A stretch of 64,000 bases of DNA, taken from Verrucomicrobiota bacterium (lineage in GTDB: Bacteria > Verrucomicrobiota > Verrucomicrobiia > Opitutales > UBA953). Positions within the stretch are counted from its first letter, which is position 1. The number at the start of each line of letters is the position of its first letter. The stretch is taken from the NCBI GenBank assembly GCA_041180005.1, contig JBEGSF010000005.1:6158-70157 (forward strand). Direction: 5' to 3'. The translations under genes were made by a program, and so were the position numbers. The notes under the pieces are model-generated. The model was not told the origin of the DNA, ran no database searches, and worked only from the letters and a program-made list of their open reading frames with translations. Positions 1 through 64,000 of the stretch are shown one piece after another.

Positions 1-542
1 GCGAGCCGAAGGCGAAGCGCGTCGCCGGCAAGGATTCCTGGGAGAAGTGGATCGCCCCGCATCATCCGATCAACCTTGGCTATGGCTGGGACCGCACCGA
101 GAACGTGCTGTGGCGCCTCCGCCACGGCGAAATCGCCGGCCTCAAACCCAAGGCGTTCGTCGTGCTCATCGGCACCAATAACCTGTCAGGCTTCAATCCT
201 CCGGCTGAAACCGCGGAAGGCGTGGCCGAGGTCTGCCGTGAGCTCCGTCGTCAGGCCCCGCAGGCGAAGATCCTGCTGCTGGCCATCCTGCCTCGTCAGG
301 CCAAGCCGGACGCCACCCGCCAGCGCGTGACGGATACGAACAAGCTGCTAGAGGCACAAATGTTGCTCAAGTCGCAGGGGCCGCAGATCGCCGACGTCTA
401 TCTCGACCTGACGGACAAGCTCGTCGAAGCCGATGGCAGCATCCTGAAGGAGACCATGAACGACTATCTGCATCCCACGAACAAGGGATACGAAACCATG
501 GGCGCCGCCATCGACGCCCAGCTCAAGGCTTGGTCGCTCTGA
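1..542 (+). CDS. SGNH/GDSL-family esterase (PAF-acetylhydrolase Ib-like), N-terminus outside the window
   Basis: The frame of ORF 105..542 stays open back to the window edge (...GYGWDRTENVLWRLRHGE...). 'VVLIGTNN' and 'DYLHPTNKGY' look like SGNH blocks III and V. Confidence 0.75.
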   Translation, partial: EPKAKRVAGKDSWEKWIAPHHPINLGYGWDRTENVLWRLRHGEIAGLKPKAFVVLIGTNNLSGFNPPAETAEGVAEVCRELRRQAPQAKILLLAILPRQAKPDATRQRVTDTNKLLEAQMLLKSQGPQIADVYLDLTDKLVEADGSILKETMNDYLHPTNKGYETMGAAIDAQLKAWSL

Positions 543-554
543 AGGGCAGGCCCT

Positions 555-1214
555 TCAGATCCGCTTCATCACCGACTTCGCGATGCCCTGGATCGTCAGG
601 GAGCTGGTCGGGATGAGGTCGGGGTAATTCTTGTTCTCGGCCTTGAGGTAGACCTTGGAGCCCTGCTTGATCAGGCGCTTGAGGGTCGTCTCGCCGTCGA
701 TGAGCGCGGCCACGATGTCGCCGTGCTTCGGTGTGCCGGGTTCGACGATGACGGTGTCGCCGTCGTTGATGTCGGCATCGATCATCGAGTCGCCACGGAC
801 GCGCAGGGCGAAGGACTCGGGGGCGCGGCGGCGGGAACTGGGGGAGAGGGGCACCTGCATCGAGTCCAGGACGCCGGAGGATTCGGTGTAGTCGGGGAAG
901 CCCGCGGCGATGGAGCCGGCGAACTTCACGTTCTCGAAGGCGATGGCGTCGTCGCCGGGACCTTCGTAGCGGATGACGGTCTCGGAGGTGTCGCCGAGAA
1001 CTTCCGGGACGATCTTGTAAGCACGAGCGGCGCCGGGGATGCGCTGGAGGACGCCCTTGCGCTCGAGGGCCTGGAGGTGACCGTAGACGCCGTTGGTGGA
1101 CGCGAATCGGAACTTGGCCTGGATGTCCCGGATGCTGGGCCAGTAGGAGTGTTCCGAGACGTGGGCCTTCATGTAATCGAGGATGGCCCGCTGCTTCTTG
1201 GTCAGTTCTTCCAT
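555..1214 (-). CDS. lexA: LexA repressor (SOS regulator, S24 peptidase)
   Basis: wHTH 'LTKKQRAILDYMKAHV...GHLQALERKG', Ala-Gly cleavage site 'IAAGFP', Ser 'VRGDSM' and Lys 'TLKRL' of the S24 dyad. The ATG at 1212-1214 (MEELTKKQ) is preferred over the TTG at 1265. Confidence 0.92.
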   Translation of the reverse strand: MEELTKKQRAILDYMKAHVSEHSYWPSIRDIQAKFRFASTNGVYGHLQALERKGVLQRIPGAARAYKIVPEVLGDTSETVIRYEGPGDDAIAFENVKFAGSIAAGFPDYTESSGVLDSMQVPLSPSSRRRAPESFALRVRGDSMIDADINDGDTVIVEPGTPKHGDIVAALIDGETTLKRLIKQGSKVYLKAENKNYPDLIPTSSLTIQGIAKSVMKRI

Positions 1215-1216
1215 AG

Positions 1217-1244
1217 TGAACGCATGTTCGATGAAAACTTGTTC
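1217..1244 (-). promoter_or_regulatory. Two tandem GAAC-N4-GTTC (Cheo-box-like) putative LexA operators directly upstream of lexA
   Basis: Minus strand reads CGAACATGCGTTCA (1217-1230, perfect GAAC-N4-GTTC) and GAACAAGTTTTC (1233-1244, one mismatch). They lie 3-30 nt upstream of the lexA ATG. Confidence 0.6.
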
Positions 1245-1280
1245 ACTGTCAAGCCGACAGGCCAAAAGGCCATATAATCC

Positions 1281-2081
1281 TCAATATCCGCCGAACTTGG
1301 CCTCGAATTCGGCCACCGTCCGCTCCATCCCGGGGTAGCACCGGGCGGCGATGGCCAGGGAATGCTCGCGGATGGGCTTGGGCAGCCCCCAGAGGGCCTG
1401 GCTGATCGAACCGGTGATGGCGGCCAAGGTATCGGCGTCCCCGCGGATGGAGGAGGCGAAGCGGACGGCGGACTCGAAGTCGGCCGTGCCGACGGCGATG
1501 GCCAGGCACTCGGGCACGCACCCTTGGCAGGTCTCGTTATAGGTGTGGGTCTTCCGGATGACCTCGAGGTCGGGCAGGGGGCCGTAGAAGTTCTCGGCGA
1601 CCGCGCGGACGGCGGCGGGGTTGCGATACTTACGGGCGGTCCAGATCGCCGCGGCGACGGCTTGGGCTCCCTTGATGCCTTCGGGATGGGCGTGCGAAGG
1701 CCGGGCGCTCAGCGTCGCGTGCTCCAGCACGGTCTCGAGGTCGTCGAACGCCCACGCCACAGGCGAGACGCGCATGGCGGAACCGTTGCCGAAGGAGTCA
1801 CGCTCGCCCGGAGCGCCGTCGTAGACCCAGCTGCTGAAGCCGCCGCCGAAGGCCGCGGGCAGGGTGGCGTGATGACAGTTCTTCTCGTAATAGCCGAGCA
1901 TGCCGACGAGCCGCGGCTTGTAGTCGCGTTCGCCGCGCAGGATCGTCTCCGCGACCGCCCAAGTGAGGAGGGAGTCATCGGTGGGGCAGGAGCGTTCGGC
2001 GAACAACGGAAACTTCTGGTCTTCGTTGCGGCTGAATTCGTGGACGGATCCGATGATGTCTCCGGCGATGGCTCCGAGCAT
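1281..2081 (-). CDS. ADP-ribosylglycohydrolase family protein (ARH/DraG-like)
   Basis: 266-aa ORF. 'MLGAIAGDIIGS', 'PTDDSLL', 'GNGSAMRVSP' and 'IRGDADTLAAITGSI' match ARH-family metal-binding blocks. Confidence 0.85.
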   Translation of the reverse strand: MLGAIAGDIIGSVHEFSRNEDQKFPLFAERSCPTDDSLLTWAVAETILRGERDYKPRLVGMLGYYEKNCHHATLPAAFGGGFSSWVYDGAPGERDSFGNGSAMRVSPVAWAFDDLETVLEHATLSARPSHAHPEGIKGAQAVAAAIWTARKYRNPAAVRAVAENFYGPLPDLEVIRKTHTYNETCQGCVPECLAIAVGTADFESAVRFASSIRGDADTLAAITGSISQALWGLPKPIREHSLAIAARCYPGMERTVAEFEAKFGGY

Positions 2082-2261
2082 CTCGCCAAGGTGACGGTCG
2101 TTCGGCGGGCTTCCAATCCAAAGTCAGCAAGGGTGCGTCATAGCTCGGCGGGCCCGGTCATGCGGGAGTCCGCTCATATCGGGCTTTTTCTTCGGTTTCT
2201 CGGACCTTTTTACGCCGAAGGTTGCGACCTTCGTCCGGTTTGCTTGTCTCCGCATCACCCC

Positions 2262-5200
2262 ATGTCCCTCCGTCGACTCATGCCGCTGGTCGCAGCGATG
2301 CTTTGCGCCGTTTCGGCCGTCGCCCAGACCATCGTCCCGGTGCCCTCGCCGGCGGACCGCCCGCCCGTCGCCACCGACGCCTGGTATCGCACCTGGGTGC
2401 GCGTCGACGATTCGTTCTTCACCAAGCACGAGCGCAACCTCTTCGAAGAATCGGTCGGCCTGCACTTTCGCGACCTTGTCGGATCACACGAGGCGTTCGT
2501 CAACGGCGTGAAGGTCGGCGCCGGCTCGGGTCGCGAGGTCTTCCGTCACAAGGTGCCGGTGGGCACGTTGAAGAAGGGCGAGTGGAACGAGGTCGTCTTC
2601 CGCGTCCGACATCCCGAAGGGAAGGGCGGCTTCTTCGGCGAGGCGCCGTTCATCATGAACTACTTCATGGAGTGCGTGCTCGAAGGGGTGTGGGAATATT
2701 CCGCGACGCCGCTCACGCCCGGTCCGGCCCTCAAGGCGCAGCCCGCTTCGTCGTCGTTCGCGAAGTTCCGCGAGTCAAACCGCGTCCTCGGCCGCGCCGA
2801 GCAGTTCCATGGTCCTTCGCTCTCCCCGGCCGAGGCTTATGCGAAGATGCGCGCGACGCCTGACCTGGCGGTCGACTTCCTGCTGTCCGAGCCGCAGATC
2901 GCCCAGCCGACGCACTTCAGCTTCGACACCCGCGGTCGCCTCTGGGTCACGCAATACCGCCAGTATCCTTACCCCGCCGGCGTCAACATGATCAGCCGCG
3001 ACAAGTATTACCGCTCGCATTACGACCGCGTCCCGCCTCCTCCGCCCCATCACGACAAGGGCGCCGACATCGTCTCCATCCACGAATCGACGAAGCGCGA
3101 CGGGGTCTACGACAAGCACACGGTCTTCCAGGATGGCCTCAACATGGCCAACTCGGCCGTCCGCGCCCACGGCGGCGTCTGGGTGATGAACCCGCCTTAC
3201 CTGCTGTTCTATCCGGACGCCAATGGCGACGACGTCCCTGACGGCCCGCCGGTGGTGCATCTCTCCGGCTTCGGCCTCGAAGACACCCACTCGGTGGGCA
3301 ATGGGATCATCCTGGGTCCCGACGGCTGGCTCTACGGCGTGCACGGCAGCACGTCGTCCTCGCGCGTCGTGCGTCCGGGCTTCGATTCCGCCGACGCCGC
3401 CCCCGTCCACTTCGAAGGCTGTATGGTCTGGCGCTACCACCCGAAGACCCGCGAATACGACATCTTCAGCGAAGGCTCGGGCAATCCCTTCGGCCTGGAG
3501 TTCGACGGCGACGGGCGCATGTATTCCGGCCACAACGGCGGCAACACCCGCGGCTGGCACTACGTCCAAGGCGGCATCTACCTCAAGCAGGGCGTCGACC
3601 CGGGCAAGTTCGGCCCGCCGCGCAGTCCGTATTCCTTCGGCCAGCTCCCGATCCTCGGCACGCGCACAAAGGTCCCACGCTTCGCGCATTTCGGCTCCTT
3701 CATCGAAGGCACGGCGATGGCCTCGAAATACCAGGGCCACCTGTTCTCCCTCGATCCGCTCCACAACACGGTCACCGACTCCGAGCGCATCCCGCAGGGC
3801 GCGACCTACGTGACGACCGACAAGGGCATCGCGATGTGGTCCGAGGACGTGGGCTTCCGTCCGCTCTACAGCGCGAACGCCCCCGACGGCTCGCTCTTCG
3901 TGTCCGATATGTATGAATATTACATCGCGCACGGGCAGCACTACCAGAACCAGATCGACCCCACGACGGGCCGCCTGTACCGCCTCCGCGACAAGGACGC
4001 CAGGCTCGAGACCGACACGAACCTCGAGGGCAAGACCACCGCCCAGCTCGTCGGCCTCCTCGGTCATCCGAACAAGTTCCACCGCACGGCTTCGCTGCAG
4101 CTGCTGTCCGAACGGCGCGATCCCGCTTCCGTCCCGCAGCTCGACGCCTTGCTCGCCGCCGACCGGGGCCGCGGCGCCTTGGGTGCGCTCTGGGCGCTGT
4201 ATCAGATCGACGCCCTCGACGATGCCCGCGCCGTCGCCGCGCTGACCCACGCCTATGCGCCGGTGCGTTTCTGGGCCATGCGTTTCCTCGGCGATAAATA
4301 CGGCGTCAACCGCGGCCTCGGCGTGCCCGGTCTTGATTCCAAGGGCTCCCGCGACCTGCCGCCTCAGGTCTTCGCGGCGGTGCTCGCCCGCGCCAAGACG
4401 GAGCCCGATGCCGAGGTCCGTTCCCAGTTTGCCTCGTCGGCCCGTCGTCTGCCGACCGGCCAGATGCTCACGCTCGTCGCGGCGCTCGCTGCGCGCGACG
4501 AGGATACGCAGGACGCCTATATTCCTTTGCTGCTCTGGTTCGCCTTGGAGTCCCACGTGAGCCTTGACCGTGACGCCGTCGTCGGCCTGCTCCGCGACCA
4601 CGCCCTGTGGGAGCGTCCGCTGGTGCAGGAACATCTGCTGCCTCGCCTGATGCGCCGCTTCGCCACCGAAGGACGCCGGGCCGATCTCCTGGTCTGCGCC
4701 CAGCTTCTGCGTCTCGCACCGACGCCGGCGCAGAGCGTGCCTTTGATGAAGGGCTTCGAGGAAGCCTACCGCGGACGCGAACTCGCCGGCCTGCCCGACG
4801 AACTGCTGCGGGCCCTGGCCGCCTCAGGCAAAGCCCCGCTCATCCTCCGCCTCCGCCAAGGGGATGCCGCGGCGATCAAGGAGTCGCTGGCGATCGTCGC
4901 GAATCCGAAGGCCGACGTCACCGAGCGGCTCAACCAGATCAGGGTCTTCGGCGAAGTCCGTCAGGACGCGGCTCAGGCCGTCCTGCTCAAGCTCGCCTCT
5001 TCGTCCGAGGCCGCGGCTTTGCGCAAGGCAGCTCTGATCTCGCTGATGTCTTATGACGACCCCGCCGTCGGCAAGCAGGCGGTGGGCATCGTCGCCGAGG
5101 GCGCGGGCGACGTGCGCCTCGCCGCATTGGCCTTGCTGGCCAGCCGCGCCGGGTGGTCGCAGGAGCTCCTGACAGCCGTGAAGGAAGGCCGCATCGCCCC

Positions 5201-5777
5201 CAACACCGTCCCGCGCGACATGGTCGAGCGCATGCGTCAGCACGAGCCGAAGCAGGTGCAGTCGCTCCTGGCCGAACTCTATCCGGAGAAGCCGGCCGCG
5301 GGCGTCACGGACTTCATCGCCCAGATCGCCGACGTGGAAGCCAAGCTCAAGGCGGGCACGGGTAATCCTTACGCCGGCGAGGCGCTCTTCATGGAGAAGT
5401 GCGCGTCGTGCCATAAGCTCTTCTTCAAGGGCGGGAAGATCGGTCCCGAACTCACGGCCTATCAGCGCGACAACCTCGGCACGATGCTCATCAGCATCGT
5501 CCATCCCAACGCCGAGATCCGCGAAGGCTTCCAGTATTTCTCGGTCACGACGCATGACGGCCGCTCGCTCAGCGGCTTCCTGGTCGAGCGCGACGCCCAG
5601 ATCCTCGTGCTGCGCGGACTGGAAGGGGAGGACATCACCGTCCGCCAGGCGGACGTCCGTCTGCTCACGCCGTTGGGACGCAGCCTCATGCCCGAGGGCT
5701 TGCTGACGGGCATGACTCCGCAGCAGCTGCGCGATCTCTTCGCTTACCTGCGGATCTCCCAGCCGATCAGCCGCTGA
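2262..5777 (+). CDS. PVC-type heme-binding protein: membrane-bound-dehydrogenase-like beta-propeller + HEAT repeats + C-terminal c-type cytochrome domain
   Basis: The real start is the ATG at 2262 (signal peptide MSLRRLMPLVAAMLCAVSAVAQ). The upstream 300 codons of ORF 1362..5777 are antisense to the ARH gene. C-terminal 'CASCHKLFFKGGKIGPELT' is a CxxCH motif. The architecture recalls the Pirellula/Verrucomicrobium-type heme-binding and dehydrogenase domains. Confidence 0.85.
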   Translation: MSLRRLMPLVAAMLCAVSAVAQTIVPVPSPADRPPVATDAWYRTWVRVDDSFFTKHERNLFEESVGLHFRDLVGSHEAFVNGVKVGAGSGREVFRHKVPVGTLKKGEWNEVVFRVRHPEGKGGFFGEAPFIMNYFMECVLEGVWEYSATPLTPGPALKAQPASSSFAKFRESNRVLGRAEQFHGPSLSPAEAYAKMRATPDLAVDFLLSEPQIAQPTHFSFDTRGRLWVTQYRQYPYPAGVNMISRDKYYRSHYDRVPPPPPHHDKGADIVSIHESTKRDGVYDKHTVFQDGLNMANSAVRAHGGVWVMNPPYLLFYPDANGDDVPDGPPVVHLSGFGLEDTHSVGNGIILGPDGWLYGVHGSTSSSRVVRPGFDSADAAPVHFEGCMVWRYHPKTREYDIFSEGSGNPFGLEFDGDGRMYSGHNGGNTRGWHYVQGGIYLKQGVDPGKFGPPRSPYSFGQLPILGTRTKVPRFAHFGSFIEGTAMASKYQGHLFSLDPLHNTVTDSERIPQGATYVTTDKGIAMWSEDVGFRPLYSANAPDGSLFVSDMYEYYIAHGQHYQNQIDPTTGRLYRLRDKDARLETDTNLEGKTTAQLVGLLGHPNKFHRTASLQLLSERRDPASVPQLDALLAADRGRGALGALWALYQIDALDDARAVAALTHAYAPVRFWAMRFLGDKYGVNRGLGVPGLDSKGSRDLPPQVFAAVLARAKTEPDAEVRSQFASSARRLPTGQMLTLVAALAARDEDTQDAYIPLLLWFALESHVSLDRDAVVGLLRDHALWERPLVQEHLLPRLMRRFATEGRRADLLVCAQLLRLAPTPAQSVPLMKGFEEAYRGRELAGLPDELLRALAASGKAPLILRLRQGDAAAIKESLAIVANPKADVTERLNQIRVFGEVRQDAAQAVLLKLASSSEAAALRKAALISLMSYDDPAVGKQAVGIVAEGAGDVRLAALALLASRAGWSQELLTAVKEGRIAPNTVPRDMVERMRQHEPKQVQSLLAELYPEKPAAGVTDFIAQIADVEAKLKAGTGNPYAGEALFMEKCASCHKLFFKGGKIGPELTAYQRDNLGTMLISIVHPNAEIREGFQYFSVTTHDGRSLSGFLVERDAQILVLRGLEGEDITVRQADVRLLTPLGRSLMPEGLLTGMTPQQLRDLFAYLRISQPISR

Positions 5778-5793
5778 ACAAGCGGCTTACCGT

Positions 5794-6351
5794 TCACATC
5801 AATCCCTGGGCGGGGATGACGGGAGCCGGGGCGGCCGGTGCCGGGGCGGGCTGGCCGGCGGCTTGGGTGGCATCGATCTTCTCGAGCTCCGCCTTGAGCA
5901 TGCCGAGGCCTTCGTCGCGGAGTGCGATCACCTGGCCCTCGAGCTGCGCGCGTTCTTCGTCCGTCTGGGCGTTGCGCATCGCCTCGCCGATCTCCCGGCC
6001 GCGCTTGAAGAGCTCCTGCGTGGCGGGGTTGATCATCCCGTTGCGGAAGGCCTGGCCGAGCTTCTTCTCGTCGCCGCCGGCGAGGTCGAGGGCCATCTTG
6101 CGGGTCTCTTCGCCGAAAGCCTTGTAGCGAGCCTTCGTGGCCTCGTCCATCGGCGGGCGCTTGGCCTGGGTCGGGGCGACGGGCTTAGGCGCCGCGACCT
6201 TGGTCGGCTGCGTGGCCGGCGTCGGAGCGGCGACGACGGGCTTTTCCACCTTGGTGACGTCCTCCAAGTCGGACGGACGGATGAAGCGGGCGATGAGGAA
6301 ACCTACCGCCACGCAGAAGGCGGCGGTGATGGCGACGGAGGTCTTGTTCAT
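5794..6351 (-). CDS. hypothetical membrane-anchored protein (N-terminal TM, Pro/Ala-rich linker, helical C-terminus)
   Basis: 185-aa ORF with an ATG start. TM segment 'VAITAAFCVAVGFLIARF'. No recognisable catalytic motif. Confidence 0.6.
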   Translation of the reverse strand: MNKTSVAITAAFCVAVGFLIARFIRPSDLEDVTKVEKPVVAAPTPATQPTKVAAPKPVAPTQAKRPPMDEATKARYKAFGEETRKMALDLAGGDEKKLGQAFRNGMINPATQELFKRGREIGEAMRNAQTDEERAQLEGQVIALRDEGLGMLKAELEKIDATQAAGQPAPAPAAPAPVIPAQGLM

Positions 6352-6401
6352 AGGCGGACTTTACGCATGTCCCGCCCGGCTTGGCGAACTCCTAATGCGC
6401 C

Positions 6402-7727
6402 TTATCTGACCATGCAGGGCTTCTTCGGGTCGAACTTCCAGCCCGGGATGAGGAACTGCATCGCGACGGCGTCGTCACGGGAGCCGGAAGGCAGCTTCAG
6501 GTAGAGCTGGTGCGCGGCCTCGAGCTGGGCGGGGTCGATCTCGATGCCTAGGCCGGGCTTCTGCGGCACCGTGATCTTACCTCCCTTGATGAGCAGCGGC
6601 TCCTTGGTGAGGCGCTGGCCTTCCTGCCAGATCCAATGGGTGTCCATCGCGGTGACGTCGCCGGGCGCGGCGGCGCCGACGTGCGTGAACATCGCGAGCG
6701 AGATGTCGAAATGGTTGTTCGAATGCGAACCCCAGGTGAGGCCGCGCTCCTGACAGACCTGCGCGACCTGCACCGAGCCCTGCATGGTCCAGAAGTGCGG
6801 ATCGGCGAGCGGGATGTCGACCGCCTGCAGCTTCAGCGCGTGGTCGAGCTGACGCCAGTCGGTGGCGACCATGTTCGTGGCGGTGCGGAGGCCGGTGGCC
6901 TTCTTGAACTCGGCCATGATCTCGCGACCGGAGAAGCCGGCTTCGGCGCCGCAGGGATCTTCGGCGTAGGCGAGCACGCCCTTGAGGTTCTGGCAGACTT
7001 CGACGGCTTCCTTCAGGAGCCAGGCTCCGTTGGGGTCGAGGGTGATGCGGGCCTTCGGGAAGCGGGCCGCGAGCGCGCGGACGGCTTCGATTTCGCGGGC
7101 GGGGCTCAGCACGCCGCCCTTGAGCTTGAAGTCCTGGAAGCCGAAGCGCTCCTGTGCGGCCTCGGCCTGGCGGACGATGGTTTCCGGGGTGAGGGCTTCT
7201 TCGTTGCGGAGGCGATGCCAGGCGTGCGCCGAGCCGGCCTCGTCGCGGTAGCCGAGGGTCGTCTTGCGACGGTCGCCGATGAAGAACAGGTAGCCGAGCA
7301 TCTCGACCTCTGTGCGCTGCTGGCCTTTGCCGAGGAGCGCCGCGACGGGCTTGCCTTGGAAGTGGCCGAGGAGGTCGAGCAGGGCGGACTCGATCGCGGT
7401 GACGGCGTGGATGGTCACGCGCAGGTCGAAGGTCTGCAGGCCGCGGCCACCGGCGTCACGGTCCGAGAAGGCGGCGCTGACGGACGCGAGCAGCTGTTCG
7501 TAAGCGGCGATCTCCCGGCCGATCAGCATGGGGGCGGCGTCCTCGACGGTCTGGCGGATCTTCTCGCCGCCGGGGACTTCGCCGAGGCCGGTGCGGCCGG
7601 AGTTGTCGGTGATCAGGACGATGTTGCGCGTGAAGAACGGCCCGTGCGCGCCGCTGAGGTTGAGCAACATGCTGTCATGGCCGGCGACGGGCACGACACG
7701 GATGGATTGGATGAGAGGAGAGGACAT
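6402..7727 (-). CDS. gudD: D-glucarate dehydratase (enolase superfamily)
   Basis: The N-terminus '[50 protein letters not shown]' closely resembles enterobacterial GudD. Length 441 aa. Confidence 0.9.
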
Positions 7728-7773
7728 TGAAGAAAGGGGTGGGGGTAGGGGTAGGGGTAGGCGTGGGGACGAA

Positions 7774-9120
7774 TCAGGCCTTGGCCTTGGGTCGGGTGAA
7801 GAAGACGAGTGCGGCGGTCAGCAGCGAGGTGAAGGCGAGGCCATAGAGGCCTCCATACACCGAGCCGGTGGACTGCTTGATCCAACCGAAGCCGATGGGC
7901 GCCGCCCAGCCGCCCAGGTTGCCCAGGGAGTTGATGAGGGCGATACCGGCCGCCGCGATGCGCGGGTCGAGGTTCTGCTGCGGGATCGGCCAGAACAGCG
8001 AAGCGGCGGACTTGAAGCCCAGGGCGGCGAAACAGATCGCGCCGAAGGCGACGGCCGGGGTGGAGTGTCCGGCGACCAGCATGCCGAGGCCGGCGATCAC
8101 CAGGGCGGTGGCCACCCACGCCTGCTGGTTCTTCCAGCGCGCGGCGGCGTAGGCCGCGGCGATCATGCCGAAGACGGAGACGATCCAAGGCAGTGAGTTC
8201 AGGAAACCGGCGGACATCACCGCGACGGCCTTCGGTTCGGTGTAGCCGAGCCAGCGGACGAAGTCTTCCGTGACGCCGAGCAGGCCTCCGTGCGGGCCGG
8301 GCGTCGCCAGCATTTCCTTGATGATCGTCGGCAGCCAGAAGGTCACCGCGTAGATGGTCAGCTGGATGGCGAAGTAGACGCCGCAGAAGCCGAGCACGGC
8401 GGGAGAGGTGAGGAGGGCGAGCTTGTCGACGGGCCCGGGGCGTGCCGAGCGGGCGCGTTCCGCCTCGAGCGTCTGCTCGAGCGAGGTGCGTTCGCCAGAG
8501 GTGAGCCAGCGCGCGTCGCTGATGTGCGAATCCAGCAGCAACCAAAGGACGCCGGCCATCAGCACGGAGAAGGCGCCCTCGAAGACGATCATCCACTGCC
8601 AAGGCTGCAGGCCGGGGACGTTCAGCTGGAGCAGATAGGACGAAAGCGGGCCGGAGATGATGGTAGCGATGGCGGAGCCGCTCAGGAAGATCGCCATGGC
8701 CTTGCCGCGTTCGGCGGAGGGCAGCCAGCGGGTGAAGTAATAAACCACCCCGGGGAAGAAGCCGGCCTCGGCGGCGCCCAGCGCGAAGCGGAGGGCGTAG
8801 AACTCATATTCGTTGCGGACGAACGCCAGGCCGGTCGCGAGCAGGCCCCAGGTCACGGCGATGATCGTCAGCCAGCGGCGGGCGCCGAGGCGTTCGAGCG
8901 CGAGGTTGGCCGGGACTTCGAGCAAGGCGTAGCCCCAGAAGAAGAGGCCCGCTCCGAAGCCGTAGGCGAGGTCGCCGATGCCGAGTTCGCTGCCGAGCTG
9001 CTCCTTGATGAAGCTGATGTTCACCCGGTCGATGTAGTTCACGATGAACATCACGACGAACAGCGGAAGGATCCGCCACTTGACCTTGGAGACCGCCGAC
9101 TGGAGTTCCGGCTCGCGCAT
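7774..9120 (-). CDS. MFS transporter, ACS (anion:cation symporter) family; probable glucarate/galactarate or hexuronate permease
   Basis: 448 aa, about 12 TM. '[21 protein letters not shown]' is typical of ACS-family MFS. It sits between gudD and kdgD. Confidence 0.8.
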
Positions 9121-9126
9121 GCCGGC

Positions 9127-10038
9127 TTACTTGACGCCGGCCTTGGCGATGAGGGCGGCGAGCTGCTCGACCTCCGCGGGCTTGAGGTCCGTCAGCGGGG
9201 CGCGGACGGGGCCCGCGCCGTGGCCGACGATCGTGGCGCCGGCCTTGATGATGCTGACGGCGTAGCCGGCGCTCTTGTTGCGGATCTCGAGGTAGGGCAG
9301 GAAGAAGGTGTCGAGCAGGCGGTTCTGCGTGGCGTGGTCGTCCTTCGCCACGGCGTGGTAGAAGTCCATCGCGGCCTGCGGGATGAAGTTGAACACGGCG
9401 GAGGAGTAGACCGGCACGCCCATCGCCTTGTAGGCCGCGGCGTAGACTTCGGCGGTGGGCAGGCCGCCAAGGTAGCTGAAGCGGTCGCCCATGCGACGGC
9501 GGATCGAGACCATGAGCTCGATGTCGCCGAAGCCGTCCTTGTAACCGATGAGGTTCGGGTTGTTCGCGGCGAGCTTCTCGAGGTGGTGCGGCTGGAGGCG
9601 GCAGACGTTGCGGTTGTAGACGACGACGCCGATCTTGACTGACTTGCAGACCTGGTCGACGTGCGCGGCGACGCCTTCCTGGTTGGTCTCGGTCAGGTAG
9701 TGAGGGAGGAGCAGGATGCCCTTGGCGCCGAGGCGCTCGGCTTCCTGGGCGTATTGGATGGCCACGCGGGTCGGGCCGCCGGCGCCGGCGAGGATCGGGA
9801 CGAGTCCGGCGCAGGTGTCGACCGCGGTCTTGATGACGGCCGAGTATTCCTTGGGCTCGAGGGAGAAGAACTCACCGGTGCCGCCCGCGGCGAAGAGCGC
9901 GGTGGCGCCATAAGGAGCCAGCCACTGCAGGCGCTTGGCGTAACCCGCGGCGTGGAAATCGCCGTTGGCCTGGAAGTCGGTGATCGGGAAGGAGAGGAGT
10001 CCGGACGAGAGGACCTTCTGGAGTTCGAGGGGGGACAT
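9127..10038 (-). CDS. kdgD: 5-dehydro-4-deoxyglucarate dehydratase (DapA/NAL family)
   Basis: '[48 protein letters not shown]' is characteristic of KdgD. Length 303 aa. Confidence 0.9.
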
Positions 10039-10076
10039 GGAGGGAAGGTGGAAGCGGTTAGCGGTTGGCGGTTAGG

Positions 10077-11666
10077 TCAGATCGCAGAATTCGAGCGGGT
10101 GCCGTTGACGAGGCGGGAGAGGCCGAGGGGGTTGGCGTTGCGCAGTTCGGCCGGCAGGGCGGCGTCCGGATAGTTCTGGAAGCAGACGAGGCGCGTGAAG
10201 CGGTAGATGGCGTTGGAGCCGACCGAGGTGGTGCGTCCGTCGGAGAGCGAAGGATAGGGGCCGCCGTGCACGATGGCGTGCGAGACTTCGACGCCGGTCG
10301 GGAAACCGTTGATGACGACGCGGCCGGCGACGGCTTCGAGGCGGGCGATGAGCGCCGCGTGCTGCGCGAGCTCGGCGTCGGTGCCGTGGACGGTGGCGGT
10401 CAGGTTGCCGTGCAGGGCGCCGAGGACGGCGTCGACCTCACGCTGGTCGGCGCACCAGATGACGAGCGAGCTCGGCCCGAAGATTTCTTCCTGCAGCGAG
10501 GCGTCGGCGACGAAGGTCTTGGCTTCGGTGGAGAAGAGCGTGGCGACGGCGCGGTTGGGCTGGCCGCTCGACTTGCCTTGGGCGATCACCTTGACGCCGG
10601 CCTGGGCGGCGCGGGTCGCGACGCCTTTCTGATAGGCCTGATGGATGCCAGCGGTGAGCATGACGCCATCGGCGCAGTCGGTGAAGAGCGCGGAGAGCTT
10701 GCTGACGAAGGCTTCGGCGGCGGCGGAGCGGACGAGGACGATCAGGCCGGGCTGGGTGCAGAACTGGCCGACGCCCAGGGTGCAGGAGCCGACGAGGCCG
10801 GTGGCGATGGTCTCGCCGCGCGCGGCGAGGGCGCCTTCGAGGAGGACGACCGGATTGACGCTGCTCATCTCGGCGTAGACCGGGATCGGGGTCGAACGGG
10901 CCGCGGCGGTGTCCATGAGCGCGCGGCCGCCGGCGCGGGAGCCGGTGAAGCCGATCGCACGGAGGGCCGGATGCTTGGCGACCTGCTGACCGATGATGCG
11001 TCCTTCGCCCATGAGCAGGGAGAACGTGCCTTCCGGAAGTCCGGCCGCCTTCACGGCCTCGACGATGAGCCCGCCCATGATCTCGGCGGTGCCGACGTGC
11101 GCGTGGTGGGCCATCACGATGACCGGGCAGCCGGCGGCGAAAGCGGAAGCGGTGTCTCCGCCGGCGACGGAGTAGGCGAAGGGGAAGTTGCTCGCGCAGA
11201 AGACGGCGACGGGGCCGACGGGACGGAGCAGCGAGCGGTGGTCGGGCTTGGGCAATGGCTTGCGGTCCGGGTTCGCGGTCTCGATGCGGGCGTCGATCCA
11301 ATCGCCTTTCTCGACGAGGTCGGCGAAGAGGCGCAGCTGGCCCATCGTGCGTCCGATCTCACCCTGGCAGCGGGCTTCGGGGAGGCCGGTCTCCTGTGTC
11401 GCGCGGGCGACGAGGGCGGGCGTGGCGGCTTCGATGCGGCTCGCGATGTCGCGCAGGAACGCGGCCTTCTTTTGCCCGGAAAGAGCGGCCAGAATCGGGG
11501 TGGCTTGGGCGGCGAGATCGCCGGCGCGGTCGGCTTCGGCGGCGGTCGCCGGGAAGAAGTCCGGCTCGAGCGCGGTCGCCGTGGCGGGGTTGGTGGCTCG
11601 GTAGGGGGAGGCGGTGGACTGACCGCGGGCGAAACCGATGAAAGAGAGGCCGAGGAGGGACGACAT
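10077..11666 (-). CDS. aldehyde dehydrogenase, probable alpha-ketoglutarate semialdehyde (2,5-dioxovalerate) dehydrogenase
   Basis: 'CASNFPFAYSVAGGDTASA', 'GFTGSRAGGRAL' and 'YAEMSSVNPVVLL' are ALDH blocks of the KGSADH type. The ATG at 11664-11666 is preferred over the longer ORF to 11741. Confidence 0.85.
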   Translation of the reverse strand: MSSLLGLSFIGFARGQSTASPYRATNPATATALEPDFFPATAAEADRAGDLAAQATPILAALSGQKKAAFLRDIASRIEAATPALVARATQETGLPEARCQGEIGRTMGQLRLFADLVEKGDWIDARIETANPDRKPLPKPDHRSLLRPVGPVAVFCASNFPFAYSVAGGDTASAFAAGCPVIVMAHHAHVGTAEIMGGLIVEAVKAAGLPEGTFSLLMGEGRIIGQQVAKHPALRAIGFTGSRAGGRALMDTAAARSTPIPVYAEMSSVNPVVLLEGALAARGETIATGLVGSCTLGVGQFCTQPGLIVLVRSAAAEAFVSKLSALFTDCADGVMLTAGIHQAYQKGVATRAAQAGVKVIAQGKSSGQPNRAVATLFSTEAKTFVADASLQEEIFGPSSLVIWCADQREVDAVLGALHGNLTATVHGTDAELAQHAALIARLEAVAGRVVINGFPTGVEVSHAIVHGGPYPSLSDGRTTSVGSNAIYRFTRLVCFQNYPDAALPAELRNANPLGLSRLVNGTRSNSAI

Positions 11667-11774
11667 GGAGAGAGGTGAGGGGATAGGGGAGGACCCGGGC
11701 GGAGGCAAACAAGATAGGGCCGAGGTGAGGGTTGCGGTCAAGGAACCTGCGGCCTAATAAAGGGTCACCCCACC

Positions 11775-13313
11775 ATGCGCCTTACCCTGTTATGCGGCTG
11801 GCTGATGTGCCTGACCGCTCTCGCCGCCGATCGGCCCAATATCATTGTCATCCTGGCCGACGACCAAGGCTTCGGCGACCTCGGCGCGAACAACCCGCAG
11901 AGCAAGATCGCGACCCCTCATCTCGACGCCTTGGCCAAGGCCGGCGTGCGCTTCACGGACGGACATACCTCGTCGGGCGTCTGCACGCCGACCCGTTATA
12001 GCCTGCTGACCGGACGTTACCACTGGCGCACGCGCCTGCAGAACGGCGTGCTCGGCGGCTTCTCTCCTCCGCTTATCTCTCCCGGGAGGCTGACGCTCGC
12101 CGGCCTGCTCAAGCAGCAGGGCTATGCGACCGGCTGCTTTGGGAAGTGGCATCTCGGGATGAGCTTCCCTCTCGCCGGCGGCGGTCATGCCGATGACGGC
12201 GGTGATTTCTCGAAGAACCCCAAGGACGTCAGCAAGATCGATTTCGCCGGCGACATCCTCGGCGGACCGGTCGATCACGGTTTTGACACCTTCTACGGCA
12301 TCAGCGCCTCGTTGGATATGCCTCCGTTCGTTTGGATCAAGGACCGCCGCATGACGGAGATCCCGAGCGCGACCAAGACCTGGCTGCGCACGGGTCCCGC
12401 CGGCCCGAAGTTCGAGGCCGTGGACGTGTTGCCCTCGGTCATCGACCAGACCATCGCCTTCATCGAGGGCCAGCAGAAGGCCGATCCTGCCAAGCCGTTC
12501 TTCGCCTACGTGCCGCTGAACGCCCCGCATACGCCGATCGTGCCGACCAAGGAGTTCCAAGGTTCGAGTGGCATCAGCCCCTACGCCGACTTCGTCAAAC
12601 AGGTCGACCATGACGTCGGCCGTCTGCTGGCGGCTCTCGATAAGCAGGGCTTGGCCGAAAATACCCTGGTCATCTTCACCTCGGACAACGGCTGCTCGAC
12701 GGCGGCCAACATTCCGGAGCTCCAGAAGGCCGGTCATGAGCCGAGCTATATCTATCGCGGCAACAAGGCGGACCTCTACGAAGGCGGCCATCGCGTGCCG
12801 TTCCTCGTGCGCTGGCCGGCCAAGGTGAAGCCGGGCGTCAGCGACGCGCTCGTCGGCCAGATCGACTTCCTCGCGACCTTCGCCGAGATCACCGGCGCCG
12901 CCGTCCCTGCGACGATGGGCGAGGACAGCGTGAGCTTCCTGCCGGTCCTGCGCGGCGAGAAGCCGACGGTCCGCCAGGGCATCGTGAGCCAGTCCATCAA
13001 CGGCAGCTTCGCCTTCCGCGACGGCCCGTGGAAACTCTGCCTCAGCGCCGGTTCGGGCGGTTGGAGCTCGCCTAAGCCAGGTCCTGAGGAGGCCGGCCTG
13101 CCGCCCGTGCAGCTTTACGACCTGTCCAAAGACCCCGGCGAGAAGACCAACCTGCAGGCCCAGTTCCCTGAACGTGTCGCGGCCATGAAGGCTGAGCTCG
13201 AGAAGATCATCGCTCGCGGACGAAGCACGCCCGGCGAAGACCTCAAGAACGACGTCCCCGTGCAGCTGATCAAGAAGAGCCCCGCCGGTAAGGCCAAGGC
13301 GAAGAAGAAGTGA
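11775..13313 (+). CDS. formylglycine-dependent sulfatase (arylsulfatase family), secreted
   Basis: Signal peptide. 'PNIIVILADDQGFGDLG' and the 'CTPTRYSLLTGR' CxPxR motif. Confidence 0.92.
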   Translation: MRLTLLCGWLMCLTALAADRPNIIVILADDQGFGDLGANNPQSKIATPHLDALAKAGVRFTDGHTSSGVCTPTRYSLLTGRYHWRTRLQNGVLGGFSPPLISPGRLTLAGLLKQQGYATGCFGKWHLGMSFPLAGGGHADDGGDFSKNPKDVSKIDFAGDILGGPVDHGFDTFYGISASLDMPPFVWIKDRRMTEIPSATKTWLRTGPAGPKFEAVDVLPSVIDQTIAFIEGQQKADPAKPFFAYVPLNAPHTPIVPTKEFQGSSGISPYADFVKQVDHDVGRLLAALDKQGLAENTLVIFTSDNGCSTAANIPELQKAGHEPSYIYRGNKADLYEGGHRVPFLVRWPAKVKPGVSDALVGQIDFLATFAEITGAAVPATMGEDSVSFLPVLRGEKPTVRQGIVSQSINGSFAFRDGPWKLCLSAGSGGWSSPKPGPEEAGLPPVQLYDLSKDPGEKTNLQAQFPERVAAMKAELEKIIARGRSTPGEDLKNDVPVQLIKKSPAGKAKAKKK

Positions 13314-14161
13314 GGCCCTTTTTCTTCCTTCTCTTCGGTGCCTCCATGGCGTTCGCCGCCGCGCCTAAGGTGCCGGAAGGCGTCGAGGTGCTGCGTGACC
13401 TTGAGTACGCCCAGGTGAAAGGCCTCAGCCTCAAGCTCGATCTCTATCGTCCGAGCGCCAAGCCTTCCGCGCCGATGCCTTTGGTCATCTGGGTGCACGG
13501 CGGCGGTTGGGGTAAAGGGACGAAGGCCGGGTGTCCGGTCGCCTGGCTCGCCGCGAAGGGCTACGCCGTCGCGAGCCTGGATTTCCGGCTCCTGCCTGAG
13601 CATCCTTGGCCAGCGCAGATCGAGGATCCGATCGCGGCCCTGCGTTGGTTGCGCCAGGAGTCCGGCAAATATGGCTTTGACGCCGAGCGTACCGCCGCGA
13701 TCGGGGGTTCGTCCGGCGGTCACGTGGTGGCTTTGTGGGGCACGCTGCCTTTGCCTCCCGGCGACAAGGTGAAAGCCGTCGTCGACTGGTATGGCCCGAC
13801 CGACCTCCTCACGATGCCGCCCAACGTGCTTTCGGAGAAGCGTGGTCGCGCCGAACTCGCCAAGGCGAACGGCGCCTTGCTGCTCGGCGGCATCGTCATG
13901 GACCAGCCCGAGAAGGCCAAGGCCGTCAGCGCCCTGCACCAGGTGACGAAGGACGACGTGCCGTTCCTGATCATGCACGGAACCAAAGACACTTCCGTGC
14001 CGGTCGATCAGAGCGAGCGTCTGCATGCGGCCCTCCAGCTCGCGGGCGTGGAGTCGACCTTGAAGCTCCTGCCGGGAGCCGGGCATGGCGGCAAGGAGTT
14101 CGATTCCGCCGAATCGCGGGCGCTCATCCAGGGATTCCTGGACAAGCACCTGAAGCGATAG
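13310..14161 (+). CDS. alpha/beta-hydrolase (esterase/lipase, HGGG type), secreted
   Basis: The GTG start overlaps the sulfatase stop (GTGA). Signal peptide. 'VHGGGWGKG' oxyanion motif and 'GGSSGG' nucleophile elbow. Confidence 0.8.
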   Translation: MRPFFFLLFGASMAFAAAPKVPEGVEVLRDLEYAQVKGLSLKLDLYRPSAKPSAPMPLVIWVHGGGWGKGTKAGCPVAWLAAKGYAVASLDFRLLPEHPWPAQIEDPIAALRWLRQESGKYGFDAERTAAIGGSSGGHVVALWGTLPLPPGDKVKAVVDWYGPTDLLTMPPNVLSEKRGRAELAKANGALLLGGIVMDQPEKAKAVSALHQVTKDDVPFLIMHGTKDTSVPVDQSERLHAALQLAGVESTLKLLPGAGHGGKEFDSAESRALIQGFLDKHLKR

Positions 14162-14168
14162 GGCGAGC

Positions 14169-15539
14169 TTACTTCACGGCCTTCTTCTTGCCCTTCTTGC
14201 CGGCGCCGGGCTCAGGCCCGTCGTTGTCCTGGCCGCCGCTGCCCCAGAGAGGCTTCACGTTGGTCTTGTTCCATTCGTCCCAGCGGGCCTGCAGTTCCTT
14301 CACCTTCTCCGGCTGTTCGGCGGCGAGGTCCTTGTCCTCATGGATGTCGGCGGCGAGGTCGTAGAGCCTGACCGACGAGACGGGCGCCTTCTTGCCCTTG
14401 CCGGCGTTGGTGTCCGCATTGGTGTCATAACGCACTAGTTTCCAATCACCCTGACGGATCGCCATCTGCTCGCCGAAACGCCAGAAGAGGGCGTCGTGCG
14501 GGGCGGACTTGTTTTCTCCGGAGAGGAAGGGGAGGAGGTCGACGCCTTCCAGTTTCCATTCTGCCTTGGCGGGGACGCCGGCCGCGGCGAGGGCGGTGGC
14601 GTGCAGGTCCATCTGCACGGCCATGGGCGCGAAGGCGGCGGGCTTGAGCTTGGCCGGCCAGGACACGACGAAGGGCACGCGGATGCCGCCCTCGAGGGTC
14701 GTGCGCTTGGAGCCGCGGAGCGGGGAGTTGACCGAGCCGTTGACGGTCACGCCGTTCATCGTCGGTCCGCCGTTGTCGCTGATGAACATCACCAAGGTAT
14801 TGTCGTATTGTCCGCTGGCTTTGAGCGACTGCATGACCTTGCCGATGTTGTCGTCCATCGCCGACATCATCGCGGCGTAGGTGCGGCGGGTCTTGTCCTT
14901 GATCGACGAGAATTTCTCCAGCCGCTCCTTCGTCGCGTCCATCGGCGTGTGCACGGCGTTGAAGGCGAGGTAGAGCATCCAAGGCTTGCCCTTGTTCCGC
15001 TCGACGAACGCGACGGCTTCGCGGCCGAAGGCATCGGTGGCGTAGTCCATCTCCTTCACCGGTTCCGTCCCGCGGAGGAAGCCGCCGGCGTCGAAATAGC
15101 TGTGGGCGCCGGCCAGGAAGCCGTAGAAGTCCGTGAAGCCGCGGCGTTGGGGCACCTGTTCGGGCGCGGAGCCGAGGTGCCACTTGCCGACCATGCCGGT
15201 CGCGTAGCCGGCTTCGCGCAGACGTTCGGGCAAGGTGCCTTCGTTCAGCGGCAGCCCATTACGGCCCGAGGGGTTGAATTCATGGCCGAAGCGGGTCTGC
15301 TGGCGGCCGGTAAGCAGAGCGGCGCGGGTCGGCGAGCAATACGGACCGGTGACGTATCCGTTGGTGAAACGGACCCCCGAGGCGGCCAGCGTGTCGAGGT
15401 GCGGCGTAGGGATGTCCTTGCAGCCATGGAAGCCGACGTCGGCGTAGCCCATGTCGTCGCCGACGATGAGGAGGATGTTGGGCCGGTCGGCGCCGAAAAG
15501 GCCGGCGGCGAGCAGCACGAGCAGGGCGGGGAGCTTCAT
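14169..15539 (-). CDS. formylglycine-dependent sulfatase, secreted
   Basis: 'PNILLIVGDDMGYADVG' and 'CSPTRAALLTGR'. The ATG at 15537-15539 (MKLPALLVLLAAG signal peptide) is preferred over 15635. Confidence 0.9.
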   Translation of the reverse strand: MKLPALLVLLAAGLFGADRPNILLIVGDDMGYADVGFHGCKDIPTPHLDTLAASGVRFTNGYVTGPYCSPTRAALLTGRQQTRFGHEFNPSGRNGLPLNEGTLPERLREAGYATGMVGKWHLGSAPEQVPQRRGFTDFYGFLAGAHSYFDAGGFLRGTEPVKEMDYATDAFGREAVAFVERNKGKPWMLYLAFNAVHTPMDATKERLEKFSSIKDKTRRTYAAMMSAMDDNIGKVMQSLKASGQYDNTLVMFISDNGGPTMNGVTVNGSVNSPLRGSKRTTLEGGIRVPFVVSWPAKLKPAAFAPMAVQMDLHATALAAAGVPAKAEWKLEGVDLLPFLSGENKSAPHDALFWRFGEQMAIRQGDWKLVRYDTNADTNAGKGKKAPVSSVRLYDLAADIHEDKDLAAEQPEKVKELQARWDEWNKTNVKPLWGSGGQDNDGPEPGAGKKGKKKAVK

Positions 15540-15633
15540 CGATAGAATAACACCATCAGGGTGCCGGAGTTTCGTGCCCGTCATCCGTCGGGCTAAATGT
15601 TTACAACCTAAGGCGACCCAGTAAGGTCGGGAC

Positions 15634-16785
15634 ATGGATCACCCCCTCCGTACGCTGTTTTGCACGTTGGTCCTGTGGGCGTCGGGGGACGTCGCCGCCT
15701 TCGACCAGGCGCCCTTCGACGTCCCTCAGAATCGGGTGCTCCTGACGCTCGCGCCCGCTCCGGAGAATCCCCGTAACTCCGAGGGGGCTTTCGCGACGCT
15801 TGGCTCCGGGCGGATCATCTTCTGCTATTCCTCCTATTACGGAGGAAAGGGGGAGGATCATGGGCCGGCGCGCATCGCGCAGATCTATTCCGACGACCGT
15901 GGACTCACGTGGAGCGCCCCGCGCACGATCGTGGAGAACGAAGGCCGCTGTAACGTGATGAGCGTCTCGCTGCTGCGCGCCGCCAGCGGCAAGCTGCATA
16001 TGGTCTACCTGGTGAAGAACAGTTGGGTGGATTGCCGTCCGTATCTGCGGACCTCGGAGGACGACGGCGCGACCTGGTCCGCCCCGAGGCTCATCCTGCA
16101 GGCGCCGGGTTATTTCGTGGCCAACAACGATCGGCTCATCCAGACCTCCAAGGGCCGGCTGATCCTGCCGGTGGCATTCCATCGTTCCCGTGGACAGGAT
16201 CCGTTGAGCAGCCGTTCCTTCGACGCGCGGGCGATCGCCCTGTGGATCACCTCGGATGACGACGGGAAGACATGGCAAGAAGCCGCCAACTGGTGGGCGA
16301 TGCCGGTGCGATCAGGCAGCGGCCTCCAGGAGCCCGGAGTGGTCGAGCGGGCTGACGGCCTGCTTTTTTCCTGGGCGCGGACCGACGCGGGCTTTCAGTA
16401 CGGCTTCGCCTCCAAGGATGGCGGCAAGAGCTGGGAAGCCCCCGCTCCCACGACGCTCGCTTCGCCCGTTTCCCCCGCCAGCATCAAGCGTATCCCGGGT
16501 TCGGCCGAACTCCTGGCGATCTACAACGACCACTCGGGCCGCTTCGCGTTTACCAAGGGCCGGCGTAGTCCGCTCGTGGCCGCGATCTCGACTGACGGCG
16601 GGGCCACCTGGGGCCGGCACAAGCTCCTGGAGGGCGACCCGGATGGCTGGTATTGCTACACGGCTATCCACTTCGTCGGCGACGACGTGCTGCTTGCCTA
16701 CTGCGCCGGTGACAGCGCCAAGAAGACCTACCTCAACGTGATGCGCCTGCGGAAGACCTCGCTGGCCTGGCTGCGAAGCGAGTGA
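15634..16785 (+). CDS. BNR/Asp-box repeat exo-alpha-sialidase-like glycosidase
   Basis: Five Asp-boxes: SDDRGLTW, SEDDGATW, SDDDGKTW, SKDGGKSW, STDGGATW. Signal peptide present. Confidence 0.8.
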   Translation: MDHPLRTLFCTLVLWASGDVAAFDQAPFDVPQNRVLLTLAPAPENPRNSEGAFATLGSGRIIFCYSSYYGGKGEDHGPARIAQIYSDDRGLTWSAPRTIVENEGRCNVMSVSLLRAASGKLHMVYLVKNSWVDCRPYLRTSEDDGATWSAPRLILQAPGYFVANNDRLIQTSKGRLILPVAFHRSRGQDPLSSRSFDARAIALWITSDDDGKTWQEAANWWAMPVRSGSGLQEPGVVERADGLLFSWARTDAGFQYGFASKDGGKSWEAPAPTTLASPVSPASIKRIPGSAELLAIYNDHSGRFAFTKGRRSPLVAAISTDGGATWGRHKLLEGDPDGWYCYTAIHFVGDDVLLAYCAGDSAKKTYLNVMRLRKTSLAWLRSE

Positions 16786-17247
16786 TCAGTCCGACAGCTG
16801 AGCGATCAGCTTGAGCGTCTCGGTCGGCGTCTGGTGCGACTTCGCGGCGTTGTGCAGGCCGGGAGGCAGGAGGTCGGTCGCCATGGCCTTCAGTTCTTCC
16901 AGCCGGGCGCAGAGCTTGTCGAGGCAGGCCTCGGCCTGCTTTTCGTCGGCCCAGACGTCGTAGATGGTCACCATTTCGCCGGGCTTGTCGCCGTCGATCT
17001 CGCCTTCGCCGACCTCGTAGTCGCAGTCGAGGAGCTCGTCCCAGAAGTTGGCGTCGAGGTCGAGGGCGTCCTCGAGCTCATAGAGGCGGATGCCGCTCAT
17101 CCATTCGTTGAGCAGCGTGAAGGCCTCGCGGTGCGCGGGGAGGACTTCGGTGAACGTATCCCGGATGCCGACCGCGATGAGCGTGAGGCCTTCGACCGTG
17201 TCGCCCAGCTGGGGGCCGTCGAAGGGAGGAGTCGGTTCGGAGGACAT
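16786..17247 (-). CDS. hypothetical acidic protein
   Basis: 153-aa ORF with an ATG start, immediately downstream of the isomerase gene on the same strand. No motif recognised. Confidence 0.5.
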   Translation of the reverse strand: MSSEPTPPFDGPQLGDTVEGLTLIAVGIRDTFTEVLPAHREAFTLLNEWMSGIRLYELEDALDLDANFWDELLDCDYEVGEGEIDGDKPGEMVTIYDVWADEKQAEACLDKLCARLEELKAMATDLLPPGLHNAAKSHQTPTETLKLIAQLSD

Positions 17248-17289
17248 GCGCAGAAAGGAGGAGCGGTCGGGGGCGGAGCGCCAGCTAAA

Positions 17290-18168
17290 TCACTTCGCGC
17301 CGCCGACGATGCCGGCGAGGAGCTTCTCCAGACCGCGTCCGTAGCGGACGTAGGAGTCGAAGCGTTCCTGGGGCGAGGCCTTGGTGCCTTCGCCAAGGTG
17401 GACGATGCTGGCCACGTGGGGTTCGATGGAGACGCCGGCCTTGTAGCCGCGGGCGATGAGGTCGGTGAGGATCTCGCGGACGAGTGCGTCGCCTTCGCCG
17501 GCGTAGGTGAAGGCGCTGCTCTTACCGCCCTCCGGGTTGCGACGGCAGTCCTTGATGTGGACGTATTCCACGTAGGGCAGGATCTCGCGGTAGAAGGGCA
17601 TGGTCTCCTGGCCGTACGAGACCGTGTTGCCGATGTCGAAGAGGTAGCGGACGTTCGGATGATCCACGCTCTCGATGAAACGTCGGGCGTGCGTGCCGGA
17701 GAGACCGCCCCAGCCTTCGCAGTTCTCGTGCAGGAGCATGATGCCGCCGTCGGCGGCGTGCTTGGCCATCTCCTGGTAGCGGCGGACGCCTTCTTCGCGC
17801 CACGCGTCTTCCGAGACATCGCCGCGGACCCAGCTCATCGTGCGGATGAACTTCGTGCGGGTGCGCTGCATGCGCGGGATCAGGACCTTGAGGTCGGCGA
17901 GGTCGGTGGCGAAGTCGCCCGTGATGGGCCGGCTCCAGTTGCCGATGGCGGACGCGTAGCTGCTGACCCGCATGCCTGCGGCTTCGATCTTGTCGACGGC
18001 CCGCTTGAAGTCGTCGTCGCTCACGGCCGGTCCCGAGAACTGCTTGCCGTTGAGGAGGCGGAGTTCGATGGCCGACCAGCCAAGGGCCTGATGGGCCGCG
18101 ATCTGGCCGTCGATGTCGTCAGCGGCTTCGTCGGCCAGTCCGGAAAGGGGGAAGGGGGCGGTGGACAT
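17290..18168 (-). CDS. sugar phosphate isomerase/epimerase (xylose-isomerase-like TIM barrel)
   Basis: 'GWSAIELR', 'MLLHENCEGW' and 'YVHIKD' are typical of the AP-endonuclease-2/xylose-isomerase-like TIM family. ATG at 18166-18168. Confidence 0.75.
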   Translation of the reverse strand: MSTAPFPLSGLADEAADDIDGQIAAHQALGWSAIELRLLNGKQFSGPAVSDDDFKRAVDKIEAAGMRVSSYASAIGNWSRPITGDFATDLADLKVLIPRMQRTRTKFIRTMSWVRGDVSEDAWREEGVRRYQEMAKHAADGGIMLLHENCEGWGGLSGTHARRFIESVDHPNVRYLFDIGNTVSYGQETMPFYREILPYVEYVHIKDCRRNPEGGKSSAFTYAGEGDALVREILTDLIARGYKAGVSIEPHVASIVHLGEGTKASPQERFDSYVRYGRGLEKLLAGIVGGAK

Positions 18169-18314
18169 GGCAATCAAGATGGCGGATGAAGGATGGAAGA
18201 TGAAGGATGAAAAGACTCTGAATCGAGGTCTGAATTGACCAAGAGTCAGGGCAAAGAGGACTTGTCTAAGGGGATGGGCTTGCGGGGTGGAAGGGAGAGA
18301 AGGATAAGTGGCTT

Positions 18315-19907
18315 ATGAGATTCGCCCCGATCTTGCTCTGCTGGACCGTCCTGTGCCTCGCCGCCGAGCCGGCCCGGAAACTCAAGGTCTTCATCCTCGT
18401 CGGGCAGTCCAACATGCAGGGGCAGGGCGTCGCGGACCTTGCGGGACGCAATTACAACGAGGGCAAGGGTACGTTGGTGGACGTGATGTCCAAGCCCGAG
18501 GCGGGCACGCGTTACGCTCACTTGAAGCAGCCGGATGGATCTTGGACAGTCCGGAATGATGTCTGGGTCCGTTATCAGCGAGAAGGGCAGCCCTTGCAGG
18601 CCGGTCCGCTCTCTCTCGGTTTCGGTGCCTACGTGAGCAAGCATCACTTTGGCCCCGAATATCAGTTCGGGCACGTCGTCGGCCAGGCCTACCGCGATCA
18701 GGTGCTGCTCATCAAGACCGCCTGGGGAGGCAAGAGTCTCTATCGCGATTTCCGTCCGCCGAGCGCTGGCGGTGAGGTCGGTCTTTATTACACGAAGATG
18801 GTCGCCGAGGTGCGTGAGGCGCTGGCCAACCTGAAGAAGGTTTTCCCGACATACGACGGCGCGGAGGTCGAGCTCGCCGGCTTCGTCTGGTATCAGGGTT
18901 GGAATGACGGCGTGAATCCGAAGACCGCCGTGCCGGAGTATGAGCAGAACCTCGCCCATCTGATCCGCGATGTCCGCAAGGAATTCGGCGCGCCGAAGCT
19001 GCCGGTCATCGTCGGTGAGCTCACCGGCCCATGGGTCGATGCGCCCAAGGAATGGACCGCTCTGCGTAAAGCTCAGGCGAACGTCGCGGAATACCCTGAG
19101 TTCAAGGACAACGTCGTGTTCGTCCCGACCCGTTCCTTCGTGCGTAAGCCCGAGGACTCGCCGAATCCCGGCCATGGCCATCATGAGTTCGGCAACGCCG
19201 AGACCTACTTCCTCGTCGGCGACGCCCTCGGCAAGGCCGCCGTGCAGATGGCCGGTCGCGATCGTCAGGTGCGCCAGGTCCGCGGCTGGACGCTACGGAT
19301 CGACGAACGCCTGATCGCCAAAGATGCTGCGGCCGTCGAGAAGGCGGTCGTCATCTTGGATGCGCAACTGGCGAAGGTGGAGCGGCTTATCCCGGCCAAG
19401 GCGGTCGAACGGCTCCGCTCGGTGCCCTTGAATTTCTCGCTTCCTTATCCCGACCGCCGACCCACCGCCGAATATCACGGCGGCCTGGCTTGGGTGAAGC
19501 AGGTCGGGCGGGAGATCGCCTTGGCCAAGGCAATCGAGTTCACGAATGTCGATCGCTTCGAGCCGGAGATCCGGCGCATGCCCGTGCTCGTCCTCCATGA
19601 GCTCGCCCATGCCTATCACGACCAGGTCATCCCCGGAGGCTATCAGAACAAGGATATCCTCGGGGCCTTCCAGCAGGCCAAGGCGGCCGGGACTTACGAT
19701 GCCGTCAAACGTTGGACCGGTGAGAAGTATGCGGAGAAGCCCAGCAAGGCCTACGCGATGACCAATCAGATGGAATATTTCGCCGAGGTCACCGAGGCCT
19801 ATTTCGACCGCAATGACATGGAGCCGTTCAATCGCGCCGAGCTGCAGGCCAAGGATCCCGGCGTCGTCCCGGTTCTCGCCAAACTCTGGGGCGTCGAGCC
19901 GAAATGA
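18315..19907 (+). CDS. fusion protein: sialate O-acetylesterase-like (SASA/DUF303) domain + C-terminal HExxH metallopeptidase-like domain
   Basis: N-terminal 'KVFILVGQSNMQGQG' and 'FVWYQGWND' (SASA type). C-terminal 'VLVLHELAHAYH' (HExxH at 19596-19610). Signal peptide present. Confidence 0.75.
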   Translation: MRFAPILLCWTVLCLAAEPARKLKVFILVGQSNMQGQGVADLAGRNYNEGKGTLVDVMSKPEAGTRYAHLKQPDGSWTVRNDVWVRYQREGQPLQAGPLSLGFGAYVSKHHFGPEYQFGHVVGQAYRDQVLLIKTAWGGKSLYRDFRPPSAGGEVGLYYTKMVAEVREALANLKKVFPTYDGAEVELAGFVWYQGWNDGVNPKTAVPEYEQNLAHLIRDVRKEFGAPKLPVIVGELTGPWVDAPKEWTALRKAQANVAEYPEFKDNVVFVPTRSFVRKPEDSPNPGHGHHEFGNAETYFLVGDALGKAAVQMAGRDRQVRQVRGWTLRIDERLIAKDAAAVEKAVVILDAQLAKVERLIPAKAVERLRSVPLNFSLPYPDRRPTAEYHGGLAWVKQVGREIALAKAIEFTNVDRFEPEIRRMPVLVLHELAHAYHDQVIPGGYQNKDILGAFQQAKAAGTYDAVKRWTGEKYAEKPSKAYAMTNQMEYFAEVTEAYFDRNDMEPFNRAELQAKDPGVVPVLAKLWGVEPK

Positions 19908-19959
19908 GCCCCGGCGGGATGCTCTTGCCCGGGGCCGCGCTCGGTGAGAGTAATATCCC

Positions 19960-20721
19960 ATGAGCTTCGCCACGCTTGCCCGCTTTCTCGCCATCTTCTG
20001 CCTGACGTTGGCGGCTTTCGGCGAGGACCCGCGCCGGGTCCTTTTCATCGGTAATAGCTATACCGGTGTCAATAAACTGCCCGAGGTCTTCTTGGAGGTC
20101 GTGAAGAGCTCCGGCGGGCCGGCGCCGGTGGTGAAGTCTTCGACGCCTGGTGGGCGCACCTTGAAGCAGCATCTTGGCATCGCCGGGAGCCTTGCGCTCA
20201 TCGACGAGGGCGGTTGGGATGTCGTGGTGCTTCAGGGCCAGAGCCAGGAGCCGGCCATCGCGGAGAAAGATGAGTCCGTACGGAAGGATTTTCTCGAGAG
20301 CGCCGCGGCGCTCTGCTCACGTGTTCGCGCGAAGAGTCCGCAGGCGCGGATTTTCTTCTACGAAACGTGGGCCCGGCATGCTGATTATTGGAAGGCGGCC
20401 AAGAAGGGGCCTGATGTCGGCGCCGACCCGAAGGAGATGCAGGCACGCCTGCGTAAGTGGTATGGCATCGCGGCCAAGGAAAATAGCGCGACCGTCGTGC
20501 CTTGCGGCGACGCATGGGAACTCAACTACGGCGCCCCGCAGCCTCTGCGTCTGCATACCAAGGATCATTCCCACCCGGAATTCGCCGGCACTTACCTCAA
20601 CGCCCTGATCTTCTTCGGGAAGATCTATGACCAGAAGACGCCGGCCCCGAAGTGGATGGGTAAGTTGGACGAGACCCAGGCCAAGCTCATGCAGGGCTTC
20701 GCCGCTCAGGTGCTGAAATAG
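19960..20721 (+). CDS. SGNH-like hydrolase (DUF4886-like), secreted
   Basis: Signal peptide. 'VLFIGNSYTGVN' (block I variant) and 'KDHSHPEFAGTYL' (block V-like). Confidence 0.65.
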   Translation: MSFATLARFLAIFCLTLAAFGEDPRRVLFIGNSYTGVNKLPEVFLEVVKSSGGPAPVVKSSTPGGRTLKQHLGIAGSLALIDEGGWDVVVLQGQSQEPAIAEKDESVRKDFLESAAALCSRVRAKSPQARIFFYETWARHADYWKAAKKGPDVGADPKEMQARLRKWYGIAAKENSATVVPCGDAWELNYGAPQPLRLHTKDHSHPEFAGTYLNALIFFGKIYDQKTPAPKWMGKLDETQAKLMQGFAAQVLK

Positions 20722-20725
20722 CCGA

Positions 20726-21838
20726 TCAAGGCGTCAGGCCCGCGGCGCGCAATGCCGTGGCGTGGACGTTGATGTCGTGGTCGGCCGACCAAGCGAACGG
20801 GGCGCCGTTGACGAGCACGCGGTGCAGGTCGCGGAATTCTTCGTCGTAGCGTCCTTTGGGGACATCCAGCGCGAAGGTGTTTTCACCCTTCTTGAAGCGG
20901 GGTTCGGCGAACATGATCATTTTATCGCCGACTTGTCGGCAGACCTTCGACGTGTCGCGAGGTTCGTCGAGCCGCAGGACGCCTTTGCCGGATTCGAGCG
21001 GGCGGATCTCCATGTCGCCCTTGGTGCCGCGGACGGAGATACAGCGATTAGGTCCGCCGAACGGGTCGGCATGGTTGCAGCGGATCGTCACGGTCGCCTT
21101 GGGGTAAGTGAGCACCGCGAGCTGGTTGTCGACGAAGGCATCCTGCGGGGCGCGGGTGGCGTTGCCGAAGGCTTGGACCGAGAGGGGCGGGCCCATCAGC
21201 GTCACGACCGTGTCCACGAGATGGCACGCGAGCTCATACATCCCGCCGCCGGGAATCTGGGCGAAACGCTTGCGTCCGGCTTCGTCGAGCAGCTTGCCCA
21301 TCGAGGCGTCGATTTCCATGACGTCCCCGAGCCAGCCTTCCTTGACCGCGCGGAACAGCAGCTGGATGCCGGGGTTGTAGCGTAGCATGTAGCCCATCTG
21401 GACGGTCAGGCCTTTTTCGGCGGCGTAGCGACGGAGCTCCACGAAGTCGGCGTGCTTTTCGGCGCCCGGTTTGTCCAGGTGGATGTGCTTGCCGGCTTTG
21501 AGCGCGGCGAAGGCCGCCCGCGCGGAGTCTTCGAGGGTCGTCTCGATGACGACCACGCGGATGGAAGGGTCGGCGAGGATCTCCGCTTCCGTCAGGTATT
21601 TCAGGCCGGCGAAGGATTTCGCCTTCTGCGCGCTCGCCTGGCGGGAGGCGATGGGCTCGGCGAAGCCGACGACGTCGTAAAGGTCGGGCAAGGAGCGAAG
21701 CGCGTCCATCTTGCCTGCGGCGTGGGCGTGCGAGGTGCCGATCTGGGCGACGCGGAGGCGTTCCTTGTTCTCGGCGGCGAGCAGGCCGGCGAACGGGGTC
21801 AAGGCGAGGCCAGTGAGGAGGGTGCGGCGGTGGATCAT
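20726..21838 (-). CDS. Gfo/Idh/MocA-family oxidoreductase with Tat-like signal
   Basis: 'MIHRRTLLTGLALTPFAGLLAA' and Rossmann 'RVAQIGTSHAHA'. The stop of the upstream gene overlaps by 4 nt. Confidence 0.8.
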   Translation of the reverse strand: MIHRRTLLTGLALTPFAGLLAAENKERLRVAQIGTSHAHAAGKMDALRSLPDLYDVVGFAEPIASRQASAQKAKSFAGLKYLTEAEILADPSIRVVVIETTLEDSARAAFAALKAGKHIHLDKPGAEKHADFVELRRYAAEKGLTVQMGYMLRYNPGIQLLFRAVKEGWLGDVMEIDASMGKLLDEAGRKRFAQIPGGGMYELACHLVDTVVTLMGPPLSVQAFGNATRAPQDAFVDNQLAVLTYPKATVTIRCNHADPFGGPNRCISVRGTKGDMEIRPLESGKGVLRLDEPRDTSKVCRQVGDKMIMFAEPRFKKGENTFALDVPKGRYDEEFRDLHRVLVNGAPFAWSADHDINVHATALRAAGLTP

Positions 21839-23931
21839 TTGAGGAGCCAGGTGGCGGCGGCGGTCTTCGCGTCGGTGCCGTCGACGTGCGGCGTGGCGGC
21901 AGGGAAGAGCGTGGCATTAGGTTCGCCGGCGACCCAGAGCGGCTGGGCGGAGGCGAGGCAGAGGAGGCCGGGGACATCGAGATACTTCGCGCCGCCGGGC
22001 AGGAACATCGGGTCGCGGTAATCGAGCAGCTGGCCGAAGCGGAAACCCTTCGTCTCGACGGCGGCCTTGGCGATGGCTCCGCCGGTCACGGCGCGGGCGG
22101 CGGCGGCGACCGGGCCCATCTGACCGAAGCCGGCCAGCGAGACCTTCTTCACGGCCGGCTGGGTGGCGTCGCGTTTCGAGAGCAGGTAGCTCGTGATGGT
22201 CATGACGTCGTGCACGCGCTGGGCGAAGAGCGCGTGGTTGTAGCCGAAGGTATAGGCCGGGACTTCGCGGGGACCGGCGACGACGCGGGTCTGCTTCAGC
22301 TTCTTGTCGTCCTGAAGGAAGAGATCGGCTGTGAGCACGCCGATGCCGCGGTCGATGAGTTCCTGCAGTTCGGGACGGATCGTGCCGTCGGGCAGGCGGG
22401 CGGATCCCTTGCCGGCGTCGTCGAGCCAGATCACCACCTCGCCGGTGGGATTGATCGGTTGCAGCCAATCGACCGTGACTTCTTCGCCGTAGGTCGAGTT
22501 GACCAGATGGCCCTGCGTGCGGAAGTGGGAGTCGCGCCATTGGGCGCTGGCGTCGGGGAACGAGATGGATCCCGCCTGGGCGTAGGACCGGCCGATGAGG
22601 GCTTCGACGGCCGGACGCAGGATCTGCTCACGACCTTCGGTGGTCTTCGCCGCGGCGAGCAGCTGCTGCTGGGCGTCGGCCTTCAGCCACTTGAGCAGGT
22701 TGCGTTCGAATTCCGGGTCGCCGGCCTTGGGCGCGGGGTGGGACTCATCCCACACGGTCAGCTTCTCCTTCGGCAGCGGCTGGTAGTCCCGTTCGATGAT
22801 CGGGGCTTCGAAGCCCAGTTTGAAGTGTTTGTTGAGCGCCGCGTAGAAGCCCGAACGGGTGACCGCGTTATAGTTGTGCGGGAAGTGTTCGCCGCGCTGG
22901 AGCGTCACGTAGTCCTTCTTGCCGTAGAGCTTGTACAGCGCCTGCAGGTCGGGGAAGCCCTTCGTCGCCATCTCCTTGGTCCAGTCGTTGGCGGTGTTCA
23001 TGCCTTGCGGCTTAGGCGCGAAGAGGGCCGCGATCTCGACGTTGCCGGAGTTCACGCGGAGCAGGGTGGCGTTCTCGCAGGTGCAGCCGCCTTGCATGGC
23101 CGTGCTCACCATCACCACGGGGTAGGACAGGGCGAGGCGAGGATCGGCCGCCGCCAGGAGCATCGTCTGGGTGCCGCCGCCGCTGGAGCCGGTAACGGCC
23201 AGGCGAGTCGGGTCGACCTCAGGCAGCGTCAACAGGAAGTCCACGCTGCGGATCGAGTTCAGGGTCTGGAGGCCCATCACGTTCTGGAGGTTGGCCTCGG
23301 CCTGCGGGCTGTAGAGTCCCCAGCCTTCGGTGCGGTTCATCTCGGCCCGCTGCTTCGCGAACTTATGGATGACCTCCGGCGAGAACTGCTTCGAGTCGGA
23401 GTCGCTGAGCGCGTCGATATGCCAGACCACGCAGCCCATGCGGGCGAGCTGGACGCACATCGATTGGAAGCGGGACTTGCCGCCCTGTTCGAAGCGCTCC
23501 TGGCCGGTCGCGATCTCCTCGCGGACGTATTTATCGGGTTGGATCAGGAAGCGCGCGTCGGTCCAGTGTCCGTGCGGGAAGATCACCGCCGGCACCTTGC
23601 CGGTGATATTCTTGGGGCGGTAGAGGTTGCCCGTGACGAAGAAGCCTGGCGCGCTTTCGAAATAGACCTTCTCGATCGTGTATTCGCCTTGGTCGATCTT
23701 CCCGTGGATGACCGCGTTGAGCGGCGTCTTGGTCGGCATCGGCCAGAGGCCTTGGGAGACCAGCAGCTGCCTGCGGACGAAATCACGGCGCGGCTCCCAT
23801 TCCTGGACGGACTTCGGGGCGGGGAAGGGGAAGTATCCGTTGAGGTCCTTGAGCGGGCCGAGGCGGGCGTCCTCCGCGTGGGCGAGGTTCAGCAGGCCTA
23901 AGGCCGCGAGGGCGAGCGTGGGGAGGCGCAT
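21835..23931 (-). CDS. secreted alpha/beta-hydrolase (acetyl-xylan-esterase / glucuronoyl-esterase-like)
   Basis: 698 aa, signal peptide, 'VTGSSGGGTQT' nucleophile elbow. The N-terminal region resembles PVC acetyl xylan esterase-like proteins. Confidence 0.7.
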   Translation of the reverse strand: MRLPTLALAALGLLNLAHAEDARLGPLKDLNGYFPFPAPKSVQEWEPRRDFVRRQLLVSQGLWPMPTKTPLNAVIHGKIDQGEYTIEKVYFESAPGFFVTGNLYRPKNITGKVPAVIFPHGHWTDARFLIQPDKYVREEIATGQERFEQGGKSRFQSMCVQLARMGCVVWHIDALSDSDSKQFSPEVIHKFAKQRAEMNRTEGWGLYSPQAEANLQNVMGLQTLNSIRSVDFLLTLPEVDPTRLAVTGSSGGGTQTMLLAAADPRLALSYPVVMVSTAMQGGCTCENATLLRVNSGNVEIAALFAPKPQGMNTANDWTKEMATKGFPDLQALYKLYGKKDYVTLQRGEHFPHNYNAVTRSGFYAALNKHFKLGFEAPIIERDYQPLPKEKLTVWDESHPAPKAGDPEFERNLLKWLKADAQQQLLAAAKTTEGREQILRPAVEALIGRSYAQAGSISFPDASAQWRDSHFRTQGHLVNSTYGEEVTVDWLQPINPTGEVVIWLDDAGKGSARLPDGTIRPELQELIDRGIGVLTADLFLQDDKKLKQTRVVAGPREVPAYTFGYNHALFAQRVHDVMTITSYLLSKRDATQPAVKKVSLAGFGQMGPVAAAARAVTGGAIAKAAVETKGFRFGQLLDYRDPMFLPGGAKYLDVPGLLCLASAQPLWVAGEPNATLFPAATPHVDGTDAKTAAATWLLK

Positions 23932-23959
23932 GAGGGCAATATGAGCCTCCTTTCCGACG

Positions 23960-23978
23960 ATGGGAAATAAAAAGGCCG
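23960..23978. repeat. left 19-bp direct repeat ATGGGAAATAAAAAGGCCG bounding the low-G+C islet
   Basis: An identical 19-mer occurs at 26858-26876. Confidence 0.9.
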
Positions 23979-24105
23979 GGCTAAGTCAGACCCCCTCAGG
24001 ACGCCTTTTTCCTCGGTAGGGTCGGGACCGCGTCACGACATAGCCGCCTTTGGAAGGGGTGATTGCCTTCGCTCAATCTCCCGCCCGGTATGCATCAGTA
24101 ATCCC

Positions 24106-24322
24106 ACTCAGTCAACGGGGTCAGTCAGCTGCTCGATCAGACAGCGACTAAATTCGATAACAACACGTGATTAAAGTCACACTCCCAAGAAGGGGGCGGC
24201 CTGACCCCGTGCTCGAGCTCAATGTTAATCACGGAGGCCTTTCGAACAGCAGGCTCACCTGTTGACTCTTGTAGCAGGTTAATCATAACACTCAGCCACC
24301 CCCTTGAATGAGCCTCGCCGGA
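24106..24322 (+). repeat. copy A of a ~217-bp conserved leader/promoter module preceding islet ORF1
   Basis: About 90% identical to 25796-26011. It ends 27 nt before the ATG at 24349. Confidence 0.9.
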
Positions 24323-24348
24323 CCAAGAACGGAATTGTCCCACAACCC

Positions 24349-25707
24349 ATGAGTGCTCAAGTAAAACGCCTCACTATTGCGCTTGGAGTACTCATTGTTC
24401 TCATGGCTGGAATCTATCGGTGGAGCATGGCAAGGCAGGACGCGAAGCCTCAAACTATCGCTTCACATAAGCCACAGACGTCAAAGGCTAAGGGGCAACT
24501 TTCACCATCATCAAAACCAGCGCTGCTTCGGTATGATCCGCTTAAGGATCCAGGGATGAGCGCCGAGGCGGCGGCCATTTATTATCAGCGCAGAGAGCAA
24601 ATGATTAGGGAACAGCACGGCGATGGGCAAATTGAAAAACCACTTAAGGTTCTTGAGGGCAGGACAGGAACAAAGTCAGATCTTATTACTGCAATTGGTA
24701 GTGTCACGCGTAACGGTTCGGTACGAGCTATACCATATCTTTTGAAGTTATTAGAGCATCAAGAATTACTCGTAAGATGGAGCGCAGCAGAAGGCTTATG
24801 TTCATTCGGCGACAAGCGGGGCTTTGACTACATTCTTCAACATTACGGACTCGTTACCGGCGCCGACTGGGCATCAGTGTTCAACGATGTTTTTGTCCAA
24901 TATAAACCTCCTGGATACAATGATGCGTTGATCAAACTAATTTCAGAAGTTAAACGTGAGGATGAGGAGTCGCGGAAGCTTGCCGCTCTGGAAATCTCCA
25001 CGGTGTTGGCTGAGATGGGTGAGCCTGCTTCTCTCGATGTGCTGCTTCCCAACCTTAAGCAATACCCTCCGTTGAGCGCTGCTAGGGTGCTAGCCTTGCG
25101 CAATGTCAACGATCCGAGGGTGACTCGATTTGCGATGGAGCTCATGCAAAGCGGCAAAAGCAGCGCCGTAAAGCAGGCTGCTGTAATCGTCTTGGCCGCA
25201 CGAGGCGATCAAGCGGCCCAGACAAGCATTGTCGAAGCGGCGAAGAGACTCATTGATCTGCCGCAACCGCAGAACGCCGATGGCACATACAAGCCAGGGA
25301 TGAATCCGGGATCCGTAGGCGCTGTAACTCCCGCATGGGACAGTGATGCCATGCTCGCGCTAGAGCGAGGCATGGAGTTCGTTCCCGCTGCTCAAGCAGT
25401 GCCGGCGCTCAAGCAGATTGCCATTAGTGCGAACAACGTGCGCTTTAGTAAAATTGCTATCATAAGGCTTGCGAAGATCGGTAACGAAGCGGCTCGTGAT
25501 GCCCTTTGGGAAACGGCCCAGGCTTTACAGAAGAGAAACCGTGTTTTTGAAAGCTCTATCTTCACGGCTGCAGGACAGGCGCTAACGTTGTTTGATGACG
25601 AAACTTCGATGAGTATGGCCACAATTCTTTTTGGCGGTTACCAGTACGGTTTCGAGGAGGCTAAACTTATTTCGGAGTCCAAAGGATGGGATGGTTTGTT
25701 CAAATGA
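24349..25707 (+). CDS. HEAT-repeat protein with N-terminal TM anchor (islet ORF1)
   Basis: 'RLTIALGVLIVLMAGIY' TM segment. Repeated 'xxVRxxAAxxLxxxGDxRG'-like HEAT/PBS-lyase-type units. The ATG at 24349 is preferred over the TTG at 24304, which lies inside the repeat. Confidence 0.7.
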   Translation: MSAQVKRLTIALGVLIVLMAGIYRWSMARQDAKPQTIASHKPQTSKAKGQLSPSSKPALLRYDPLKDPGMSAEAAAIYYQRREQMIREQHGDGQIEKPLKVLEGRTGTKSDLITAIGSVTRNGSVRAIPYLLKLLEHQELLVRWSAAEGLCSFGDKRGFDYILQHYGLVTGADWASVFNDVFVQYKPPGYNDALIKLISEVKREDEESRKLAALEISTVLAEMGEPASLDVLLPNLKQYPPLSAARVLALRNVNDPRVTRFAMELMQSGKSSAVKQAAVIVLAARGDQAAQTSIVEAAKRLIDLPQPQNADGTYKPGMNPGSVGAVTPAWDSDAMLALERGMEFVPAAQAVPALKQIAISANNVRFSKIAIIRLAKIGNEAARDALWETAQALQKRNRVFESSIFTAAGQALTLFDDETSMSMATILFGGYQYGFEEAKLISESKGWDGLFK

Positions 25708-25795
25708 AGGTGACCCTGGCCTGACCCCCTAAAGTTTGACAGTTCATGACTGGAGTTCCGCATGCACCTGAATCCCAAGGACAAAACCCGAGGAG

Positions 25796-26011
25796 ACTCA
25801 GCCAACGGGGTCAGTCCGCTGCTCGTTCAGACAGCTATCAAATTCGATAATAACACGCGATTTACGTCACACTCCCAAGAAGGGGGCGGCCTGACCCCAG
25901 GTTCGAGCTCGATGTTAATCACGTCGGCCTGTCGAACAGCAGGCTCACCTGTTGACTCTTGTAGCGGGTTAATCATAACACTCAGCCACCCCTCAAGTGA
26001 GCCTCGCCGGA
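25796..26011 (+). repeat. copy B of the ~217-bp conserved leader/promoter module preceding islet ORF2
   Basis: It aligns end to end with 24106-24322 (about 20 mismatches, 1 indel). It ends 26 nt before the ATG at 26037. Confidence 0.9.
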
Positions 26012-26036
26012 TCGAGGCCGGCTTCACCTCGTCACT

Positions 26037-26732
26037 ATGAAAACTTTATTCAAAGTAATCGTTTTAATATATGTTTACATGGGGACTGTAACGGCTGCAG
26101 AGCCCATACCTTCCCTGAATCAAACCCGTCAAATAGATCTTTTGACGGCAGATAGTGGATGGATTTTAAGGATAAGACCGGATGGCTCGGCTCATCTCCA
26201 GTTCGGTTCACTGATGGAGGATGGCGCTAGATGTCCTGCCGGAACCTTCGCTTTTAGTGATGTATATGCTTTCTTGGTTCCTAAAATTAAGGAAAATAAT
26301 TCTGCAGGCGATGTTGCCGTTGCCATAGTTCCTGAAACGGCGACTTCCGTAACGTGCCAATATATCAATGAATTCGAAGCTAAGCCATTCTTCTTAAAGG
26401 CGCAGCAAACATGCATGCCAATTTGGGACAAGGTTCGATTTGACGAGCTGGTGCATAAATACCCCATCGAGTCAGAGTTCAGCTTGAGTAAGCCTGCCGA
26501 ACCGGGCGCATTACAGCCTAAAGCCTTGTCGCAAGAAACGCCCACACCGAAGCCGCAGCCCGAGGTGCAGCCTACAAAGTCAACGAAAGCCACTGTTACT
26601 TCAGCGACAACTATCATAGCCAAGGATACCGCGACCGAAGCTCCTACCGCAATAACGCCATGGAACATCATCATTGTGCTTTTTCTGGCGTCACTTGGCC
26701 TGCTGTGGTGGATTCTCAAGCGGCGTCGATGA
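26037..26732 (+). CDS. hypothetical secreted protein with Thr/Pro-rich linker and C-terminal TM + RRR tail (islet ORF2)
   Basis: Signal peptide 'MKTLFKVIVLIYVYMGTVTA'. C-terminus 'PWNIIIVLFLASLGLLWWILKRRR'. Low G+C. Confidence 0.65.
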   Translation: MKTLFKVIVLIYVYMGTVTAAEPIPSLNQTRQIDLLTADSGWILRIRPDGSAHLQFGSLMEDGARCPAGTFAFSDVYAFLVPKIKENNSAGDVAVAIVPETATSVTCQYINEFEAKPFFLKAQQTCMPIWDKVRFDELVHKYPIESEFSLSKPAEPGALQPKALSQETPTPKPQPEVQPTKSTKATVTSATTIIAKDTATEAPTAITPWNIIIVLFLASLGLLWWILKRRR

Positions 26733-26857
26733 CTTGGGATAGTCCAGCTTTTTGATCCAGCTGAATACGACTCTCGAGTTTTGATTCGGTCACGATAGCT
26801 GGGCCCGGCTGGAGTGCGGCGGGTCGGGCGCCTGACCGCCAAGTTGGTTCTGGTAAA

Positions 26858-26876
26858 ATGGGAAATAAAAAGGCCG
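26858..26876. repeat. right 19-bp direct repeat ATGGGAAATAAAAAGGCCG
   Basis: Identical to 23960-23978. It overlaps the terminator at 26861-26892. Confidence 0.9.
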
Positions 26877-26892
26877 ACCTTGCGGCCGGCCT
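26861..26892 (-). terminator. rho-independent terminator of gene 26914..27675
   Basis: Minus-strand RNA: AGGCCGGCC-GCAA-GGUCGGCCU (9-bp stem with one G.U, GNRA loop) followed by UUUUAUUU. Confidence 0.8.
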
Positions 26893-26913
26893 TCGTTACG
26901 GATGTTTCCGTGC

Positions 26914-27675
26914 TTATTCGGGCTGCTTGCGGTCGCGACGATTGTCACCCTGCGAGCGGCGCGGTTCGCCGGCCTTGCGCATCTTCTCGAAGAGCGGCGC
27001 GATCGAAGGGTCGGCCTGGCGGGCGACGTCCTCGGCGATCTCGATCGCCTTGCGCTGGGCCGCGGCGGCGGCTTCGCGGGCTTCGCGCACGGCAGGGTTT
27101 TCGTTGGCCTTGGCCATGGCTTCGCGGACGCGACGCTGTTCGTCGGGAGAAAGTCCGGGGATCACGCCAGGACGGTCGGGACCGGGCTCACGGACGTCGC
27201 CGCGAGGGCGATCGCCGTTCGGCTGATTCGGGCCACGGTCGCGAACGGGCTGGTTGGGCTGGCCTTCAGGACGGCGCGGCTGCTCGCCGCGAGGCTGCAC
27301 CTGCGGCTGGCGGTCCGGCTGTTCAGGCTGACGGCGCTCCATGGCCTTCTTGATTTTTTCCAGGATCGGGGCGACTTCCGGGTCGGCCTTGCGGGCGGCT
27401 TCGTCGGTGAGCTCGCGGGCCTTCTTCTGGGCCTCCATGGCGGCCTGCTGGGCTTTGGCCGCCTGTTCGTGGGCTTCCTTCACCGCGGGGTCCTGTTTGG
27501 CCTTCTCCATGGCTTCATGCAGGCGCTTCTGTTCGTCGGGGCTGAGTTGGACAGGTAGGCGCGGGTTGGGGCGACCTTCCGGGCCGGGGCCGTCGGGGCG
27601 GAACTGAGGGCGGGGGGCTTCTTCGGCGGCGAAGCCGAGGCTGGCGGCGAGGAGGAGCAGGGGCAGGTGCTTCAT
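26914..27675 (-). CDS. secreted helical repeat protein with two 'LSPDEQxR' units (possibly CpxP/Spy-like LTxxQ family)
   Basis: Signal peptide. Internal duplication: 'LSPDEQKRLHEAMEKAKQDPAVKEAHEQAAKAQ' versus 'LSPDEQRRVREAMAKANENPAVREAREAAAAAQ'. Arg/Pro/Gln-rich spacers. Confidence 0.65.
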   Translation of the reverse strand: MKHLPLLLLAASLGFAAEEAPRPQFRPDGPGPEGRPNPRLPVQLSPDEQKRLHEAMEKAKQDPAVKEAHEQAAKAQQAAMEAQKKARELTDEAARKADPEVAPILEKIKKAMERRQPEQPDRQPQVQPRGEQPRRPEGQPNQPVRDRGPNQPNGDRPRGDVREPGPDRPGVIPGLSPDEQRRVREAMAKANENPAVREAREAAAAAQRKAIEIAEDVARQADPSIAPLFEKMRKAGEPRRSQGDNRRDRKQPE

Positions 27676-27772
27676 GGTATCGATATAACAGCGGGGCGGG
27701 GGAGGAGTTTCGTCTATCTTGGGCCGTCCTTAGGACTTGGCAACCTAACGGGCTTTGGGTTGTCCTATTCCC

Positions 27773-29251
27773 ATGCTACCCCGCCTCGCACTCCTCGTGC
27801 TTTGCTGCTCCGCGCTCGTTTCGGCCGGAGAGTTGAAGCTCATCTCCCTGTTCTCCGACCACGCCGTCCTCCAGGCCGGCGACGCTGCCGTCTTCGGCAA
27901 GGCCCATCCGGGCTCGAAGGTCAGCGTCAAGCTCGGCTCCGTCGAAGCGACCGCCACCGCCGGTGCCGACGGCAAGTGGCGTGCGACCCTCGCCGGCCTC
28001 AAGCCGACCGAACAGGGCAAGGACCTCGTCGTGAGCTCGGGCGAAGAGGTCTTCACCGCCCATGACGTCATCGTCGGCGAAGTCTGGATCGGTTCCGGTC
28101 AGTCGAACATGGATTGGGTCGTCAAGAACACCTCCGCCGCCGCGGACGCCAAGGCCCGCCCCGCCGACGCCGGCCTGCGCGTCTTCACCGTCGCCCGCAC
28201 GCCCAAGGCCGAGCCCGCTGATGACGTGCAGGGTTCCTGGAAGCTCGCCGCTCCCGATACCGTCGAGGGCCTCACCGCCACCGGACTTTTCTTCGCCCGC
28301 GAACTGCGCGCCAATATCAAGCAACCGGTCGGCGTGATCCACACTTCCATCGGCGGTACGCGCGCCGAGGCTTGGGGGCCGAAGGGCATGTATGCCGACG
28401 TTCCCGAGGCGAAGGACTTCGACGCCAAGGAAGCCGCGGGCATGAAGGCCCGCGCGGCTAATCTCGAGAAGATCCAGGCCCGCCTCAAGTCCGAGAAGGA
28501 CAAGGCCGTCGCCACGAAGCTGCGTCAGGACGCGGGCAAGCTCACGCCGGTCTGGTCCAACGGACCCCACATGAATTGGAACGGCATGGTCGCTCCGCTC
28601 GTCGGTTACTCCGTGCGTGGCACGATCTGGTATCAGGGCGAATCCAACGCCGGTCAGCCCGAAGCTTACAAGTGGGTCCTCGGTTCCATGATCAAGTCCT
28701 GGCACAAGGCCTGGGGTCAGGAATTCCCCTTCATCATCGTCCAGCTCCCTCGCTTCATGGCGCGCAAGCCTGAGCTTGCTCTCGAGGAAGGCTGGCCCGC
28801 CATCCGCGAATCCATGGAGTGGATCGCGGACAACGTCCCGGGCGCGATGATGTCCGTGAACATCGACCTCGGTGAGGAGAAGGACATCCATCCTAAGGAC
28901 AAGCTTCCCGTCGGCGAACGCTTGGCCTACGTGGCCCTGCAGCGCGTCTACAAGACCCGTGAGGTCGGCGAAGCTCCGCGCGTGAAGAAGGCCGATCGCC
29001 AGGGCGACGCCTTCGTGCTCACTTACGATCGTCCGGTGGTCCTCAAGAATGACGGCAAGGGCTTCGCCCTGCTCGGCGCCGACGGCAAGTGGGCCTTCGC
29101 CCAGGCCAAGGCCGAGGGCGCGATCGTGACCGTCACCGGCGTCAAGGCCCCCAAGGAAGTACGCTATGCCTGGGCTAACTTCCCTGAGGTGAGCATCTAT
29201 TCCGCCGGAGCCGACGGTCTGCCGGCCGGTCCTTACCGCAGCAGCAAGTAA
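27773..29251 (+). CDS. sialate O-acetylesterase (SASA family), secreted
   Basis: 'LFSDHAVLQ', 'GEVWIGSGQSNM' and 'GTIWYQGESN' are typical of 9-O-acetylesterase-like proteins. ATG at 27773. Confidence 0.85.
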   Translation: MLPRLALLVLCCSALVSAGELKLISLFSDHAVLQAGDAAVFGKAHPGSKVSVKLGSVEATATAGADGKWRATLAGLKPTEQGKDLVVSSGEEVFTAHDVIVGEVWIGSGQSNMDWVVKNTSAAADAKARPADAGLRVFTVARTPKAEPADDVQGSWKLAAPDTVEGLTATGLFFARELRANIKQPVGVIHTSIGGTRAEAWGPKGMYADVPEAKDFDAKEAAGMKARAANLEKIQARLKSEKDKAVATKLRQDAGKLTPVWSNGPHMNWNGMVAPLVGYSVRGTIWYQGESNAGQPEAYKWVLGSMIKSWHKAWGQEFPFIIVQLPRFMARKPELALEEGWPAIRESMEWIADNVPGAMMSVNIDLGEEKDIHPKDKLPVGERLAYVALQRVYKTREVGEAPRVKKADRQGDAFVLTYDRPVVLKNDGKGFALLGADGKWAFAQAKAEGAIVTVTGVKAPKEVRYAWANFPEVSIYSAGADGLPAGPYRSSK

Positions 29252-29280
29252 GCCTTCGCTTAAAGGCGCAAGGCCAGCAC

Positions 29281-29307
29281 GAGACCTCCGGAACTCCGGA
29301 GGTCTCT
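29281..29307 (+). terminator. intrinsic terminator-like hairpin after the esterase gene
   Basis: GAGACCTCCGG-AACT-CCGGAGGTCTC is a perfect 11-bp stem followed by TTAGTT (weak U-tract). Confidence 0.6.
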
Positions 29308-29344
29308 TAGTTGACGGCCATGAGGGATGGGCAAGGATGCCGGC

Positions 29345-30199
29345 ATGCGCTCCGTTTGGCTCCTCCTGCTGTGTCTCCTTTCGGTTTCCTCCGCCCGGGC
29401 GGTCGAGTCCGTCGCTCCGCCGGCCGGACTCAAGGTGCTCACCGCCGGCCACAGCTTCCATGTCTGGATGCCGCCGCTGGTCGCCGAGATGGCCAAGGCC
29501 GCGGGCATCCAAGGCCACGAGCAGCTGGCGATCTCCTCCATCGGCGGCTCGAAGGTCATCCAGCACTGGGACCTGCCCGCGACGAAGAACAAGGCCAAGT
29601 CGGTCCTCGAGTCGGGTAAGGCCGATCTCTTCACGATGTCGCCGACGTTCCTGCCGGATGCGGGCATCGAGAACTTCGTGAAGCTCGGGCTGGAGCATAA
29701 TCCCAAGATCCGTTTCACGCTGCAGCAGAACTGGGTGCCGTATGAGGATCCGGCCATCTGGCTGAGCCGCGAGCGTCCGAAGCAGGTCGACCGCGACGGC
29801 AAGACGCTTGCGCAGCTGCGAGCGATGCACGACGGCTACTTCAAGATGATCGAAGATCACGTACAGGAACTGAACACGCGCATCCCGGCCGCGAAGATCG
29901 CTATCGTGCCGAGCGGCGAAGCCGTGATCACGCTGCGCGATAAGGTCATCAAAGGCGAGGCGCCGGGCATCCGTTCGCAGAACGAACTCTTCACCGACGT
30001 GCTCGGCCATCCCGGCCCGCAGATCCGCGTGCTTTCGGCCTATTGTCACTTCGCCGTCATCTACCGCCGCTCGCCGGTGGGCCTGCCGGTGAACAGCCAG
30101 CTCGCGAAGCTTCCGGAGGCCGAGAAGCTCAACCGACTGCTGCAGGAGATCGCCTGGAAGGCAGTCACCGAGCACCCGTTGAGCGGCGTCGCGAAGTAA
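29345..30199 (+). CDS. hypothetical secreted protein (possible SGNH-like fold)
   Basis: Signal peptide 'MRSVWLLLLCLLSVSSARA'. 'KVLTAGHSFHVW' is at the position of an SGNH block I. No clear catalytic Ser. Confidence 0.55.
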   Translation: MRSVWLLLLCLLSVSSARAVESVAPPAGLKVLTAGHSFHVWMPPLVAEMAKAAGIQGHEQLAISSIGGSKVIQHWDLPATKNKAKSVLESGKADLFTMSPTFLPDAGIENFVKLGLEHNPKIRFTLQQNWVPYEDPAIWLSRERPKQVDRDGKTLAQLRAMHDGYFKMIEDHVQELNTRIPAAKIAIVPSGEAVITLRDKVIKGEAPGIRSQNELFTDVLGHPGPQIRVLSAYCHFAVIYRRSPVGLPVNSQLAKLPEAEKLNRLLQEIAWKAVTEHPLSGVAK

Positions 30200-30290
30200 G
30201 TGCCGATGTTGTCGTAAATTAATCAGAAAGGACCCTTTCTGGGCTGCGGTCTTGCCAGCCTTTCGTCGGCTCCGAACACTCGTGGTCAAG

Positions 30291-31013
30291 ATGCCACGCG
30301 CCGTCTGCCTCACGAACGTCGCCCACGAGGGGCCCGGGATGCTGGGAGATCTTTTGCGTGACGCCGGTTATCAGGTCGAAGTCATCGAGGCGTTCACCGG
30401 CGTGGCCTTGCCGTCTGATTTGGGCGGCGACGATGTTCTCGTCGTCATGGGCGGACCGATGGGTGTCGCCGATATCGGGAAGCCCGAGATGCCTTGGCTA
30501 GGTCCCGTGGTTGAGCTCTTGCGTCACCGGATCGCCAAGGACTGGCCGAATGTCGGCGTCTGCCTCGGCATGCAGCTCATGGCCCATGCCGCTGGCGCCA
30601 AGGTCGCACCGATGACCGATGCGAAGGGCGTACGGGTGCGTGAGGTCGGCTGGGGTCGCCTGGATTTCGTCGGCACCGACATCACCACCTGTGGGCTGCC
30701 CGCGAGCATCGAAGTCCTGCATTGGCATGGTGATGCCTGCGAGCTGCCGGTCGGGGCGATCCGCTTGGCTTCGACGCCCGCCTGTCCGGTGCAGATGTTC
30801 CGTCTTGGCTGTTCGTTCGGCATGCAGTTCCATCCGGAGATCGACGGCCCGACGGCGTGCCTATGGGCCGAGGAGGATGCCGATTTCGTGCGTGCGGCCA
30901 ATGGTGCCGACGGCGTGGCCCGTCTGCAGGCGGCTTCGCCCGCGGCGGCGCAGCGCACCGAGGCCCATCGTCGGAGGCTCCTCGCGCAGGCCTTGGCCGC
31001 AGTGACGGCTTGA
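30291..31013 (+). CDS. class-I glutamine amidotransferase (GATase1, GMP-synthase-like domain only)
   Basis: 'VCLGMQLMAHA' (nucleophile Cys) and 'FGMQFHPE' (His/Glu). ATG at 30291. Confidence 0.8.
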   Translation: MPRAVCLTNVAHEGPGMLGDLLRDAGYQVEVIEAFTGVALPSDLGGDDVLVVMGGPMGVADIGKPEMPWLGPVVELLRHRIAKDWPNVGVCLGMQLMAHAAGAKVAPMTDAKGVRVREVGWGRLDFVGTDITTCGLPASIEVLHWHGDACELPVGAIRLASTPACPVQMFRLGCSFGMQFHPEIDGPTACLWAEEDADFVRAANGADGVARLQAASPAAAQRTEAHRRRLLAQALAAVTA

Positions 31014-31049
31014 AGGCTGGCGATGGGGTGGTTGCATCGGCTCACCCCC

Positions 31050-31871
31050 ATGAAGCGTCTGTTGCTCCTTTCCTTACTGACCGTCGGTCTCGTCGCCGCC
31101 GAGCCGCCGAAGGGCGAACCGACGAACGCCAAGGAGGCCGCTGCCCAGGCCGCGGCGAAGAAAGCTGCGCAGGACAAGGTCGTCGACGAACGTTATGCGG
31201 CATGGGTGGCGAAGCTCTCGCCCGAGGAGCAGTCATGGGAGAAGGTGCTTCAAGGGCAGCTCGGCAATTTCTACCTCCCGCTGCATAAGCGCGACAAGAT
31301 CGCGGGGAAATCGAACGCCTGGGACTTCGTGAACGATGACCCCAAGCTGCCGCGCGTGCTGCTCATCGGAGACTCGGTCTCGCGTGGCTATACCCAGCCC
31401 ACCCGCAAGGTCCTGGAGGGCAAAGCCAACGTCCACCGCGCCCCGGCCAACTGCGGGCCCACCGCTTCGGGCCTGAAGAACCTCGAAGTCTGGCTGGGCG
31501 AAGGGAAGTGGGACGTCATCCATTTCAACTTCGGCATCCATGACCGCGGCACCCCGGCGGCCGACTACGTGAAGCGTCTCGAGGCCATCGTCGCCCGTCT
31601 CGAGAAGACCGGCGCCAAGCTCATCTGGGCCAGCACCACGCCGATCCCGGATAACCCGGCGCAGAAGCAGACCGCCCAGTCGATCGTCGAGAAGAACGCC
31701 CTCGCGGCCGAGGTCATGAAGAAGCACGGCATCCCGACGGACGACCTGTTCGCCGCCATGACGCCCCGGCTGAAGGAGTTTCAGCCTCCGCTCGACGTCC
31801 ACTTCACCGGCGCCGGCTACGATTTCCTCGGCGCCAAGGTCGGCGAGTCGGTCTTGGAACGTATCAAGTAA
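31050..31871 (+). CDS. SGNH/GDSL hydrolase, secreted
   Basis: Signal peptide 'MKRLLLLSLLTVGLVAA'. 'VLLIGDSVSRGY' (block I), 'HFNFGIHD' and 'DVHFTGAGY' (block V). Confidence 0.8.
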   Translation: MKRLLLLSLLTVGLVAAEPPKGEPTNAKEAAAQAAAKKAAQDKVVDERYAAWVAKLSPEEQSWEKVLQGQLGNFYLPLHKRDKIAGKSNAWDFVNDDPKLPRVLLIGDSVSRGYTQPTRKVLEGKANVHRAPANCGPTASGLKNLEVWLGEGKWDVIHFNFGIHDRGTPAADYVKRLEAIVARLEKTGAKLIWASTTPIPDNPAQKQTAQSIVEKNALAAEVMKKHGIPTDDLFAAMTPRLKEFQPPLDVHFTGAGYDFLGAKVGESVLERIK

Positions 31872-31877
31872 GACGCC

Positions 31878-32723
31878 TCAGTTGGCGCCCGGGGGCGTCT
31901 GGAAGGACAGGGCCAGACGGAACTGGTTCAGGCAGCGCTGGTCGCTGGTGGCGTCGATGATCGCGAAGGTCACGCGGCGGAACGCGCCCTTGAAGGGGCC
32001 TTGCAGGGCCTGGCGGAAGAGGTCGGCGATCAGGGCGGGGTCGTTGGCGAAGTTGCCGCAGCCCCACGCGCCGAGCACCAGGGCGTCGTGGCCGTTGGCC
32101 TGCGCGGCGGCGAGCACCTTGACGATGCGGGCGCCCATCGCGCCGGCGATCTTCGGCTGGTCGAGCGGGGCGACGTCACGGGCATCGCAGGCGGCGGCGG
32201 AAAGGAACGCCACCTTGTAGGGTTCCTCGAGCAGCTGATGGTCGTCGCCGCGGAAGACCGGGACGTCCGGCGAATAGATCATCGCGTCGGAACGCAGCGC
32301 GTTGGCCTGATGCGCGTGGAAGGCATACATCGGGCCGGCGACCTGGCAGGCGAAGAGGGCGGAGGAGCGGCAGTGGTATTCCTCCTGCGCGCGTTCGCCG
32401 GCGAGGAAGCCGCCGCCGGGCACCGTCGGCGAGGCGAAGTTGAGCACCATCGTGCGCAGGCCGGCTTCGTGATGGCGGAATGCGGCCGACAGCGACGTCT
32501 CTTCGGTCACCTCGACGAGCGTGGCGCATTTACCGGTCCGCGGGAAGGTGTGCCGGTGGTCCGGCGGCAGGTGCGTGGTGCGCGCGACGGCGGAAGCGAT
32601 ATCCGCGGCGATGTCCACCTGGCGGCTGGTCGGCGTGGCGTAGAGGCCGAGCTCGATGACCTGCATGGCCTCCCGCCCCATTTTATTGGCGAATTCTCGT
32701 GGAATCTTGGGGTCGAACGGCAT
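31878..32723 (-). CDS. bacterial-type poly(ADP-ribose) glycohydrolase-like macrodomain protein (TIGR02452/DUF2263 family)
   Basis: 'LNFASPTVPGGGFLAGERAQEEYHCRSS' contains the PARG signature GGG-x6-8-QEE. 'LGAWGCGNF' near the C-terminus. ATG at 32721-32723. Confidence 0.8.
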   Translation of the reverse strand: MPFDPKIPREFANKMGREAMQVIELGLYATPTSRQVDIAADIASAVARTTHLPPDHRHTFPRTGKCATLVEVTEETSLSAAFRHHEAGLRTMVLNFASPTVPGGGFLAGERAQEEYHCRSSALFACQVAGPMYAFHAHQANALRSDAMIYSPDVPVFRGDDHQLLEEPYKVAFLSAAACDARDVAPLDQPKIAGAMGARIVKVLAAAQANGHDALVLGAWGCGNFANDPALIADLFRQALQGPFKGAFRRVTFAIIDATSDQRCLNQFRLALSFQTPPGAN

Positions 32724-32829
32724 GGGCGAGGGGAGCCGATACCATGGAGCGGCGCGGGGCCGAAGCCAACCGCAACCTATGACAGGCGGGTCGTTTGACG
32801 CAGGGGCCGCCCGATGGCATAACATTCTT

Positions 32830-33699
32830 ATGTCGCAACCGCCTCTGACCGTCTTCTACAGCCCAGCCTACGCCGTCGACGGCAAGATGGAGACCGTCAG
32901 CAAGTCCAAGCTGGTCGCGGGCCTGATCGAGTCGGGCGCGGCCGGGGAGGTCTGGCTGGAGGCTCCGAAGCCGGCGACGCGCCGGGAGCTGGAGCTCATC
33001 CATGAGGCCGAGTATGTCCGCCATACCTTGGAGGACAAAGGCGCCTTCCTGGAGGTCGGTCCGTGGTCGCAGCCGCTGCTGGACAGCATCCTCGCCTCGA
33101 CCGGCGGCATGCGCGACGCCGTGAAGGAAGCCTTGAAGAACGGACGCTCAGGCAGCCTCTCCAGCGGCCTGCACCATGCGCGTCGCAACTCCGGCAACGG
33201 CTTCTGCCAGTTCAACGGGCTCGCCCTGGCTGCGCTCGAGGCGCTCAAGAAGGTCAAGACCGTCGGCATCCTCGATCTCGACGCCCATGCCGGCGGCGGC
33301 ACGTTCGACATCCTCGGCGACCACCCGCAGGTGTATCTCGCCGACGTCACCGTGTGTTCCTTCGATTCCTGGGAGCCGACCGACAAGAACCGGCACTTCT
33401 ACGTCGATGTCGAGAAACCGAAGTCCTACCTCGGCCACGTCGAGGACGCGCTGCTCACCCTGGAGCGGGTGGATTTCCTGATCTACAACGCCGGCATGGA
33501 CACCTATGAGAAGGCCGGCGGCATGAAGGGCATCACCAAGGAGATCATCCTCAAGCGCGAGAAACGCGTCGTCGAGTGGGCCCGCGCCCGCAAGATTCCG
33601 CATGTCTTCGCCTTGGCCGGCGGCTACAAGTGGGACGGTCTCACGCTGCAGCAGGTCGCGGAGCTGCACCTCGAGACCGTCAAGGCGTTCGCGTCCTGA
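32830..33699 (+). CDS. compact histone-deacetylase-family (HDAC/AcuC-like) amidohydrolase
   Basis: 'SSGLHHA', 'ILDLDAHAGGGT', 'YNAGMD' and 'LAGGYKW' correspond to the HDAC catalytic His pair, Zn ligands and catalytic Tyr. ATG at 32830. Confidence 0.75.
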   Translation: MSQPPLTVFYSPAYAVDGKMETVSKSKLVAGLIESGAAGEVWLEAPKPATRRELELIHEAEYVRHTLEDKGAFLEVGPWSQPLLDSILASTGGMRDAVKEALKNGRSGSLSSGLHHARRNSGNGFCQFNGLALAALEALKKVKTVGILDLDAHAGGGTFDILGDHPQVYLADVTVCSFDSWEPTDKNRHFYVDVEKPKSYLGHVEDALLTLERVDFLIYNAGMDTYEKAGGMKGITKEIILKREKRVVEWARARKIPHVFALAGGYKWDGLTLQQVAELHLETVKAFAS

Positions 33700-34038
33700 T
33701 CACTCCGGCTTCGGCACGTTCAGCTGCTGGAGCCGGAAGGCGCCGCTTTCCGTCGGGAGCACCACGAAGAGCGCGCAGTCGCGGCTCTGGGCGAGCGCGA
33801 CCATCACGTGCCACTGGTCCTGACGGACGCCCGCCACGACGAACATCGGCATCGCGCCGGGTTCGGTGCCCGAAGGCTCTTCGATCGCCACGCCCTTGTG
33901 GTCGACGTCGAAATTATGCGCCAGCCATTTGCCGAGTTCCTTGGCGAGGCCGCGCATGTCGGACTTGCCCGCCTCGACCTTGGCCTGGTCGACGAGAGAC
34001 CACAGCGGGAAGGCGAAGTTGTGGACCATTTCGGCCAT
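33700..34038 (-). CDS. hypothetical protein
   Basis: 112-aa ORF, 21 nt downstream of purA on the same strand. Its stop abuts the stop of the HDAC-like gene. No motif recognised. Confidence 0.5.
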   Translation of the reverse strand: MAEMVHNFAFPLWSLVDQAKVEAGKSDMRGLAKELGKWLAHNFDVDHKGVAIEEPSGTEPGAMPMFVVAGVRQDQWHVMVALAQSRDCALFVVLPTESGAFRLQQLNVPKPE

Positions 34039-34059
34039 CGGCGCGTCGGCGGAGAGTCG

Positions 34060-35607
34060 TCAGGCCTGCTTGATCAGCTCGGCCGTCGCGGGGACGTCGG
34101 AGATGATCTGATCGGGGTCCGGACCCACGCCGATGTAGCGGAGGTTCGGGAGATAGGGCAGGGAGCCGCCGCGGGAGGCCAGGCGGACGATCTCGGCCAT
34201 CGTGAAGGCCACGTAGCGGCGCGCCTCGGCGGGCAACTGGGCATAGGAGCGGACCTTGGTGATGTCGGCCGTCCAGCCGGGCAGGGTGGCGTAGATGGGC
34301 TGCAGGGTGCGACGCACCGCGTCGTTGCGAGGCACGCTGGAGACGACCTTGCCGGATGCGTCACGGTAGCCCGTGCACACGAGCAGGTCGCCGCCCTTCC
34401 ATTCGCCGTGGGGCGAGAGGGCGTCGAGCTTGTTGAGGACGATGTCGTCGTAGCCGCCGTAGCGGAGGGCGTCGGCCTTCTCGACGAGGTCGGACCAGCC
34501 GACCATGCGCTGGCGTCCGGTGCTCGTGCCGAACTCCAGCTTCGCGAGGGCGCGCTGGAGCGGGTGCTCTTCGGGCATCTTCGTCAGGAAGACGTGGGTG
34601 CCGACCTTGGTGTCGTAAGCCTTGCAGCAGCCGACCGTGTGGATCGCCTGGACCGGGATGCCGGCGGACTGGAAGAACTCCGGCGTGTAGGTGTGGGAGG
34701 CCGTGACGTTCGGGGCGAAGCCGGCGCGCTTGTCGAGCCAGTAGGCCTGGCCGAACTCGCCGATGATGCGGCGGTCGGCGGCGAGGTCGCCGAGGATGCG
34801 TTCGCGGACGTCGCCGATCGCGTGCGCGAGGGCGGCGCCGGCCTGCCAGTAGCAGTCGAGGACGGCGGCGTGGTCGAAGGTGAACGGCTCCTTGCCGGCG
34901 AAGCGGGTGAAATCGAATTCAGCGGCGGCGAAGACGCCGGACTCGATGGCGCCCTTGTTGGCGCGCAATTCGGCCTCGGTGAGCTTGGCGAAGAGGCCGG
35001 CCCACTTCTCGGGCGAGAGCTTGCAGACGTCGCGCACGATCGAAGCGGCGCGATGGAGGCGGGCCGAGAGGCGGACGGCGTAGTCGGACTTCGCGCCGAG
35101 GAACTCCGAGTAATGGATCTGGAACTGGCCGACCTCGTCGGCGTAGGCCGGGGTGATGCCGCGTCCGGTGGAGCCGCGGGCCTCGTGGCCGAGGACGTTC
35201 ACGCGGTAGTCTTCCCAGGCGAGGTCGAGGATGCGGTGGGAGACGTCGCTGATCATGCAGCGTTCGTCGATGAGCAGGCGCTTGAGCACCGGGATGCCGA
35301 TCTTCTCGAGGGGCAGGGCTTCCCAGAGGGCCTTGCGCGGGTCGGCGACGACGCCGGCGCCGAGGGCGAGGCAGGCCACGTCGTGTTCGGCGACGCCGCC
35401 CGGGAGCAGGTTGAGCTTCAGGCCGGCGACGGTGTGGCCGGAGTTGGCGCCGCCGTTGACCTTGAGGACGGTGCCGACGACGTCGCGACGGCCCGTGAGG
35501 GCCTGCAGTTCGCGGACGATCTCAGGGATGAGGCGTCCCTTGCCTTCGTCTCCCATGCTGATGCCGACGTCGGCGATGAGTTTGCTCTTAAAGGAGGTGA
35601 GTGCCAT
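34060..35607 (-). CDS. purA: adenylosuccinate synthase (long, divergent form)
   Basis: 'GDEGKGRLI' (P-loop GDEGKG) and 'GGANSGHTV'. 515 aa versus about 430 aa for canonical PurA. Confidence 0.8.
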
Positions 35608-35670
35608 GGGCAGGGAGGGGGAGGCGGGCGGGCCAGGCCGTCCGCAAGCGAGGAAAGGCGGCGGTAGGCG

Positions 35671-37074
35671 TCAGGCCGAGGCGCCCTTCTGGCGTTCGTA
35701 GAAGTCGTTGATCTTCTTGGCGACGTCGCGGTAACCGGAGTCGGCCATGTAGATGATCTTGTATTCGTCGACGGCTTCCTTGGCCTTGCCCATCTTCTCG
35801 AAGGTGTCGCCGAGGGCGTAGATGATCTCCTTCTTCAGGTCGTTCATCAGCTGGACCTCGCTCTTGGCGGTCGTGAGCTGCTCGACCGCGAGGTCGAACT
35901 TGCCGCCCTGGGAGAAGGCGCGGCCGATGGCGAGGAGCGCCGGCTGGCGGAACTTCGGGTTGCGCTGCGCGTACTGGAGCTGCTGGACGGCCTCGTCGAG
36001 GCGGTTGGCGGCGAGCAGGAGCGTGCCCAGTTCGTGGCGGTAGGAGAAGTCGTTCGGGTAGCGCTCGACGAGCGCGATGGACGTCTTGAGGCGGAAGTCG
36101 GCGAGCTCGGCCTCGTTCTTGGCGAGGGCGTCCTTGCTGGCGGCGTCGGAGGGGTTGGCGGCGATCGCCTCGCGCAGCTGCTTGGAGATGCGGTCGTAGC
36201 GGCGGATGATGAGGTCGCTCTCCTGGCGCTCGAGGGAGGTGTCGGCCTTGCCCTGGCTGGTGAGGCGGCCGCGCTGGAGCCAGGCGATGGCGCTGTCGAG
36301 GTCTTCGGCGATCAGGAACATGCGCACGATCTCGCGGTACAAGTCGAGGCTGTCCGGAGCGGACTGGATCTTCTGGGCGAGTTCGCCGGCCTGCGCGAGC
36401 GCGGTGGCGGCGTCGGTGACGGTGCGCGAAGCCTGGTCGAGGCGCAGGGCTTCGTCCTTGTCCTTGAGCTTGGACTGGAAGTCGCCTTTGTCCTCCCAGT
36501 TGCCCTTCTTCATGGTCTTGCTGACGGAGGCCTTGCGGACGACTTCCTGGAGGTCGCCGTTGCCGGGGAAGAGCTTGAGGCCCTTGTCGGCCGCGGCGAG
36601 GGACTGGTCGTATTCGCCGCCGGCGATCCAGGCGTTGGCGAGGTCGACGAAGTGCTGGACCTGGCCGGGTTCGTTGGTGGCGAGTTCTTCGTAGGCGAAG
36701 GCCGCGAGTTCGAAGAAGCCGAGCTTGAGGCCGGCGAGGGCGATGGTCTTGTTCGCGTTGGCGTCGGTCGGCTTCTTGGCGAGGGCTTCCTCGGCCGCGT
36801 TGATGGCGGCGACGGGGTCGGCCTCGACGGCCTTGGCGATCTTTCCGGAGGAGAGGACGCTGGTCAGTCCGTCAAAGAGACCCTTCTTGGTGCCGAGCAT
36901 GGCCTTCTGGGCCTTGCGGAGGCTGCGGCGGACTTCGATGCAACCCGGGTTGCGCGCCAGGATGCCGGAGAGGACCTCAACGGCGTACTGGGGGTTTGTC
37001 TTCAGTTGCTGGTCCGCGGCAGTGATCTGTTTCTGGAGCCGGGGATCGAGCTCGGTAAGGGCGACTTTTTTCAT
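35671..37074 (-). CDS. tetratricopeptide (TPR) repeat protein
   Basis: 467 aa, all-helical, with repeated A/G-x-x-Y/F-x-x-A-L TPR-like units (for example 'LAIGRAFSQGGKFDLAVEQL'). Confidence 0.7.
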   Translation of the reverse strand: MKKVALTELDPRLQKQITAADQQLKTNPQYAVEVLSGILARNPGCIEVRRSLRKAQKAMLGTKKGLFDGLTSVLSSGKIAKAVEADPVAAINAAEEALAKKPTDANANKTIALAGLKLGFFELAAFAYEELATNEPGQVQHFVDLANAWIAGGEYDQSLAAADKGLKLFPGNGDLQEVVRKASVSKTMKKGNWEDKGDFQSKLKDKDEALRLDQASRTVTDAATALAQAGELAQKIQSAPDSLDLYREIVRMFLIAEDLDSAIAWLQRGRLTSQGKADTSLERQESDLIIRRYDRISKQLREAIAANPSDAASKDALAKNEAELADFRLKTSIALVERYPNDFSYRHELGTLLLAANRLDEAVQQLQYAQRNPKFRQPALLAIGRAFSQGGKFDLAVEQLTTAKSEVQLMNDLKKEIIYALGDTFEKMGKAKEAVDEYKIIYMADSGYRDVAKKINDFYERQKGASA

Positions 37075-37125
37075 GGATAAATGGGCAGATTGACCCTCGA
37101 AAACTGACCTTCGCCGGACGGGTGG

Positions 37126-37587
37126 TCAATCCCTTGGACGCGAAAAACGCAGGTGCCGTCGGAGGGCGGCGCGGAGGGGTTCGGCGATGATCCGGCCGAC
37201 GCATGAGGGGGTGCGGCAGCCGCAGGGGTGGAAGAGGCTTTCCGCCAAGGAAAAGCCGTAATCAAAGGTGATTTCTTCCCCGGCGCGCAGGGGGCGGAGG
37301 CTCGTCAGCCAGGCACCCTCGGCGGGGCCATGCCAGATCAGTTCCGCGTTCGGTTCGCAGGAATGGTTCGCCCAGCGTGCCGGATTGTCGGCGCCGGACC
37401 CGTCGAGCCACAGGCCCTCGGAGACCTCCAGCGCGAAGACTTCCCCGGTCTCAGGGCGGGGCGGCGGCGTGGGGCTTATCGGGCCTCGGTAGGGAGCGAG
37501 ACGTTCGCCGGCCGCGAATTCCCGTCGGGTGAAGAGCCCTTGGCCGGCGATCGCGGACGGACGCGTCTCGACGTCGGTCGCGCTCAT
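37126..37587 (-). CDS. SET-domain protein (putative protein-lysine methyltransferase)
   Basis: 'GQGLFTRREFAAGE', 'RWANHSCEPNAEL', 'GEEITFDYGF' and post-SET 'CGCRTPSCVG'. Confidence 0.85.
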   Translation of the reverse strand: MSATDVETRPSAIAGQGLFTRREFAAGERLAPYRGPISPTPPPRPETGEVFALEVSEGLWLDGSGADNPARWANHSCEPNAELIWHGPAEGAWLTSLRPLRAGEEITFDYGFSLAESLFHPCGCRTPSCVGRIIAEPLRAALRRHLRFSRPRD

Positions 37588-38585
37588 GCCTCCGCTCGGA
37601 GGTCGCGGGTCATCAGCGCGACCACGCCCGCGCGCGGGTCGAGTCCCTTGTAGAGGATCGCGTGCAGGCAGAAGAGGATCGGCGCTTCAAGCCCGCGGCT
37701 GGTCGCGAGCTTAGAGAGCGCTTCGGCGGCGCGATGGCCTTCGACGGCTTCCTTGCGGGCGGCCAGGGCGGCCAAGGTGCCTTGCGGGTCCTTGGCGAGC
37801 TGCTCGCCGAGCGAGCGGTTACGGCTCCAGGAACCGTGGGCGGTGGCCATCAGGTCGCCGACGCCGCCGAGTCCGAGGAAGGTCTCCGGGCGGGCGCCGA
37901 GCGCTTCGCCGAGGCGCGCCATCTCCTGCAGGGAGCGCGTGAGCATCGCGGCCTTCGCGTTCGAGCCGAGTCCGAGTCCGTCGCAGAGTCCGGCGCCGAG
38001 CGCGTAGACGTTCTTGAGCGTGCCGCCGATCTCGACGCCGATGAGGTCGGTCGAGGTATAGGCGCGCAGGGTCGGGCCGCTGACGACGGCCTGGACTTCT
38101 TTCATCAGGGAATCTCCGGCGGACGAAGCAAGGACGAGGGCCGTGGGCAGGCCGCGCGCGACCTCATCGGCGTTGCTCGGACCGCTGAGCGTGGCCACCG
38201 GGATTTCGCCGAAGGCCGCGGCCATCAGTTCGGAAGGGCGGCGTAGAGTGGCGAGGTCGAGGCCCTTGCAGAGGGAGATCGCCATCTTGGCGCCGGAGCC
38301 GCGGACCGCGGGGCCGATCGAGGCCAGCAGTTCGGGCAGGCCTTTGGAAGGGCAGGCGAGGAAGACCAGGTCGGCGTCCATCAAGGCCGGCAGCGGCTCG
38401 AGTCCGATCTGGATCGAGTCGTCGAGGCGATGGCCGGGCAGGTAGTCGGTGTTCTCGCGCGTGGTGGCGAGGGCGAGGGCCTGTTCGGCTCGACGCGGCA
38501 CGAGCGTGACGGTCTGGCCTTGGCGGGCGAGGTGGATCGCCATGGCCGTGCCCCAGCCGCCGGCTCCGAAGATGACGCAGTTCAT
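37584..38585 (-). CDS. gpsA: NAD(P)H-dependent glycerol-3-phosphate dehydrogenase
   Basis: 'IFGAGGWGTAMA' Rossmann motif, 'GTLKNVYALGAG' and 'SRNRSLG'. 4-nt overlaps with panB and the SET gene. Confidence 0.9.
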   Translation of the reverse strand: MNCVIFGAGGWGTAMAIHLARQGQTVTLVPRRAEQALALATTRENTDYLPGHRLDDSIQIGLEPLPALMDADLVFLACPSKGLPELLASIGPAVRGSGAKMAISLCKGLDLATLRRPSELMAAAFGEIPVATLSGPSNADEVARGLPTALVLASSAGDSLMKEVQAVVSGPTLRAYTSTDLIGVEIGGTLKNVYALGAGLCDGLGLGSNAKAAMLTRSLQEMARLGEALGARPETFLGLGGVGDLMATAHGSWSRNRSLGEQLAKDPQGTLAALAARKEAVEGHRAAEALSKLATSRGLEAPILFCLHAILYKGLDPRAGVVALMTRDLRAEA

Positions 38586-39349
38586 TTGGATTTCTTGGTG
38601 CGCACCTTGGCGGCCCAGCGGCGGACGGCCGCCACCGCGTCACGGTGCAGGTTGGCTTCGGGTCGGGCGAAGGGCGGAGGCTCGGGCGTGAGGCCGAGCA
38701 GGTCGTGGATCACGAGGATCTGGCCGTCGCAGCCGCGACCCGAGCCGATGCCGATGGTAGGAACGTCGACCGCTTCGGTGACCTTGGGCATGAAGGCTTC
38801 GTCGACGCATTCGACGACCATCGAGAACACGCCGGCGGCGGCGACCGCCTGGGCGTCGATGAGGATCTTGCGCTGGTCTTCGGGCGTCAGGCCGCGGCGA
38901 CGGTAGCCGGCGGAGTGGACGCGTTGGGGAAGCATGCCGACGTGGCCCATGACCGGGATGCCGGCGTCGACGAGACGGGCGATGGAGGGCGCGAGCGAGG
39001 CGCCGCCTTCGATCTTCACCGCCTTGACGCCAGCCTCCTGCATGAAATGGCGGCAGTAGCCGAGGAGCTTGGGGAAACTGTCGTGAGCCAGGCCGAAGGG
39101 GAGGTCGCCGACCACGATCGCGTCGGTCTTGGCGCGGACGACGGCCGAGGCGTGATGGATCATCATGTCCATGGTGACCCCGACGGTGTCGGGCAGACCG
39201 AGGACCGCGTTGCCCAGCGAATCCCCGACGAGGATGAGGTCGGCGCCGCCGGCGTCCGCGATGCGGGCCGTGCTCACATCGTAGGCGGTCAGGCAGACGA
39301 TGGGCCGGACGCCTTTGAGGGCGCGGAGGGACCGGGTGGTGGACTTCAC
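38582..39349 (-). CDS. panB: 3-methyl-2-oxobutanoate hydroxymethyltransferase
   Basis: 'LTAYDVSTARIADAGGADLILVGDSLGN' and 'VKIEGG' are typical PanB blocks. Confidence 0.9.
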   Translation of the reverse strand: MKSTTRSLRALKGVRPIVCLTAYDVSTARIADAGGADLILVGDSLGNAVLGLPDTVGVTMDMMIHHASAVVRAKTDAIVVGDLPFGLAHDSFPKLLGYCRHFMQEAGVKAVKIEGGASLAPSIARLVDAGIPVMGHVGMLPQRVHSAGYRRRGLTPEDQRKILIDAQAVAAAGVFSMVVECVDEAFMPKVTEAVDVPTIGIGSGRGCDGQILVIHDLLGLTPEPPPFARPEANLHRDAVAAVRRWAAKVRTKKSK

Positions 39350-39412
39350 GCCTTGGGCTTACCCAGAGACGCTCCGCTTGTAAAGCGTGGGTAAAGGGTG
39401 TAAGGTGACGGG

Positions 39413-39676
39413 GTGTGGCGTCGTGTCGTCAGTCTCTTCCGCAAGCCCGATTACCGGGTCAACGCCTACGCGCACCCTGATCTCTCGTCGCAGACCCGCT
39501 TGGCCTGGCATGCGCGGCTGAAGCTGCTGCTGAGCGCCCGGCGAGGCCTGGATCATGCCGACGAGACGCCCGCCCTCTGGACGCGCCACCGCAAATGGCT
39601 GCTCCTCGTGCTCGGTGCTCTGCTCGCCTGGTTCCTCGTCGAAAGCGCCGCCGGCTGGGGCTTCTACGAAGGCTGA
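39413..39676 (+). CDS. small hypothetical membrane protein
   Basis: 87-aa ORF with a C-terminal TM 'WLLLVLGALLAWFLV'. Coding status is uncertain. Confidence 0.4.
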   Translation: MWRRVVSLFRKPDYRVNAYAHPDLSSQTRLAWHARLKLLLSARRGLDHADETPALWTRHRKWLLLVLGALLAWFLVESAAGWGFYEG

Positions 39677-39686
39677 GCGGAGGCGC

Positions 39687-40541
39687 TCAGGCCGGACCGA
39701 AGCCGAGCAGGTCGATGCCGAGCTGCTTGGCCCGCGCGATCACGGCGGGCTTGTCGATGAGGATGACCGCGTCGGCTTCGAGGGCGGCCTTGGCGACGCC
39801 GCCTTCGGCCATGCTCTCGAGCGTCTTGAGTCCGAAGCAGGGGACGTCGAAGCGCCAGTCCTGGGCATGCTTCGACGTCTTCGTCAGCAGCATCTCCTTG
39901 CCGCCCGTCTGGGCGCAGCGGCGGAGCATGTTGTCCGTGCCTTCGAAAGCTTCGACCGCGATGACGGTGCCTTTGGCCGTGACGACCGACTGGCCGACGT
40001 CTAGCCGGGCCATCTCGCGGGCCATGCGGGTGCCGAACTCGAGCTGGTCGTCGCCGACGCCGCAGCTCCAGCCGGTCATGCAGCCGGGCGAGGCGAGGTG
40101 GTCGTCCAGGAAGACGCGCGCGTCCAGCATGCGGACGCCGACCTTCTCGATCTCGGCGGAGATGGCGCCGAAGATCGTCTCGGCGTTGCGCTCCTTGAGC
40201 GAGGCCATGAGCGCGATGAGTTTCAGGTCGGGCACCATGCCCGTGAAGAGCTTGCGCGGGGTGACCTGGCCGGCCATCACCGTGCCGGCTGCGTCGAGTT
40301 CCTTGAGCGCGTCGAGCATCTGGCCGAGCTTGCCGACCGGGATGGCGCGATGGTCTGCGGGGTCGAACGTGGCGATGAGGGCCGGGTCGGTCTCTTCTTC
40401 GAAGGAGACCAGCTTGATCTTGGCGCCGCGGGCGCGGGCGCATTCGACGAGCAGGGCGGGGTAGCGGCCTTTGCCGGCGATCACCACGACGGTCTGCGTC
40501 GGAGCGAAGTCCGGGGGGAGGAATCGGGAGGCGACCGCCAT
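39687..40541 (-). CDS. lpxI: UDP-2,3-diacylglucosamine diphosphatase LpxI (DUF1009)
   Basis: 'VVVIAGKGRYPAL', 'DVGQSVVTAKGTVIAVEAFEGTDNMLRR' and 'RFDVPCFGLKT'. ATG at 40539-40541. The longer ORF to 41207 is antisense to nadD. Confidence 0.85.
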   Translation of the reverse strand: MAVASRFLPPDFAPTQTVVVIAGKGRYPALLVECARARGAKIKLVSFEEETDPALIATFDPADHRAIPVGKLGQMLDALKELDAAGTVMAGQVTPRKLFTGMVPDLKLIALMASLKERNAETIFGAISAEIEKVGVRMLDARVFLDDHLASPGCMTGWSCGVGDDQLEFGTRMAREMARLDVGQSVVTAKGTVIAVEAFEGTDNMLRRCAQTGGKEMLLTKTSKHAQDWRFDVPCFGLKTLESMAEGGVAKAALEADAVILIDKPAVIARAKQLGIDLLGFGPA

Positions 40542-40622
40542 GGGGGCAGTGTTTCGGCGGAAGGCCTCGGGCTCAAGCCTGCTTTGGGTTGCCACCGGCT
40601 CGGCGTCGGAACGTAATGAGTC

Positions 40623-41213
40623 ATGCCTGCTGCCATCGGCATCCTGGGTGGGACCTTCGATCCTCCGCATGCGGGACATGTGGCGGCGGCCGTGGCCGCG
40701 CAGAAGCAGCTCGGCCTCGACCAGGTGCGCGTCATCCCGGCGGGTCAGGCTCCGTTGCGCACGGGCGCCCCGGTGGCTTCGGCCGCCGATCGCGTCGCGA
40801 TGTGCCGTCTCGCGTTCGCGGAGCACCCGTGGGCCGTCGTCGATGAGCGTGAGACCATGCGGGCCGGCACGAGCTGGTCCGTTGATACCGCCCGCGAGCT
40901 CGCCCGGGAATTCCCGGACGCCCTGCGGGTCTGGATCCTGGGCGCGGACCAGCTTGCCCGTCTCGACCGTTGGAAGGACGTGGTCGAACTCTGCGGCCTC
41001 GTCGAGTTCGCGGTCCTCGCGCGCGACGGGATCTCGACCCAGCCGCCGGCATCCTTGGCCGCGGTCATCCGTCTGACCGTGCTGCAGGCGCCGCCCGTGC
41101 GCATCTCGTCGACCGCGCTCCGCGAGGCCATGCGCCGCGGTGATTCGCCCCGAAACGGCTTGCCCCTCGGGGTCGCCCGCCACATCGATGAGCGCTCCCT
41201 TTACCAAGCCTGA
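40623..41213 (+). CDS. nadD: nicotinate-nucleotide adenylyltransferase
   Basis: 'IGILGGTFDPPHAGH' and 'ISSTALR' motifs. Confidence 0.9.
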   Translation: MPAAIGILGGTFDPPHAGHVAAAVAAQKQLGLDQVRVIPAGQAPLRTGAPVASAADRVAMCRLAFAEHPWAVVDERETMRAGTSWSVDTARELAREFPDALRVWILGADQLARLDRWKDVVELCGLVEFAVLARDGISTQPPASLAAVIRLTVLQAPPVRISSTALREAMRRGDSPRNGLPLGVARHIDERSLYQA

Positions 41214-41215
41214 CC

Positions 41216-41770
41216 ATGTCCGCCCTTAAAAAGAAGACCACGAAGAAGACCCCGGCCCGTCCGGTCGCCAAGTCCAAGGCTAAGGCCAAGGGCGGCGCTT
41301 CCGCCAAGGCCGGCAAGCCGGCGGCTCGTCCGGCTCGTCGCATCCTTCCGGCCGTCCCGCCCCTCAAGGCCAAGAGCCGAGGAGAGAAGGCCGCCGCCAA
41401 GCCGATGGTCGTCCTCCCGAAGCTCCCGGCGCACCTCGTGGCCGCGATCCGCGCGCTCGACGACAAGAAGGCCGTCGAGATCCGCGTCCTGGAGATGGGC
41501 CAGATTTCGTCCGTCGCTGATTTCCTCGTGATCGCCACCGGTACTTCCGAGCCTCACCTGCGCGCCCTGCGTATCGCCCTCGAGCAGGCGCTCGATGAGG
41601 TCGGCGTGACGTCCCGCTCCGAATCCCAGCGCGACAGCGGCTGGACGGTGGTCGACGCCTTCGACGTGCTCTTCCACGTCTTCCGCGAAGACATCCGTAA
41701 GAGCTACGCCCTGGAAGCCCTCTGGAAGGACGGACTGGACATCCCGGTCTCGGCCATCCTGAAGGCCTGA
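41216..41770 (+). CDS. rsfS: ribosome silencing factor RsfS (iojap) with Lys/Ala-rich N-terminal extension
   Basis: 'DDKKAVEIRVLEM...ADFLVIATGTSEPHLRAL...GWTVVDAFDVLFHVF'. It starts 2 nt after the nadD stop. Confidence 0.85.
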   Translation: MSALKKKTTKKTPARPVAKSKAKAKGGASAKAGKPAARPARRILPAVPPLKAKSRGEKAAAKPMVVLPKLPAHLVAAIRALDDKKAVEIRVLEMGQISSVADFLVIATGTSEPHLRALRIALEQALDEVGVTSRSESQRDSGWTVVDAFDVLFHVFREDIRKSYALEALWKDGLDIPVSAILKA

Positions 41771-41787
41771 AGAGGAGCAGCACCCGG

Positions 41788-41864
41788 TGGTGGTAGTGGG
41801 CAGGATCGAACTGCCGACCTAGGGCTTATGAGTCCCTCGCTCTAACCAACTGAGCTACACTACC
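41788..41864 (-). tRNA. tRNA with CAT anticodon (elongator Met or lysidine-modified Ile2), CCA encoded
   Basis: Minus strand: GGTAGTG-TA-GCTC-AGTTGGTT-AGAGC-G-AGGGA-CTCATAA-GCCCT-AGGTC-GGCAG-TTCGATC-CTGCC-CACTACC-A-CCA. The cloverleaf is intact and the G1:C72 pair argues against an initiator. Confidence 0.88.
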
Positions 41865-41922
41865 GAAAACCGAGTCCGGTCAGTCCAGCCCAGCCCTTCG
41901 GCTTCGTCAAGCCGATTGAGGT

Positions 41923-42540
41923 TCAGGGGCGCGGCTGGACGATGATCCAGAAGCACCAGAGCCACAGAAGCAGGCCCAGGCAGGCCAGGACGAGGGCGAG
42001 CCCGGACTGGGTCTGGCGGATTTCAGCCAGGCCTTCCTGGTCGAGGGTGCGGCCGATCCGGCGCACGAGGGCGACCGGAAGGAAGCAGCCCAGAGCCGTC
42101 GTGAAGGTGAGCAGGATGAAGAGCGAGATCGGCGGGGTGTCCGGGGCGACGATGTGCCAGGCGTAGACCGCGAGCGCGAACAGCGGAGGCAGCAGGAAGG
42201 TCGAGCCGCACCAGAGATAACCGGCGCGCACGGTGCGTTCGAGGTTCTCGCCGGCGGCCGAGCGGGCGGTGTCGGGCATGAGCCCCGAATGTTCGTCGGC
42301 GACGAAGCCGGGCGGAGGCGGCGGCGCGTCGCCCGCCGAGACTTCGGCGGTGGGCGCGATCACGCGCGTCAGGCCGGCGCCGCGGAGGTAGTCGCGCAAG
42401 GTCATCCAGCGTCCGTCGACTTCGATGTTGTGCAGCAGGCTGATCTCGCCGGCGCGGAGGAGCTCCTGCACGCGGGCGAGCGGGAAGGGGCCGGTCACGG
42501 CGCCTTTCCAGCGGAGTCGGAATGCGTTGGTCGGAGCCAT
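41923..42540 (-). CDS. GYF_2-like N-terminal domain + three TM helices (gene 4 of the GTPase operon)
   Basis: 'FRLRWKGAVTGPFPLARVQELLRAGEISLLHNIEVDGRWMTL' resembles a GYF_2/DUF4339 domain. Three hydrophobic helices lie in the C-terminal half. Confidence 0.7.
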   Translation of the reverse strand: MAPTNAFRLRWKGAVTGPFPLARVQELLRAGEISLLHNIEVDGRWMTLRDYLRGAGLTRVIAPTAEVSAGDAPPPPPGFVADEHSGLMPDTARSAAGENLERTVRAGYLWCGSTFLLPPLFALAVYAWHIVAPDTPPISLFILLTFTTALGCFLPVALVRRIGRTLDQEGLAEIRQTQSGLALVLACLGLLLWLWCFWIIVQPRP

Positions 42541-42542
42541 GA

Positions 42543-45494
42543 TCAGAGGTCGCGCCCTTGGAGCAGGGTCTCCCAGCCGCCGTCGGGCGGATTCAATCCC
42601 TTGGGGATGCCCGCGGCTTCGGCCGCTTCGGCGACGGTGCCCGGGTAGCGCAGGAGGGGCGAGAGCGGCGCGCCGTCGGCGACGCGCTTGGGCAGGCCGT
42701 CCTCGCCGACGCGGAAGAGCACCGCGACCTTGCCGTCGTTATCGAGGCCGTAGAGCGCGCTGCCCTTGGCGGCCTCGCGCAGGCGGGGCGTGCCGTCGCG
42801 TCCGACCATGCCGGCGAAGACCACGCGGCGGGTGCGCAGCTGCGCGAAGGTGGCGCGCCAGAAACGGGCTTCCTCGGCGTAGCCCGCGCCGCCTTGCGGT
42901 ACGAGGAACGCACGGAGTTCGCCCTTCACGTCGGCCCACTTGTCGCGGAAGAGGTAATCGTAGGGCTCGAGGCCGTTCTGCGTGATGCGACGGAGCTGTT
43001 CGGCGTCGCGCTGCGCGCTCGGGGAGAAGATCAGGCCCCAGGCGTCGGGACGGCCGCCGGCGAGCTTGTACAGTTCCTGGAGCTGGAACGCGCGCAGCTC
43101 AGGGTAGGGCGAGTCGCTGCGCCGCACGCGCTCCATCGTGCGCAGCGGTGGCTCGAGGAGGCGGCCGGAGCGCGCGTCCTGGAAACGGGTGACCTGGCGG
43201 ATGAACTCGAGCTCCGGGATGGGGGCGAGCGCGGTGAGCTCTTCGCCGTTGCGGAAGCCGTTGTTGAATTCGCGGCGTCGCCAGGCACCTTCGGCGACGC
43301 TGCCGTCGCGGTTGAGCTCCTTGGCCTTCTGCGTGAATTCGACGCCGTCGTTGAAGGAGTTCTTGGTCTCCGCGACCTCGCCGACGACGTAGACCGAGCG
43401 TCCCGGAGTGACGCCGCGGACCGAGTAGAGGCTGAGCGTCGCGCGGCGCAGGCTGTCGGCGAGCGAGGTGTCCGAGAGGCGACGCAGCAGTCGCTGTTCG
43501 ACCTCGGTCAGCACGGCAGGGTGGAAGACGCCCTGAGGGTCGGCGGTCGCGGCCGCGTCCCACATCGCGGCCACGCGCGGGGCGAGGACGGGGCGGGGCA
43601 GGGCCTGGAGCGACGGGGCGCGCGTGAAGACGAAGGAAGCGCGGGCGCCGAGGTCGGTCTTCTCGCCGGCGGTGTTGGCCGAGGCGTCGGCGAGCGCGGC
43701 GAGGTAGCTGGTGAGGTCGGCCGCGGCCTCCAGCGTGCGGAGGGCGGTGGCGATCTTGCGGTCGCCGGCCAGGCGGATCTCTCCGCGGTCCGCGGCGGCC
43801 GCGGCGGAGTCGAGGTCGCGGTCACCCGCTTCGCCGAGGATCTTCAGCAGCAGGCGGAGGCGTTCGAGGGTCTCCATCGCGCGCACCGGGTCGGCGATCG
43901 CGACGCTGTCGCCGACGGCCTTGTTGAGGGCAGCCGTGCGGACGGCGAGTTCCTGGCGGAGCTTGCCGAGGTGGTTCTGGCTGGCCGCGGCCAGGCCTTC
44001 CGGATCGGGCAGCACGGCCTTGAGCCGCTCGCGCAGCCCCGGTCCGGCTTCGCCGAGGGACTTCAGATAAGCCGCGCTCCGACGGGCGACTTCCGCGACG
44101 TTGCCGTCGGTCACGCCGGACTTGCCGGTCTCGGCGAGCTGGCGGGCTTCGAGGCGGAGCTTCTGTTCCACCGCGATCTGCTGGGCGAGCGTCTCACGCA
44201 ACGGGCGGGCGGCGGCTTTGCGGCGTTCCAGTTCGGCCGCGCCGGAACCCCCGCGTTCGAATTCATCGAGCGCGCGGAGGGCGGCGTCGTGGTCGTAAAG
44301 TTCGACGAGGCGCGTGGCTTCGGAGAAGCGGCCGAGCGTCTCTTCCTCCTGCTGGCGCTGGAGGTTGACGGCGACGACGACGCCCACGATCACGAGGAGG
44401 CCGACGACCCAGGAGGAGGTCAGCAGCAGGTAGCGGCGGTTGAGGCGGGTGCGCGTGGCTTGGCGCAGGGCGCGGGCTTCGCGCAGGAGGCCTTCGGGCA
44501 GCCTTTCGGCGTGAGGCGTCGCGCGTTCGAGCCAGGCGCTCAGGCGCACGATGAGGATCGCGGGCGAGGAACCGCGGGCGGCTTCCTGGCCGAGCACCTG
44601 CCACTCCTCGAGGAGGCTCTCGACGGCGGAGCGGAGGGCGGCTTCGGCTTCGGCGGTCGCGGCGAGTTCGCCGGCCCAGGCTTCGAGCTCGGCCATCTGG
44701 GCGAGCAGTTCGGGCGAAAGGTTCAGCTGGTGGTCGCGTTCCAGCGCGCGCGTGCGGCCGAGGGCCGAGGCGCAGGCTTCCCAGTGGCCTCCGTCACGGG
44801 CCAGCGCGGCTTCGGCGACGAGGCTGATGGCCTGTTCGGCGGCGTTGGCGCGGAGCCAGGCCGCGCGACGGGCACGGGCGTCGTCCCAGCGCGGTTCGCC
44901 GGAAAGGTCGTTCGCGCCGAAGCGCTCCATGCGCTGCATGAGCTCGACGGCCTCGGCCGGGCGGCCTTCGGCGAAGAGCGCGCCGACGCGACCCAGCGAC
45001 TCGCGGAGGAACTTCGCGGACAGGCGGGCGAGTTCGGACTGCGCGTTCGGGTCGTCGGGATTGATGCGGACGATCGAACGCAGCACCGCGAGCGCGCGGT
45101 CTTCGTCGCGGCGGCGGATCGCGTCGCGGTAATCGCGGTAGAGCGGGTGGCTCTCGCCGATGACGCGTCCGTAGAGGCTTTCGACGGCGAGCACGTGCTG
45201 ACCGTCGAGCGGGAAGCCGGCCGGAAGGCCGCGTTCGCGGCAGAGCGCGTGCCAGCGGTCGGATTCCGCGAAGCTCAGCAGGGCGCAGAGGCCGAGGAGA
45301 TCGGGGTCGGCTTCGGCGGCTTGGAAGGCGGCGTGTTCGTTGCCTCCGCGCACGAGCGTGGCGCACTGCTCGAGGCGTTCGCGGGCGCGTACGCACAGCG
45401 CGGCGTATTCGCCGGCCAGCGAGCGGGCTTCGAGATCAGGCGTCCCGAGCTCGAGCTGGCCGCGGATGCGGGCGATGAGGCGTTCGGCCTGCAT
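42543..45494 (-). CDS. 983-aa single-pass membrane protein, helical N-terminal half, unknown function (gene 3 of the GTPase operon)
   Basis: ATG start. One TM 'YLLLTSSWVVGLLVIVGVVVAV' (residues about 355-377). 3-nt gap to the upstream gene and 2-nt gap to the downstream gene. Confidence 0.75.
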   Translation of the reverse strand: MQAERLIARIRGQLELGTPDLEARSLAGEYAALCVRARERLEQCATLVRGGNEHAAFQAAEADPDLLGLCALLSFAESDRWHALCRERGLPAGFPLDGQHVLAVESLYGRVIGESHPLYRDYRDAIRRRDEDRALAVLRSIVRINPDDPNAQSELARLSAKFLRESLGRVGALFAEGRPAEAVELMQRMERFGANDLSGEPRWDDARARRAAWLRANAAEQAISLVAEAALARDGGHWEACASALGRTRALERDHQLNLSPELLAQMAELEAWAGELAATAEAEAALRSAVESLLEEWQVLGQEAARGSSPAILIVRLSAWLERATPHAERLPEGLLREARALRQATRTRLNRRYLLLTSSWVVGLLVIVGVVVAVNLQRQQEEETLGRFSEATRLVELYDHDAALRALDEFERGGSGAAELERRKAAARPLRETLAQQIAVEQKLRLEARQLAETGKSGVTDGNVAEVARRSAAYLKSLGEAGPGLRERLKAVLPDPEGLAAASQNHLGKLRQELAVRTAALNKAVGDSVAIADPVRAMETLERLRLLLKILGEAGDRDLDSAAAAADRGEIRLAGDRKIATALRTLEAAADLTSYLAALADASANTAGEKTDLGARASFVFTRAPSLQALPRPVLAPRVAAMWDAAATADPQGVFHPAVLTEVEQRLLRRLSDTSLADSLRRATLSLYSVRGVTPGRSVYVVGEVAETKNSFNDGVEFTQKAKELNRDGSVAEGAWRRREFNNGFRNGEELTALAPIPELEFIRQVTRFQDARSGRLLEPPLRTMERVRRSDSPYPELRAFQLQELYKLAGGRPDAWGLIFSPSAQRDAEQLRRITQNGLEPYDYLFRDKWADVKGELRAFLVPQGGAGYAEEARFWRATFAQLRTRRVVFAGMVGRDGTPRLREAAKGSALYGLDNDGKVAVLFRVGEDGLPKRVADGAPLSPLLRYPGTVAEAAEAAGIPKGLNPPDGGWETLLQGRDL

Positions 45495-45497
45495 GGA

Positions 45498-47627
45498 TCA
45501 ACGGAATTCAAGCAGACGAGGTCCGGCGGCGCCGCCGGCATCGACGGCCTGCACGACCCAAGGGGCGCCGGCTTCGATGAACCTGCCTTCGCGGAAGGCT
45601 TTGCGGCGGGCGGCGACTTCCTCGTAAGGAGGCGAACCCGGGCCCTGCTTGGACTCGAGACGGAGCAGGTCGGTCTCGAGCAGGGAGCGGGTGGCGCGGA
45701 CGGACGGAAGGTCGCGGTCTGGGAAACTGTGCTCGGCCGGGTAGAGGCCGACCTGGCCGTGGGCCCAGACGAAGGCGTTGACGGCGGACTCGGCCCAAGG
45801 AGCCGGACGGATCACGCCGGTGTCCACGTCGTAGCGGAGCGCGCCGGCGCCGAGGTCGAGCGGGCGCAGCTGGGCGGCGTCGCCGATCAGGGCGAGCACG
45901 CGACGGTCACCCTTGGGCATGATGATCTCGACGAGGACGTTGGCGCTCGGCGCGCCTTCGGCGGCGGTGAAGTTGAGGGATACGACGTTACGGCGGGCGC
46001 CGAGGCCGATGCCGATCGCAGGCAGCTTGCCCGGCTCGGGGTTGGATTCGAACCAGGTCGTCTGCTGGGTCACCCGGATCTCGCCGTTGAGATAAGGCGT
46101 GCGGTCGTCGCGCTGGTGCGGCGTGACCAGCGGCAGCACGCGGAGGCGGATCTGCGCGCTGGTGCGGGACGAGGCGCCCGCTTCCTCGGCCCATTTCGTG
46201 AGACGATCCACCGCGGAGCGAGAGAGGGAGAACTGCGCTTCGATAGGCGACTTCGGTCCGATGTCGGAGAGGTGCCACTGGCCGGGCGCGACGAGGACGG
46301 GGCGGACGTCGAGCGTGGGGAGGCGCAGCGTGCGTTCCTTGATTTCGACGAGCTGCTTCCAGGCGGCGTCTTCGGGGACGTCGAGGAGCTTGCCGACGCG
46401 CATGACCTCGAGGGTCTCGGCGTGCGCGGCCTGGCTGGCCTTCGGGTCGTCGAGGATGTCGCGTCGTTCGATCTTGGCGAGGAGCTGGCGGACGGCACCG
46501 GCGGAGTAACCGTTGAGGATGCGCGGAAGGATCTGCTCCTTGTAGTTGCCGAGGCGGGCAGGGGAGCGCTCGTTGGTCTCAAGCCAGAGGCGCGCGGCGG
46601 GCAGCATGTCGCCCGTCTCGAGCAGGCTCTGGATTTCGGTGACGGCGCGGTTGACCCGGAGGATTTCTTCCTGCTGCGCGAGGTCGGAAGCGGAAGGCGC
46701 TGGAGCGACGTTCGCGACCGGCTTCGGTTCGGGCGCGGGGTCCGGGGAGCGATTCGAGAAGAGGAAGGCGAGGCCGGCGGCGACGACGAGCAGGACGCCG
46801 CCCACGATCCAAGGCGTGGCGGAGCCGCCTTGCGGAGCTGAGGGCGCGGCGCCAGGGCGGCGTGTGACCGCGATCGGCGTGGCCTTCGGAGCAGTCAGTC
46901 CGGCGGCTGCCTGACGGGCGAGGTCGCCGGTCGGCGCAGGCAGCGTGCGCGCTTCGACGAAGTCGATCGTCGCGGGGCGTTCGGCGTGGGCGGCCCAGAC
47001 GAAGCCGGCTTCACCCGTGATCCGGGCGTCGGTCGTGAACGTCGCGTGCCAGGCGGCCTTGCCGATGAGGGCGGAAGATTCGGCGAAGAGCTTCAGCAGC
47101 GTCGCGTTGGCCGGAGGATTGCGTAGGCCCAGCGTGGTCGCGCCGGTCGCGTCGACGAGCCACGCGGCCTTGGCGCCGGTGCCGGTGGTCTCGCGCCACG
47201 TGACGGCGGGGGACAGCGGCGTGGCGGCTTCGAGGGTCAGCGGGCGATTCTCACCTTCGAGCCAGGCGGGGGCTCCGCTCCATTCGGCGAGCCAGCCTTT
47301 CCAGCGGGCGGCCAGGGCGGCGGGCGGAGCGAGGAGGGCGGCCTCTTCGGCGGTGAAGATCAGGTGATGGGCGAGACGGTTGTCGCGTTGCGTGTAATCG
47401 AGGCCGCGGGCGACGAAGCGGGAGAGCACGAACCAATGACGGTCGCCGGCTTCGAGGGTGCGGAAGGTGAACGTCTCTCCTTCGGCCTGCTCGTGCGGCG
47501 TGCCGACGGATTCGAGCAGCTGGGCCAGACGATCCGGCACGGCGCGGTGGCGGGCGACGGTGCAATAGCCCGAACGTCCCGGGGTAAGGCCTTGCGGAGC
47601 GGAGGTGAAGACGAGTTGGAGGGGCAT
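45498..47627 (-). CDS. 709-aa membrane protein with GAP1-N-like N-terminal domain (gene 2 of the GTPase operon)
   Basis: 'MPLQLVFTSAPQGLTPGRSGYCTVA...LDYTQRDNRLAHHLIF'. TM 'PWIVGGVLLVVAAGLAFLF' (about 272-290). The start overlaps the GTPase stop (TGATG). Confidence 0.75.
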   Translation of the reverse strand: MPLQLVFTSAPQGLTPGRSGYCTVARHRAVPDRLAQLLESVGTPHEQAEGETFTFRTLEAGDRHWFVLSRFVARGLDYTQRDNRLAHHLIFTAEEAALLAPPAALAARWKGWLAEWSGAPAWLEGENRPLTLEAATPLSPAVTWRETTGTGAKAAWLVDATGATTLGLRNPPANATLLKLFAESSALIGKAAWHATFTTDARITGEAGFVWAAHAERPATIDFVEARTLPAPTGDLARQAAAGLTAPKATPIAVTRRPGAAPSAPQGGSATPWIVGGVLLVVAAGLAFLFSNRSPDPAPEPKPVANVAPAPSASDLAQQEEILRVNRAVTEIQSLLETGDMLPAARLWLETNERSPARLGNYKEQILPRILNGYSAGAVRQLLAKIERRDILDDPKASQAAHAETLEVMRVGKLLDVPEDAAWKQLVEIKERTLRLPTLDVRPVLVAPGQWHLSDIGPKSPIEAQFSLSRSAVDRLTKWAEEAGASSRTSAQIRLRVLPLVTPHQRDDRTPYLNGEIRVTQQTTWFESNPEPGKLPAIGIGLGARRNVVSLNFTAAEGAPSANVLVEIIMPKGDRRVLALIGDAAQLRPLDLGAGALRYDVDTGVIRPAPWAESAVNAFVWAHGQVGLYPAEHSFPDRDLPSVRATRSLLETDLLRLESKQGPGSPPYEEVAARRKAFREGRFIEAGAPWVVQAVDAGGAAGPRLLEFR

Positions 47628-49354
47628 CAGGAATGGGGGGTCGCGGGGAACATCGCCGGCGAGGACAGGTGCAGCAGCCAGTAGAGGGGCTCCTCCACGT
47701 GGGCCGGAGCGAGGCGCTGCGGATCGGGAGCGATGCGGCCCTTGTTCGGACCGGCCCCGATCATCACCGGCGTGTGGCCGAAGGAGGTCGCGGCGAAGAA
47801 GCAGATCTGGTCGGCGAGGGATTCCGCCGAGGCGACGAGGCCGGGGCAGAGATGGAGCAGGACCTCGCGCACGCGGTCGGAATTGCGGCGGACGGCGGCG
47901 AGGTCCAGCGCGCCGGCGCGGATCACCGGTTCGAGCGGCGAGCTGAGGAGCTTCTCCCAGGTGTCGGACTTGCCGACCACGAAGGCGAGCGGCGTCGCGA
48001 TGCGCTGGTCGTGCGCGAGGCCGAGCACGCGCTTCATGCGCGTCTCCATCTCGGCCAGGATGCTGTCCTGCTGGTCGACGCGGCCCTTGAGCGAGAGCTG
48101 CGGATCGTCGACGCCGACGAGCTTGGCCTTGAAGCGCGCGTTGGCGGTCGGGTCGAAAAGGAAGATCAGGCCGCTGGAGGTCGCGACGTGCATCGCGCCG
48201 GGCGAGTCATGGATGTCGATGCCCGGCTCGAAGTGCTCGCCGGCGTTGTCATACAGGATGACCGACGTATCGAGCGCCGGCTGGCCTGGGCGGCTCAGCG
48301 AATAGATGAACGGACGGGGCAGGGAGACCATGCGGCCGAGGCGCGGGAGCTTCTCGTAGGTCGCGCCTTCGAGGGCCGTCTTGCCGAGCAACGCGTCTTC
48401 CGGCGTCGCCGCGGAGAAGAGCGTGTTGCGCATCTGGTTGAGCAGCATGTTGCCGCTCGGGTCGCCGTCCTTGAACGCCAGCGAGAAGTCCTCGGGCAGG
48501 CGGTCCTGAAGCACGCGCGTGAGCACGGCGAGGTAGTAGGATTTGCCGGCGCTCGGAGCGCCGATGAGCGAGATGATGCGGTGCGGACGCTCGAGGTAGC
48601 CGGGCGGCAGCTGACGGCGGCAGTGCGGGCAGGCGATGTCGGTGCAGGCCAGGCCCATCGGATCGAGGGCGAGCCCTTGGTCGTTGAAGCGCGTGGGCTG
48701 GAAGCGGAGGCGCGCGTCGGAGCCTAGGATCGGATCGCCGCGCAGGTTCTCATGCACCGCGATGCTCAACGCGTCGCCGGCGTCGAAGCGCGTCCAGCAG
48801 ACCGGGCACACGTGCGCGCCTCGGTTCTGTTCGGCGGCGAGGAGCGCCGTGTTCTGCGGGCGGACCTCCGTTTCTTCCGGAGGGGAGAGGAGCGGAGCGA
48901 TCTGCGCGAGGTTGAAGCCGACCTCGAGGCCGACGGGCGTGCAGGCGAGCGCTTCGGTGGGCAGGCCGGAGCGGGCGGCCGCGGCGAGGAGTTCCGTCGC
49001 CGGATGCTCGCCGAGCTGGTCGCCGGTGCGGGCGTCGAAGAGCACCCAGAGGTCGGTCCGGATGAAGGCGAAATCCTGCTGAGCGCGGGGGGCCACGACG
49101 AGCAAGGCGGAGGGTAGCTGGACGGTCGTCGGTTCGGTGACCGCGAGACGCTGGCTCAGCGGGGCGCCGTTCACCAAGGCCACGCCGGCGCCGGAGGGCT
49201 CGAGGCCGACGGTCTCTCCCGCCGGGACGAGGGACAGGGCGGGTTGGGGCGCGTCGCCCGGGAGGGCGGCCGGCAGCTCAGCGGTGAAGCCTTTTTCGCC
49301 GCTGAGGCAATTGACCCAGGAGAGGGTGGGGGTTTTCTTGCGGGTCGTGAACAT
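47627..49354 (-). CDS. Zn-ribbon-containing P-loop GTPase (TRAFAC-type motifs), gene 1 of the operon
   Basis: CPVC (183-186) and CPHC (242-245). Walker A 'GAPSAGKS' (265-272), 'DNAGE' (369-373) and 'GKSD' (461-464). Confidence 0.8.
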   Translation of the reverse strand: MFTTRKKTPTLSWVNCLSGEKGFTAELPAALPGDAPQPALSLVPAGETVGLEPSGAGVALVNGAPLSQRLAVTEPTTVQLPSALLVVAPRAQQDFAFIRTDLWVLFDARTGDQLGEHPATELLAAAARSGLPTEALACTPVGLEVGFNLAQIAPLLSPPEETEVRPQNTALLAAEQNRGAHVCPVCWTRFDAGDALSIAVHENLRGDPILGSDARLRFQPTRFNDQGLALDPMGLACTDIACPHCRRQLPPGYLERPHRIISLIGAPSAGKSYYLAVLTRVLQDRLPEDFSLAFKDGDPSGNMLLNQMRNTLFSAATPEDALLGKTALEGATYEKLPRLGRMVSLPRPFIYSLSRPGQPALDTSVILYDNAGEHFEPGIDIHDSPGAMHVATSSGLIFLFDPTANARFKAKLVGVDDPQLSLKGRVDQQDSILAEMETRMKRVLGLAHDQRIATPLAFVVGKSDTWEKLLSSPLEPVIRAGALDLAAVRRNSDRVREVLLHLCPGLVASAESLADQICFFAATSFGHTPVMIGAGPNKGRIAPDPQRLAPAHVEEPLYWLLHLSSPAMFPATPHS

Positions 49355-49411
49355 TGGCTCCTGAAGTCGGGGTGTTAAAGAGGTTGATTAGCGAGGGGTA
49401 ATTGTAAAGAT

Positions 49412-50059
49412 ATGTCACCACGATTATGGGTCGACTCCGACCTGTTTTCCTCTACCCAACCCGTACCCATGGAGACCGAAGCCGACCAGTCCGCCTTGGA
49501 CCGAGCCCGCCAGGGGGATCTGTCGGCCTACAACGAGCTGGTCCTCAAGTATCAGGGTCGCATCTTCGCCAAGGTCTTTTCGCTGCTCCGTAACCGTCAG
49601 GACGCCGAGGAAATCACCCAGGACACGTTCATCCGGGCCCATCGGGTCCTGGCTTCTTTCCGCGGAACCGCCACTTTCTCGACCTGGATCCACCAGATCG
49701 GCACCAATCTCGCCCGCAATCGCTACTGGTACTGGCGCCGCCGCAAGCGTGACCAGTCCATGTCCCTCGACGCCGACCTCGGCGACGACCCCGGCGCGAC
49801 CCTGCACGACATCCTTTCGGACGGCGCCCAAGGCCCCGGCCATGAGGCCCAGCATAACGAATTCGTCCACAAAGTGGCCGAGTGCATGGAACAATTGAAG
49901 CCGGAACACGCTCGTATCCTGACGATGCGCAACGTCCGCAACATGTCGTATGAAGAGATCGCCGAAGACCTCGGCCTCTCGATCGGCACGGTCAAGAGCC
50001 GCATCAACCGCGCCCGCGAAGCCCTGCGCGAACTCATGGGAGAGGAGTTCCGAGGATGA
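49412..50059 (+). CDS. ECF-type RNA polymerase sigma factor
   Basis: Region 2 'YNELVLKYQGRIFAKVFSLLRNRQDAEEITQDTFIRA' and region 4 'MSYEEIAEDLGLSIGTVKSRINRAR'. An alternative ATG lies at 49469. Confidence 0.88.
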   Translation: MSPRLWVDSDLFSSTQPVPMETEADQSALDRARQGDLSAYNELVLKYQGRIFAKVFSLLRNRQDAEEITQDTFIRAHRVLASFRGTATFSTWIHQIGTNLARNRYWYWRRRKRDQSMSLDADLGDDPGATLHDILSDGAQGPGHEAQHNEFVHKVAECMEQLKPEHARILTMRNVRNMSYEEIAEDLGLSIGTVKSRINRAREALRELMGEEFRG

Positions 50060-50565
50060 GCGCCGCCGAGTTCGAATCCCTCGTCGCCCTTTTCCTGGAA
50101 GGCAACGCCTCCCCTGAGCAGGTCGCCCGTCTCCGCGCCGCCCTCAGCGCCTCTCCGGCCCTGCGCGCCCGCTTCCAAGCCAGCGCCCGCCTGCACAAGG
50201 CCCAGCTCGCCTGCCTCAGCCATCGCGAAGAGCGTTCGGCGGCCGGCGTGATGTCCTGGCTGCACGCCTATGGCCAGCGCATGGGACGTTCGTTCGCCCA
50301 TCTCTGCCTGCTCGCCCTCGTCTTCGTCGAACTGCAGGTGACCATCCCGGTCGAGTATTCCGGTTTGCTCGCCTACGTCGAAGCGCAGGTGCCCGCCGAA
50401 GAACCCGTCCTGGGTTCGGCCGAGATGCCGACCCGCCTGATCACGGACATCGTCCAAGAGGCGGATCTTTCGCAGGCCGTCGAAGTCCCCGAGCTCACCA
50501 TGCCCGTCCTCGTCATGCCCGAGATGGTCATGCCGACCGATGAGCCCGCGGCCATCGAGGTCTGA
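50056..50565 (+). CDS. putative anti-sigma factor
   Basis: ATGA overlap with the sigma gene. The N-terminal 'FESLVALFLEGNASPEQVARLRAAL' resembles an anti-sigma N-terminal helix. One hydrophobic segment. Confidence 0.6.
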   Translation: MSAAEFESLVALFLEGNASPEQVARLRAALSASPALRARFQASARLHKAQLACLSHREERSAAGVMSWLHAYGQRMGRSFAHLCLLALVFVELQVTIPVEYSGLLAYVEAQVPAEEPVLGSAEMPTRLITDIVQEADLSQAVEVPELTMPVLVMPEMVMPTDEPAAIEV

Positions 50566-50618
50566 GCCCGATATCCTGCCTTGCTTCCGTCCGCCGACGG
50601 GGGTCAATTGATGCTCGG

Positions 50619-52367
50619 ATGAAGGCCGGAGAACACAGGCCCGAGGTTCGCCTCACTGGCATCGCCGCCGCCCCTGGTGTCGCCCGTGGTCCCGCCTACC
50701 CGCTCATGCGGGGCATGGCTATCGTCGCCTGCGAGAAGGTCTCCGATCCGGAGGCCGAGATCCGCCGCCTCGAAGGCGCCCTCGCCGCCACCCGCAAGGA
50801 GATCTCCAAGCTGCGCGACGACGTCGCCCTCAAGCTCAACGAGTCCGAGGCCTCCATCTTCGACGCCCACCTGCTCGTGCTCGAGGACGTCGCCCTCATC
50901 GACGACGTCAGCAAGGAAGTCCGCCGCACCGGCTTCAACGTCGAGTTCTGCTTCCAGGAGGTCGCCCAGCGTTACATCGAGATCTTCGAGAACATGGACG
51001 ATGACTTCCTCCGGGAACGCGCGTCCGACATCCGTGACGTCACCGGGCGCGTGCTCGACCAGCTACTGGGTACCCAGCCGGAACGCGTCGGCCAGGCGGC
51101 CCAGGCCCACGTCGTCGCTGCGCGCGACCTCACGCCCTCCGACACCGCCGGCCTGCATGACGGCGGCGTGCTCGCATTCGTGACGGAAGAGGGAGGACGC
51201 ACCAGCCATTCCGCCATCATGGCCCGCTCGCTCGACGTCCCCGCGGTCGTCGGCGTCAAAGGCCTCATGGAAGCCGTCCAGGAAGACGATGTCATCCTCG
51301 TCGACGGCGAGACCGGCCTCGTCATCCTCAATCCGACGCCCGAGACCATCGACGGCTACCGCGACAAGGAGCAGGCGATCCGCCAGCGTCGCGATCGCGT
51401 CCGTTCGGAAGTCTCCTTCCCCGACCTCACCGCCGACGGCGCCGCCTTCAGCCTGCTCGCGAACATCGGCGATCCGGCCGAGATGGAAGACGCGCTCGCC
51501 TACTGCGCCCGCGGCATCGGCCTGTACCGCACGGAGAACCTTTACCTGCGCCTCGACGGCTGGCCCGACGAGCGCGTGCAGTATGAAGAATATGCCGAAG
51601 CCGTGCGCCTCGCCAAGGGCCGGCCGGTGACCTTCCGTACCCTCGACCTCGGCGGCGACAAGCGCCTGGGCGACCTCGCCGACGAAGCGAACCCGTTCAT
51701 GGGTTACCGTGCCGTGCGCCTCTGCCTCGAGCGCCCCGACGTCTTCCGTCCGCAGCTCCGCGCGCTCGTGCGCGCCGCCGCGCTCGGTCCGGTGCAGGTG
51801 ATGTTCCCGATGATCTCCGGCGTGGAGGAGTTGCGCCGCGCCAAGGCCGTCTTCCGCGACGTCGAGGCCGAGCTCGCCCGCGAAGGCGTGCGTCCCGTCG
51901 AGGCCATCCGCCTCGGCGCGATGATCGAGATCCCGTCCGCCGTGCTGGTCGCCGACGCGCTCGCCGCCGAGGCCGACTTCTTCAGCGTCGGCACCAACGA
52001 CCTCGTCCAATACCTGCTGGCGGTCGACCGCGGCAACCAGCGCGTCGCCTCGCTCTACGATCCCTGCCACCCGGCCGTCGTCCGCACGCTCCTGGCGATC
52101 TTCGCCGCCGCGCAGAAGGCCGGCATCCCCGCCGCCGTCTGCGGCGAGCTGGGCGGCGACCCCGTGTGGGCGCCGCTCCTCATCGGCCTCGGCGTGCACG
52201 AGCTCAGCATGAGCCCGGCCGCCTTGCCTGAGGTGCGTTTCGTCCTTCGTCATTCCACCGCCGCCGAACTCCGCGAGCTCGCCGCGCAGGTCGTCGCCTG
52301 CGACGACGCGGCCCGCACGCGCGCGCTGCTCCAGGAATTCGCCGCCGCCAAACTCAAGCTACGCTGA
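50619..52367 (+). CDS. ptsI: phosphoenolpyruvate-protein phosphotransferase (PTS enzyme I)
   Basis: 'GGRTSHSAIMARSL' (active-site His), 'GLYRTE' and 'FFSVGTNDLVQY'. Confidence 0.92.
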   Translation: MKAGEHRPEVRLTGIAAAPGVARGPAYPLMRGMAIVACEKVSDPEAEIRRLEGALAATRKEISKLRDDVALKLNESEASIFDAHLLVLEDVALIDDVSKEVRRTGFNVEFCFQEVAQRYIEIFENMDDDFLRERASDIRDVTGRVLDQLLGTQPERVGQAAQAHVVAARDLTPSDTAGLHDGGVLAFVTEEGGRTSHSAIMARSLDVPAVVGVKGLMEAVQEDDVILVDGETGLVILNPTPETIDGYRDKEQAIRQRRDRVRSEVSFPDLTADGAAFSLLANIGDPAEMEDALAYCARGIGLYRTENLYLRLDGWPDERVQYEEYAEAVRLAKGRPVTFRTLDLGGDKRLGDLADEANPFMGYRAVRLCLERPDVFRPQLRALVRAAALGPVQVMFPMISGVEELRRAKAVFRDVEAELAREGVRPVEAIRLGAMIEIPSAVLVADALAAEADFFSVGTNDLVQYLLAVDRGNQRVASLYDPCHPAVVRTLLAIFAAAQKAGIPAAVCGELGGDPVWAPLLIGLGVHELSMSPAALPEVRFVLRHSTAAELRELAAQVVACDDAARTRALLQEFAAAKLKLR

Positions 52368-53461
52368 TGTCTTCCCGTCTTCCCGCTGCGAACCCGCATG
52401 TCGCGGCCATGTCTCCCTACGTCCCTGGCGAACAGCCGCAGGGCGGGGGATGGGTCAAACTCAACACCAACGAGAACCCTTATCCGCCGAGCCTGCGCTC
52501 GCTCGAGGCCATCCGCGTGGCCTTGGTCAACGACGGCGCCGCCCTCCGTCTCTATCCCTCGCCCGACTCCGCGCCCCTACGCGAGGCCGTCGCGCGCTTC
52601 CATGGGTTCGATGCGGCTCACGTCGTCGCCGGCAACGGCTCCGATGACGTCCTCAATCTCCTGATCCGCGCCTATGCGGGCCCCGGCCGTCCGATTGGCA
52701 TGCTCAATCCGAGCTACTCGCTGTATCCCGTGCTCGCGGCCGCCCAGCATGCCGAGGTCGTCAAGGTCGAGGTCACCGATGCCTTGGGCGTCGACGTCGA
52801 CGCCGTCGCCAAATGCGGCGCGTCTGTTTTCTTCCTGACGAATCCCAACGCTCCGCTCGGCGTCGCCTTCGCGACGGACGTCGTCCGCCAGGTCGCCAAG
52901 GCCTTCCCGGGTCTGCTCGTGGTCGACGAAGCCTACGCCTCGTTCGCCGACGCCGATTGCGTCGCGCTCGTGAAGGAGTTCCCGAACGTCGTCGTCACGC
53001 GCACCCTGTCCAAGGCCCACGCCCTCGCCGGGATGCGGGTCGGCTACGCGCTCTGTCCGCCCGCCGTCGCCGAAGTCCTGCATCGCGTGCGCGACAGCTA
53101 CAACGTCGACCGCCTCGCGCAGCTCGCCGCCGCGGCCGCGCTGGACGACCGCGAATGGCTCGACGTCACCGTCGCGCAGGTGCGCGCCACGCGCGACCGC
53201 CTCGCGGCTTCTTTGCGCAAGCTCGGCTGGAAGGTCAACCCCGCCGCCGGTAACTTCGTGCTCGCCGCGCCCGTGTCGTCGAAGCGCGCGGCCTCGGTCG
53301 AGACCGCCGCCCATTGCTTCGAGTTCCTGCGCGCCCGCAAGATCCTCGTCCGCCGTTTCCCGAACCATCGCCTCACCGAGAAGTCCCTGCGGATCTCCGT
53401 GGGCACGGAGCAGGAGACGGACGTCTTCCTGCAGGCCGTGGCGGCCTGGATGGAAGGGTGA
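52367..53461 (+). CDS. hisC: histidinol-phosphate aminotransferase
   Basis: '[12 protein letters not shown]' and '[16 protein letters not shown]' (PLP Lys). The start overlaps the ptsI stop (TGATG). Confidence 0.9.
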
Positions 53462-53498
53462 GGTTGACAATCCCGCCTTCCGCGGGGATTTCTGGGGG

Positions 53499-54101
53499 AT
53501 GAGCGCAGCCGTCCGCAAAGCCAGCCTCCGCCGGGATACCGCCGAGACCAAGATCGCCCTCGAGGTGAACCTGGACGGCACCGGCGCCTCCGAGATCGCC
53601 ACCGGCGTGGCCTTCTTCGACCACATGCTGACGCTGTTCTCCCGCCACTCGCTCGTGGACCTCAAGGTCAAGGCGACCGGCGATACCGACGTCGACTACC
53701 ACCACACCGTGGAAGACGTGGGCATCGTCCTCGGCCAGGCCATCAAGGAAGCGCTCGGCGACAAGGCCGGCATCCGCCGCTACGGTTTCTTCATCCTCCC
53801 GATGGACGAGACCCTGGCCCGCTGCGCCGTCGACCTCAGCAACCGTCCGATGATGGTCTACCAGGTCGAGATCACCAACTACATGGTGAAGGACTTCAAC
53901 ATCGCGCTCGTCCGTGAGTTCTTCCAAGGCCTCGCGAATTCGCTCGGTTGCAACCTGCACCTGAAGCTCGAATACGGCGACGAACCGCACCACATCGCCG
54001 AAGCTCTCTTCAAGGCCTTCGCCCGCGCTCTGCGCGAAGCGCTGGAAGTCGATCCGCGCCAGGGTGGCCGCGTGCCGAGCACCAAGGGTACGCTGGCCTG
54101 A
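53499..54101 (+). CDS. hisB: imidazoleglycerol-phosphate dehydratase
   Basis: '[16 protein letters not shown]', 'FFDHML' and 'HHTVEDVGI' blocks. Confidence 0.92.
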
Positions 54102-54103
54102 CC

Positions 54104-54748
54104 GTGGAAGCCTCCGGGACAGCGCGCCGCCCGCGGGTGGCCGTCATCGATTACGGCATGGGCAACCTGCGCAGCGTCAGCCGCGCCATGGTCGCCGCCG
54201 GCGCCGACGCGTTCCTGGCCGCCACGCCGGCCGAGGCCGAGAAGGCCGAGCTGGTCGTCTTTCCGGGGCAGGGCGCCATGGCGGACTGCATGGACTGCAT
54301 CCGTCGTAACGATTTCGAATCCTTCCTGAAGCAGTGGATCGCGGCCGACCGTCCCTTCCTCGGGGTGTGCATGGGCCTGCAGGTCCTGTTCGAGCGTTCC
54401 GAAGAAGCCGACCGACCCGGCCTGGGCATCTTCCCGGGCGTCGTCCGCCGTTTCCCGTCCCAACCCGGCCTGCGGATCCCGCATATGGGCTGGAACGAAG
54501 CCATCTTCAAGCCCGGCGCCCCGCTGACCCAGGGCCTGCGGGCGGAAGGGGAGCCCTTCTATTTTGTCCATAGTTACCGGGTGGTCGAGACCGACCCCTC
54601 CTTGGTGTGGTGCGAGACCGATTATGCGGGCCGTTTCGTGAGCGGGGTCCGTCGCGGGCGGGTCTTCGCGACCCAGTTCCATCCGGAGAAAAGTCAGGTC
54701 AAAGGCTTGCAACTGTACCGCAATTTCCTGACTTTGTCTGACCGCTGA
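54104..54748 (+). CDS. hisH: imidazole glycerol phosphate synthase, glutamine amidotransferase subunit
   Basis: 'VAVIDYGMGNLRSV', 'LGVCMGLQ', 'IPHMGWN' and 'QFHPEKS'. The start is uncertain (GTG at 54104 or GTG at 54137). Confidence 0.88.
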   Translation: MEASGTARRPRVAVIDYGMGNLRSVSRAMVAAGADAFLAATPAEAEKAELVVFPGQGAMADCMDCIRRNDFESFLKQWIAADRPFLGVCMGLQVLFERSEEADRPGLGIFPGVVRRFPSQPGLRIPHMGWNEAIFKPGAPLTQGLRAEGEPFYFVHSYRVVETDPSLVWCETDYAGRFVSGVRRGRVFATQFHPEKSQVKGLQLYRNFLTLSDR

Positions 54749-54784
54749 AGGGTATTGCGACTCTCGGCGGAACCTATCCCCGCC

Positions 54785-56086
<1,302 letters not shown>

Positions 56087-56110
56087 GCGTCCTGACCGAC
56101 GCGCAAAGGG

Positions 56111-56148
56111 GGAGGGCCGAACGTTTCCGTTCGGCCCTCCGTCTTTTG
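56111..56148. terminator. strong hairpin terminator shared by convergent gltA (+) and rnpB (-)
   Basis: GGAGGGCCGAACG-TTTC-CGTTCGGCCCTCC is a 13-bp perfect stem, followed by GTCTTTT on the plus strand and CCCCCTTTG on the minus strand. Confidence 0.8.
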
Positions 56149-56520
56149 AGCCATACACTATAAGCCGGATTCTGTCCTTGGGCGGCTCTCGCCGATCCCC
56201 TGCGCGTTCATTTCTCTGACCTTGCGGACCCGCCTTGCGGCGGTGCGACAACCCGGGACCTTGGTGGGCGACCTCGGACGGTCCCTGTTCGTCTTGCACC
56301 GGATTGGGTTTACCTTGCCTCGTCGGTCACCCTTCGAGCGGTGGGCTCTTACCCCACCTTTTCACCCTTACCTCGTTCCTTGCGGAGGAGGCGGTATCTT
56401 CTCTGTGGCACTATCCGTCACGTCTTGCGACGCGCCCCGACTTGCGGCGGGAATCCTGCCCTGTGGTGTCCGGACTTTCCTCACGGATTGCTCCGTGCGA
56501 ACGCACATGTATGACTGTCC
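56145..56520 (-). ncRNA. rnpB: RNase P RNA, bacterial type A
   Basis: The minus strand contains GAGGAAAGUCCGG (56470-56482), GGUAAGGGUGAAAAGGUGGGGUAAGAGCCCACCG (about 56338-56375) and ACAGAAUCCGGCUUA (56161-56175). P1 pairs AGUCAUACAU (5-prime) with GUGUAUGGCU (3-prime). The ends are approximate, within about 5 nt. Confidence 0.9.
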
Positions 56521-56615
56521 GCCGAGCCTAGCGACCGAGAGGCCCGCAGGGAAGGGCAAAAGGCGCGACTTCGGCCTTGGAAAGGCCTTCGGGTGGCTTT
56601 GATTAGCGGGACCCC

Positions 56616-57242
56616 ATGCGAACCCTGCTTCTCGCCTTGCTCACCCTCATGACCGCCCGCGCCGCCGAACCCATCAAAGTCGCCTGCGTCGGCGACAGCA
56701 TCACCCAGGGCGTCGGCGCCAAGTCCGGCCAGTCCTATCCGGCTCAGCTGCAGGCCCTGCTCGGCGACGGCTATCAGGTCGGCAACTTCGGCGTCAGCGG
56801 CCGCACGCTCCTGAAGAAGGGCGACTTCCCTTACTGGAAGGAGAAGAAGTATCAGGCGGCCCTCGCGATGGAGCCGGCGATCGTGGTCATCATGCTCGGC
56901 ACCAACGACACCAAGCCGCAGAACTGGAAGCATGAGGCGGAGTTCGACGCCGACTACCGCGAGCTGGTGAAGTCTTTCCAATCCCTGAAGTCCAAGCCCA
57001 AGGTCTTCGTCTGCCGTCCGGTGCCTGTGCCGGGCAAGGGCAACTTCGGCATCAACGAGGAGAACATCCAGAAGGAGATCCCGCGGGTCGATGCGCTCGC
57101 CAAGGAACTCGGCTGCGGCGTGATCGACATGCATGCCGCGCTCGAGAAGTTTCCCGAGATGCTGCCGGACCGCGTGCATCCGAACACCGCCGGCGCCGGC
57201 GAGATGGCCAAGGCCGCGGCGAAGGCGATCGCGGGCAAGTGA
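56616..57242 (+). CDS. SGNH/GDSL hydrolase, secreted
   Basis: Signal peptide. 'KVACVGDSITQGVG' (block I), 'MLGTNDTK' (block III) and 'DRVHPNTAG' (block V). Confidence 0.85.
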   Translation: MRTLLLALLTLMTARAAEPIKVACVGDSITQGVGAKSGQSYPAQLQALLGDGYQVGNFGVSGRTLLKKGDFPYWKEKKYQAALAMEPAIVVIMLGTNDTKPQNWKHEAEFDADYRELVKSFQSLKSKPKVFVCRPVPVPGKGNFGINEENIQKEIPRVDALAKELGCGVIDMHAALEKFPEMLPDRVHPNTAGAGEMAKAAAKAIAGK

Positions 57243-57245
57243 GCT

Positions 57246-59612
57246 TCAGCGGACGGGGGCTGCCTGTCCGATGATCTGACCGAGCACGTCCTGGGCGGCG
57301 GCGCGCAGCTGCTGCCAGCGATGCGAAGGGTGCGCCGGTCCGTGGGCGATGAGCTGGAGCGTGCTCCGCCATTCGAGCACCGCGCGTTCGAGGTCACCTT
57401 GGCCGGGGCCTTGTCCGTCGGCGTCGACGGGCGGAATCTTGCCGTGCAGGGCGAATCCTTTGAGCGCCTCGGCGCAGCCTTCGCCGAAGCCGACGGGCAG
57501 GCCCTCGCGGAGGTATCCCTCGGCGGTCAGGGATTTATAAGTCAGGCGGCAGCAGGCTCCGAGGCGGCTGGAGTTACGACCTGCGGAAGCGACGCGTTCG
57601 CCGGCGCGGAGTTCGGCGAGGTCCCAGGCGAGGGCATGGGCTTCGTAGGTCGAATCCTCAAGCGCCGCCGCGACCGCGAGGCCTTCGCCGTGCTGGAAGA
57701 GCGAGGCGAGGTGTCCTCGCTCGGTCGGCCGGCCGGAGGCGTCGATCAGCCCGAGTTTCTTCCAGAGACGGCCGGCGCGGGCGGTGTGCAGCGTGCCGCC
57801 GCCGAGGACTTCGCGGAGATTGATATCTTGCTTCGCGACGGAGCGGCGCGGCGGATTGATGAGCGGATGGTTGTCGGCGTCGGGCCAGACGCGTACGTCG
57901 GCGCGGGAGTAATCGAGCTTCACCTGCACGCTGTCGCGGCCGAGGAAGAGCCCGCCGTGCGCGACGCCGCCTTGGGTGAGCACCGGCAGCAGCGGCAGGA
58001 TTTCTTTTTCCAGCAGCTCGAGCTTCCAGGTGCGGGGTCGGCTCCGTCCGTTCTCGTGCTTGCGGAGGGCCTTGAGCAGCCACTCCGCCGGCGTCAGCTG
58101 CGACGCGCCGGTCTCCTTCGGGAAATGGGCGAGCGTGATGGTGCGTCCGTAGCGGACCTCTCCGCCGGTCTCCAGTTTGCAAGGCGTGCCGTAGGGCAGG
58201 GCACGCAGCGAGTCCGGCTTGGTCAGCGCCGGATACCAGGCCTCCTTGACGTAGATAAGGGCCTGCGAGAGCGGTACGAGGTGGGTCGGACGTTCGCGTT
58301 GCCAGGTCCCGTTACGTCCGAGGATCTCGTGGATCTGACGGGTCGCGCCGGCCGCCGGTTCAGGGACGTCGGTGGGCGCCTCTTCGTCGAGGCGATCCAA
58401 GGCGAGGTCGATGGGCTCGCGGGTGAAGAGCGATTTGGCGAGGGATTGGGCGGCGGTCTTCGGGTCTTCGGCCCGGCGCATGACCGAGAGGAAGGCCGGC
58501 CAGTCGAGGCCTTCGCTGCGTTTGAGCTGGAGGGGCTTGGCTTCGCCGAGGCGGGGGCTGTCGCCGGTCCAGAGCGCGAAGCCGCGATCGTCGAGCCCGC
58601 GACGACCCGCTCGGCCGAACATCTGCAGCAGTTCGTCGGGGCGAATCTCACGTTCGGCGTGATCGGCCGCGTACCGCCGGTCCGTCACCAGCACCGAGCG
58701 GAGCGAGAAGTTGATACCTGATGCCAGGCCGGTCGTCGCGACGACCACGCTGAGTTTGCCGGCCTTGGCCCAGGGTTCGATGAGTTCGGTACGCTGTTCG
58801 AAGGTCAGGCCGCTGTGGTGCAGTCCCACCCCTTGGCGGAGCAGACGGTTGAGGTCATCCCCGGCGAGAGCGCGTTGGCTCGGCGAGAGCTGCGGACCGT
58901 TGCCGAGGGGGAGGCCGGCGGCGATGTCGCGGGCGATCTGTTCGGCGGCCCGCCGGCGCGGGGCGAAGACCAGGATGGGGCCGAGGTCGGCTAGGACGGC
59001 CCGGATGACCGCCCGGGCGATGTGTCCCTTGGTCCCGGCAGGCTCACGGGTCTCCAGGGCATCGAGCGAAATTTCCTCGAGCGGGATCGGGCGGGTGTGT
59101 TCCTCGATCAGGGTCACCTTGCGTCCGCGGCCGCGGAGCCACTCGGCCACGGCCTTGGGATTGGATACGCTGCCGCTGAGGAGGAGCAGCTGGGTGTAGG
59201 GTGGGGCGATGGCCAGCACGGTCTCATAAGCCGCGCCCCGGCGGGAGTCGGCCAGCATCTGGTATTCATCGACCACCAGCAGGTCGGGGTGGCGGCCTTC
59301 GAGGAACCGGTGGCGCTGGGTCTCAAGGGTGGCTACGATGACCGGGGCTCCGAGGTTGGCGCTGACGTCCCCCGTGGCGATGCCGACGTCCCAGCCTAGG
59401 GCCAGCCACTCAGCCCGCTTGTCGTTGGCCAAGGCCCGGGTCGGTACCGTGTAGACCGCTTGGCCGCGATGGCCGCCCCGGACGAGGAGTTCGAACACGT
59501 AGGTCTTCCCGGCGCCGGTCGGGGCTTGGATGATCACGTCCTCGCCCTGCCGCAGGGCGCGGAGGGCGTCCTGCTGCCACAGGTCGGGGAGGGTGAGACG
59601 TGAGTCCGCCAT
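57246..59612 (-). CDS. superfamily-2 DEAD/DEAH-box helicase (Ski2/Lhr-like) with long C-terminal extension
   Basis: Motif I 'APTGAGKT', motif II 'LLVVDEYQ', motif III 'LSGS' and motif VI 'QMFGRAGRRG'. Length 788 aa. Confidence 0.85.
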   Translation of the reverse strand: MADSRLTLPDLWQQDALRALRQGEDVIIQAPTGAGKTYVFELLVRGGHRGQAVYTVPTRALANDKRAEWLALGWDVGIATGDVSANLGAPVIVATLETQRHRFLEGRHPDLLVVDEYQMLADSRRGAAYETVLAIAPPYTQLLLLSGSVSNPKAVAEWLRGRGRKVTLIEEHTRPIPLEEISLDALETREPAGTKGHIARAVIRAVLADLGPILVFAPRRRAAEQIARDIAAGLPLGNGPQLSPSQRALAGDDLNRLLRQGVGLHHSGLTFEQRTELIEPWAKAGKLSVVVATTGLASGINFSLRSVLVTDRRYAADHAEREIRPDELLQMFGRAGRRGLDDRGFALWTGDSPRLGEAKPLQLKRSEGLDWPAFLSVMRRAEDPKTAAQSLAKSLFTREPIDLALDRLDEEAPTDVPEPAAGATRQIHEILGRNGTWQRERPTHLVPLSQALIYVKEAWYPALTKPDSLRALPYGTPCKLETGGEVRYGRTITLAHFPKETGASQLTPAEWLLKALRKHENGRSRPRTWKLELLEKEILPLLPVLTQGGVAHGGLFLGRDSVQVKLDYSRADVRVWPDADNHPLINPPRRSVAKQDINLREVLGGGTLHTARAGRLWKKLGLIDASGRPTERGHLASLFQHGEGLAVAAALEDSTYEAHALAWDLAELRAGERVASAGRNSSRLGACCRLTYKSLTAEGYLREGLPVGFGEGCAEALKGFALHGKIPPVDADGQGPGQGDLERAVLEWRSTLQLIAHGPAHPSHRWQQLRAAAQDVLGQIIGQAAPVR

Positions 59613-59707
59613 GGCGAGTTTCCATCAAACTGCGGTCGGGCGGAGAAGCAAGCCGAGGGGGTTTGCGGTTGCGGGTTTTCGCACCCCCGTGCTACGACTG
59701 TCGTCGC

Positions 59708-62455
59708 ATGGCCATCAGCAACGACCTCGCCCGCGGGCTTAAGAAAGTCGATAAGGACCTCGACTTCATGATGTCCTGTTTCGTCGAGGTGCTCGAGCAG
59801 CTCGACCACAAGGATCTCGCCGGCACCTTGCCGTGGATGGGCAAGCGCAAGCTGCGCGGCGTCCAGATCTTTTCCTATCGCGGCGTGCAAGCCTACTCGA
59901 TCGCCTTCCAGCTGCTCAACATGGTCGAGGAGAACGCCTCCGCGCAGTCCAAGCGTCTCCGCGAAGACAAGCATGGCCTCGCCTCCGATCCCGGTTCGTG
60001 GGGCCGCGCGCTCCGCGCCCTCGTCGACGCCGGCCTGACCGACAAGCAGATCGCCAAGCGCCTCAACCGCATGCGCGTCGAGCCCGTGCTGACCGCTCAC
60101 CCGACCGAAGCCAAGCGCGCCACCGTCCTGGAGATCCACCGCGAGATCTACAAGCTGCTCGTCCGCCGCGAAAACAACATGTGGACCGTCGCCGAACAGC
60201 GCGCGATCCGCGAGGAGATCAAGGTCGCCCTCGAGCGACTGTGGCGCACCGGCGAGATCTACCACCAGAAGCCCGACGTGCAGTCGGAGCTGCGTAACAT
60301 CAATTACTTCCTCTCCAAGGTCTTCCCCGACGCCGTCGTCAGCATGGACCTCCGCCTGCGTCAGGCCTGGGAGGAGGCCGGCCTCGATCCTTCCCGCGTG
60401 GAGCATCCGGACAGCCTGCCGCAGATCGTGCTCGGCACGTGGGTCGGCGGCGACCGCGACGGCCACCCGCTCGTGACCGCCGAAGTCACCGCGCGCGCCC
60501 TCAATCTCTTCCGCTCGACGGCCATCGCCATCTGCAACGAGCGTCTCGAGACGCTCGGCCAGCGCCTTTCGCTCGGCGACCATCTCCAGTCGCCTCCGCC
60601 CGTCTTCATCCGGCAGGTCGAGAAGCATGCCGCCGCCCATGGCGAAGCCGGCGAAGCCGCGCTCAAGCGCAACATCGGCGAGACCTGGCGCCAATACGTC
60701 AATCTCGTCCGCCTGCGCCTGCCCAACACCGTCGGAGAGCTCGGCCCCGGCCAGCACCGCACCCCGGAGGGCGTCATCGCCGACCTGCTGTTCCTGCGCG
60801 AGACCCTGATCGAAGTCGGCGCCGGCCGCATCGCCCGCGCGGAGCTCGATCCGCTCCTGCGCTTCCTGCGCACCTTCGGATTCCACATGGCGGTCCTCGA
60901 CATCCGCCAGAACAGCGCCTTCCACGACAAGGCCATCGGCCAGCTCCTCGCCGCCACCGGCCAGGATGACGCCAACTTCGCGCAGTGGGACGAATCCCGC
61001 CGCCTCGGCTTCCTGGATTCCGAGCTGCGCTCCACGCGTCCGTTCCTGCGCGAGCAGGCCAGCATCGGCCCGGAGGCCGATGCCGTGGTAGCCTGCCATC
61101 GCACGCTCGTCGGGCACATCGAACAGTATGGCGCGGCCGGTCTTGGTTCGCTGATCGTCAGCATGACCCGCTCGGTCTCGGACCTGCTGTCCGTCTACCT
61201 CCTCGCCCGCGAGGCCGGCCTGACCGCCGGCGGTTCCGACGACGCCTACTGCCTGCTCCCGGTCGTCCCGCTCTTCGAGACCATCGGCGACCTCGAGCGC
61301 AGCACCGGCATCATGGACGCGTTCCTCTCGCATCCGATGACGCAGCGCACGCTCAAGGCGCGCCGCGACGCCGGCCTGACGGACGGCCTGACCCAGCAGG
61401 TGATGATCGGCTACTCCGACTCCAACAAGGACGGCGGCATCCTCGCTTCGCTCTGGAACCTCTACCGCGCCCAGCAGAACCTCGCCGCCGTCGGCGAGAA
61501 GCATGGCGTGCGCATCGTCTTCTTCCATGGCCGAGGCGGCACGATCTCCCGCGGCGCCGGCCCGACGCATCGCTTCATCGACGCCTTGCCCCAGGGTTCC
61601 ATCCAGGGCGAGATGCGCGTGACGGAGCAGGGCGAGAGCATCACCCAGAAATACGCGAACCACATCACCGCGGTGAACAACCTCGAGCTGCTGACCGCCG
61701 GCGTGACGCAGAACACCTTGCTGCACGACGTCGCCGTCCGCAGCGAAGCCGCCCAGGCCAAGGTCATGGACCGTCTCGCCGAGTTCTCGCGCGAGGCCTA
61801 CCAGGACCTCATCCGCACCCCTCGCTTCATCGAGTTCTTCCGCCAGGCGACGCCGATCGACGTCATCGAGGCCAGCCGCATCGGTTCCCGTCCGTCACGG
61901 CGTACCGGCGCCGCCTCGCTCGAGGACCTGCGCGCCATCCCTTGGGTGTTCGCCTGGAGCCAGGCCCGTTTCTACCTCTCCGGCTGGTATGGCGTCGGCT
62001 CCGCGCTGGCCCGCCTCAAGGAAGAGGACCCGAAGGGCTTCGAGGTCATCCGCAAGAACTACGACGACTGGCCGCCTTTGCGCTACATGCTCAAGAACGC
62101 CTCCACCAGCGTCCTGGCGTCCAACCGCAGCATGATGAAGCTGTACGGCGGCCTCGTGACCGACAAGAAGCTGCGCAGCCTCTTCCTCAACCGCATCCTC
62201 GCCGAGCACAACCTCGCCCGCAAGATGCTCGACGAACTCTCCGGCTCTAAGCTCAGCGAAGGCCGTCCGCGTCTGCGCAAGGTCATCGCCCTGCGCGAAT
62301 CCGCGATCGACCTCCTGCACGAACAGCAGGTGGCCTTGCTCAAGGATTGGCGCAAGAAGGTGGCCGACGGCGACCGCAAGGAAGCCGACGCGCTGCTGCC
62401 GCAGATGCTCCTCTCGTTGAACGCGATCGCCGCCGGCCTTCAGGCGACCGGCTGA
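59708..62455 (+). CDS. ppc: phosphoenolpyruvate carboxylase
   Basis: 'VLTAHPTEAKR', 'MIGYSDSNKDGG', 'FHGRGGTISRGAGP' and C-terminal 'AAGLQATG'. ATG at 59708. Confidence 0.93.
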   Translation: MAISNDLARGLKKVDKDLDFMMSCFVEVLEQLDHKDLAGTLPWMGKRKLRGVQIFSYRGVQAYSIAFQLLNMVEENASAQSKRLREDKHGLASDPGSWGRALRALVDAGLTDKQIAKRLNRMRVEPVLTAHPTEAKRATVLEIHREIYKLLVRRENNMWTVAEQRAIREEIKVALERLWRTGEIYHQKPDVQSELRNINYFLSKVFPDAVVSMDLRLRQAWEEAGLDPSRVEHPDSLPQIVLGTWVGGDRDGHPLVTAEVTARALNLFRSTAIAICNERLETLGQRLSLGDHLQSPPPVFIRQVEKHAAAHGEAGEAALKRNIGETWRQYVNLVRLRLPNTVGELGPGQHRTPEGVIADLLFLRETLIEVGAGRIARAELDPLLRFLRTFGFHMAVLDIRQNSAFHDKAIGQLLAATGQDDANFAQWDESRRLGFLDSELRSTRPFLREQASIGPEADAVVACHRTLVGHIEQYGAAGLGSLIVSMTRSVSDLLSVYLLAREAGLTAGGSDDAYCLLPVVPLFETIGDLERSTGIMDAFLSHPMTQRTLKARRDAGLTDGLTQQVMIGYSDSNKDGGILASLWNLYRAQQNLAAVGEKHGVRIVFFHGRGGTISRGAGPTHRFIDALPQGSIQGEMRVTEQGESITQKYANHITAVNNLELLTAGVTQNTLLHDVAVRSEAAQAKVMDRLAEFSREAYQDLIRTPRFIEFFRQATPIDVIEASRIGSRPSRRTGAASLEDLRAIPWVFAWSQARFYLSGWYGVGSALARLKEEDPKGFEVIRKNYDDWPPLRYMLKNASTSVLASNRSMMKLYGGLVTDKKLRSLFLNRILAEHNLARKMLDELSGSKLSEGRPRLRKVIALRESAIDLLHEQQVALLKDWRKKVADGDRKEADALLPQMLLSLNAIAAGLQATG

Positions 62456-62461
62456 GGACGT

Positions 62462-63682
62462 TCAGCGCTTGGGCAGGTCGGAGCTCGCGGGGATCTCTCC
62501 GCGGAGCATCCTGCCTGCTTGGCCGGAGAGCCAGAGGTAGTGGTCGGTCGGGACGTCGGATAGGTTGACGAAATCACCGACCGGACGCGGTCCGCCGCAC
62601 TTCATGATGGCCGTGCCTTCGTCGATTTCGTCGAACATCGCGACATAGAGGGTCTTGGCCCCGGCGGCGCGCGCGGCGACAGCCTGGGACCACAGGAAGC
62701 GGCCGCCGAGGCGGGGGATCTGGTTCAGTTTGGCATTCTGACCACGGAGAGCCGACAGGTTGCTCCAGCTGAAGCCGGGGAAGATGACCGGGAGGTAGGC
62801 TTTCCTCTCGGCTTTGCACCAGGCCAGGTCCGGTTTCCAGACTTTGTCGGCCAGGTTGGCCGCTCCCTTCGGGTCGCCGAAGCGGCCGACCGTCCAGGGG
62901 CTGAGGATGTCGGCCTTTCGCAGCAGCGCGTGCAGGGCGGGTTCGGTGATGCAGTCGTTCTTCTGTTCACGCCAGTATGTCGGGATGCCGAGCATCACCG
63001 CGGCGCCCGTGGATCTGATGTCGGCGAGCAGGGTGTTCCATTCCGCCAGGGCGGGGTCGCGATCCTTGAAGCCGAGGCCCCAGAGCGCGACCAGGGGCTT
63101 GCCTTGGTGATGTTGGGCGCAGGCTTGCTTCGTCTGGCCTGCGGCGACGAGTCTGCGCCAATCCGCGGCGACCATCGGAAACTTATCGGGGGTCAGTCCG
63201 GAGAGGTCGTACATCACCGTCAGCGAGCGGCCTTCGGCGAGGGCTGCGTCGGTGCAGTTCCTAAGCACGAGGTCGAGCGACTCTGCTCCGCGGCTTTTGC
63301 CGAGGCTGGTGGCGAAGCGTTGGAGCATGGCGCCGTTGATCCCGTAGTCCTTCATCCAACGGAAGTGGCGGCGGACCGTCAGCGGATGGACGCTGCTGAA
63401 GAGATCGGCGGTCTTGCCGTCGGCGAACTTGAAGGGAGAGGGGTAGCGTTCCTCCGGGGTGAATTCGGAAAGATCGGGCCAGATATCAAAGGCATAAGCC
63501 TGCGGGGAGAATCCCTTGCCACGGCCATAATGCACCCAGCCCAGTCCGCTGGCGTCTCCTTCGGCCCGGAACCAGCCCTGGTAGCCCGTGACGACCTTTC
63601 CTTCGAGGGAGGGGTGCAACGTGGCTGCGGCTCCGGCCAGGGCCGCCCAGACGAAGCAGAGCGTCGCGACGACTGCTTTCAT
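62462..63682 (-). CDS. secreted glycoside-hydrolase-like TIM-barrel protein (family not resolved)
   Basis: Signal peptide. 'GYQGWF...W' and 'MKDYGINGAMLQRF' recall PVC/Bacteroidota glycosidase-like proteins. The family assignment is from memory only. Confidence 0.5.
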   Translation of the reverse strand: MKAVVATLCFVWAALAGAAATLHPSLEGKVVTGYQGWFRAEGDASGLGWVHYGRGKGFSPQAYAFDIWPDLSEFTPEERYPSPFKFADGKTADLFSSVHPLTVRRHFRWMKDYGINGAMLQRFATSLGKSRGAESLDLVLRNCTDAALAEGRSLTVMYDLSGLTPDKFPMVAADWRRLVAAGQTKQACAQHHQGKPLVALWGLGFKDRDPALAEWNTLLADIRSTGAAVMLGIPTYWREQKNDCITEPALHALLRKADILSPWTVGRFGDPKGAANLADKVWKPDLAWCKAERKAYLPVIFPGFSWSNLSALRGQNAKLNQIPRLGGRFLWSQAVAARAAGAKTLYVAMFDEIDEGTAIMKCGGPRPVGDFVNLSDVPTDHYLWLSGQAGRMLRGEIPASSDLPKR

Positions 63683-63689
63683 GGCCGGT

Positions 63690-64000
63690 TCAGACGTGCT
63701 TCCAGAAATCCATCAGGAAGCGGGTCGCCAGCTGGGCGAGGAAGACGATGTTCCAGAAGATCAGCTGGAGGCCGAGCGAGGGGCCGAAGCCCATGCTCAG
63801 GACCTGGGCGGAAGCGCTGGTGACCAGCAGCACGACCGTGGCGGTGCAGAGGGAGATGACGAGGACCTCGATGGATTTAGGGACGAAGCCGGAGAGGCTC
63901 GTGTCGGCCATGCAGATGGCGGCGAAGGTCAGCGCGACCGAGAGGATGCCCGTCAGGCCGATGCCGAAGAGGGTGCCGTCCTTGCCGAAGAAGTGCTGGG
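63690..64000 (-). CDS. integral membrane protein, C-terminal part (N-terminus outside the window)
   Basis: The frame stays open from 63911 to the window edge with continuous hydrophobic sequence (...FFGKDGTLFGIGLTGILSVALTFAAICMADTSL...). The stop is at 63690-63692. Confidence 0.55.
   Translation of the reverse strand, partial: QHFFGKDGTLFGIGLTGILSVALTFAAICMADTSLSGFVPKSIEVLVISLCTATVVLLVTSASAQVLSMGFGPSLGLQLIFWNIVFLAQLATRFLMDFWKHV

Follow-up and report, generated by a model that had tools for sequence, protein, structure and literature searches.

A non-autonomous low-G+C gene islet, flanked by a terminator-derived direct repeat, at a strain-variable insertion hot spot in freshwater Verrucomicrobiota

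Main finding

A 2.9-kb low-G+C segment in the 64,000-nt stretch of DNA analysed here (the window) is a real, horizontally acquired gene islet, which consists of two cargo genes together with a small MITE and the remnants of a resident IS3-family insertion sequence (IS), and which is non-autonomous. The site that it occupies is a strain-variable insertion hot spot in the freshwater Verrucomicrobiota chromosome, where the flanking genes are conserved, the accessory content varies from strain to strain and empty alleles are present. Taken as a whole, we favour at a probability of roughly 0.5 a history in which the cargo of such a non-autonomous islet was swapped by recombination at IS and MITE modules, and in which the 19-bp direct repeat at its borders is a recombination joint.

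Composition and layout

A sequence-only reading of the window had singled out the enclosed DNA as visibly AT-richer than its surroundings, and the composition analyses agree: its G+C content is 51.4% vs 67.1% in the remaining window, GC3 is 0.47-0.50 for the islet genes vs 0.80-0.89 for neighbouring genes, and its tetranucleotide deviation is the highest of the whole window (z = 5.6). The features are collected in Table 1. The esterase-like gene on the left, whose start codon is 28 nt away from the left repeat, adjoins the site and is conserved in all relatives. Module X marks the left end of the island in several variants whose cargo differs and is conserved among them, and module S was also found 3' of a 76%-identical ORF1 homologue in L091. 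The mobile-element remnants comprise a direct repeat of ~230 bp (24106-24332 and 25796-26021; about 90% identical), one copy of which stands ahead of each ORF, and the 109 nt that follow ORF2.

Table 1. Features of the islet and its borders (window coordinates).
Feature	Position	Strand	Description
Left flanking host gene	21835..23931	-	698-aa esterase-like protein; weak AXE1 match
Left direct repeat copy (DR-L)	23960..23978	+	terminator 3' half-stem and T-tract, without the 5' half-stem
Module X	23979..24105	+	127 nt, non-coding; both ends homologous to module S
Leader 1, 5' part	24106..24231	+	~96-nt palindromic MITE copy; terminal inverted repeats at 24115-24129 and 24196-24210
Leader 1, 3' part (B1)	24232..24343	+	last ~112 nt of a 1350-bp IS3-family IS
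uORF	24308..24352	+	14 codons (MSLAGPRTELSHNP, stop); starts within the IS right-end remnant
ORF1	24349..25707	+	452 aa; N-terminal TM helix and HEAT repeats; G+C 51%, GC3 0.50
Module S	25708..25795	+	3' flank of ORF1; travels with ORF1
Leader 2, 5' part	25796..25921	+	second MITE copy; termini at 25805-25819 and 25886-25900
Leader 2, 3' part (B2)	25922..26036	+	second IS3 right-end remnant; decayed tip; orfB tail 25925-25969
ORF2	26037..26732	+	231 aa; signal peptide, Pro/Thr-rich linker, C-terminal TM helix then KRRR
E-L	26735..26843	+	IS-left-end-like remnant (TGGGATAGTCC...); first ~46 nt resemble the IRL of the IS
Filler	26844..26857	+	14 nt (TTGGTTCTGGTAAA); like spacer alleles left of the 19-mer in other lineages
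Right direct repeat copy	26858..26876	+	
Intrinsic terminator of gene 26914-27675	26860..26894	-	hairpin 26894 to 26869 and T-tract
Right flanking host gene (g253)	26914..27675	-	253-aa secreted, internally repetitive, charged protein

Within the islet we found no intact transposase or integrase gene, as had been claimed, and the view of a non-autonomous element is supported. The statement that signs of a transposase and of terminal inverted repeats are missing stands for the ends of the islet, where no inverted repeat pairs 23979... with ...26857, but not for its interior, which carries many mobile-element scars (two remnants of the IS3 right end, one that resembles the IS left end, and two copies of the MITE).

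Cargo genes

The two ORFs described beforehand as a HEAT-repeat TM protein and a small secreted protein were both confirmed by domain and signal analysis. ORF1 matches HEAT_2 with E = 1.4e-16, and Pfam, NCBIfam and PADLOC return only generic HEAT repeats as to its function; ORF2, with a G+C content of 48%, has no match in the same three collections. No Shine-Dalgarno sequence precedes ORF1, and the TGA of the short upstream uORF overlaps its ATG (ATGA), an arrangement in which translational coupling of the two would be possible. An intact IS end holds the same outward-reading ATG as the uORF, and a sigma-70 scan detected no promoter in the IS end. Expression signals for the cargo genes are probably supplied by the retained IS right ends. 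No relatives of the islet were found in plasmid and phage records, nor any relatives of the leader in viral contigs.

The parent IS and its remnants

The core of the leader is common to 72 metagenome loci, where it mostly forms the end of a 1350-bp element, whose 3' end was taken as ...ATCCCA. This parent IS is bounded by TG...CA, and its terminal inverted repeats are imperfect (IRL TGGGATAGTGCCGCTTTTTTGGTCCAG; IRR, reverse-complemented, TGGGATAAAACCGTTTTTGGTCCAG). Its OrfA matches HTH_Tnp_1 (E = 1.4e-11) and its OrfB matches rve (E = 7.7e-19), rve_3 (E = 6.8e-20) and HTH_21, the frame of orfB relative to orfA fitting a -1 shift. The composition of the IS is host-like (G+C 65%, GC3 0.87), and L073 holds a head-to-tail IS junction of the form IRR-GGGC-IRL. 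In four loci (L068, L072, L059 and L094) full IS copies stand in for the leader remnant directly 5' of ORF1. IS3-family elements make target duplications of 3-4 bp; no matching flanks of that size were found next to 10 full copies, on metagenome contigs that may be chimeric, and the left and right flanks of full copies are shuffled between contigs, which could reflect either recombination or assembly chimeras.

No intact IS copy is present in the window. The IS end was matched by nhmmer and blastn at 24232-24343 and 25922-26036, and the orfB tail was found by tblastn at 24235-24279 and 25925-25969. B1 holds the last 15 orfB codons (24235-24279), the stop codon (24280-24282) and the right terminus ...GTCCCA, and ends 5 nt ahead of the ORF1 ATG. 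Ahead of varied cargo genes, IS remnants show four 5' truncation points (IS positions 1202, 1216, 1241 and 1248) and all retain the terminal 100-150 nt. Modules of the E-L type, ~110-185 nt long, also lie 3' of other cassette ORFs in relatives. The MITE that forms the 5' part of each leader is non-coding, ~96 nt long with 15-nt termini (in leader 1, ACGGGGTCAG... / ...CTGACCCCGT), and occurs in many copies in differing contexts, with paired termini about 80 nt apart in many unrelated loci; paired copies were seen in L019 (x2), L038, L066, L069, L091 (x2), L103 and the window (x2).

Several other identities of these sequences were considered and set aside. Since the leader proved to be a MITE joined to an IS end, its reading as a structured RNA or riboswitch was dropped; it has no Rfam match at gathering or permissive thresholds, and its folding z is only -2 to -3. 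An attC site (AGTCAAC ... GTTGACT) was rejected because conservation runs 75 nt past that motif to the IS terminus and includes transposase codons, and a MIC or MITE with passenger genes because the IS termini point at the ORFs, not at the chromosome. The putative recombinase site CCTGACCCC proved to be the MITE terminus.

The direct repeat and the terminator

The perfect 19-bp direct repeats that had been reported at the borders are confirmed: a search of the whole window gave ATGGGAAATAAAAAGGCCG exactly twice, with no further copies when up to 3 mismatches were allowed, and 100 shuffles of the sequence gave 0 matches. The neighbouring bases are unlike at the two copies (g/a before, g/a after), and hence the perfect repeat is exactly 19 bp long. 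As also claimed, the right copy corresponds to a half-stem and U-tract, being overlapped by the minus-strand terminator of gene 26914-27675, whose stem (26894 to 26869) has 11 pairs and is followed by TTTTTATTT. Rfam matches at the terminator are weak and reflect terminator shape only. Nor is the 19-mer a common repeat: in the window and ~600 kb of related loci it is confined to the present locus, where it is identical across all lineages, including empty-site lineages that are 12-15% diverged. The likeness of the filler to spacer alleles is suggestive, on very few bases, of an original duplication that may have exceeded 19 bp. A literature search on 19-bp repeats at terminators gave nothing usable.

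Empty sites and alternative alleles

The search for unoccupied alleles succeeded. L083-L090 carry a single 19-mer in an 83-bp spacer between terminator and start codon, and the predicted effect of deleting 23979-26876, a simple spacer between the host genes, reproduces precisely this arrangement. The two lineages with an empty site, one of them the most distant of the sample (83% protein identity), have this simple spacer in common. Relatives with an empty site, together with the foreign composition, bear out the claim of a genuine insertion. A Logan contig with an identical g253 protein (L002) stops inside the terminator stem and is uninformative on occupancy.

Between the same flanks, cargo takes many forms: ORF1 and ORF2 (the window, L013, L068, L072), ORF2 only (L035, L044, L047, L054), a 339-aa ORF (L017, L046, L052), a three-cassette array (L093, L095, L096), IS fragments (L079) and, with the same X+MITE left-end module, an 8-kb island with Sel1/TPR genes and a type I restriction-modification system (L101/L103); the cargo of related genomes includes other secreted-protein genes besides ORF2. 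The comparison loci are mostly short metagenome contigs in which a 1.35-kb multi-copy IS can produce chimeric assemblies, and some of these arrangements may be artefacts. At the left border the succession of repeat, X and MITE is often identical among variants, and the DR-X junction of the window recurs in L005, L077 and L093. The contig of L103 ends inside module X, short of the left repeat and the esterase gene, and the part of the 8-kb island that it covers has no recombinase among its called genes. To the left of the right repeat the sequence varies, being E-L and filler, IS positions 3-95 plus 9 nt, or IS positions 1-299 plus 122 nt. L049 was left out of the junction analysis; the right side of its cassette joins another chromosomal region, by rearrangement or as a chimera.

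Age and length of the duplication

The insertion had been thought recent, a view that the comparison contradicts. The islet occupies one and the same position in several lineages that differ by 4-6% in the flanks and to a comparable degree within the islet. As the 19-mer is invariant even at 12-15% divergence, its perfect identity is no sign of recency, and the comparison of lineages indicates that its perfection is a matter of terminator conservation rather than youth. Where the repeated sequence is itself conserved, a perfect flanking repeat does not have to stem from a recent event or from a recombinase.

The length of the duplication is not fixed. It is 19 bp in the window vs about 100 bp in L077, L093, L095 and L096, where the direct repeat, the terminator and 44 nt of g253 recur internally; in L093/L077 the internal copy is the L035/L047 allele and the right-hand copy the L017 allele. 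An allele scan of the right flank found, at the 3' end of g253, a patch of ~45 nt of other lineage origin, which by itself leaves the mechanism undecided. Varying length and different alleles fit recombination between lineages better than a recombinase with a fixed core. The further suggestion of a site-specific insertion or cassette capture is not borne out either, given that there is no recombinase here or in the sequenced part of the 8-kb island, that the duplication measures 19 bp in one variant and ~100 bp in another, and that the leader repeat is not attC. No support for a dedicated site-specific recombinase emerged, although one may have been involved.

Origin of the islet

The accessory islet sits directly downstream of the g253 terminator as a unit of two low-G+C envelope- or secreted-protein genes, each behind a composite leader of MITE and IS3 right end, and the comparison of variants shows that cargo at this site is exchanged and rearranged by recombination between IS/MITE modules and conserved flanking genes. 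The 19-bp direct repeat is a true target duplication and, we propose, most likely a recombination joint, produced either by one homologous crossover and one illegitimate join or by Campbell-type integration of DNA that already held a copy of the terminator region; an origin through a site-specific recombinase or a transposase appears less likely. The repeat stayed perfect because the 19-mer is conserved in all lineages. Among the fetched loci we found no donor or circular junction for the duplication step, and the placement of the DR-X junction at the same nucleotide in several variants fits a recombinase or a single ancestral joint equally.

The two 19-mers could also be attL and attR of a CIME- or IME-like element, for which a tyrosine or serine recombinase encoded elsewhere joined attP, with a 19-bp core, to a chromosomal attB at the terminator, the cargo turning over later. 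Such a history would account for the perfection of the 19-bp repeat and its single copy in empty sites, for an identical DR-X junction and a conserved X+MITE 'arm' despite very different cargo, and for the arrays of repeat, cassette and repeat in L077 and L093, which resemble tandem accretion. However, neither the islet nor the L103-covered part of the 8-kb island contains a recombinase, the internal repeat of L093/L077 is about 100 bp long with copies that are different alleles, the sequences left of the right-hand repeat are unlike between variants, and an attP-like junction occurs in none of the fetched loci, and we regard this reading as doubtful, if worth keeping in view. Occupancy could instead be ancestral, with empty sites arising as deletions between two similar terminators; direct repeats promote deletion, and in L017/L049 the left repeat is like a diverged complete terminator after a minus-strand gene remnant. 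The enclosed DNA is, however, strongly foreign in composition and laden with IS sequence, the simple spacer is common to both empty-site lineages, the most distant included, and the content between the repeats is wholly different among occupied lineages, which together make ancestral occupancy quite improbable.

Transposition with a staggered target cut, leaving a 19-bp target-site duplication, is disfavoured and has very little to recommend it: a direct repeat of target sequence does flank an insert with IS-derived sequence inside, but the islet ends lack inverted repeats, the IS termini point to the ORFs and not to the chromosome, the duplications of the IS3 family are established to be 3-4 bp, and the duplication length differs among variants. 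The idea of an integron-like cassette array (CALIN) with the leader as attC is largely refuted. It drew on single-ORF units parted by a conserved repeat with internal inverted repeats, and on at least 9 distinct low-G+C segments, 0.86-1.8 kb long, that have an IS right end on one side and an IS left end on the other; in the majority, the longest ORF runs in the direction of the IS and its product has a signal peptide. The single-ORF regularity is due in part to ascertainment, since the contigs are short. The repeat itself, however, is a MITE plus the IS3 transposase coding tail and terminus, conserved up to the IS tip ...CCCA rather than to a GTTRRRY core; it matched none of the Rfam or attC-like families, and no IntI was seen.

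Recombination at IS/MITE modules might be part of something broader, although we consider this extension rather unlikely, namely a cassette-exchange system based on the IS3-family element and its end remnants and circulating in freshwater Verrucomicrobiota. Its units may be low-G+C genes, mostly single secreted-protein genes, with an IS right end 5' and an IS-left-end module 3'; they may reach a small number of chromosomal hot spots through IS/MITE-module recombination, and the retained IS right end may act as a portable promoter and translation-start leader. If true, integron cassettes and IS26 translocatable units would have a functional analogue on an IS3-family scaffold, and gene shuffling by integrons and IS26 an IS3-based counterpart.

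Relation to known systems

The islet represents a well-documented, fairly ordinary kind of genome plasticity. As in integration hot spots and flexible islets, the conserved esterase gene and g253 enclose strain-specific low-G+C content, with empty alleles, surface and secreted proteins, type I restriction-modification in one relative, and IS and MITE debris; unlike them, the islet here is very small (2.9 kb), is flanked by a terminator duplication and has a left module (19-mer, X, MITE) that is conserved across unrelated cargo. The parent IS agrees with the IS3 family in its 1350-bp length (about 1.2-1.55 kb in the family), TG...CA ends, orfA HTH and orfB rve domains, and in the IRR-4 bp-IRL head-to-tail junction, as made by copy-out-paste-in elements, and its reading frames would fit the -1 placement of orfB. 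All that survives in the window is two copies of the last ~112 nt and 109 nt resembling the left end. IS3-family ends can drive neighbouring genes.

Similarly to IS26 pseudo-compound transposons and translocatable units, directly oriented IS copies or remnants bracket short, mostly single-gene segments in the order IRR - ORF - IRL (B2 - ORF2 - E-L in the window, and the at least 9 other distinct inter-IS segments), in varied combinations and orders at one locus. In contrast to them, the IS belongs to the IS3 and not the IS6 family, most copies are reduced to end fragments, and there is no evidence here of conservative IS-targeted transposition, homologous recombination between IS copies being sufficient. 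With CIMEs and integrase-less islets the locus shares flanking direct repeats, of which the empty site has one copy, and the lack of a recombinase inside, but here the repeat length varies, the copies can be different alleles, no conserved right-side arm exists and a cognate integrase is not known. Illegitimate recombination facilitated by homology, a process described from transformation experiments in other phyla, likewise has one side anchored in conserved flanking genes, the other joined non-homologously, and short duplications with donor and recipient copies, as in the ~100-bp repeat of L093/L077; here, unlike in those experiments, it would be a reading of sequence mosaics.

At this locus the empty site, the occupied site and many alternative alleles are all documented, which gives a fully resolved natural case of a tiny intergenic hot spot in an uncultured freshwater Verrucomicrobiota lineage that gains and swaps envelope-protein and defence genes. 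Because of the IS and MITE repeats, assemblies break at this locus, and the IS3-family IS, apparently undescribed, and the 96-nt MITE documented here are useful for annotating these genomes.

An accessory islet between an esterase-like gene and g253

Comparison with related loci indicates that the low-G+C segment at 23979-26857 is an accessory islet with clear limits, located at an integration hot spot and built from an IS3-family insertion sequence (IS), a MITE and exchangeable cargo genes. Between its two flanking 19-mer copies (23960-23978 and 26858-26876) G+C is 51.4%, as against 67.1% in the remaining window, GC3 is 0.47-0.50 in the islet genes and 0.80-0.89 in the neighbour genes, and the tetranucleotide profile marks the islet as the most deviant 2.9-kb stretch in the window (z = 5.6); all three measures agree with the sequence-only reading, in which this DNA was AT-richer than everything else. 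The HEAT-repeat TM protein and the small secreted protein described there are both real, the latter (ORF2) with no family match in protein-family searches, and an envelope location is predicted for the cargo proteins. The esterase-like gene on the left (21835-23931, minus strand) is preceded by a strong Shine-Dalgarno sequence; both ORF1 and ORF2 lack one.

Features of the window and MITE copies in related contigs
Feature	Position	Strand	Remarks
MITE parts of leaders 1 and 2	24106-24231, 25796-25921		~96-nt palindromic element, termini ACGGGGTCAGGCCGC/GCGGCCTGACCCCGT; MITE copies at 24115-24210 and 25805-25900
B1	24232-24343		3' part of leader 1; IS right end including last 15 transposase codons
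ORF1	24349-25707		452 aa; N-terminal TM segment, HEAT repeats
B2	25922-26036		3' part of leader 2; IS right end including last 15 transposase codons
ORF2	26037-26732		231 aa; signal peptide, C-terminal anchor
E-L	26735-26843		TGGGATAGTCC..., directly 3' of ORF2 stop codon; first ~46 nt resemble IS left end
tRNA-Met gene	41788-41864	-	ordinary housekeeping; no island attached in the stretch looked at
RNase P RNA class A, bacterial	56145-56516	-	213.8 bits; ordinary housekeeping
MITE copies, related contigs	L019 1638-1732, 2757-2852; L038 165-259; L091 5486-5592, 7899-8005; L103 9878-9974		

The 19-mer (ATGGGAAATAAAAAGGCCG) matches the window only at these two positions, even with up to three mismatches allowed, and none of 100 shuffles gave two matches. 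Since the bases adjoining the two copies differ, the perfect repeat is exactly 19 bp long. On the minus strand, a terminator (hairpin 26894->26869, 11 pairs) follows the stop codon of the right-hand gene g253 (26914-27675, minus strand) at a distance of 20 nt. The right 19-mer copy is made up of its T-tract and the 3' half of its stem, which bears out the proposal that the repeat duplicates half of the g253 terminator. It is not a common terminator-associated repeat, as it was found at this locus only in the window and about 600 kb of related loci.

A 25-mer derived from the leader matched a river Verrucomicrobiota MAG (L005), which has the same junction of esterase gene, 19-mer and module X (23979-24105) as the window and whose contig stops within ORF1. 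Homologues of g253 are plentiful in freshwater metagenomes, and two lineages have an empty site (contigs L085-L090, g253 protein 92% identical; L083 and L084, 83% identical). In all of these the esterase gene starts 83 bp past g253, and the spacer (...TAAGCACGGAAACATCCGTAACGAAGGCCGACCGCAGGGTCGGCCTTTTTATTTCCCAT TCAACGCC...ATG) holds the terminator and one 19-mer copy, exactly the simple spacer that deletion of 23979-26876 had been expected to restore. Hence, some relatives do not carry the segment, and since the empty site equals the predicted deletion product, the islet is, on this comparison, an insertion duplicating its target sequence. The comparative evidence comes mostly from short metagenome contigs, in which chimeras are possible across the 1.35-kb repeat described below; the empty site, the allele with ORF2 only and the array in L093 are each backed by several independent contigs. 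A Logan contig with an identical g253 protein (L002, 5033-5064) stops inside the terminator stem (…GAAGGCCGGCCG), and several further assemblies likewise break off here or at the IS end, a pattern consistent with assembly breaks caused by repeats.

The suggestion that the insertion is recent did not hold. In occupied relatives the flanks are 3-6% and the islet a comparable 2-8% diverged from the window (ORF1 97.6% identical, ORF2 92-98.6%), so that the islet, judged by these distances, is diverging and recombining along with its hosts. Moreover, no lineage shows any change in the 19-mer, not even the empty-site ones with flanks diverged by 12-15%; the perfection of the repeat thus reflects sequence conservation.

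Mobile-element modules and cargo expression

Just upstream of each ORF lies one copy of a ~230-bp direct repeat (24106-24332 and 25796-26021, about 90% identical) with no Rfam match. A 20-mer from its most conserved part matched 72 metagenome loci; at many of them the contig terminates at the element, as expected of a multi-copy repeat, and most share only the 3' ~112 nt, preceded by coding sequence (...HNYDDIQVAMDDWLLDYNRYRPHGSLGLMTPDEFAGKPVDRRAHLLTLVAG*). Contig comparison bounds an element of 1350 bp with termini TGGGATAG...TATCCCA, which is, by its domain matches, an IS3-family IS: OrfA matches HTH_Tnp_1, and OrfB, in the -1 frame, matches HTH_21, rve and rve_3. Its composition is host-like (65% G+C, GC3 0.87), unlike that of the cargo. 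In contig L073 (123-127) two IS ends are joined head-to-tail as IRR-GGGC-IRL (…TTTTATCCCA GGGC TGGGATAGTACC…), the arrangement that marks a circle or tandem dimer of IS3 type; this suggests that the IS is active. Many near-identical copies occur in freshwater Verrucomicrobiota contigs (L040, about 4677-6026 on the IS-forward strand; L026, L065, L050, L009 and others). No 3-4-bp target duplications are visible at full copies in the metagenome contigs, and the pairing of left and right flanks changes from contig to contig, by recombination or as assembly chimeras.

The paired MITE termini recur across many unrelated contexts. Members of this family (~96-107 nt) are palindromic, with conserved 15-nt termini and a variable interior, and frequently adjoin IS fragments. 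The E-L module, ~110-185 nt long, also trails several other cassette ORFs. There is no intact transposase within the window, and the islet ends without terminal inverted repeats, the IS termini pointing at the ORFs. The earlier statement that the islet lacks a transposase and inverted repeats is therefore literally correct, but it missed the mosaic of mobile-element scars that makes up the islet.

IS remnants before different cargo genes have four different 5' truncation positions, and the terminal 100-150 nt are always kept. The gap to the start codon is 5 nt for ORF1 and 7 nt for ORF2 in the ORF2-only contig L035; the remnant holds an outward-reading ATG, which in B1 opens a 14-codon uORF with a stop overlapping the ORF1 ATG. 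IS3-family ends can activate neighbouring genes. We infer that the leaders may provide IS-derived expression signals for cargo genes without their own ribosome-binding sites; a sigma-70 scan of the IS-end leaders found no consensus promoter.

Alternative content at the same site

Judged by its relatives, the site is a hot spot, at which the same flanking gene pair encloses differing content: ORF1 and ORF2 (window, L013, L068, L072); ORF2 alone (L035, L044, L047, L054), the starts of the repeat copies being 1081 bp apart; an unrelated secreted protein of 339 aa, whose flanking repeat copies have diverged (L017, L046, L052); an array of three cassettes (the 16-kb contig L093, also L095 and L096); IS fragments (L079); or, in L101/L103, an island of 8 kb that encodes Sel1/TPR proteins together with a complete type I restriction-modification system. 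This island, downstream of g253 (L103 2255-9853, equal to L101; HsdM, HsdS and HsdR), terminates in a MITE and module X, the same modules that form the left end of the window islet. In L068, L072, L059 and L094 a full IS immediately precedes ORF1, at the position that only a remnant occupies in the window. A 76% identical ORF1 homologue occupies another chromosomal site in L091 (5459-8005, GCA_974660135.1), between sulfatase and pseudouridine synthase genes and between direct repeats of an IS 5' piece plus MITE spaced 2413 bp.

At least nine further distinct segments of 0.86-1.8 kb, all of low G+C (0.47-0.55), are bounded by an IS right end on one side and an IS left end on the other. In most of them the longest ORF specifies a signal-peptide protein and runs in the same direction as the IS (in one it is on the opposite strand); part of this single-ORF regularity comes from ascertainment, the contigs being short. 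In L022 (about 1230-2960, IS-end-forward strand) a 575-aa ORF directly 3' of the IS right end may be a candidate defence gene. Minus-strand genes or remnants adjoin the IS right-end remnant in L016, L027, L039, L045, L066, L091 (5350-5450) and the window-type variant L035 (124-256, module Y). They end in a hydrophobic C-terminal anchor and basic tail (…LLIALGVIAVLLLRKRG), similar to the ORF2 tail (…LGLLWWILKRRR), which may be a shared sorting signal among cassette proteins.

The islet shows likeness to flexible genomic islets and, in geometry, to IS26-type arrays. Tests of it as an integron array, as a transposon with target duplication and as an integrase-bearing element were negative. The IS and the MITE appear to be undescribed; the kind of feature is already known.

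Origin of the repeat

We tentatively favour the 19-bp repeat being a recombination joint (probability about 0.4). In L077, L093, L095 and L096 an internal copy of about 100 bp spans the 19-mer, the terminator and the final 44 nt of g253. Its allele is that of the L035/L047 lineage, whereas both the right-hand copy and the gene body carry the L017 allele. Such a two-allele duplication results when a homologous event and an illegitimate one together link DNA of one lineage to that of another. The main rival, a site-specific recombinase acting in trans, would account for the identical 19-mer|X junction in several variants, but one ancestral joint would account for it too. Neither the window islet nor the portion of the L103 island covered by its contig, which ends inside module X, encodes a recombinase; together with the lack of inverted repeats and the inconstant duplication, this argues against a fixed-core recombinase or transposase. 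IS3 elements make target duplications of 3-4 bp. We consider a trans-acting recombinase less likely than a recombination joint.

Other observations agree with such a joint. The original duplication may have been longer than 19 bp, because the 9-14 nt left of the right-hand repeat, which vary among variants, resemble spacer alleles of other lineages (for example, TTGGCGATTGATGA in L017 and TTGGCGTTGA at empty sites). Both ends of module X show homology to S, the segment that travels with ORF1 on its 3' side; this suggests that the 19-mer|X joint truncated a formerly larger island. Two sharply distinct alleles of the last ~45 nt of g253 occur among the lineages, and the gene in the window carries at its 3' end a ~45-nt patch of another allele, mismatching the rest of the gene. 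The g253 protein is secreted and highly charged, with two internal repeats (gene DNA about 68-234 and 440-627 cross-match).

Follow-up and report, generated by a model that had tools for sequence, protein, structure and literature searches.

A segment of about 217 bp stands in front of two unrelated open reading frames, ORF1 and ORF2, in the 64-kb stretch of DNA analyzed here (the window), which raises the question of what this shared sequence is and whether it serves the genes behind it. The first-pass annotation had described the repeat, and we found it as described: copies A (24106-24302) and B (25796-25992) are 91% identical in an ungapped comparison, with 18 mismatches in 197 nt, and the well-conserved stretch reaches ~24322 and ~26011 once one indel is allowed in the alignment. 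The units had been placed about 26 nt upstream of the start codons, but more diverged homology runs on to 24342 in copy A and 26031 in copy B, leaving 6 nt before the ATG of ORF1 (24349) and 5 nt before that of ORF2 (26037). The window holds no other long repeat, and a 29-nt core of the unit occurs in it exactly twice, with none expected from shuffled sequences. The 18 differences between the copies fall 7/7/4 by phase, indicating that the unit is not coding now. The same phase distribution, with many replacements, ruled out a small minus-strand gene, for which ORFs of 68 and 66 aa lie over the two copies. A diversity-generating retroelement with a TR/VR pair was likewise discarded on inspection of the mismatch list, as the A/B mismatches are not adenine-specific.

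We conclude, with a probability of roughly 80%, that the 217-bp unit is the fusion scar of two mobile elements, a REP/REPIN-like palindrome (element X) and the right end of an IS3-family insertion sequence (IS), and not a purpose-built leader. The features of the locus are collected in Table 1.

Table 1. Features of the two repeated units and of the islet around them (window coordinates)
Feature	Position	Strand	Details
19-nt direct repeat, left copy	23960-23978	.	ATGGGAAATAAAAAGGCCG; brackets the islet
REP-core half-site	23985-23994	+	GTCAGACCCC; upstream of copy A
Second REP-like family, edge	24012-24041	-	GTCGTGACGCGGTCCCGACCCTACCGAGG; hairpin then CCCTACC
Element X, copy A	24113-24212	+	arms GGGGTCAG (24117-24124) and CTGACCCC (24201-24208), inner hairpins
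Linker between element X and IS end, copy A	~24213-24234		~20 nt
IS right-end remnant, copy A	24235-24342	+	108 nt; orfB tail, stop, IRR
orfB relic, copy A	24235-24282	+	last 16 codons, RPFEQQAHLLTLVAG, stop TAA at 24280-24282; from tblastn and IS alignment
IRR, copy A	24297-24342	+	ends ...GTCCCA at 24342; from nhmmer and global alignment
ORF1	24349-25707	+	452 aa, N-terminal membrane anchor and HEAT repeats; low-GC cargo
REP-core half-site	25721-25728	+	CTGACCCC; upstream of copy B
Element X, copy B	25803-25902	+	arms GGGGTCAG at 25807 and CTGACCCC at 25891
IS right-end remnant, copy B	25925-26031	+	orfB tail RPVEQQAHLLTLVAG, stop 25970-25972, degenerate IRR
ORF2	26037-26732	+	231 aa, signal peptide, C-terminal anchor ...GLLWWILKRRR; low-GC cargo
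IRL remnant	26735-26778	+	TGGGATAGTCCAGCTTTTTGATCCAGCTGAATACGAC...; begins 2 nt past the ORF2 stop
19-nt direct repeat, right copy	26858-26876	.	ATGGGAAATAAAAAGGCCG; in the terminator tail of the minus-strand gene 26914-27675

Judged from its sequence, the 3' half of the unit comes from the right terminus of an IS3-family element. About 110 nt of the unit's 3' side follow an orfA/orfB pair in four other loci (L001, L003, L007 and L015), and orfB of the full IS copies ends in ...RPHGSLGLMTPDEFAGKPVDRRAHLLTLVAG before its stop codon. A search by nhmmer with the last 110 nt of the IS matched copy A with an E value of 2e-21 and copy B with 4e-17, global alignment gave ~87% for the copy A end with its IRR, and tblastn with the OrfB protein of L007 recovered the orfB tail with 11 of 16 residues identical in copy A and 12 of 16 in copy B. 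Locus L015 carries a full IS followed by the junction ...GTCCCA, CAACCC, ATG, identical to the ORF1 junction in the window. The first-pass annotation had itself named one observation that would speak against its reading, that the element is the end of an IS or MITE family, and an IS3-family right end is what was found. A MITE derived from this IS was ruled out, with no IRL-like sequence to the left of either unit and no target-site duplication (TSD).

The full IS is 1351 bp long and bounded by inverted repeats TGGG...CCCA, its IRL reading TGGGATAGTGCCG...TCAGGGGGTG and its IRR, when reverse-complemented, TGGGATAAAACCG...TCAGGGGGGTG. The orfA product measures 88-107 aa across the IS copies, and an A8 slippery run, GAAAAAAAAC, lies at the end of orfA (IS position 342), where a -1 frameshift is predicted. 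L007 OrfB scored 208 bits against the NCBIfam model NF033516 'IS3 family transposase' (cutoff 160), and the IS proteins matched the Pfam domains rve, rve_3, HTH_21 and HTH_Tnp_1, the last of these in orfA. The criteria applied for the family were a length of 1.2-1.55 kb, imperfect 5'-TG...CA-3' inverted repeats and a target-site duplication of 3-4 bp. The IS agrees with the family model, the orfA/orfB organization, the length and the terminal repeats; around the full copies of L001, L003 and L007 no matching 3-4 bp were found, as could result from composite structures or from copies recombining with each other. The element thus resembles other IS3-family members in its orfA (HTH) and orfB (rve DDE) genes, A-run frameshift site and TG...CA inverted repeats, whereas the window differs from them in keeping only 108 nt of the IS, joined to a palindrome of non-IS origin. 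The best plasmid-borne relatives of OrfB are only ~37% identical, so the IS is probably an unnamed member of the family. It occurs in freshwater Opitutales/Verrucomicrobiota genomes. The solo right ends in the window and in L005 start within a few nucleotides of one IS position, ~1237.

Further copies had been proposed as a check and do exist, an exact 20-mer from the unit matching 12 loci, 11 of them in Opitutales/Verrucomicrobiota metagenome-assembled genomes and one on a short contig binned as Sphingomonadaceae; many of these matches sit at contig ends. Two sequence patterns searched in viral contigs matched nothing.

The 5' half of the unit is a REP/REPIN-like element. The long-range pairing of GGGGTCAG with CTGACCCC that had been proposed holds up as a conserved palindrome in both copies, which fold at -37.6 kcal/mol (z -4.2) in X copy A and -35 kcal/mol (z -3.2) in X copy B, within a range of -35 to -62 kcal/mol and z -2.7 to -8.6 for X-type hairpins over all copies. 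A covariance model, R1, scored 131.9 bits on X copy A and 127.4 bits on X copy B and also retrieved X copies free of an IS end in L004 (two), L008 (one) and L017 (three); L004:6912-6966 is a perfect 23-bp palindrome, and 4 of 23 consensus pairs show double changes. The shorter related motifs that had been noticed upstream of both copies, at 23985 and 25721, are present as REP-core half-sites. The half-site core at 23985, GGGGTCAGACCCC, flanks RayT genes in L017, and the core (G)GGGTC[AT]GACCC or GGGTCAGGC lies on both sides of Y1_Tnp/RayT genes in L017 and L020-L026. Such a RayT-type gene scored 30.4 against Pfam Y1_Tnp (cutoff 23), and homologs of the Y1_Tnp genes carry the JGI name RayT. One metagenome contig with a RayT-flanking core also holds a related copy of the IS. 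A 21-mer of the second REP-like family recurs at L004:6779-6799, beside an assembly gap, and in L006, and motifs of this type, with CCCTACC after a hairpin, are also present at L002:4083-4201 and, in L020, downstream of the RayT gene.

Element X is comparable to the REP/REPIN sequences mobilized by RAYT (Y1/HUH) transposases (Bertels & Rainey 2011, PMC3116915), sharing with them inverted conserved arms around a variable spacer in a ~100-nt hairpin, an extragenic position, compensatory changes between distant copies and, in other metagenome contigs, a core on both sides of RayT-type genes. It differs in that the 64-kb window contains no RayT/Y1 gene and only two full X copies with two half-sites, and in that the window copies have degenerate arms, which pair over 8-13 bp. 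Other origins for X were considered and rejected. When the left half and the DNA upstream of it were aligned locally to the complete IS in both orientations, nothing above noise emerged, which excluded the interior of the same IS as the source of X. In L004, a truncated IS3-type OrfA fragment lies immediately before X, and nothing downstream continues that ORF, so X is not part of a second IS; we read this adjacency as a nested insertion or junction. The arms start with GGGG as a Tn3-type MITE might, yet aligned copies in L004 and L008 lack flanking 5-bp duplications. As a separate observation, IS homology in nhmmer alignments enters the 3' arm of X by ~25 nt in copy B and L006, a GGCCT..GACCCC match that we judge unproven.

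Both units lie in a low-GC islet of 2.9 kb (44-58% GC inside vs 62-70% outside), which is inserted into the terminator region separating the conserved genes 21835-23931 and 26914-27675 and runs in the order REP debris, X and IS end, ORF1, X and IS end, ORF2, IS left-end remnant. The genes in the neighborhood encode esterases, an oxidoreductase and a GATase. The 19-nt repeat that brackets the islet matches exactly at 23960 and 26858 only, and it is not of the kind that an IS3 insertion produces. ORF1 matches Pfam HEAT_2 with an E value of 1.4e-16, and gene callers agree on its start. ORF2 has zero matches in Pfam and NCBIfam; its C-terminus matches that of the ORF at L004:503-1156, which likewise stands behind an IS right end. 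The IRL remnant beyond ORF2 gave an nhmmer E value of 0.055 in the window, and L014 keeps ~95 nt at the same position (E 3e-19). ORF2, with an IS right end before it and an IRL remnant after it, is thus placed as in a decayed composite transposon. Both ATGs (5-6 nt) and the ORF2 stop (2 nt) lie closer to IS termini than would be expected had the IS inserted at random. Exact-protein look-ups with ORF2 and the gene beside the islet yielded only this same layout, or a contig broken at the islet edge, and no empty site.

Cargo between directly repeated IS copies is a feature shared with composite or pseudo-compound transposons and with IS-bounded arrays such as those of IS26, as in L001 (IS, 1.8-kb cargo, IS) and the window (IRR, ORF2, IRL), and here too strains differ by gain or loss of whole units, consistent with recombination at repeats. 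In contrast to IS26-type arrays, the IS here is present mostly as short remnants and belongs to the IS3 and not the IS6 family, and the data gave no evidence of transposase-made translocatable units. The islet also resembles integron cassettes in its promoterless-looking, same-strand, unrelated ORFs separated by an imperfect palindrome and in a composition foreign to the host, but the conserved sequence at each ORF start is an IS end. Integron attC sites were ruled out by inspection, as RYYYAAC/GTTRRRY core sites are absent, and no integrase is found among the genes ~6 kb to either side of the islet.

Comparison between strains indicates how the units behave. Against the ortholog in JBJOMV, identity is 85.5% for X of copy A, 93.3% for IS end A, 90.6% for X of copy B and 85.7% for IS end B, as opposed to 97.9% for ORF1 and 99.3% for ORF2; by these alignments the units have diverged more between strains than the ORFs beside them and appear free of special constraint. 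By codon position, the differences in ORF1 number 6/6/16, an enrichment at the third. The window, the JBJOMV ortholog and the metagenome contigs L015 and L016 all have both ORFs intact, and ORF1 is intact in L014 as well. Elsewhere the arrangement changes: a full IS occupies site A, upstream of ORF1, in L014-L016, another gene replaces IS end B and ORF2 in L014, and L011 has a hybrid unit followed by the start of ORF2. The unit copies are mosaics between strains, indicating gene conversion, which would keep both units alike. The identical X/IS junction in both copies requires a single founding event followed by duplication or conversion. We propose that the units act as portable homology through which recombination adds, removes or swaps ORFs between strains.

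The sigma-70-like TTGACT-N16-CATAAC noted earlier is indeed kept in both copies (24262-24289 and 25952-25979). Set against -35/-10 hexamers with 16-18 nt spacing and the conserved -10 A2/T6, its -10 hexamer CATAAC lacks the final T (T6), and a consensus promoter scan did not call it. The CCTG...CAGG mini-hairpin is also present, but just four of its pairs are solid and it lies inside the last transposase codons. These two parts had been taken for regulatory elements, whereas both fall within the transposase codons L-L-T-L-V-A-G-stop. The ATGs stand 5-6 nt past the IS tip, so transcription of ORF1 and ORF2 must come from inside IS-derived sequence, and a promoter role is plausible since there is no space for another promoter between unit and ATG. 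We infer that the IS end probably supplies the promoter for both genes; the source could be read-through or a promoter that points outward, for instance TTGACT-16-CATAAC. Ends of IS3 elements often carry or easily evolve promoters or proto-promoters (PMC12095673). Neither ATG has a visible Shine-Dalgarno sequence between it and the IS tip. By analogy with REPs elsewhere, the X hairpin downstream of ORF1 would probably serve as a transcript 3' end or insulator. An upstream ORF coupled to ORF1, from an ATG at 24307 in copy A to a TGA overlapping the ORF1 ATG, was dismissed, not being conserved in copy B. Of the portable promoter element first suggested, what stands is the portability, the cassette-like array and a plausible promoter, in a sequence that is an IS end and not a dedicated leader.

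The reading that the locus first invited, in which a dedicated cis-regulatory leader forms one transcript folded through the GGGGTCAG/CTGACCCC stem and a downstream hairpin and so controls the ORFs, is now very unlikely. It would suit the place of the unit directly upstream of both ORFs, the folding of X beyond shuffled sequences (z -3 to -4) and the double changes at 4 consensus pairs, but X would be missing from a transcript begun at the proposed promoter, which lies beyond the X stem on its 3' side. Moreover, the two halves of the unit occur apart elsewhere, the 3' half consists of transposase codons and the IS inverted repeat, the complete unit folds weakly or inconsistently (z -1.4 and -3.1, in differing structures), and the unit diverges more between orthologs than the adjacent ORFs. 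Rfam offers no family for the units either: at gathering thresholds the whole window yields only RNase P RNA and one tRNA, both elsewhere, and with E values up to 10 on 23900-26950 there were zero matches inside the units. With the two halves identified as an IS end and a REP-like element, the structured-RNA claim is for the most part refuted. At the other extreme, the units might be inert debris without part in expression, ORF1 and ORF2 being silent or read through from elsewhere, which we hold to be highly improbable; equally so is the idea that the repeat persists merely as young or homogenized. Neutral-like divergence of the units, the weak -10 hexamer and the lack of a visible Shine-Dalgarno sequence fit such debris, but the third-position bias and retained HEAT repeats of ORF1 do not, and the intactness of both ORFs across strains suggests that they are probably expressed, with only IS-derived DNA upstream to account for it.

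Somewhat less remote, though still unlikely, is an integrase-free recombination cassette system in which a 110-nt IS right-end module and REP-like palindromes are retained as adapters, providing promoter and portable homology. Its extension, a pool of genes for low-GC secreted or anchored proteins shuffled between small islets of freshwater Opitutales, is doubtful to the same degree. Such a system would explain the frequent low-GC genes after the right end, the ORFs 2-6 nt from IS tips and the whole-cassette differences between strains. In line with it, DNA of 46-52% GC extends for 1-2 kb beyond 9 of the 11 right ends in this IS lineage, with an ORF on the same strand that begins 5-340 nt past the right end, and the cargo ORFs of L001, L005 and L010 are homologous at 41-51% identity, their IS ends being far more similar. 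ORF2 and the L004 cargo ORF have a C-terminal anchor in common, the two solo right ends have nearly the same start, X lies on the far side of the cargo in three loci (the window, L004 and L008), and whole cassettes are gained, lost or swapped among strains. However, the loci were sampled by a 20-mer derived from the unit and form a small, biased sample, IS relatives of 78% identity retain the module in ordinary contexts, the units evolve no slower than neutral sites, and ordinary IS-mediated rearrangement in flexible islands fits all observations.

Taken as the fusion scar of an IS end and a REP-like palindrome, the unit shows that a conserved 'leader' common to unrelated genes can be an IS terminus joined to a REP-like element, and that such 'leaders' can be checked simply by asking whether related genomes carry the sequence behind a transposase gene. 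Also documented in Verrucomicrobiota are an IS3-family element, probably unnamed, and a REP/RayT family of the GGGGTCAG type. On a small scale, the locus illustrates the part that IS remnants and REP-like palindromes play in organizing foreign low-GC genes, and probably in driving their expression, within the flexible genome of uncultured freshwater Verrucomicrobiota.

The two units in front of ORF1 and ORF2 (24106-24302 and 25796-25992) align across 197 nt without a gap at 91% identity (18 mismatches), and if one indel is allowed the well-conserved stretch extends to about 24322 and 26011. They form the only pair of long repeats in the 64-kb window, and a 29-nt core of the unit occurs exactly twice there versus 0 times in shuffles. 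The conserved repeat that the first-pass annotation placed before two ORFs is thus borne out and all of its listed sub-features were located in the sequence; the "shorter related motifs" (GTCAGACCCC at 23985 and CTGACCCC at 25721) are present too, as further half-sites of the REP core. Minus-strand ORFs overlap both units, but mismatches are spread 7/7/4 across the three phases, therefore these ORFs are unsupported as genes and were rejected. The units were also tested as a MITE, an integron attC site and an Rfam RNA family and belong to none of these; the Rfam covariance search over the units gave no match. Elsewhere on the minus strand of the window lie two ordinary housekeeping RNAs, a bacterial RNase P RNA class A (56145-56516, 213.8 bits) and a tRNA gene (41791-41864).

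A 20-mer from the unit matched 12 loci, of which 11 belong to Opitutales/Verrucomicrobiota MAGs and the other lies on a short contig binned as Sphingomonadaceae, with many matches at contig ends as expected of a multi-copy repeat. At loci L001, L003, L007, L009 and L010, the unit's 3' ~110 nt directly follow a reading frame that terminates in ...DYNRYRPHGSLGLMTPDEFAGKPVDRRAHLLTLVAG and a stop codon. This frame is part of an insertion sequence (IS) with a full length of 1351 bp, whose orfA encodes an HTH_Tnp_1 protein and ends at an A8 run, whose orfB has rve and rve_3 domains (Pfam) and reaches 208 bits with the NCBIfam IS3-family model (cutoff 160), and whose inverted repeats are TGGGATA...TCAGGGGGTG and the complement terminating in ...ATCCCA. 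The IS belongs to the IS3 family by curated model, gene organisation, length and termini, and is probably an unnamed member since its best plasmid relatives are about 37% identical. No target duplications were seen at the IS. Both the final 16 orfB codons (RPFEQQAHLLTLVAG in unit A and RPVEQQAHLLTLVAG in unit B, each with the stop) and the right inverted repeat survive in the window, the latter at about 87% identity in A (nhmmer E 2e-21) and 80% in B (E 4e-17). Homology therefore extends as far as the IS tip, at 24342 in unit A (6 nt short of the ORF1 ATG) and 26031 in unit B (5 nt short of the ORF2 ATG), rather than ending ~26 nt before the start codons as had been described. The annotated TTGACT is the orfB codon string cTG TTG ACT, and the mini-hairpin falls within orfB codons H-L-L-T-L-V-A-G. 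The same right-end module is also retained, with ordinary surroundings, by IS relatives that share 78% OrfB identity (L017 and L018), indicating that the module is the IS's own part and not a neighbour at the landing site. The 3' half is therefore the end of a known IS family, an outcome that the annotation itself had named as counting against its proposal.

The left ~130 nt of the units did not match the IS. Distant copies of this 5' part, element X, were found by nhmmer without an adjoining IS end at L004:1361-1465 and L008:828-934; they have the arms ACGGGGTCAGGCCG...CGGCCTGACCCC in common, vary in the interior, where some changes are compensatory, and form long hairpins (16-22 bp stems, z -6 to -8.6). 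In the window copies the arms are degenerate and z is -3 to -4. A covariance model of X (R1) was used to search for more copies and matched a perfect 23-bp palindrome adjoining an assembly gap (L004:6912-6966) and three more copies in L017, two of which flank a Y1_Tnp gene (Pfam 30.4 bits, cutoff 23). Homologs of the L017 protein carry the JGI name 'REP element-mobilizing transposase RayT', and at every homolog locus fetched (L020-L026) palindromes built on (G)GGGTC[AT]GACCC or GGGTCAGGCTAC...GTAGCCTGACCC lie on both sides of the RayT gene. REP/REPIN-RAYT systems are defined by inverted conserved arms, a variable spacer, compensated hairpins and the same motif beside a RAYT gene (PMC3116915, PMC3337134). 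X resembles them in its arms, variable spacer and compensatory hairpins and in having its motif beside a RayT gene in other metagenome contigs; by structure and by this association it is a REP/REPIN-like element. No RayT gene was found in the 64-kb window. At L004:1199-1357, another IS3-type element is represented by a truncated OrfA (HTH) that stops exactly at the start of an X copy, so nesting of X elements and IS fragments is seen at more than one locus. A second REP-like family, made up of a GC-rich hairpin and then CCCTACC(K)RAGG, occurs at window 24012-24041 (minus strand; the islet's left inner edge), L002:4083-4201 (far edge of low-GC cargo), L004:6740-6800 (beside an assembly gap) and L020 about 1540-1680, downstream of the RayT gene.

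ORF1 and ORF2 lie on the same strand of a low-GC islet (23980-26857; GC 44-58% versus 62-70% outside) bracketed by a 19-nt direct repeat, which is part of the terminator tail of a conserved minus-strand gene (26914-27675). This gene has an internal 94-nt direct repeat (27054-27147 and 27447-27540, 72% identity) that represents two similar halves of its 253-aa protein. At unit boundaries, strains differ in whether the IS is full or partial and in which whole ORFs are present. Metagenome contigs L014-L016, strain-level orthologs of the islet, carry the full IS upstream of ORF1 with the identical junction ...GGAATTGTCCCA-CAACCC-ATG, and contig L013 matched the window linker ~18 nt past the IS-derived part, up to its contig end; both states are therefore present in those samples. 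ORF2 is flanked by an IS right end on one side and by the remnant of an IS left end on the other (the latter, TGGGATAGTCCAGC..., at 26735, 2 nt past the ORF2 stop). L014 keeps ~95 nt of the IS left end at the same place (E 3e-19); where the window has IS end B and ORF2, L014 carries another ORF of 148 aa that points the other way. In L011, the unit immediately before ORF2 is a hybrid of an A-type X and a B-type tip, and L001 is laid out as IS, 1.8 kb of low-GC cargo, IS.

Features of the islet and their divergence from contig JBJOMV010000002
Feature	Window position	Description	Identity to JBJOMV	Third-position divergence
19-nt direct repeat ATGGGAAATAAAAAGGCCG	23960 and 26858	brackets islet		
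X_A (5' half of unit A)			85.5%	
IS end A (3' half of unit A)			93.3%	
ORF1	24349-25707	membrane anchor and HEAT repeats (Pfam E 1.4e-16)	97.9%	3.5%
X_B (5' half of unit B)			90.6%	
IS end B (3' half of unit B)			85.7%	
ORF2	26037-26732	signal peptide and C-terminal anchor; no family match (Pfam, NCBIfam)	99.3%	0.9%

Window 20735-31853 is collinear with JBJOMV010000002, a contig of a Verrucomicrobiota MAG, at 96.4% identity. Set against the 10-15% third-position divergence of the flanking genes (21835-23931 and 26914-27675), the units are conserved no better than neutral sites. Unit copies exchange sequence: in the metagenome B copy, the X part is closer to window A (97% identity) than to window B (89%), and the reverse holds for the IS part (88% to A, 95% to B), a mosaic indicative of gene conversion among the copies. 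IS end B differs from the JBJOMV copy at about 9 positions in its final ~23 nt (26010-26031) (GGATCGAGGCCGGCTTCACCTCG versus GGGCCAAAAACGGTTTCATCTCA), a local burst of change with ORF2 just downstream 99.3% identical. Window 13314-15696 and 19892-20734, the latter with a DUF4886/GDSL-like gene (19960-20721), are absent from the otherwise collinear contig (93-96%) and represent further strain-specific indels.

Module and palindromes might instead be adapters of a recombination-based cassette pool, to which we assign a low probability. The X/IS junction is identical in both units with a ~20-nt linker between the parts, solo right ends in the window and L005 start at a similar IS position (about 1237), and ORF ends lie unusually close to IS tips (2-6 nt). 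In addition, behind 9/11 right ends of the IS lineage come 1-2 kb of DNA at 46-52% GC that carry a same-strand ORF, and the L001, L005 and L010 cargo genes are homologs that share only 41-51% identity. The locus sample is small and was picked by a 20-mer taken from the unit itself.

The homologous cargo ORFs directly behind IS right ends (L001:3243-4232; L005, 323 aa, with its start about 52 nt past the IS end; L010, 338 aa on the minus strand) come from one MAG (L001 and L010) and another (L005). Their proteins have a weak CarboxypepD_reg-like N-terminus and are far more diverged (41-51% aa identity) than the IS ends preceding them. Several islet proteins end with a similar hydrophobic stretch and basic tail (...GLLWW[IL]LKRR[RK], ...LLLRKRG), shared by ORF2, L004:503-1156, the end of an ORF that precedes the L005 IS end and L001:4582-4938 (minus strand), which looks like a C-terminal sorting or anchor signal. 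In L019:1-8500, a more distant IS relative (OrfB 69% identical) is part of an array with three or four repeats, each consisting of a truncated IS 3' part, a YD-shell (Rhs-type) C-terminal fragment and a small ORF, in that order; this arrangement resembles orphan toxin/immunity cassettes with IS fragments between.

The unit is a REPIN-like palindrome joined to an IS3 right end. Of the proposed portable promoter/regulatory element or structured RNA, "portable" and "possibly promoter-bearing" survive, with the identity replaced by these two mobile-element parts. The units may act as portable homology for recombination. With only 5-6 nt from the IS tip to each ATG, transcription of ORF1 and ORF2 would have to start in or cross the IS-derived 108 nt. 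IS3 ends are described as rich in promoters and proto-promoters (PMC12095673). TTGACT-16-CATAAC is a candidate promoter for both ORFs; its -10 hexamer CATAAC does not have the conserved T and the pair was not called by a promoter scan. In other bacteria, REP elements mark or stabilise transcript 3' ends, and by analogy the X hairpin after ORF1 may do the same. The finding is of an ordinary kind, mobile-element remnants in a flexible islet, and involves a probably unnamed IS3 member and a REP family of Verrucomicrobiota.

Follow-up and report, generated by a model that had tools for sequence, protein, structure and literature searches.

Organization and Composition of the Operon

Four consecutive genes lie on the minus strand of the window, that is, of the whole stretch of 64,000 nucleotides analyzed here from contig JBEGSF010000005.1 of a Verrucomicrobiota bacterium; each has an ATG start codon, and gene and domain coordinates below refer to this strand. 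The first, g1 (47627..49354), encodes a predicted soluble GTPase of 575 aa; g2 (45498..47627), a GAP1-type bitopic membrane protein of 709 aa; g3 (42543..45494), another bitopic membrane protein of 983 aa; and g4 (41923..42540), a membrane protein of 205 aa. Their spacing is extremely tight, as g1 and g2 overlap by 1 nt (TGATG) and the gaps between g2 and g3 and between g3 and g4 are 3 and 2 nt, which confirms that the four genes form the coupled unit proposed in a preliminary description of this DNA. An AGGAG ribosome-binding site is found just upstream of the g1 start. By hydropathy, g1 has no transmembrane (TM) segment, g2 has one (residues 268-293), and g3 and g4 have, as previously described, one (354-381) and three (114-203), respectively; the membrane topology given below for g2, g3, and g4 is a prediction from hydropathy and charge bias only.

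On the g4 side, the operon is bordered by a tRNA-Met(CAT) gene (41788-41864) and, on the other side, by a divergent gene for an ECF sigma factor followed by a weak zf-HC2-like anti-sigma, so that both flanks are those first reported. The divergent intergenic region (49355..49468, no strand assigned) is a putative promoter or operator that contains the AGGAG of g1 and a conserved TGACA...GAATTCAAC-type motif; a scan of this region for a sigma-70 consensus gave no match, and terminator-like matches in a terminator scan were no more frequent than chance. The G+C content of the operon (0.70-0.72) and its GC3 (0.85-0.91) equal those of the neighboring housekeeping genes, in line with the host-like G+C noticed earlier.

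Pfam and NCBIfam profiles detected no nuclease, protease, or toxin domain and no enzymatic effector in the four proteins, and no such motif had been seen beforehand. The NCBIfam search gave nothing useful; its strep_LAETG match in g2 (22.7 bits against a cut-off of 30) falls on the TM helix and was discarded as spurious. No PADLOC-DB 2.0 model matched any of the four proteins at E ≤ 1, and profile searches of the PDB with g1, g3, g4, and the g4 N-domain returned nothing significant.

The GTPase g1

As read from its motifs, the soluble protein g1 is a P-loop GTPase that has the Walker-B glutamate typical of its class and a predicted zinc-ribbon-like module. The GTPase domain (residues 258-570, 47645..48583) has a G1 motif GAPSAGKS (265-272), a Walker B motif DNAGE (369-373) that includes the glutamate, and a G4 motif GKSD (461-464); it is preceded by a putative four-Cys zinc ribbon (183-245, 48620..48808) made of CPVC (183-186) and CPHC (242-245) on either side of a conserved 55-residue insert. 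Across 40 aligned sequences whose identity to the window protein is 28-44%, C183, C186, C242, C245, G265, G270, K271, and K462 are invariant, while D369, G372, E373, and D464 are conserved in at least 90%. The initial reading of g1 as a zinc-ribbon TRAFAC-type GTPase holds, and each motif named there is present.

Assigning g1 to a named family was less straightforward. The window protein scores 23 bits against the DO-GTPase2 model PF19993, below the cut-off of 27, a point that we counted against our favored interpretation. Yet the model is matched by 26 of 40 distant relatives, and among the 1302 g1 homologues many with an identity of 62% or more have PF19993 as a precomputed match; g1 is placed in the DO-GTPases by these family-level matches and not by the single-sequence score. 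The family is large, with 1358 representatives matched in a protein library clustered at 50% identity, and fusions with a TIR, kinase, FGE-sulfatase, FHA, or GYF domain occur among its members.

The N-terminal 180 or so residues, initially left as unknown, can tentatively be described as a degenerate FHA-like region followed by a GYF-like one, judging from alignments of relatives. The tentative FHA-like module (residues 1-95, 49070..49354) comes from weak, sub-threshold FHA or Yop-YscD_cpl matches at residues ~14-97 of full-length relatives; the FHA profile did not match the window protein, which has a deletion across the central FHA motif region. The equally tentative GYF-like module (98-160, 48875..49063) follows a W...G..GP..eL pattern that is degenerate in the window protein; GYF_2 is matched in 4/40 relatives, and hhalign aligned this region with the N-domain of g4 at a probability of 68.6% over 21 columns.

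The Membrane Partners g2, g3, and g4

The preliminary description compared the N-terminus of g2 to GAP1-N domains, and this can now be made specific: residues 4-120 (47268..47618) match the GAP1-N2 model PF20013 with E = 1.6e-16 and 61 bits, against a cut-off of 24. The same model is matched by 18/18 g2 orthologues, by 19/19 sequences of the distant-homologue alignment, and, among the matches listed, by every g2 homologue save one truncated protein. The conserved cytoplasmic region reaches approximately residue 215 (46983), and its residues 120-215 could be a divergent GAP1-M; neither PF20014 nor any other GAP1 model (GAP1-M, GAP1-C) matched g2, the 18 orthologues, or the 19 distant homologues. 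Next comes the TM helix (268-293, 46749..46826, hydropathy 2.35), distant homologues likewise having a single one, and then a region predicted from topology to be periplasmic (294-709, 45501..46748), first helical and then beta-rich. This last region is conserved only inside the Opitutales lineage; distant g2 proteins have Ig_3/I-set (7/19) or ConA-like (1/19) ectodomains instead.

The product of the third gene belongs to a newly found family of conserved partners, ~1000 aa in length, for which there is neither a Pfam model nor a structural relative. We found 211 homologues, none of the best 120 of which has a Pfam domain, and a Pfam search with 15 diverse members produced no credible family, the two isolated matches being at E 0.003-0.008. 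AlphaFold2 (AF2) models, which cover g3 only, together with alignments and HMMs, divide the protein into four parts. The first (residues 1-350, 44445..45494) is a conserved TPR-like all-helical domain, predicted to be cytoplasmic, with a pLDDT of ~70-90, and is found by HMM in 43/47 distant loci. It is followed by a TM helix (354-381, 44352..44435, hydropathy 2.57), which has a counterpart at residues ~355-385 in 13/13 distant homologues examined; five Arg on its N-terminal side argue for an N-in orientation. The third part (385-620, 43635..44342) is a variable helical stalk, predicted to be periplasmic, that the HMM did not detect in distant loci. The last is a conserved alpha/beta C-terminal domain (621-983, 42546..43634) that the HMM recovers from distant loci with E values between 1e-14 and 1e-31; the AF2 model of residues 610-983 has a pLDDT of 78.3 and a pTM of 0.67. 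Foldseek with the whole g3 model gave only generic TPR/solenoid matches (TM < 0.1), and the C-domain model had no structural relative in the PDB (best E = 0.037, TM ≤ 0.12) or in a viral structure library (best E = 0.004, TM 0.09).

The smallest protein, g4, begins with a conserved domain, predicted to be cytoplasmic (residues 1-55, 42376..42540), whose pattern in alignments is LRWKG..GP....I..L...EI.L.H.IE..G.W.T.R. It had been called GYF_2-like, and this resemblance is faint: GYF_2 (PF14237) is matched by 2/25 wider relatives at E ~8e-4, but by none of 17 orthologues at E ≤ 1 and not by the window protein, and the E value of a GYF match in the PDB, 1, lacks significance. Assignments to GYF (in g1 and g4) and to FHA (in g1) are weak, and we counted them against our favored interpretation. 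After a conserved GYLWCGSTFLLPP motif, the protein continues with a region of three TM helices (107-203, 41932..42222) identified by hydropathy and alignment. This membrane module is lineage-specific; indeed, 25 distant relatives have TM2 (9/25), RDD, ABC transporter, or other TM regions.

Conservation and Genomic Context

All loci were collected via g1, so that the counts of position given here describe loci where the system exists. The four families prove strongly syntenic, and the lack of shared synteny that the preliminary description would have taken as a refutation was not observed: the order g1-g2-g3-g4 is kept in 55/55 complete Opitutales loci, which further supports a single unit, and extends to distant loci. 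Among 75 distant metagenomic loci, the g2 N-domain follows g1 in 68/68, the g3 N-domain follows g2 in 43/47, and the g4 N-domain follows g3 in 21/31; where the cassette is present, g1 is 36-55% identical, with the same gene order and tight spacing. Some modules of the cassette vary between distant lineages and are conserved inside the Opitutales lineage.

In 80 Opitutales loci the site is constant, between RsfS/tRNA-Met and ECF-sigma/PtsI. At this site, g1 is 63-65% identical where PtsI is 57-62% identical, and the dN/dS of the four genes against close relatives is 0.07-0.26, i.e., they are under purifying selection. A search with g1 of 72,556 plasmids and 50,697 phages found no match; an origin in a mobile element was rejected on the basis of composition, these plasmid and phage searches, and the neighboring genes. 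The behavior of the operon in this freshwater Opitutales lineage is that of an envelope function passed on vertically and kept under constraint, not that of a mobile defense island.

A MotA/ExbB-Type Gene Downstream of Distant Cassettes

In 25/28 distant loci, a MotA/ExbB-type gene and two genes for single-pass proteins lie directly downstream of the cassette and in its orientation, and the stop codon of one gene often overlaps the start codon of the next. The Pfam model MotA_ExbB scores 32.8, 42.8, and 23.0 bits in distant loci, the cut-off being 22.9. Both single-pass proteins have a conserved aspartate at the start of their TM helix and may be ExbD-like; neither matched Pfam or the PDB, and this also was counted against our favored interpretation. 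The succession of the cassette, a MotA/ExbB-type gene, and two Asp-bearing proteins suggests that the ancestral output was probably a proton-driven envelope motor. The motor genes are missing, however, in the other 3 of the 28 distant loci, in the window, and within 10 kb of all 80 related loci (L001-L080).

The downstream trio of the distant loci is what likens the system to the 5:2 proton motors of the MotA/ExbB family, such as Ton, Tol, Mot, and ZorAB of Zorya. It differs from them in that no such genes occur at the window locus or in the 80 close relatives, in the absence of TonB, TolA, a peptidoglycan-binding MotB domain, or ZorC/D, and in that the two partner proteins have no PDB or Pfam match.

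Relationship to Known GTPase Systems

The preliminary description matched the operon to no characterized system. It is right insofar as we found in the literature no experimental study of any member of the class to which we assign it, but a published computational class does fit, namely, the GAP1-N2-type DO-GTPase systems predicted by comparative genomics for planctomycetes and verrucomicrobia (Kaur, Burroughs, Iyer & Aravind, eLife 2020, PMC7159879). This class includes ZnR-GTPases, GAP1 proteins with C-terminal TM fusions, and a partner gene coding for GYF and TM-rich regions, and the Walker-B glutamate is a named feature of its DO-GTPases (PMC7159879). The presence of GAP1-N2 in g2 next to the zinc-ribbon DO-GTPase2-type g1 places the operon among the GAP1-N2-type DO-GTPase systems. 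The resemblance is extensive: a TRAFAC GTPase with the Walker-B glutamate and an N-terminal zinc ribbon (a predicted one here); a GAP1-N2 gene directly downstream of the GTPase gene (here with a 1-nt overlap); a TM segment fused C-terminally to the GAP1 protein; a partner that joins a GYF (here GYF-like) domain to a TM-rich region; occurrence in verrucomicrobia/planctomycetes; and FHA, GYF, TIR, kinase, and FGS fusions among relatives.

The window operon nevertheless departs from the class in several respects. It has one GTPase and not two, and g1 has one Cys4 site and not two ribbons; g4 has a single weak GYF-like domain and not a GYF pair. No GAP1-M or GAP1-C is detected, and the FNIII-repeat protein is absent, its place being taken by the Pfam-less g3 with its TPR-like, TM, and novel C-terminal domains; the FN3 profile matched none of the four proteins or their homologues. 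Both the missing GAP1 domains and the missing FN3 were counted against our favored interpretation. The described class varies between close relatives, while the system of the window is syntenic and vertically inherited in Opitutales. Finally, the text of Kaur et al. (PMC7159879) says nothing of the link to MotA/ExbB that the wider family shows, and the text of their supplement has no GYF, MotA, or Opitutus entries.

A second point of comparison is offered by GltJ/MglA of the Agl-Glt gliding machinery of Myxococcus (Attia et al., Sci Adv 2024, PMC11135422). There, a motor machine of the TolQ/R type is switched by ZnR-GYF modules under the control of a GTPase, and the same paper notes that PVC bacteria commonly have such modules ahead of membrane regions. 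Our operon likewise appears to combine a GTPase, a zinc ribbon, and a GYF-like domain at the cytoplasmic face of a membrane protein, a likeness to be taken as an analogy only. Indeed, g1 is a large DO-GTPase2-type protein with a fused, predicted ribbon, unlike the small Ras-like MglA, and the locus differs from Agl-Glt in having no MglB, AglZ, or Glt proteins, a weak GYF identity, and no motor genes.

Proposed Function and Alternatives

Taken as a whole, the operon would be explained best as a GTPase switch that is anchored at the membrane and belongs to the GAP1-N2-type DO-GTPase class, with an output at the envelope and a core-like role, an explanation to which we give roughly even credence. 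The cytoplasmic N-domains of g2 and g3 would dock the GTPase g1 at the inner membrane, and their C-terminal parts would extend into the periplasm. A change in the envelope, sensed by the g2 and g3 ectodomains, may alter the nucleotide state or the dimerization of g1; GTP-bound g1, through its zinc-ribbon and GYF-like modules and together with the GYF-like domain of g4, would then engage the membrane module of g4. If g1 does engage this module, the output would be a change in membrane or envelope activity and not an attack on nucleic acids. One has to keep in mind that every step of this mechanism is inferential.

DO-GTPase/GAP1 systems are a large family known from one comparative-genomics paper, and this locus offers a compact conserved core of them: a GTPase, a GAP1-N2 protein, a new scaffold of ~1000 aa, and an adaptor that is GYF-like and membrane-bound. 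In most distant lineages a MotA/ExbB-type channel accompanies this core, which suggests GTP switching coupled to proton-driven envelope work. The housekeeping-like inheritance of the core in Opitutales, for its part, makes it doubtful that "conflict system" is a fitting label for all such systems.

The main alternative is a conflict or abortive-infection system, already put forward in the preliminary description, in which the ectodomains of g2 and g3 would detect a phage or another invader, the GTPase would set the threshold, and the g4 module (in relatives, a MotA-type channel too) would collapse membrane function. Kaur et al. defined the whole class in this way, predicting conflict systems from a constant core coupled to variable modules (PMC7159879). 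Such variation is indeed found between lineages in g4 (TM2, RDD, ABC, or other TM regions) and in the g2 ectodomains (Ig-like, ConA-like, or other), and the TIR, kinase, or FGE-sulfatase fusions of g1 relatives and the trypsin-TPR gene of some neighborhoods point in the same direction. Also in its favor, a MotA/MotB-like pair is the core of the Zorya defense system. Against this, none of the four proteins has a PADLOC match, g1 is missing from the plasmid and phage collections, 80 loci have the operon at one fixed site surrounded by housekeeping genes, purifying selection acts on each of the four genes, g1 being as conserved as PtsI, and the composition is host-like with no enzymatic effector. 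Long vertical inheritance is compatible with a defense role, but inheritance among housekeeping genes fits a conflict module poorly, and we regard this alternative as rather unlikely. Should it be true, the operon would represent a Zorya-like system missing from current defense catalogues.

A bolder proposal, which we consider unlikely, denies the conflict role altogether: the cassette would be the switch and scaffold of an unrecognized GTPase-controlled envelope machine, with a MotA/ExbB-type stator and two ExbD-like partners, analogous but unrelated to Agl-Glt. This machine would be widespread in PVC and other uncultured bacteria and have a core envelope function in freshwater Opitutales, where the stator would have been lost or relocated. 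If the combination of switch and motor is true, the poorly studied PVC bacteria would possess an envelope machine of a new class.

More improbable still is that the cassette makes up one half, for regulation and as adaptor, of a Ton/Tol/Agl-like machine that is driven by protons and would function in uptake, in surface motility, or in keeping the envelope intact, with its stator genes elsewhere in the genome of the window lineage. The motor genes downstream of 25/28 distant cassettes would be accounted for in this way, and the TolQ/R-type Agl-Glt machine with its ZnR-GYF-GTPase switch provides a precedent known to work (PMC11135422); the motor genes are, however, absent from the window, the 80 related loci, and 3 distant loci, neither a partner of the TonB, Glt, or OmpA type nor a component of the outer membrane is present, and the "ExbD-like" label is our own inference.

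Lastly, a functional tie between the operon and the divergent ECF sigma/anti-sigma pair, by analogy with cell-surface signaling and with the operon as the regulon of the pair or as a sensor upstream of it, is very improbable and was rejected as a conserved feature: the ECF sigma gene does lie less than 400 nt upstream in 70/70 loci of the lineage and the intergenic region that it shares with g1 has a conserved motif, but this adjacency is uninformative because the whole neighborhood (PtsI, RsfS) is collinear in the lineage, the motif does not, in our reading, fit an ECF -35/-10 spacing, and the pair, with no conserved partnership outside the lineage, stands beside the cassette in 0/75 distant loci, one of which has a 31%-identical sigma gene ~5 kb off.

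Organization of the Operon and Its Surroundings

The four genes lie consecutively on the minus strand, each with an ATG start: g1 (47627-49354, 575 aa), g2 (45498-47627, 709 aa), g3 (42543-45494, 983 aa), and g4 (41923-42540, 205 aa). The g1 and g2 ORFs overlap by 1 nt (TGATG), and the g2/g3 and g3/g4 spacings are 3 and 2 nt; the ORF positions agree exactly with those of the preliminary description, and its spacings (-1, 3, and 2 nt) match these junctions. An AGGAG lies 5' of g1, the only one of the four genes with a clear site of this kind. Hydropathy predicts a single TM segment each for g2 (residues 268-293) and g3 (354-381), three for g4, and none for g1.

A tRNA-Met(CAT) gene is found 58 nt past g4 on the same strand, and this flank also codes for RsfS, NadD, LpxI, and PanB; upstream of g1 are divergent genes for an ECF sigma factor and for a small protein that matches zf-HC2 weakly, followed by PtsI and then a HisC-like aminotransferase. 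Both borders that had been proposed, i.e., a tRNA gene and a divergent ECF sigma/anti-sigma pair, were thus located; the G+C had been called host-like, and the G+C and GC3 of the four genes are indeed equal to those of the flanking genes. On the g4 side (39687-41213), a 506-aa ORF with a TTG start is listed at 39687-41207 on the minus strand, where it overlaps the oppositely oriented nadD; as its LpxI match is confined to the C-terminal 271 aa (39687-40502), the real gene is the shorter one.

A Variant of a Predicted Class of GTPase Systems

The N-terminus of g2 is a GAP1-N2 domain (PF20013, E=1.6e-16, 61 bits for a cut-off of 24), which is present in 18/18 orthologues, in 19/19 sequences of the distant-homologue alignment, and in all but one (truncated) of the 120 database homologues listed. 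The g1 protein of the window reaches 23 bits against DO-GTPase2 (PF19993, cut-off 27), over the P-loop stretch only; a precomputed PF19993 match exists on many g1 homologues at 62-97% identity, and 26 of 40 g1 relatives from a library clustered at 50% match this family.

GTPase motifs are well conserved in g1. In an alignment of these 40 relatives, which are 28-44% identical to the window protein, no change is seen in the cysteines C183, C186, C242, and C245, in K462, or in G265, G270, and K271 of the P-loop, and D369, G372, and E373 of the Walker-B DNAGE, together with D464, are at least 90% conserved. The N-terminal region ahead of the putative zinc ribbon is variable; in full-length relatives, it comprises a weak FHA-like module and then a "W...G..GP....L" module resembling GYF, with FHA-type matches in 7-8 and GYF_2 matches in 4 of the 40 relatives. 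Both modules are degenerate in the window protein. Fusions to TIR, protein kinase, FGE-sulfatase, and GAP1-N2+GAP1-M each occur in a single relative.

Our literature search found GAP1-N2-type DO-GTPase systems dealt with only by Kaur et al. (2020, PMC7159879), who predicted them in actinobacteria, firmicutes, planctomycetes, verrucomicrobia, and chloroflexi. The GTPases of these systems bear zinc ribbons at the N-terminus, C-terminal TM segments are a frequent fusion partner of GAP1, and a number of the planctomycete systems are linked to a gene in which GYF domains are fused to trypsin or a TM-rich region. The window operon shares with this class the GTPase, the zinc ribbon, GAP1-N2, TM-GAP1, and, weakly, GYF-TM, but neither GAP1-M/-C nor the FNIII-repeat protein was detected, and it has the g3 family instead. 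A variant of this predicted class is the most fitting label for it, rather than an unprecedented system. The operon reported in the preliminary description is real and was well described there, yet it is more ordinary than the claim that it matched no characterised system, since Pfam and the literature already cover its class.

The g3 and g4 Families

No Pfam family was found for g3, whether in the window protein, the 120 database homologues listed, or 15 diverse members. In an AlphaFold2 model (21-sequence alignment; mean pLDDT, 73.8), g3 is predicted to start with an all-helical N-domain, from which the TM helix and a stalk, also helical, lead to a C-domain of mixed alpha/beta type; Foldseek returned generic TPR/solenoid matches and nothing else. 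Modelled separately (pLDDT 78.3, pTM 0.67), the C-domain had no related structure in the PDB (best E=0.037, TM at most 0.12) or among viral models.

The g4 protein consists of a conserved N-domain of about 55 residues, a Pro-rich linker, and the three TM helices. None of 17 orthologues has a Pfam match; GYF_2 is touched by 2 of 25 wider relatives (E about 8e-4), a PDB GYF match is not significant, and hhalign aligns the N-domain to the GYF-like segment of g1 over 21 columns with a probability of 68.6%. Given these matches, "GYF-like" is a reasonable, although unproven, label for this domain.

Conservation and Motor-Like Genes in Distant Lineages

A metagenome scan seeded with distant representatives provided 80 further loci, of which 75 do not belong to the lineage of the window and have a g1 36-55% identical to that of the window. 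The four-family cassette is conserved there according to HMMs derived solely from the Opitutales alignments: the N-domain of g2 directly follows g1 in 68/68 loci, that of g3 follows g2 in 43/47, and that of g4 follows g3 in 21/31. A constant core is accompanied by a variable periphery. The g3 protein is always 975-1025 aa long, with a single TM at residues ~355-385 and a C-domain detected by HMM in most complete copies; g2 has one TM followed by ~25 to 570 residues, with Ig_3/I-set in 7/19 proteins and a ConA-like domain in one; g4 carries TM2 in 9/25 proteins and otherwise RDD, ABC transporter, or other TM regions. No conservation was detected in distant loci for the predicted periplasmic region of g2, the g3 stalk, or the g4 membrane part.

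Two distant loci depart from this organization around g4: at L153:14322-16160, the gene joins the g4 N-domain to a full ABC transporter (ATPase and ABC-2 permease), an additional copy of this domain lies upstream on the other strand (L153:2382-2528, minus strand), and two g4-like genes stand in tandem at L134:6762-7501.

When the flanking ORFs were clustered, three families stood out immediately downstream of the distant cassettes, on the same strand. The first is a MotA/TolQ/ExbB proton-channel family (PF01618; 32.8, 42.8, and 23.0 bits for a cut-off of 22.9). Proteins of the other two families span the membrane once, have coiled-coil regions, and lack any Pfam or PDB match; in both families, an Asp at the start of the TM helix is at least 90% conserved, and such an Asp is typical of ExbD, TolR, and MotB. 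Of the 28 loci in which g3 is complete and sufficient space is left beyond it, 25 carry all three families by HMM, the exceptions being L107, L122, and L153. The text of Kaur et al. never mentions MotA, ExbB, TolQ, TM2, or protons; neither the g3 family nor the MotA/ExbB linkage forms part of the published class description. Examples of the motor genes are L115:16884-19811 and L095:17647-19864. Some loci extend further, with a trypsin_2+TPR protein at L087:12980-14224 and, at L095:19873-21528, a 552-aa protein without Pfam match that combines a CxxC...CxxC and one TM with an extended low-complexity region rich in Gly, Ser, and Pro.

Proposed Mechanism

We propose that the N-domains of g2 and g3 would dock the GTPase g1 at the membrane, while their ectodomains would sense a cue at the envelope; g1, through its nucleotide state or its dimerisation, may then control the engagement of g4 via GYF-like/ZnR contacts, and the output may be a membrane or envelope activity, a proton-driven motor in the relatives. 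In the Agl-Glt machine of Myxococcus, the GTPase MglA drives a switch made up of the ZnR and GYF modules of GltJ, and PVC bacteria commonly have ZnR-GYF modules combined with membrane regions (Attia et al. 2024, PMC11135422); the likeness to our operon is one of functional analogy, not homology. To this switch with an envelope output, combined with a non-defence role in the Opitutales lineage, we give an even chance.

Conservation within the Opitutales Lineage

Scanning one genome per species, we retrieved 80 loci, nearly all labelled Opitutales/Opitutae or Verrucomicrobiota MAGs and many from lakes and rivers. The g1-g2-g3-g4 order is kept without exception in the 55 loci of sufficient length, the remaining 25 being cut by contig ends, and the neighbours are collinear too, with PtsI, anti-sigma, and ECF sigma on one side and RsfS on the other. 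In the most distant of the 80 loci, identity to the window is 63-65% for g1, 57-62% for PtsI, and 72-77% for ECF sigma, against 36-40% for g2, 37-43% for g3, and 29-39% for g4. Pairwise dN/dS between the window and seven close relatives is 0.07-0.12 (g1), 0.13-0.23 (g2), 0.10-0.17 (g3), and 0.16-0.26 (g4), to be compared with 0.05-0.08 for PtsI and 0.07-0.15 for RsfS. The operon thus behaves like core genes in evolution; as the loci were retrieved via g1, fixed position and constraint hold where the system exists and do not imply presence lineage-wide.

Five loci (L008, L016, L034, L045, and L078; g1 identity 65-94%) come from records labelled Polynucleobacter, Klebsiella, Akkermansia muciniphila, and Enterobacteriaceae, and carry the Opitutales-type locus with its neighbours; they are most likely mislabelled or mis-binned MAG contigs.

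A conflict or abortive-infection role is what was predicted for the class, but such housekeeping-like inheritance fits the "conflict system" label awkwardly; g1 has no match among 72,556 plasmids or 50,697 phage records, PADLOC models match none of the four proteins, and we consider this role unlikely. HMMs of the three motor families find no member in the window, nor in any of the 80 Opitutales loci; that the stator linked to the distant cassettes is merely encoded elsewhere in the genome is a more specific reading, which we judge quite improbable. Control by, or of, the ECF sigma factor is very doubtful: its gene lies less than 400 nt upstream of g1 in 70/70 loci, but the sigma pair, PtsI, and RsfS are adjacent to the cassette in 0/75 distant loci (in one, a sigma gene at 31% identity lies ~5 kb off), so the conserved unit is the four-gene cassette and the adjacency reflects lineage-wide collinearity.

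The stretch that separates g1 from the ECF sigma gene (49355-49468) was compared across 15 loci in an alignment. It contains an invariant TGACA (49413-49417, minus-strand reading), followed ~10-13 nt beyond by GAATTCAAC in most loci and by CAATTACCC in the window; the motif, kept down to 63% g1 identity, could be read neither as a sigma-70 nor as an ECF promoter for either gene. The ECF sigma ORF (49412-50059, listed start 49412) probably begins at Met20 (METEADQ, ~49469), since tblastn matches elsewhere begin at residues 11-20 and this ATG is conserved in the intergenic alignment.
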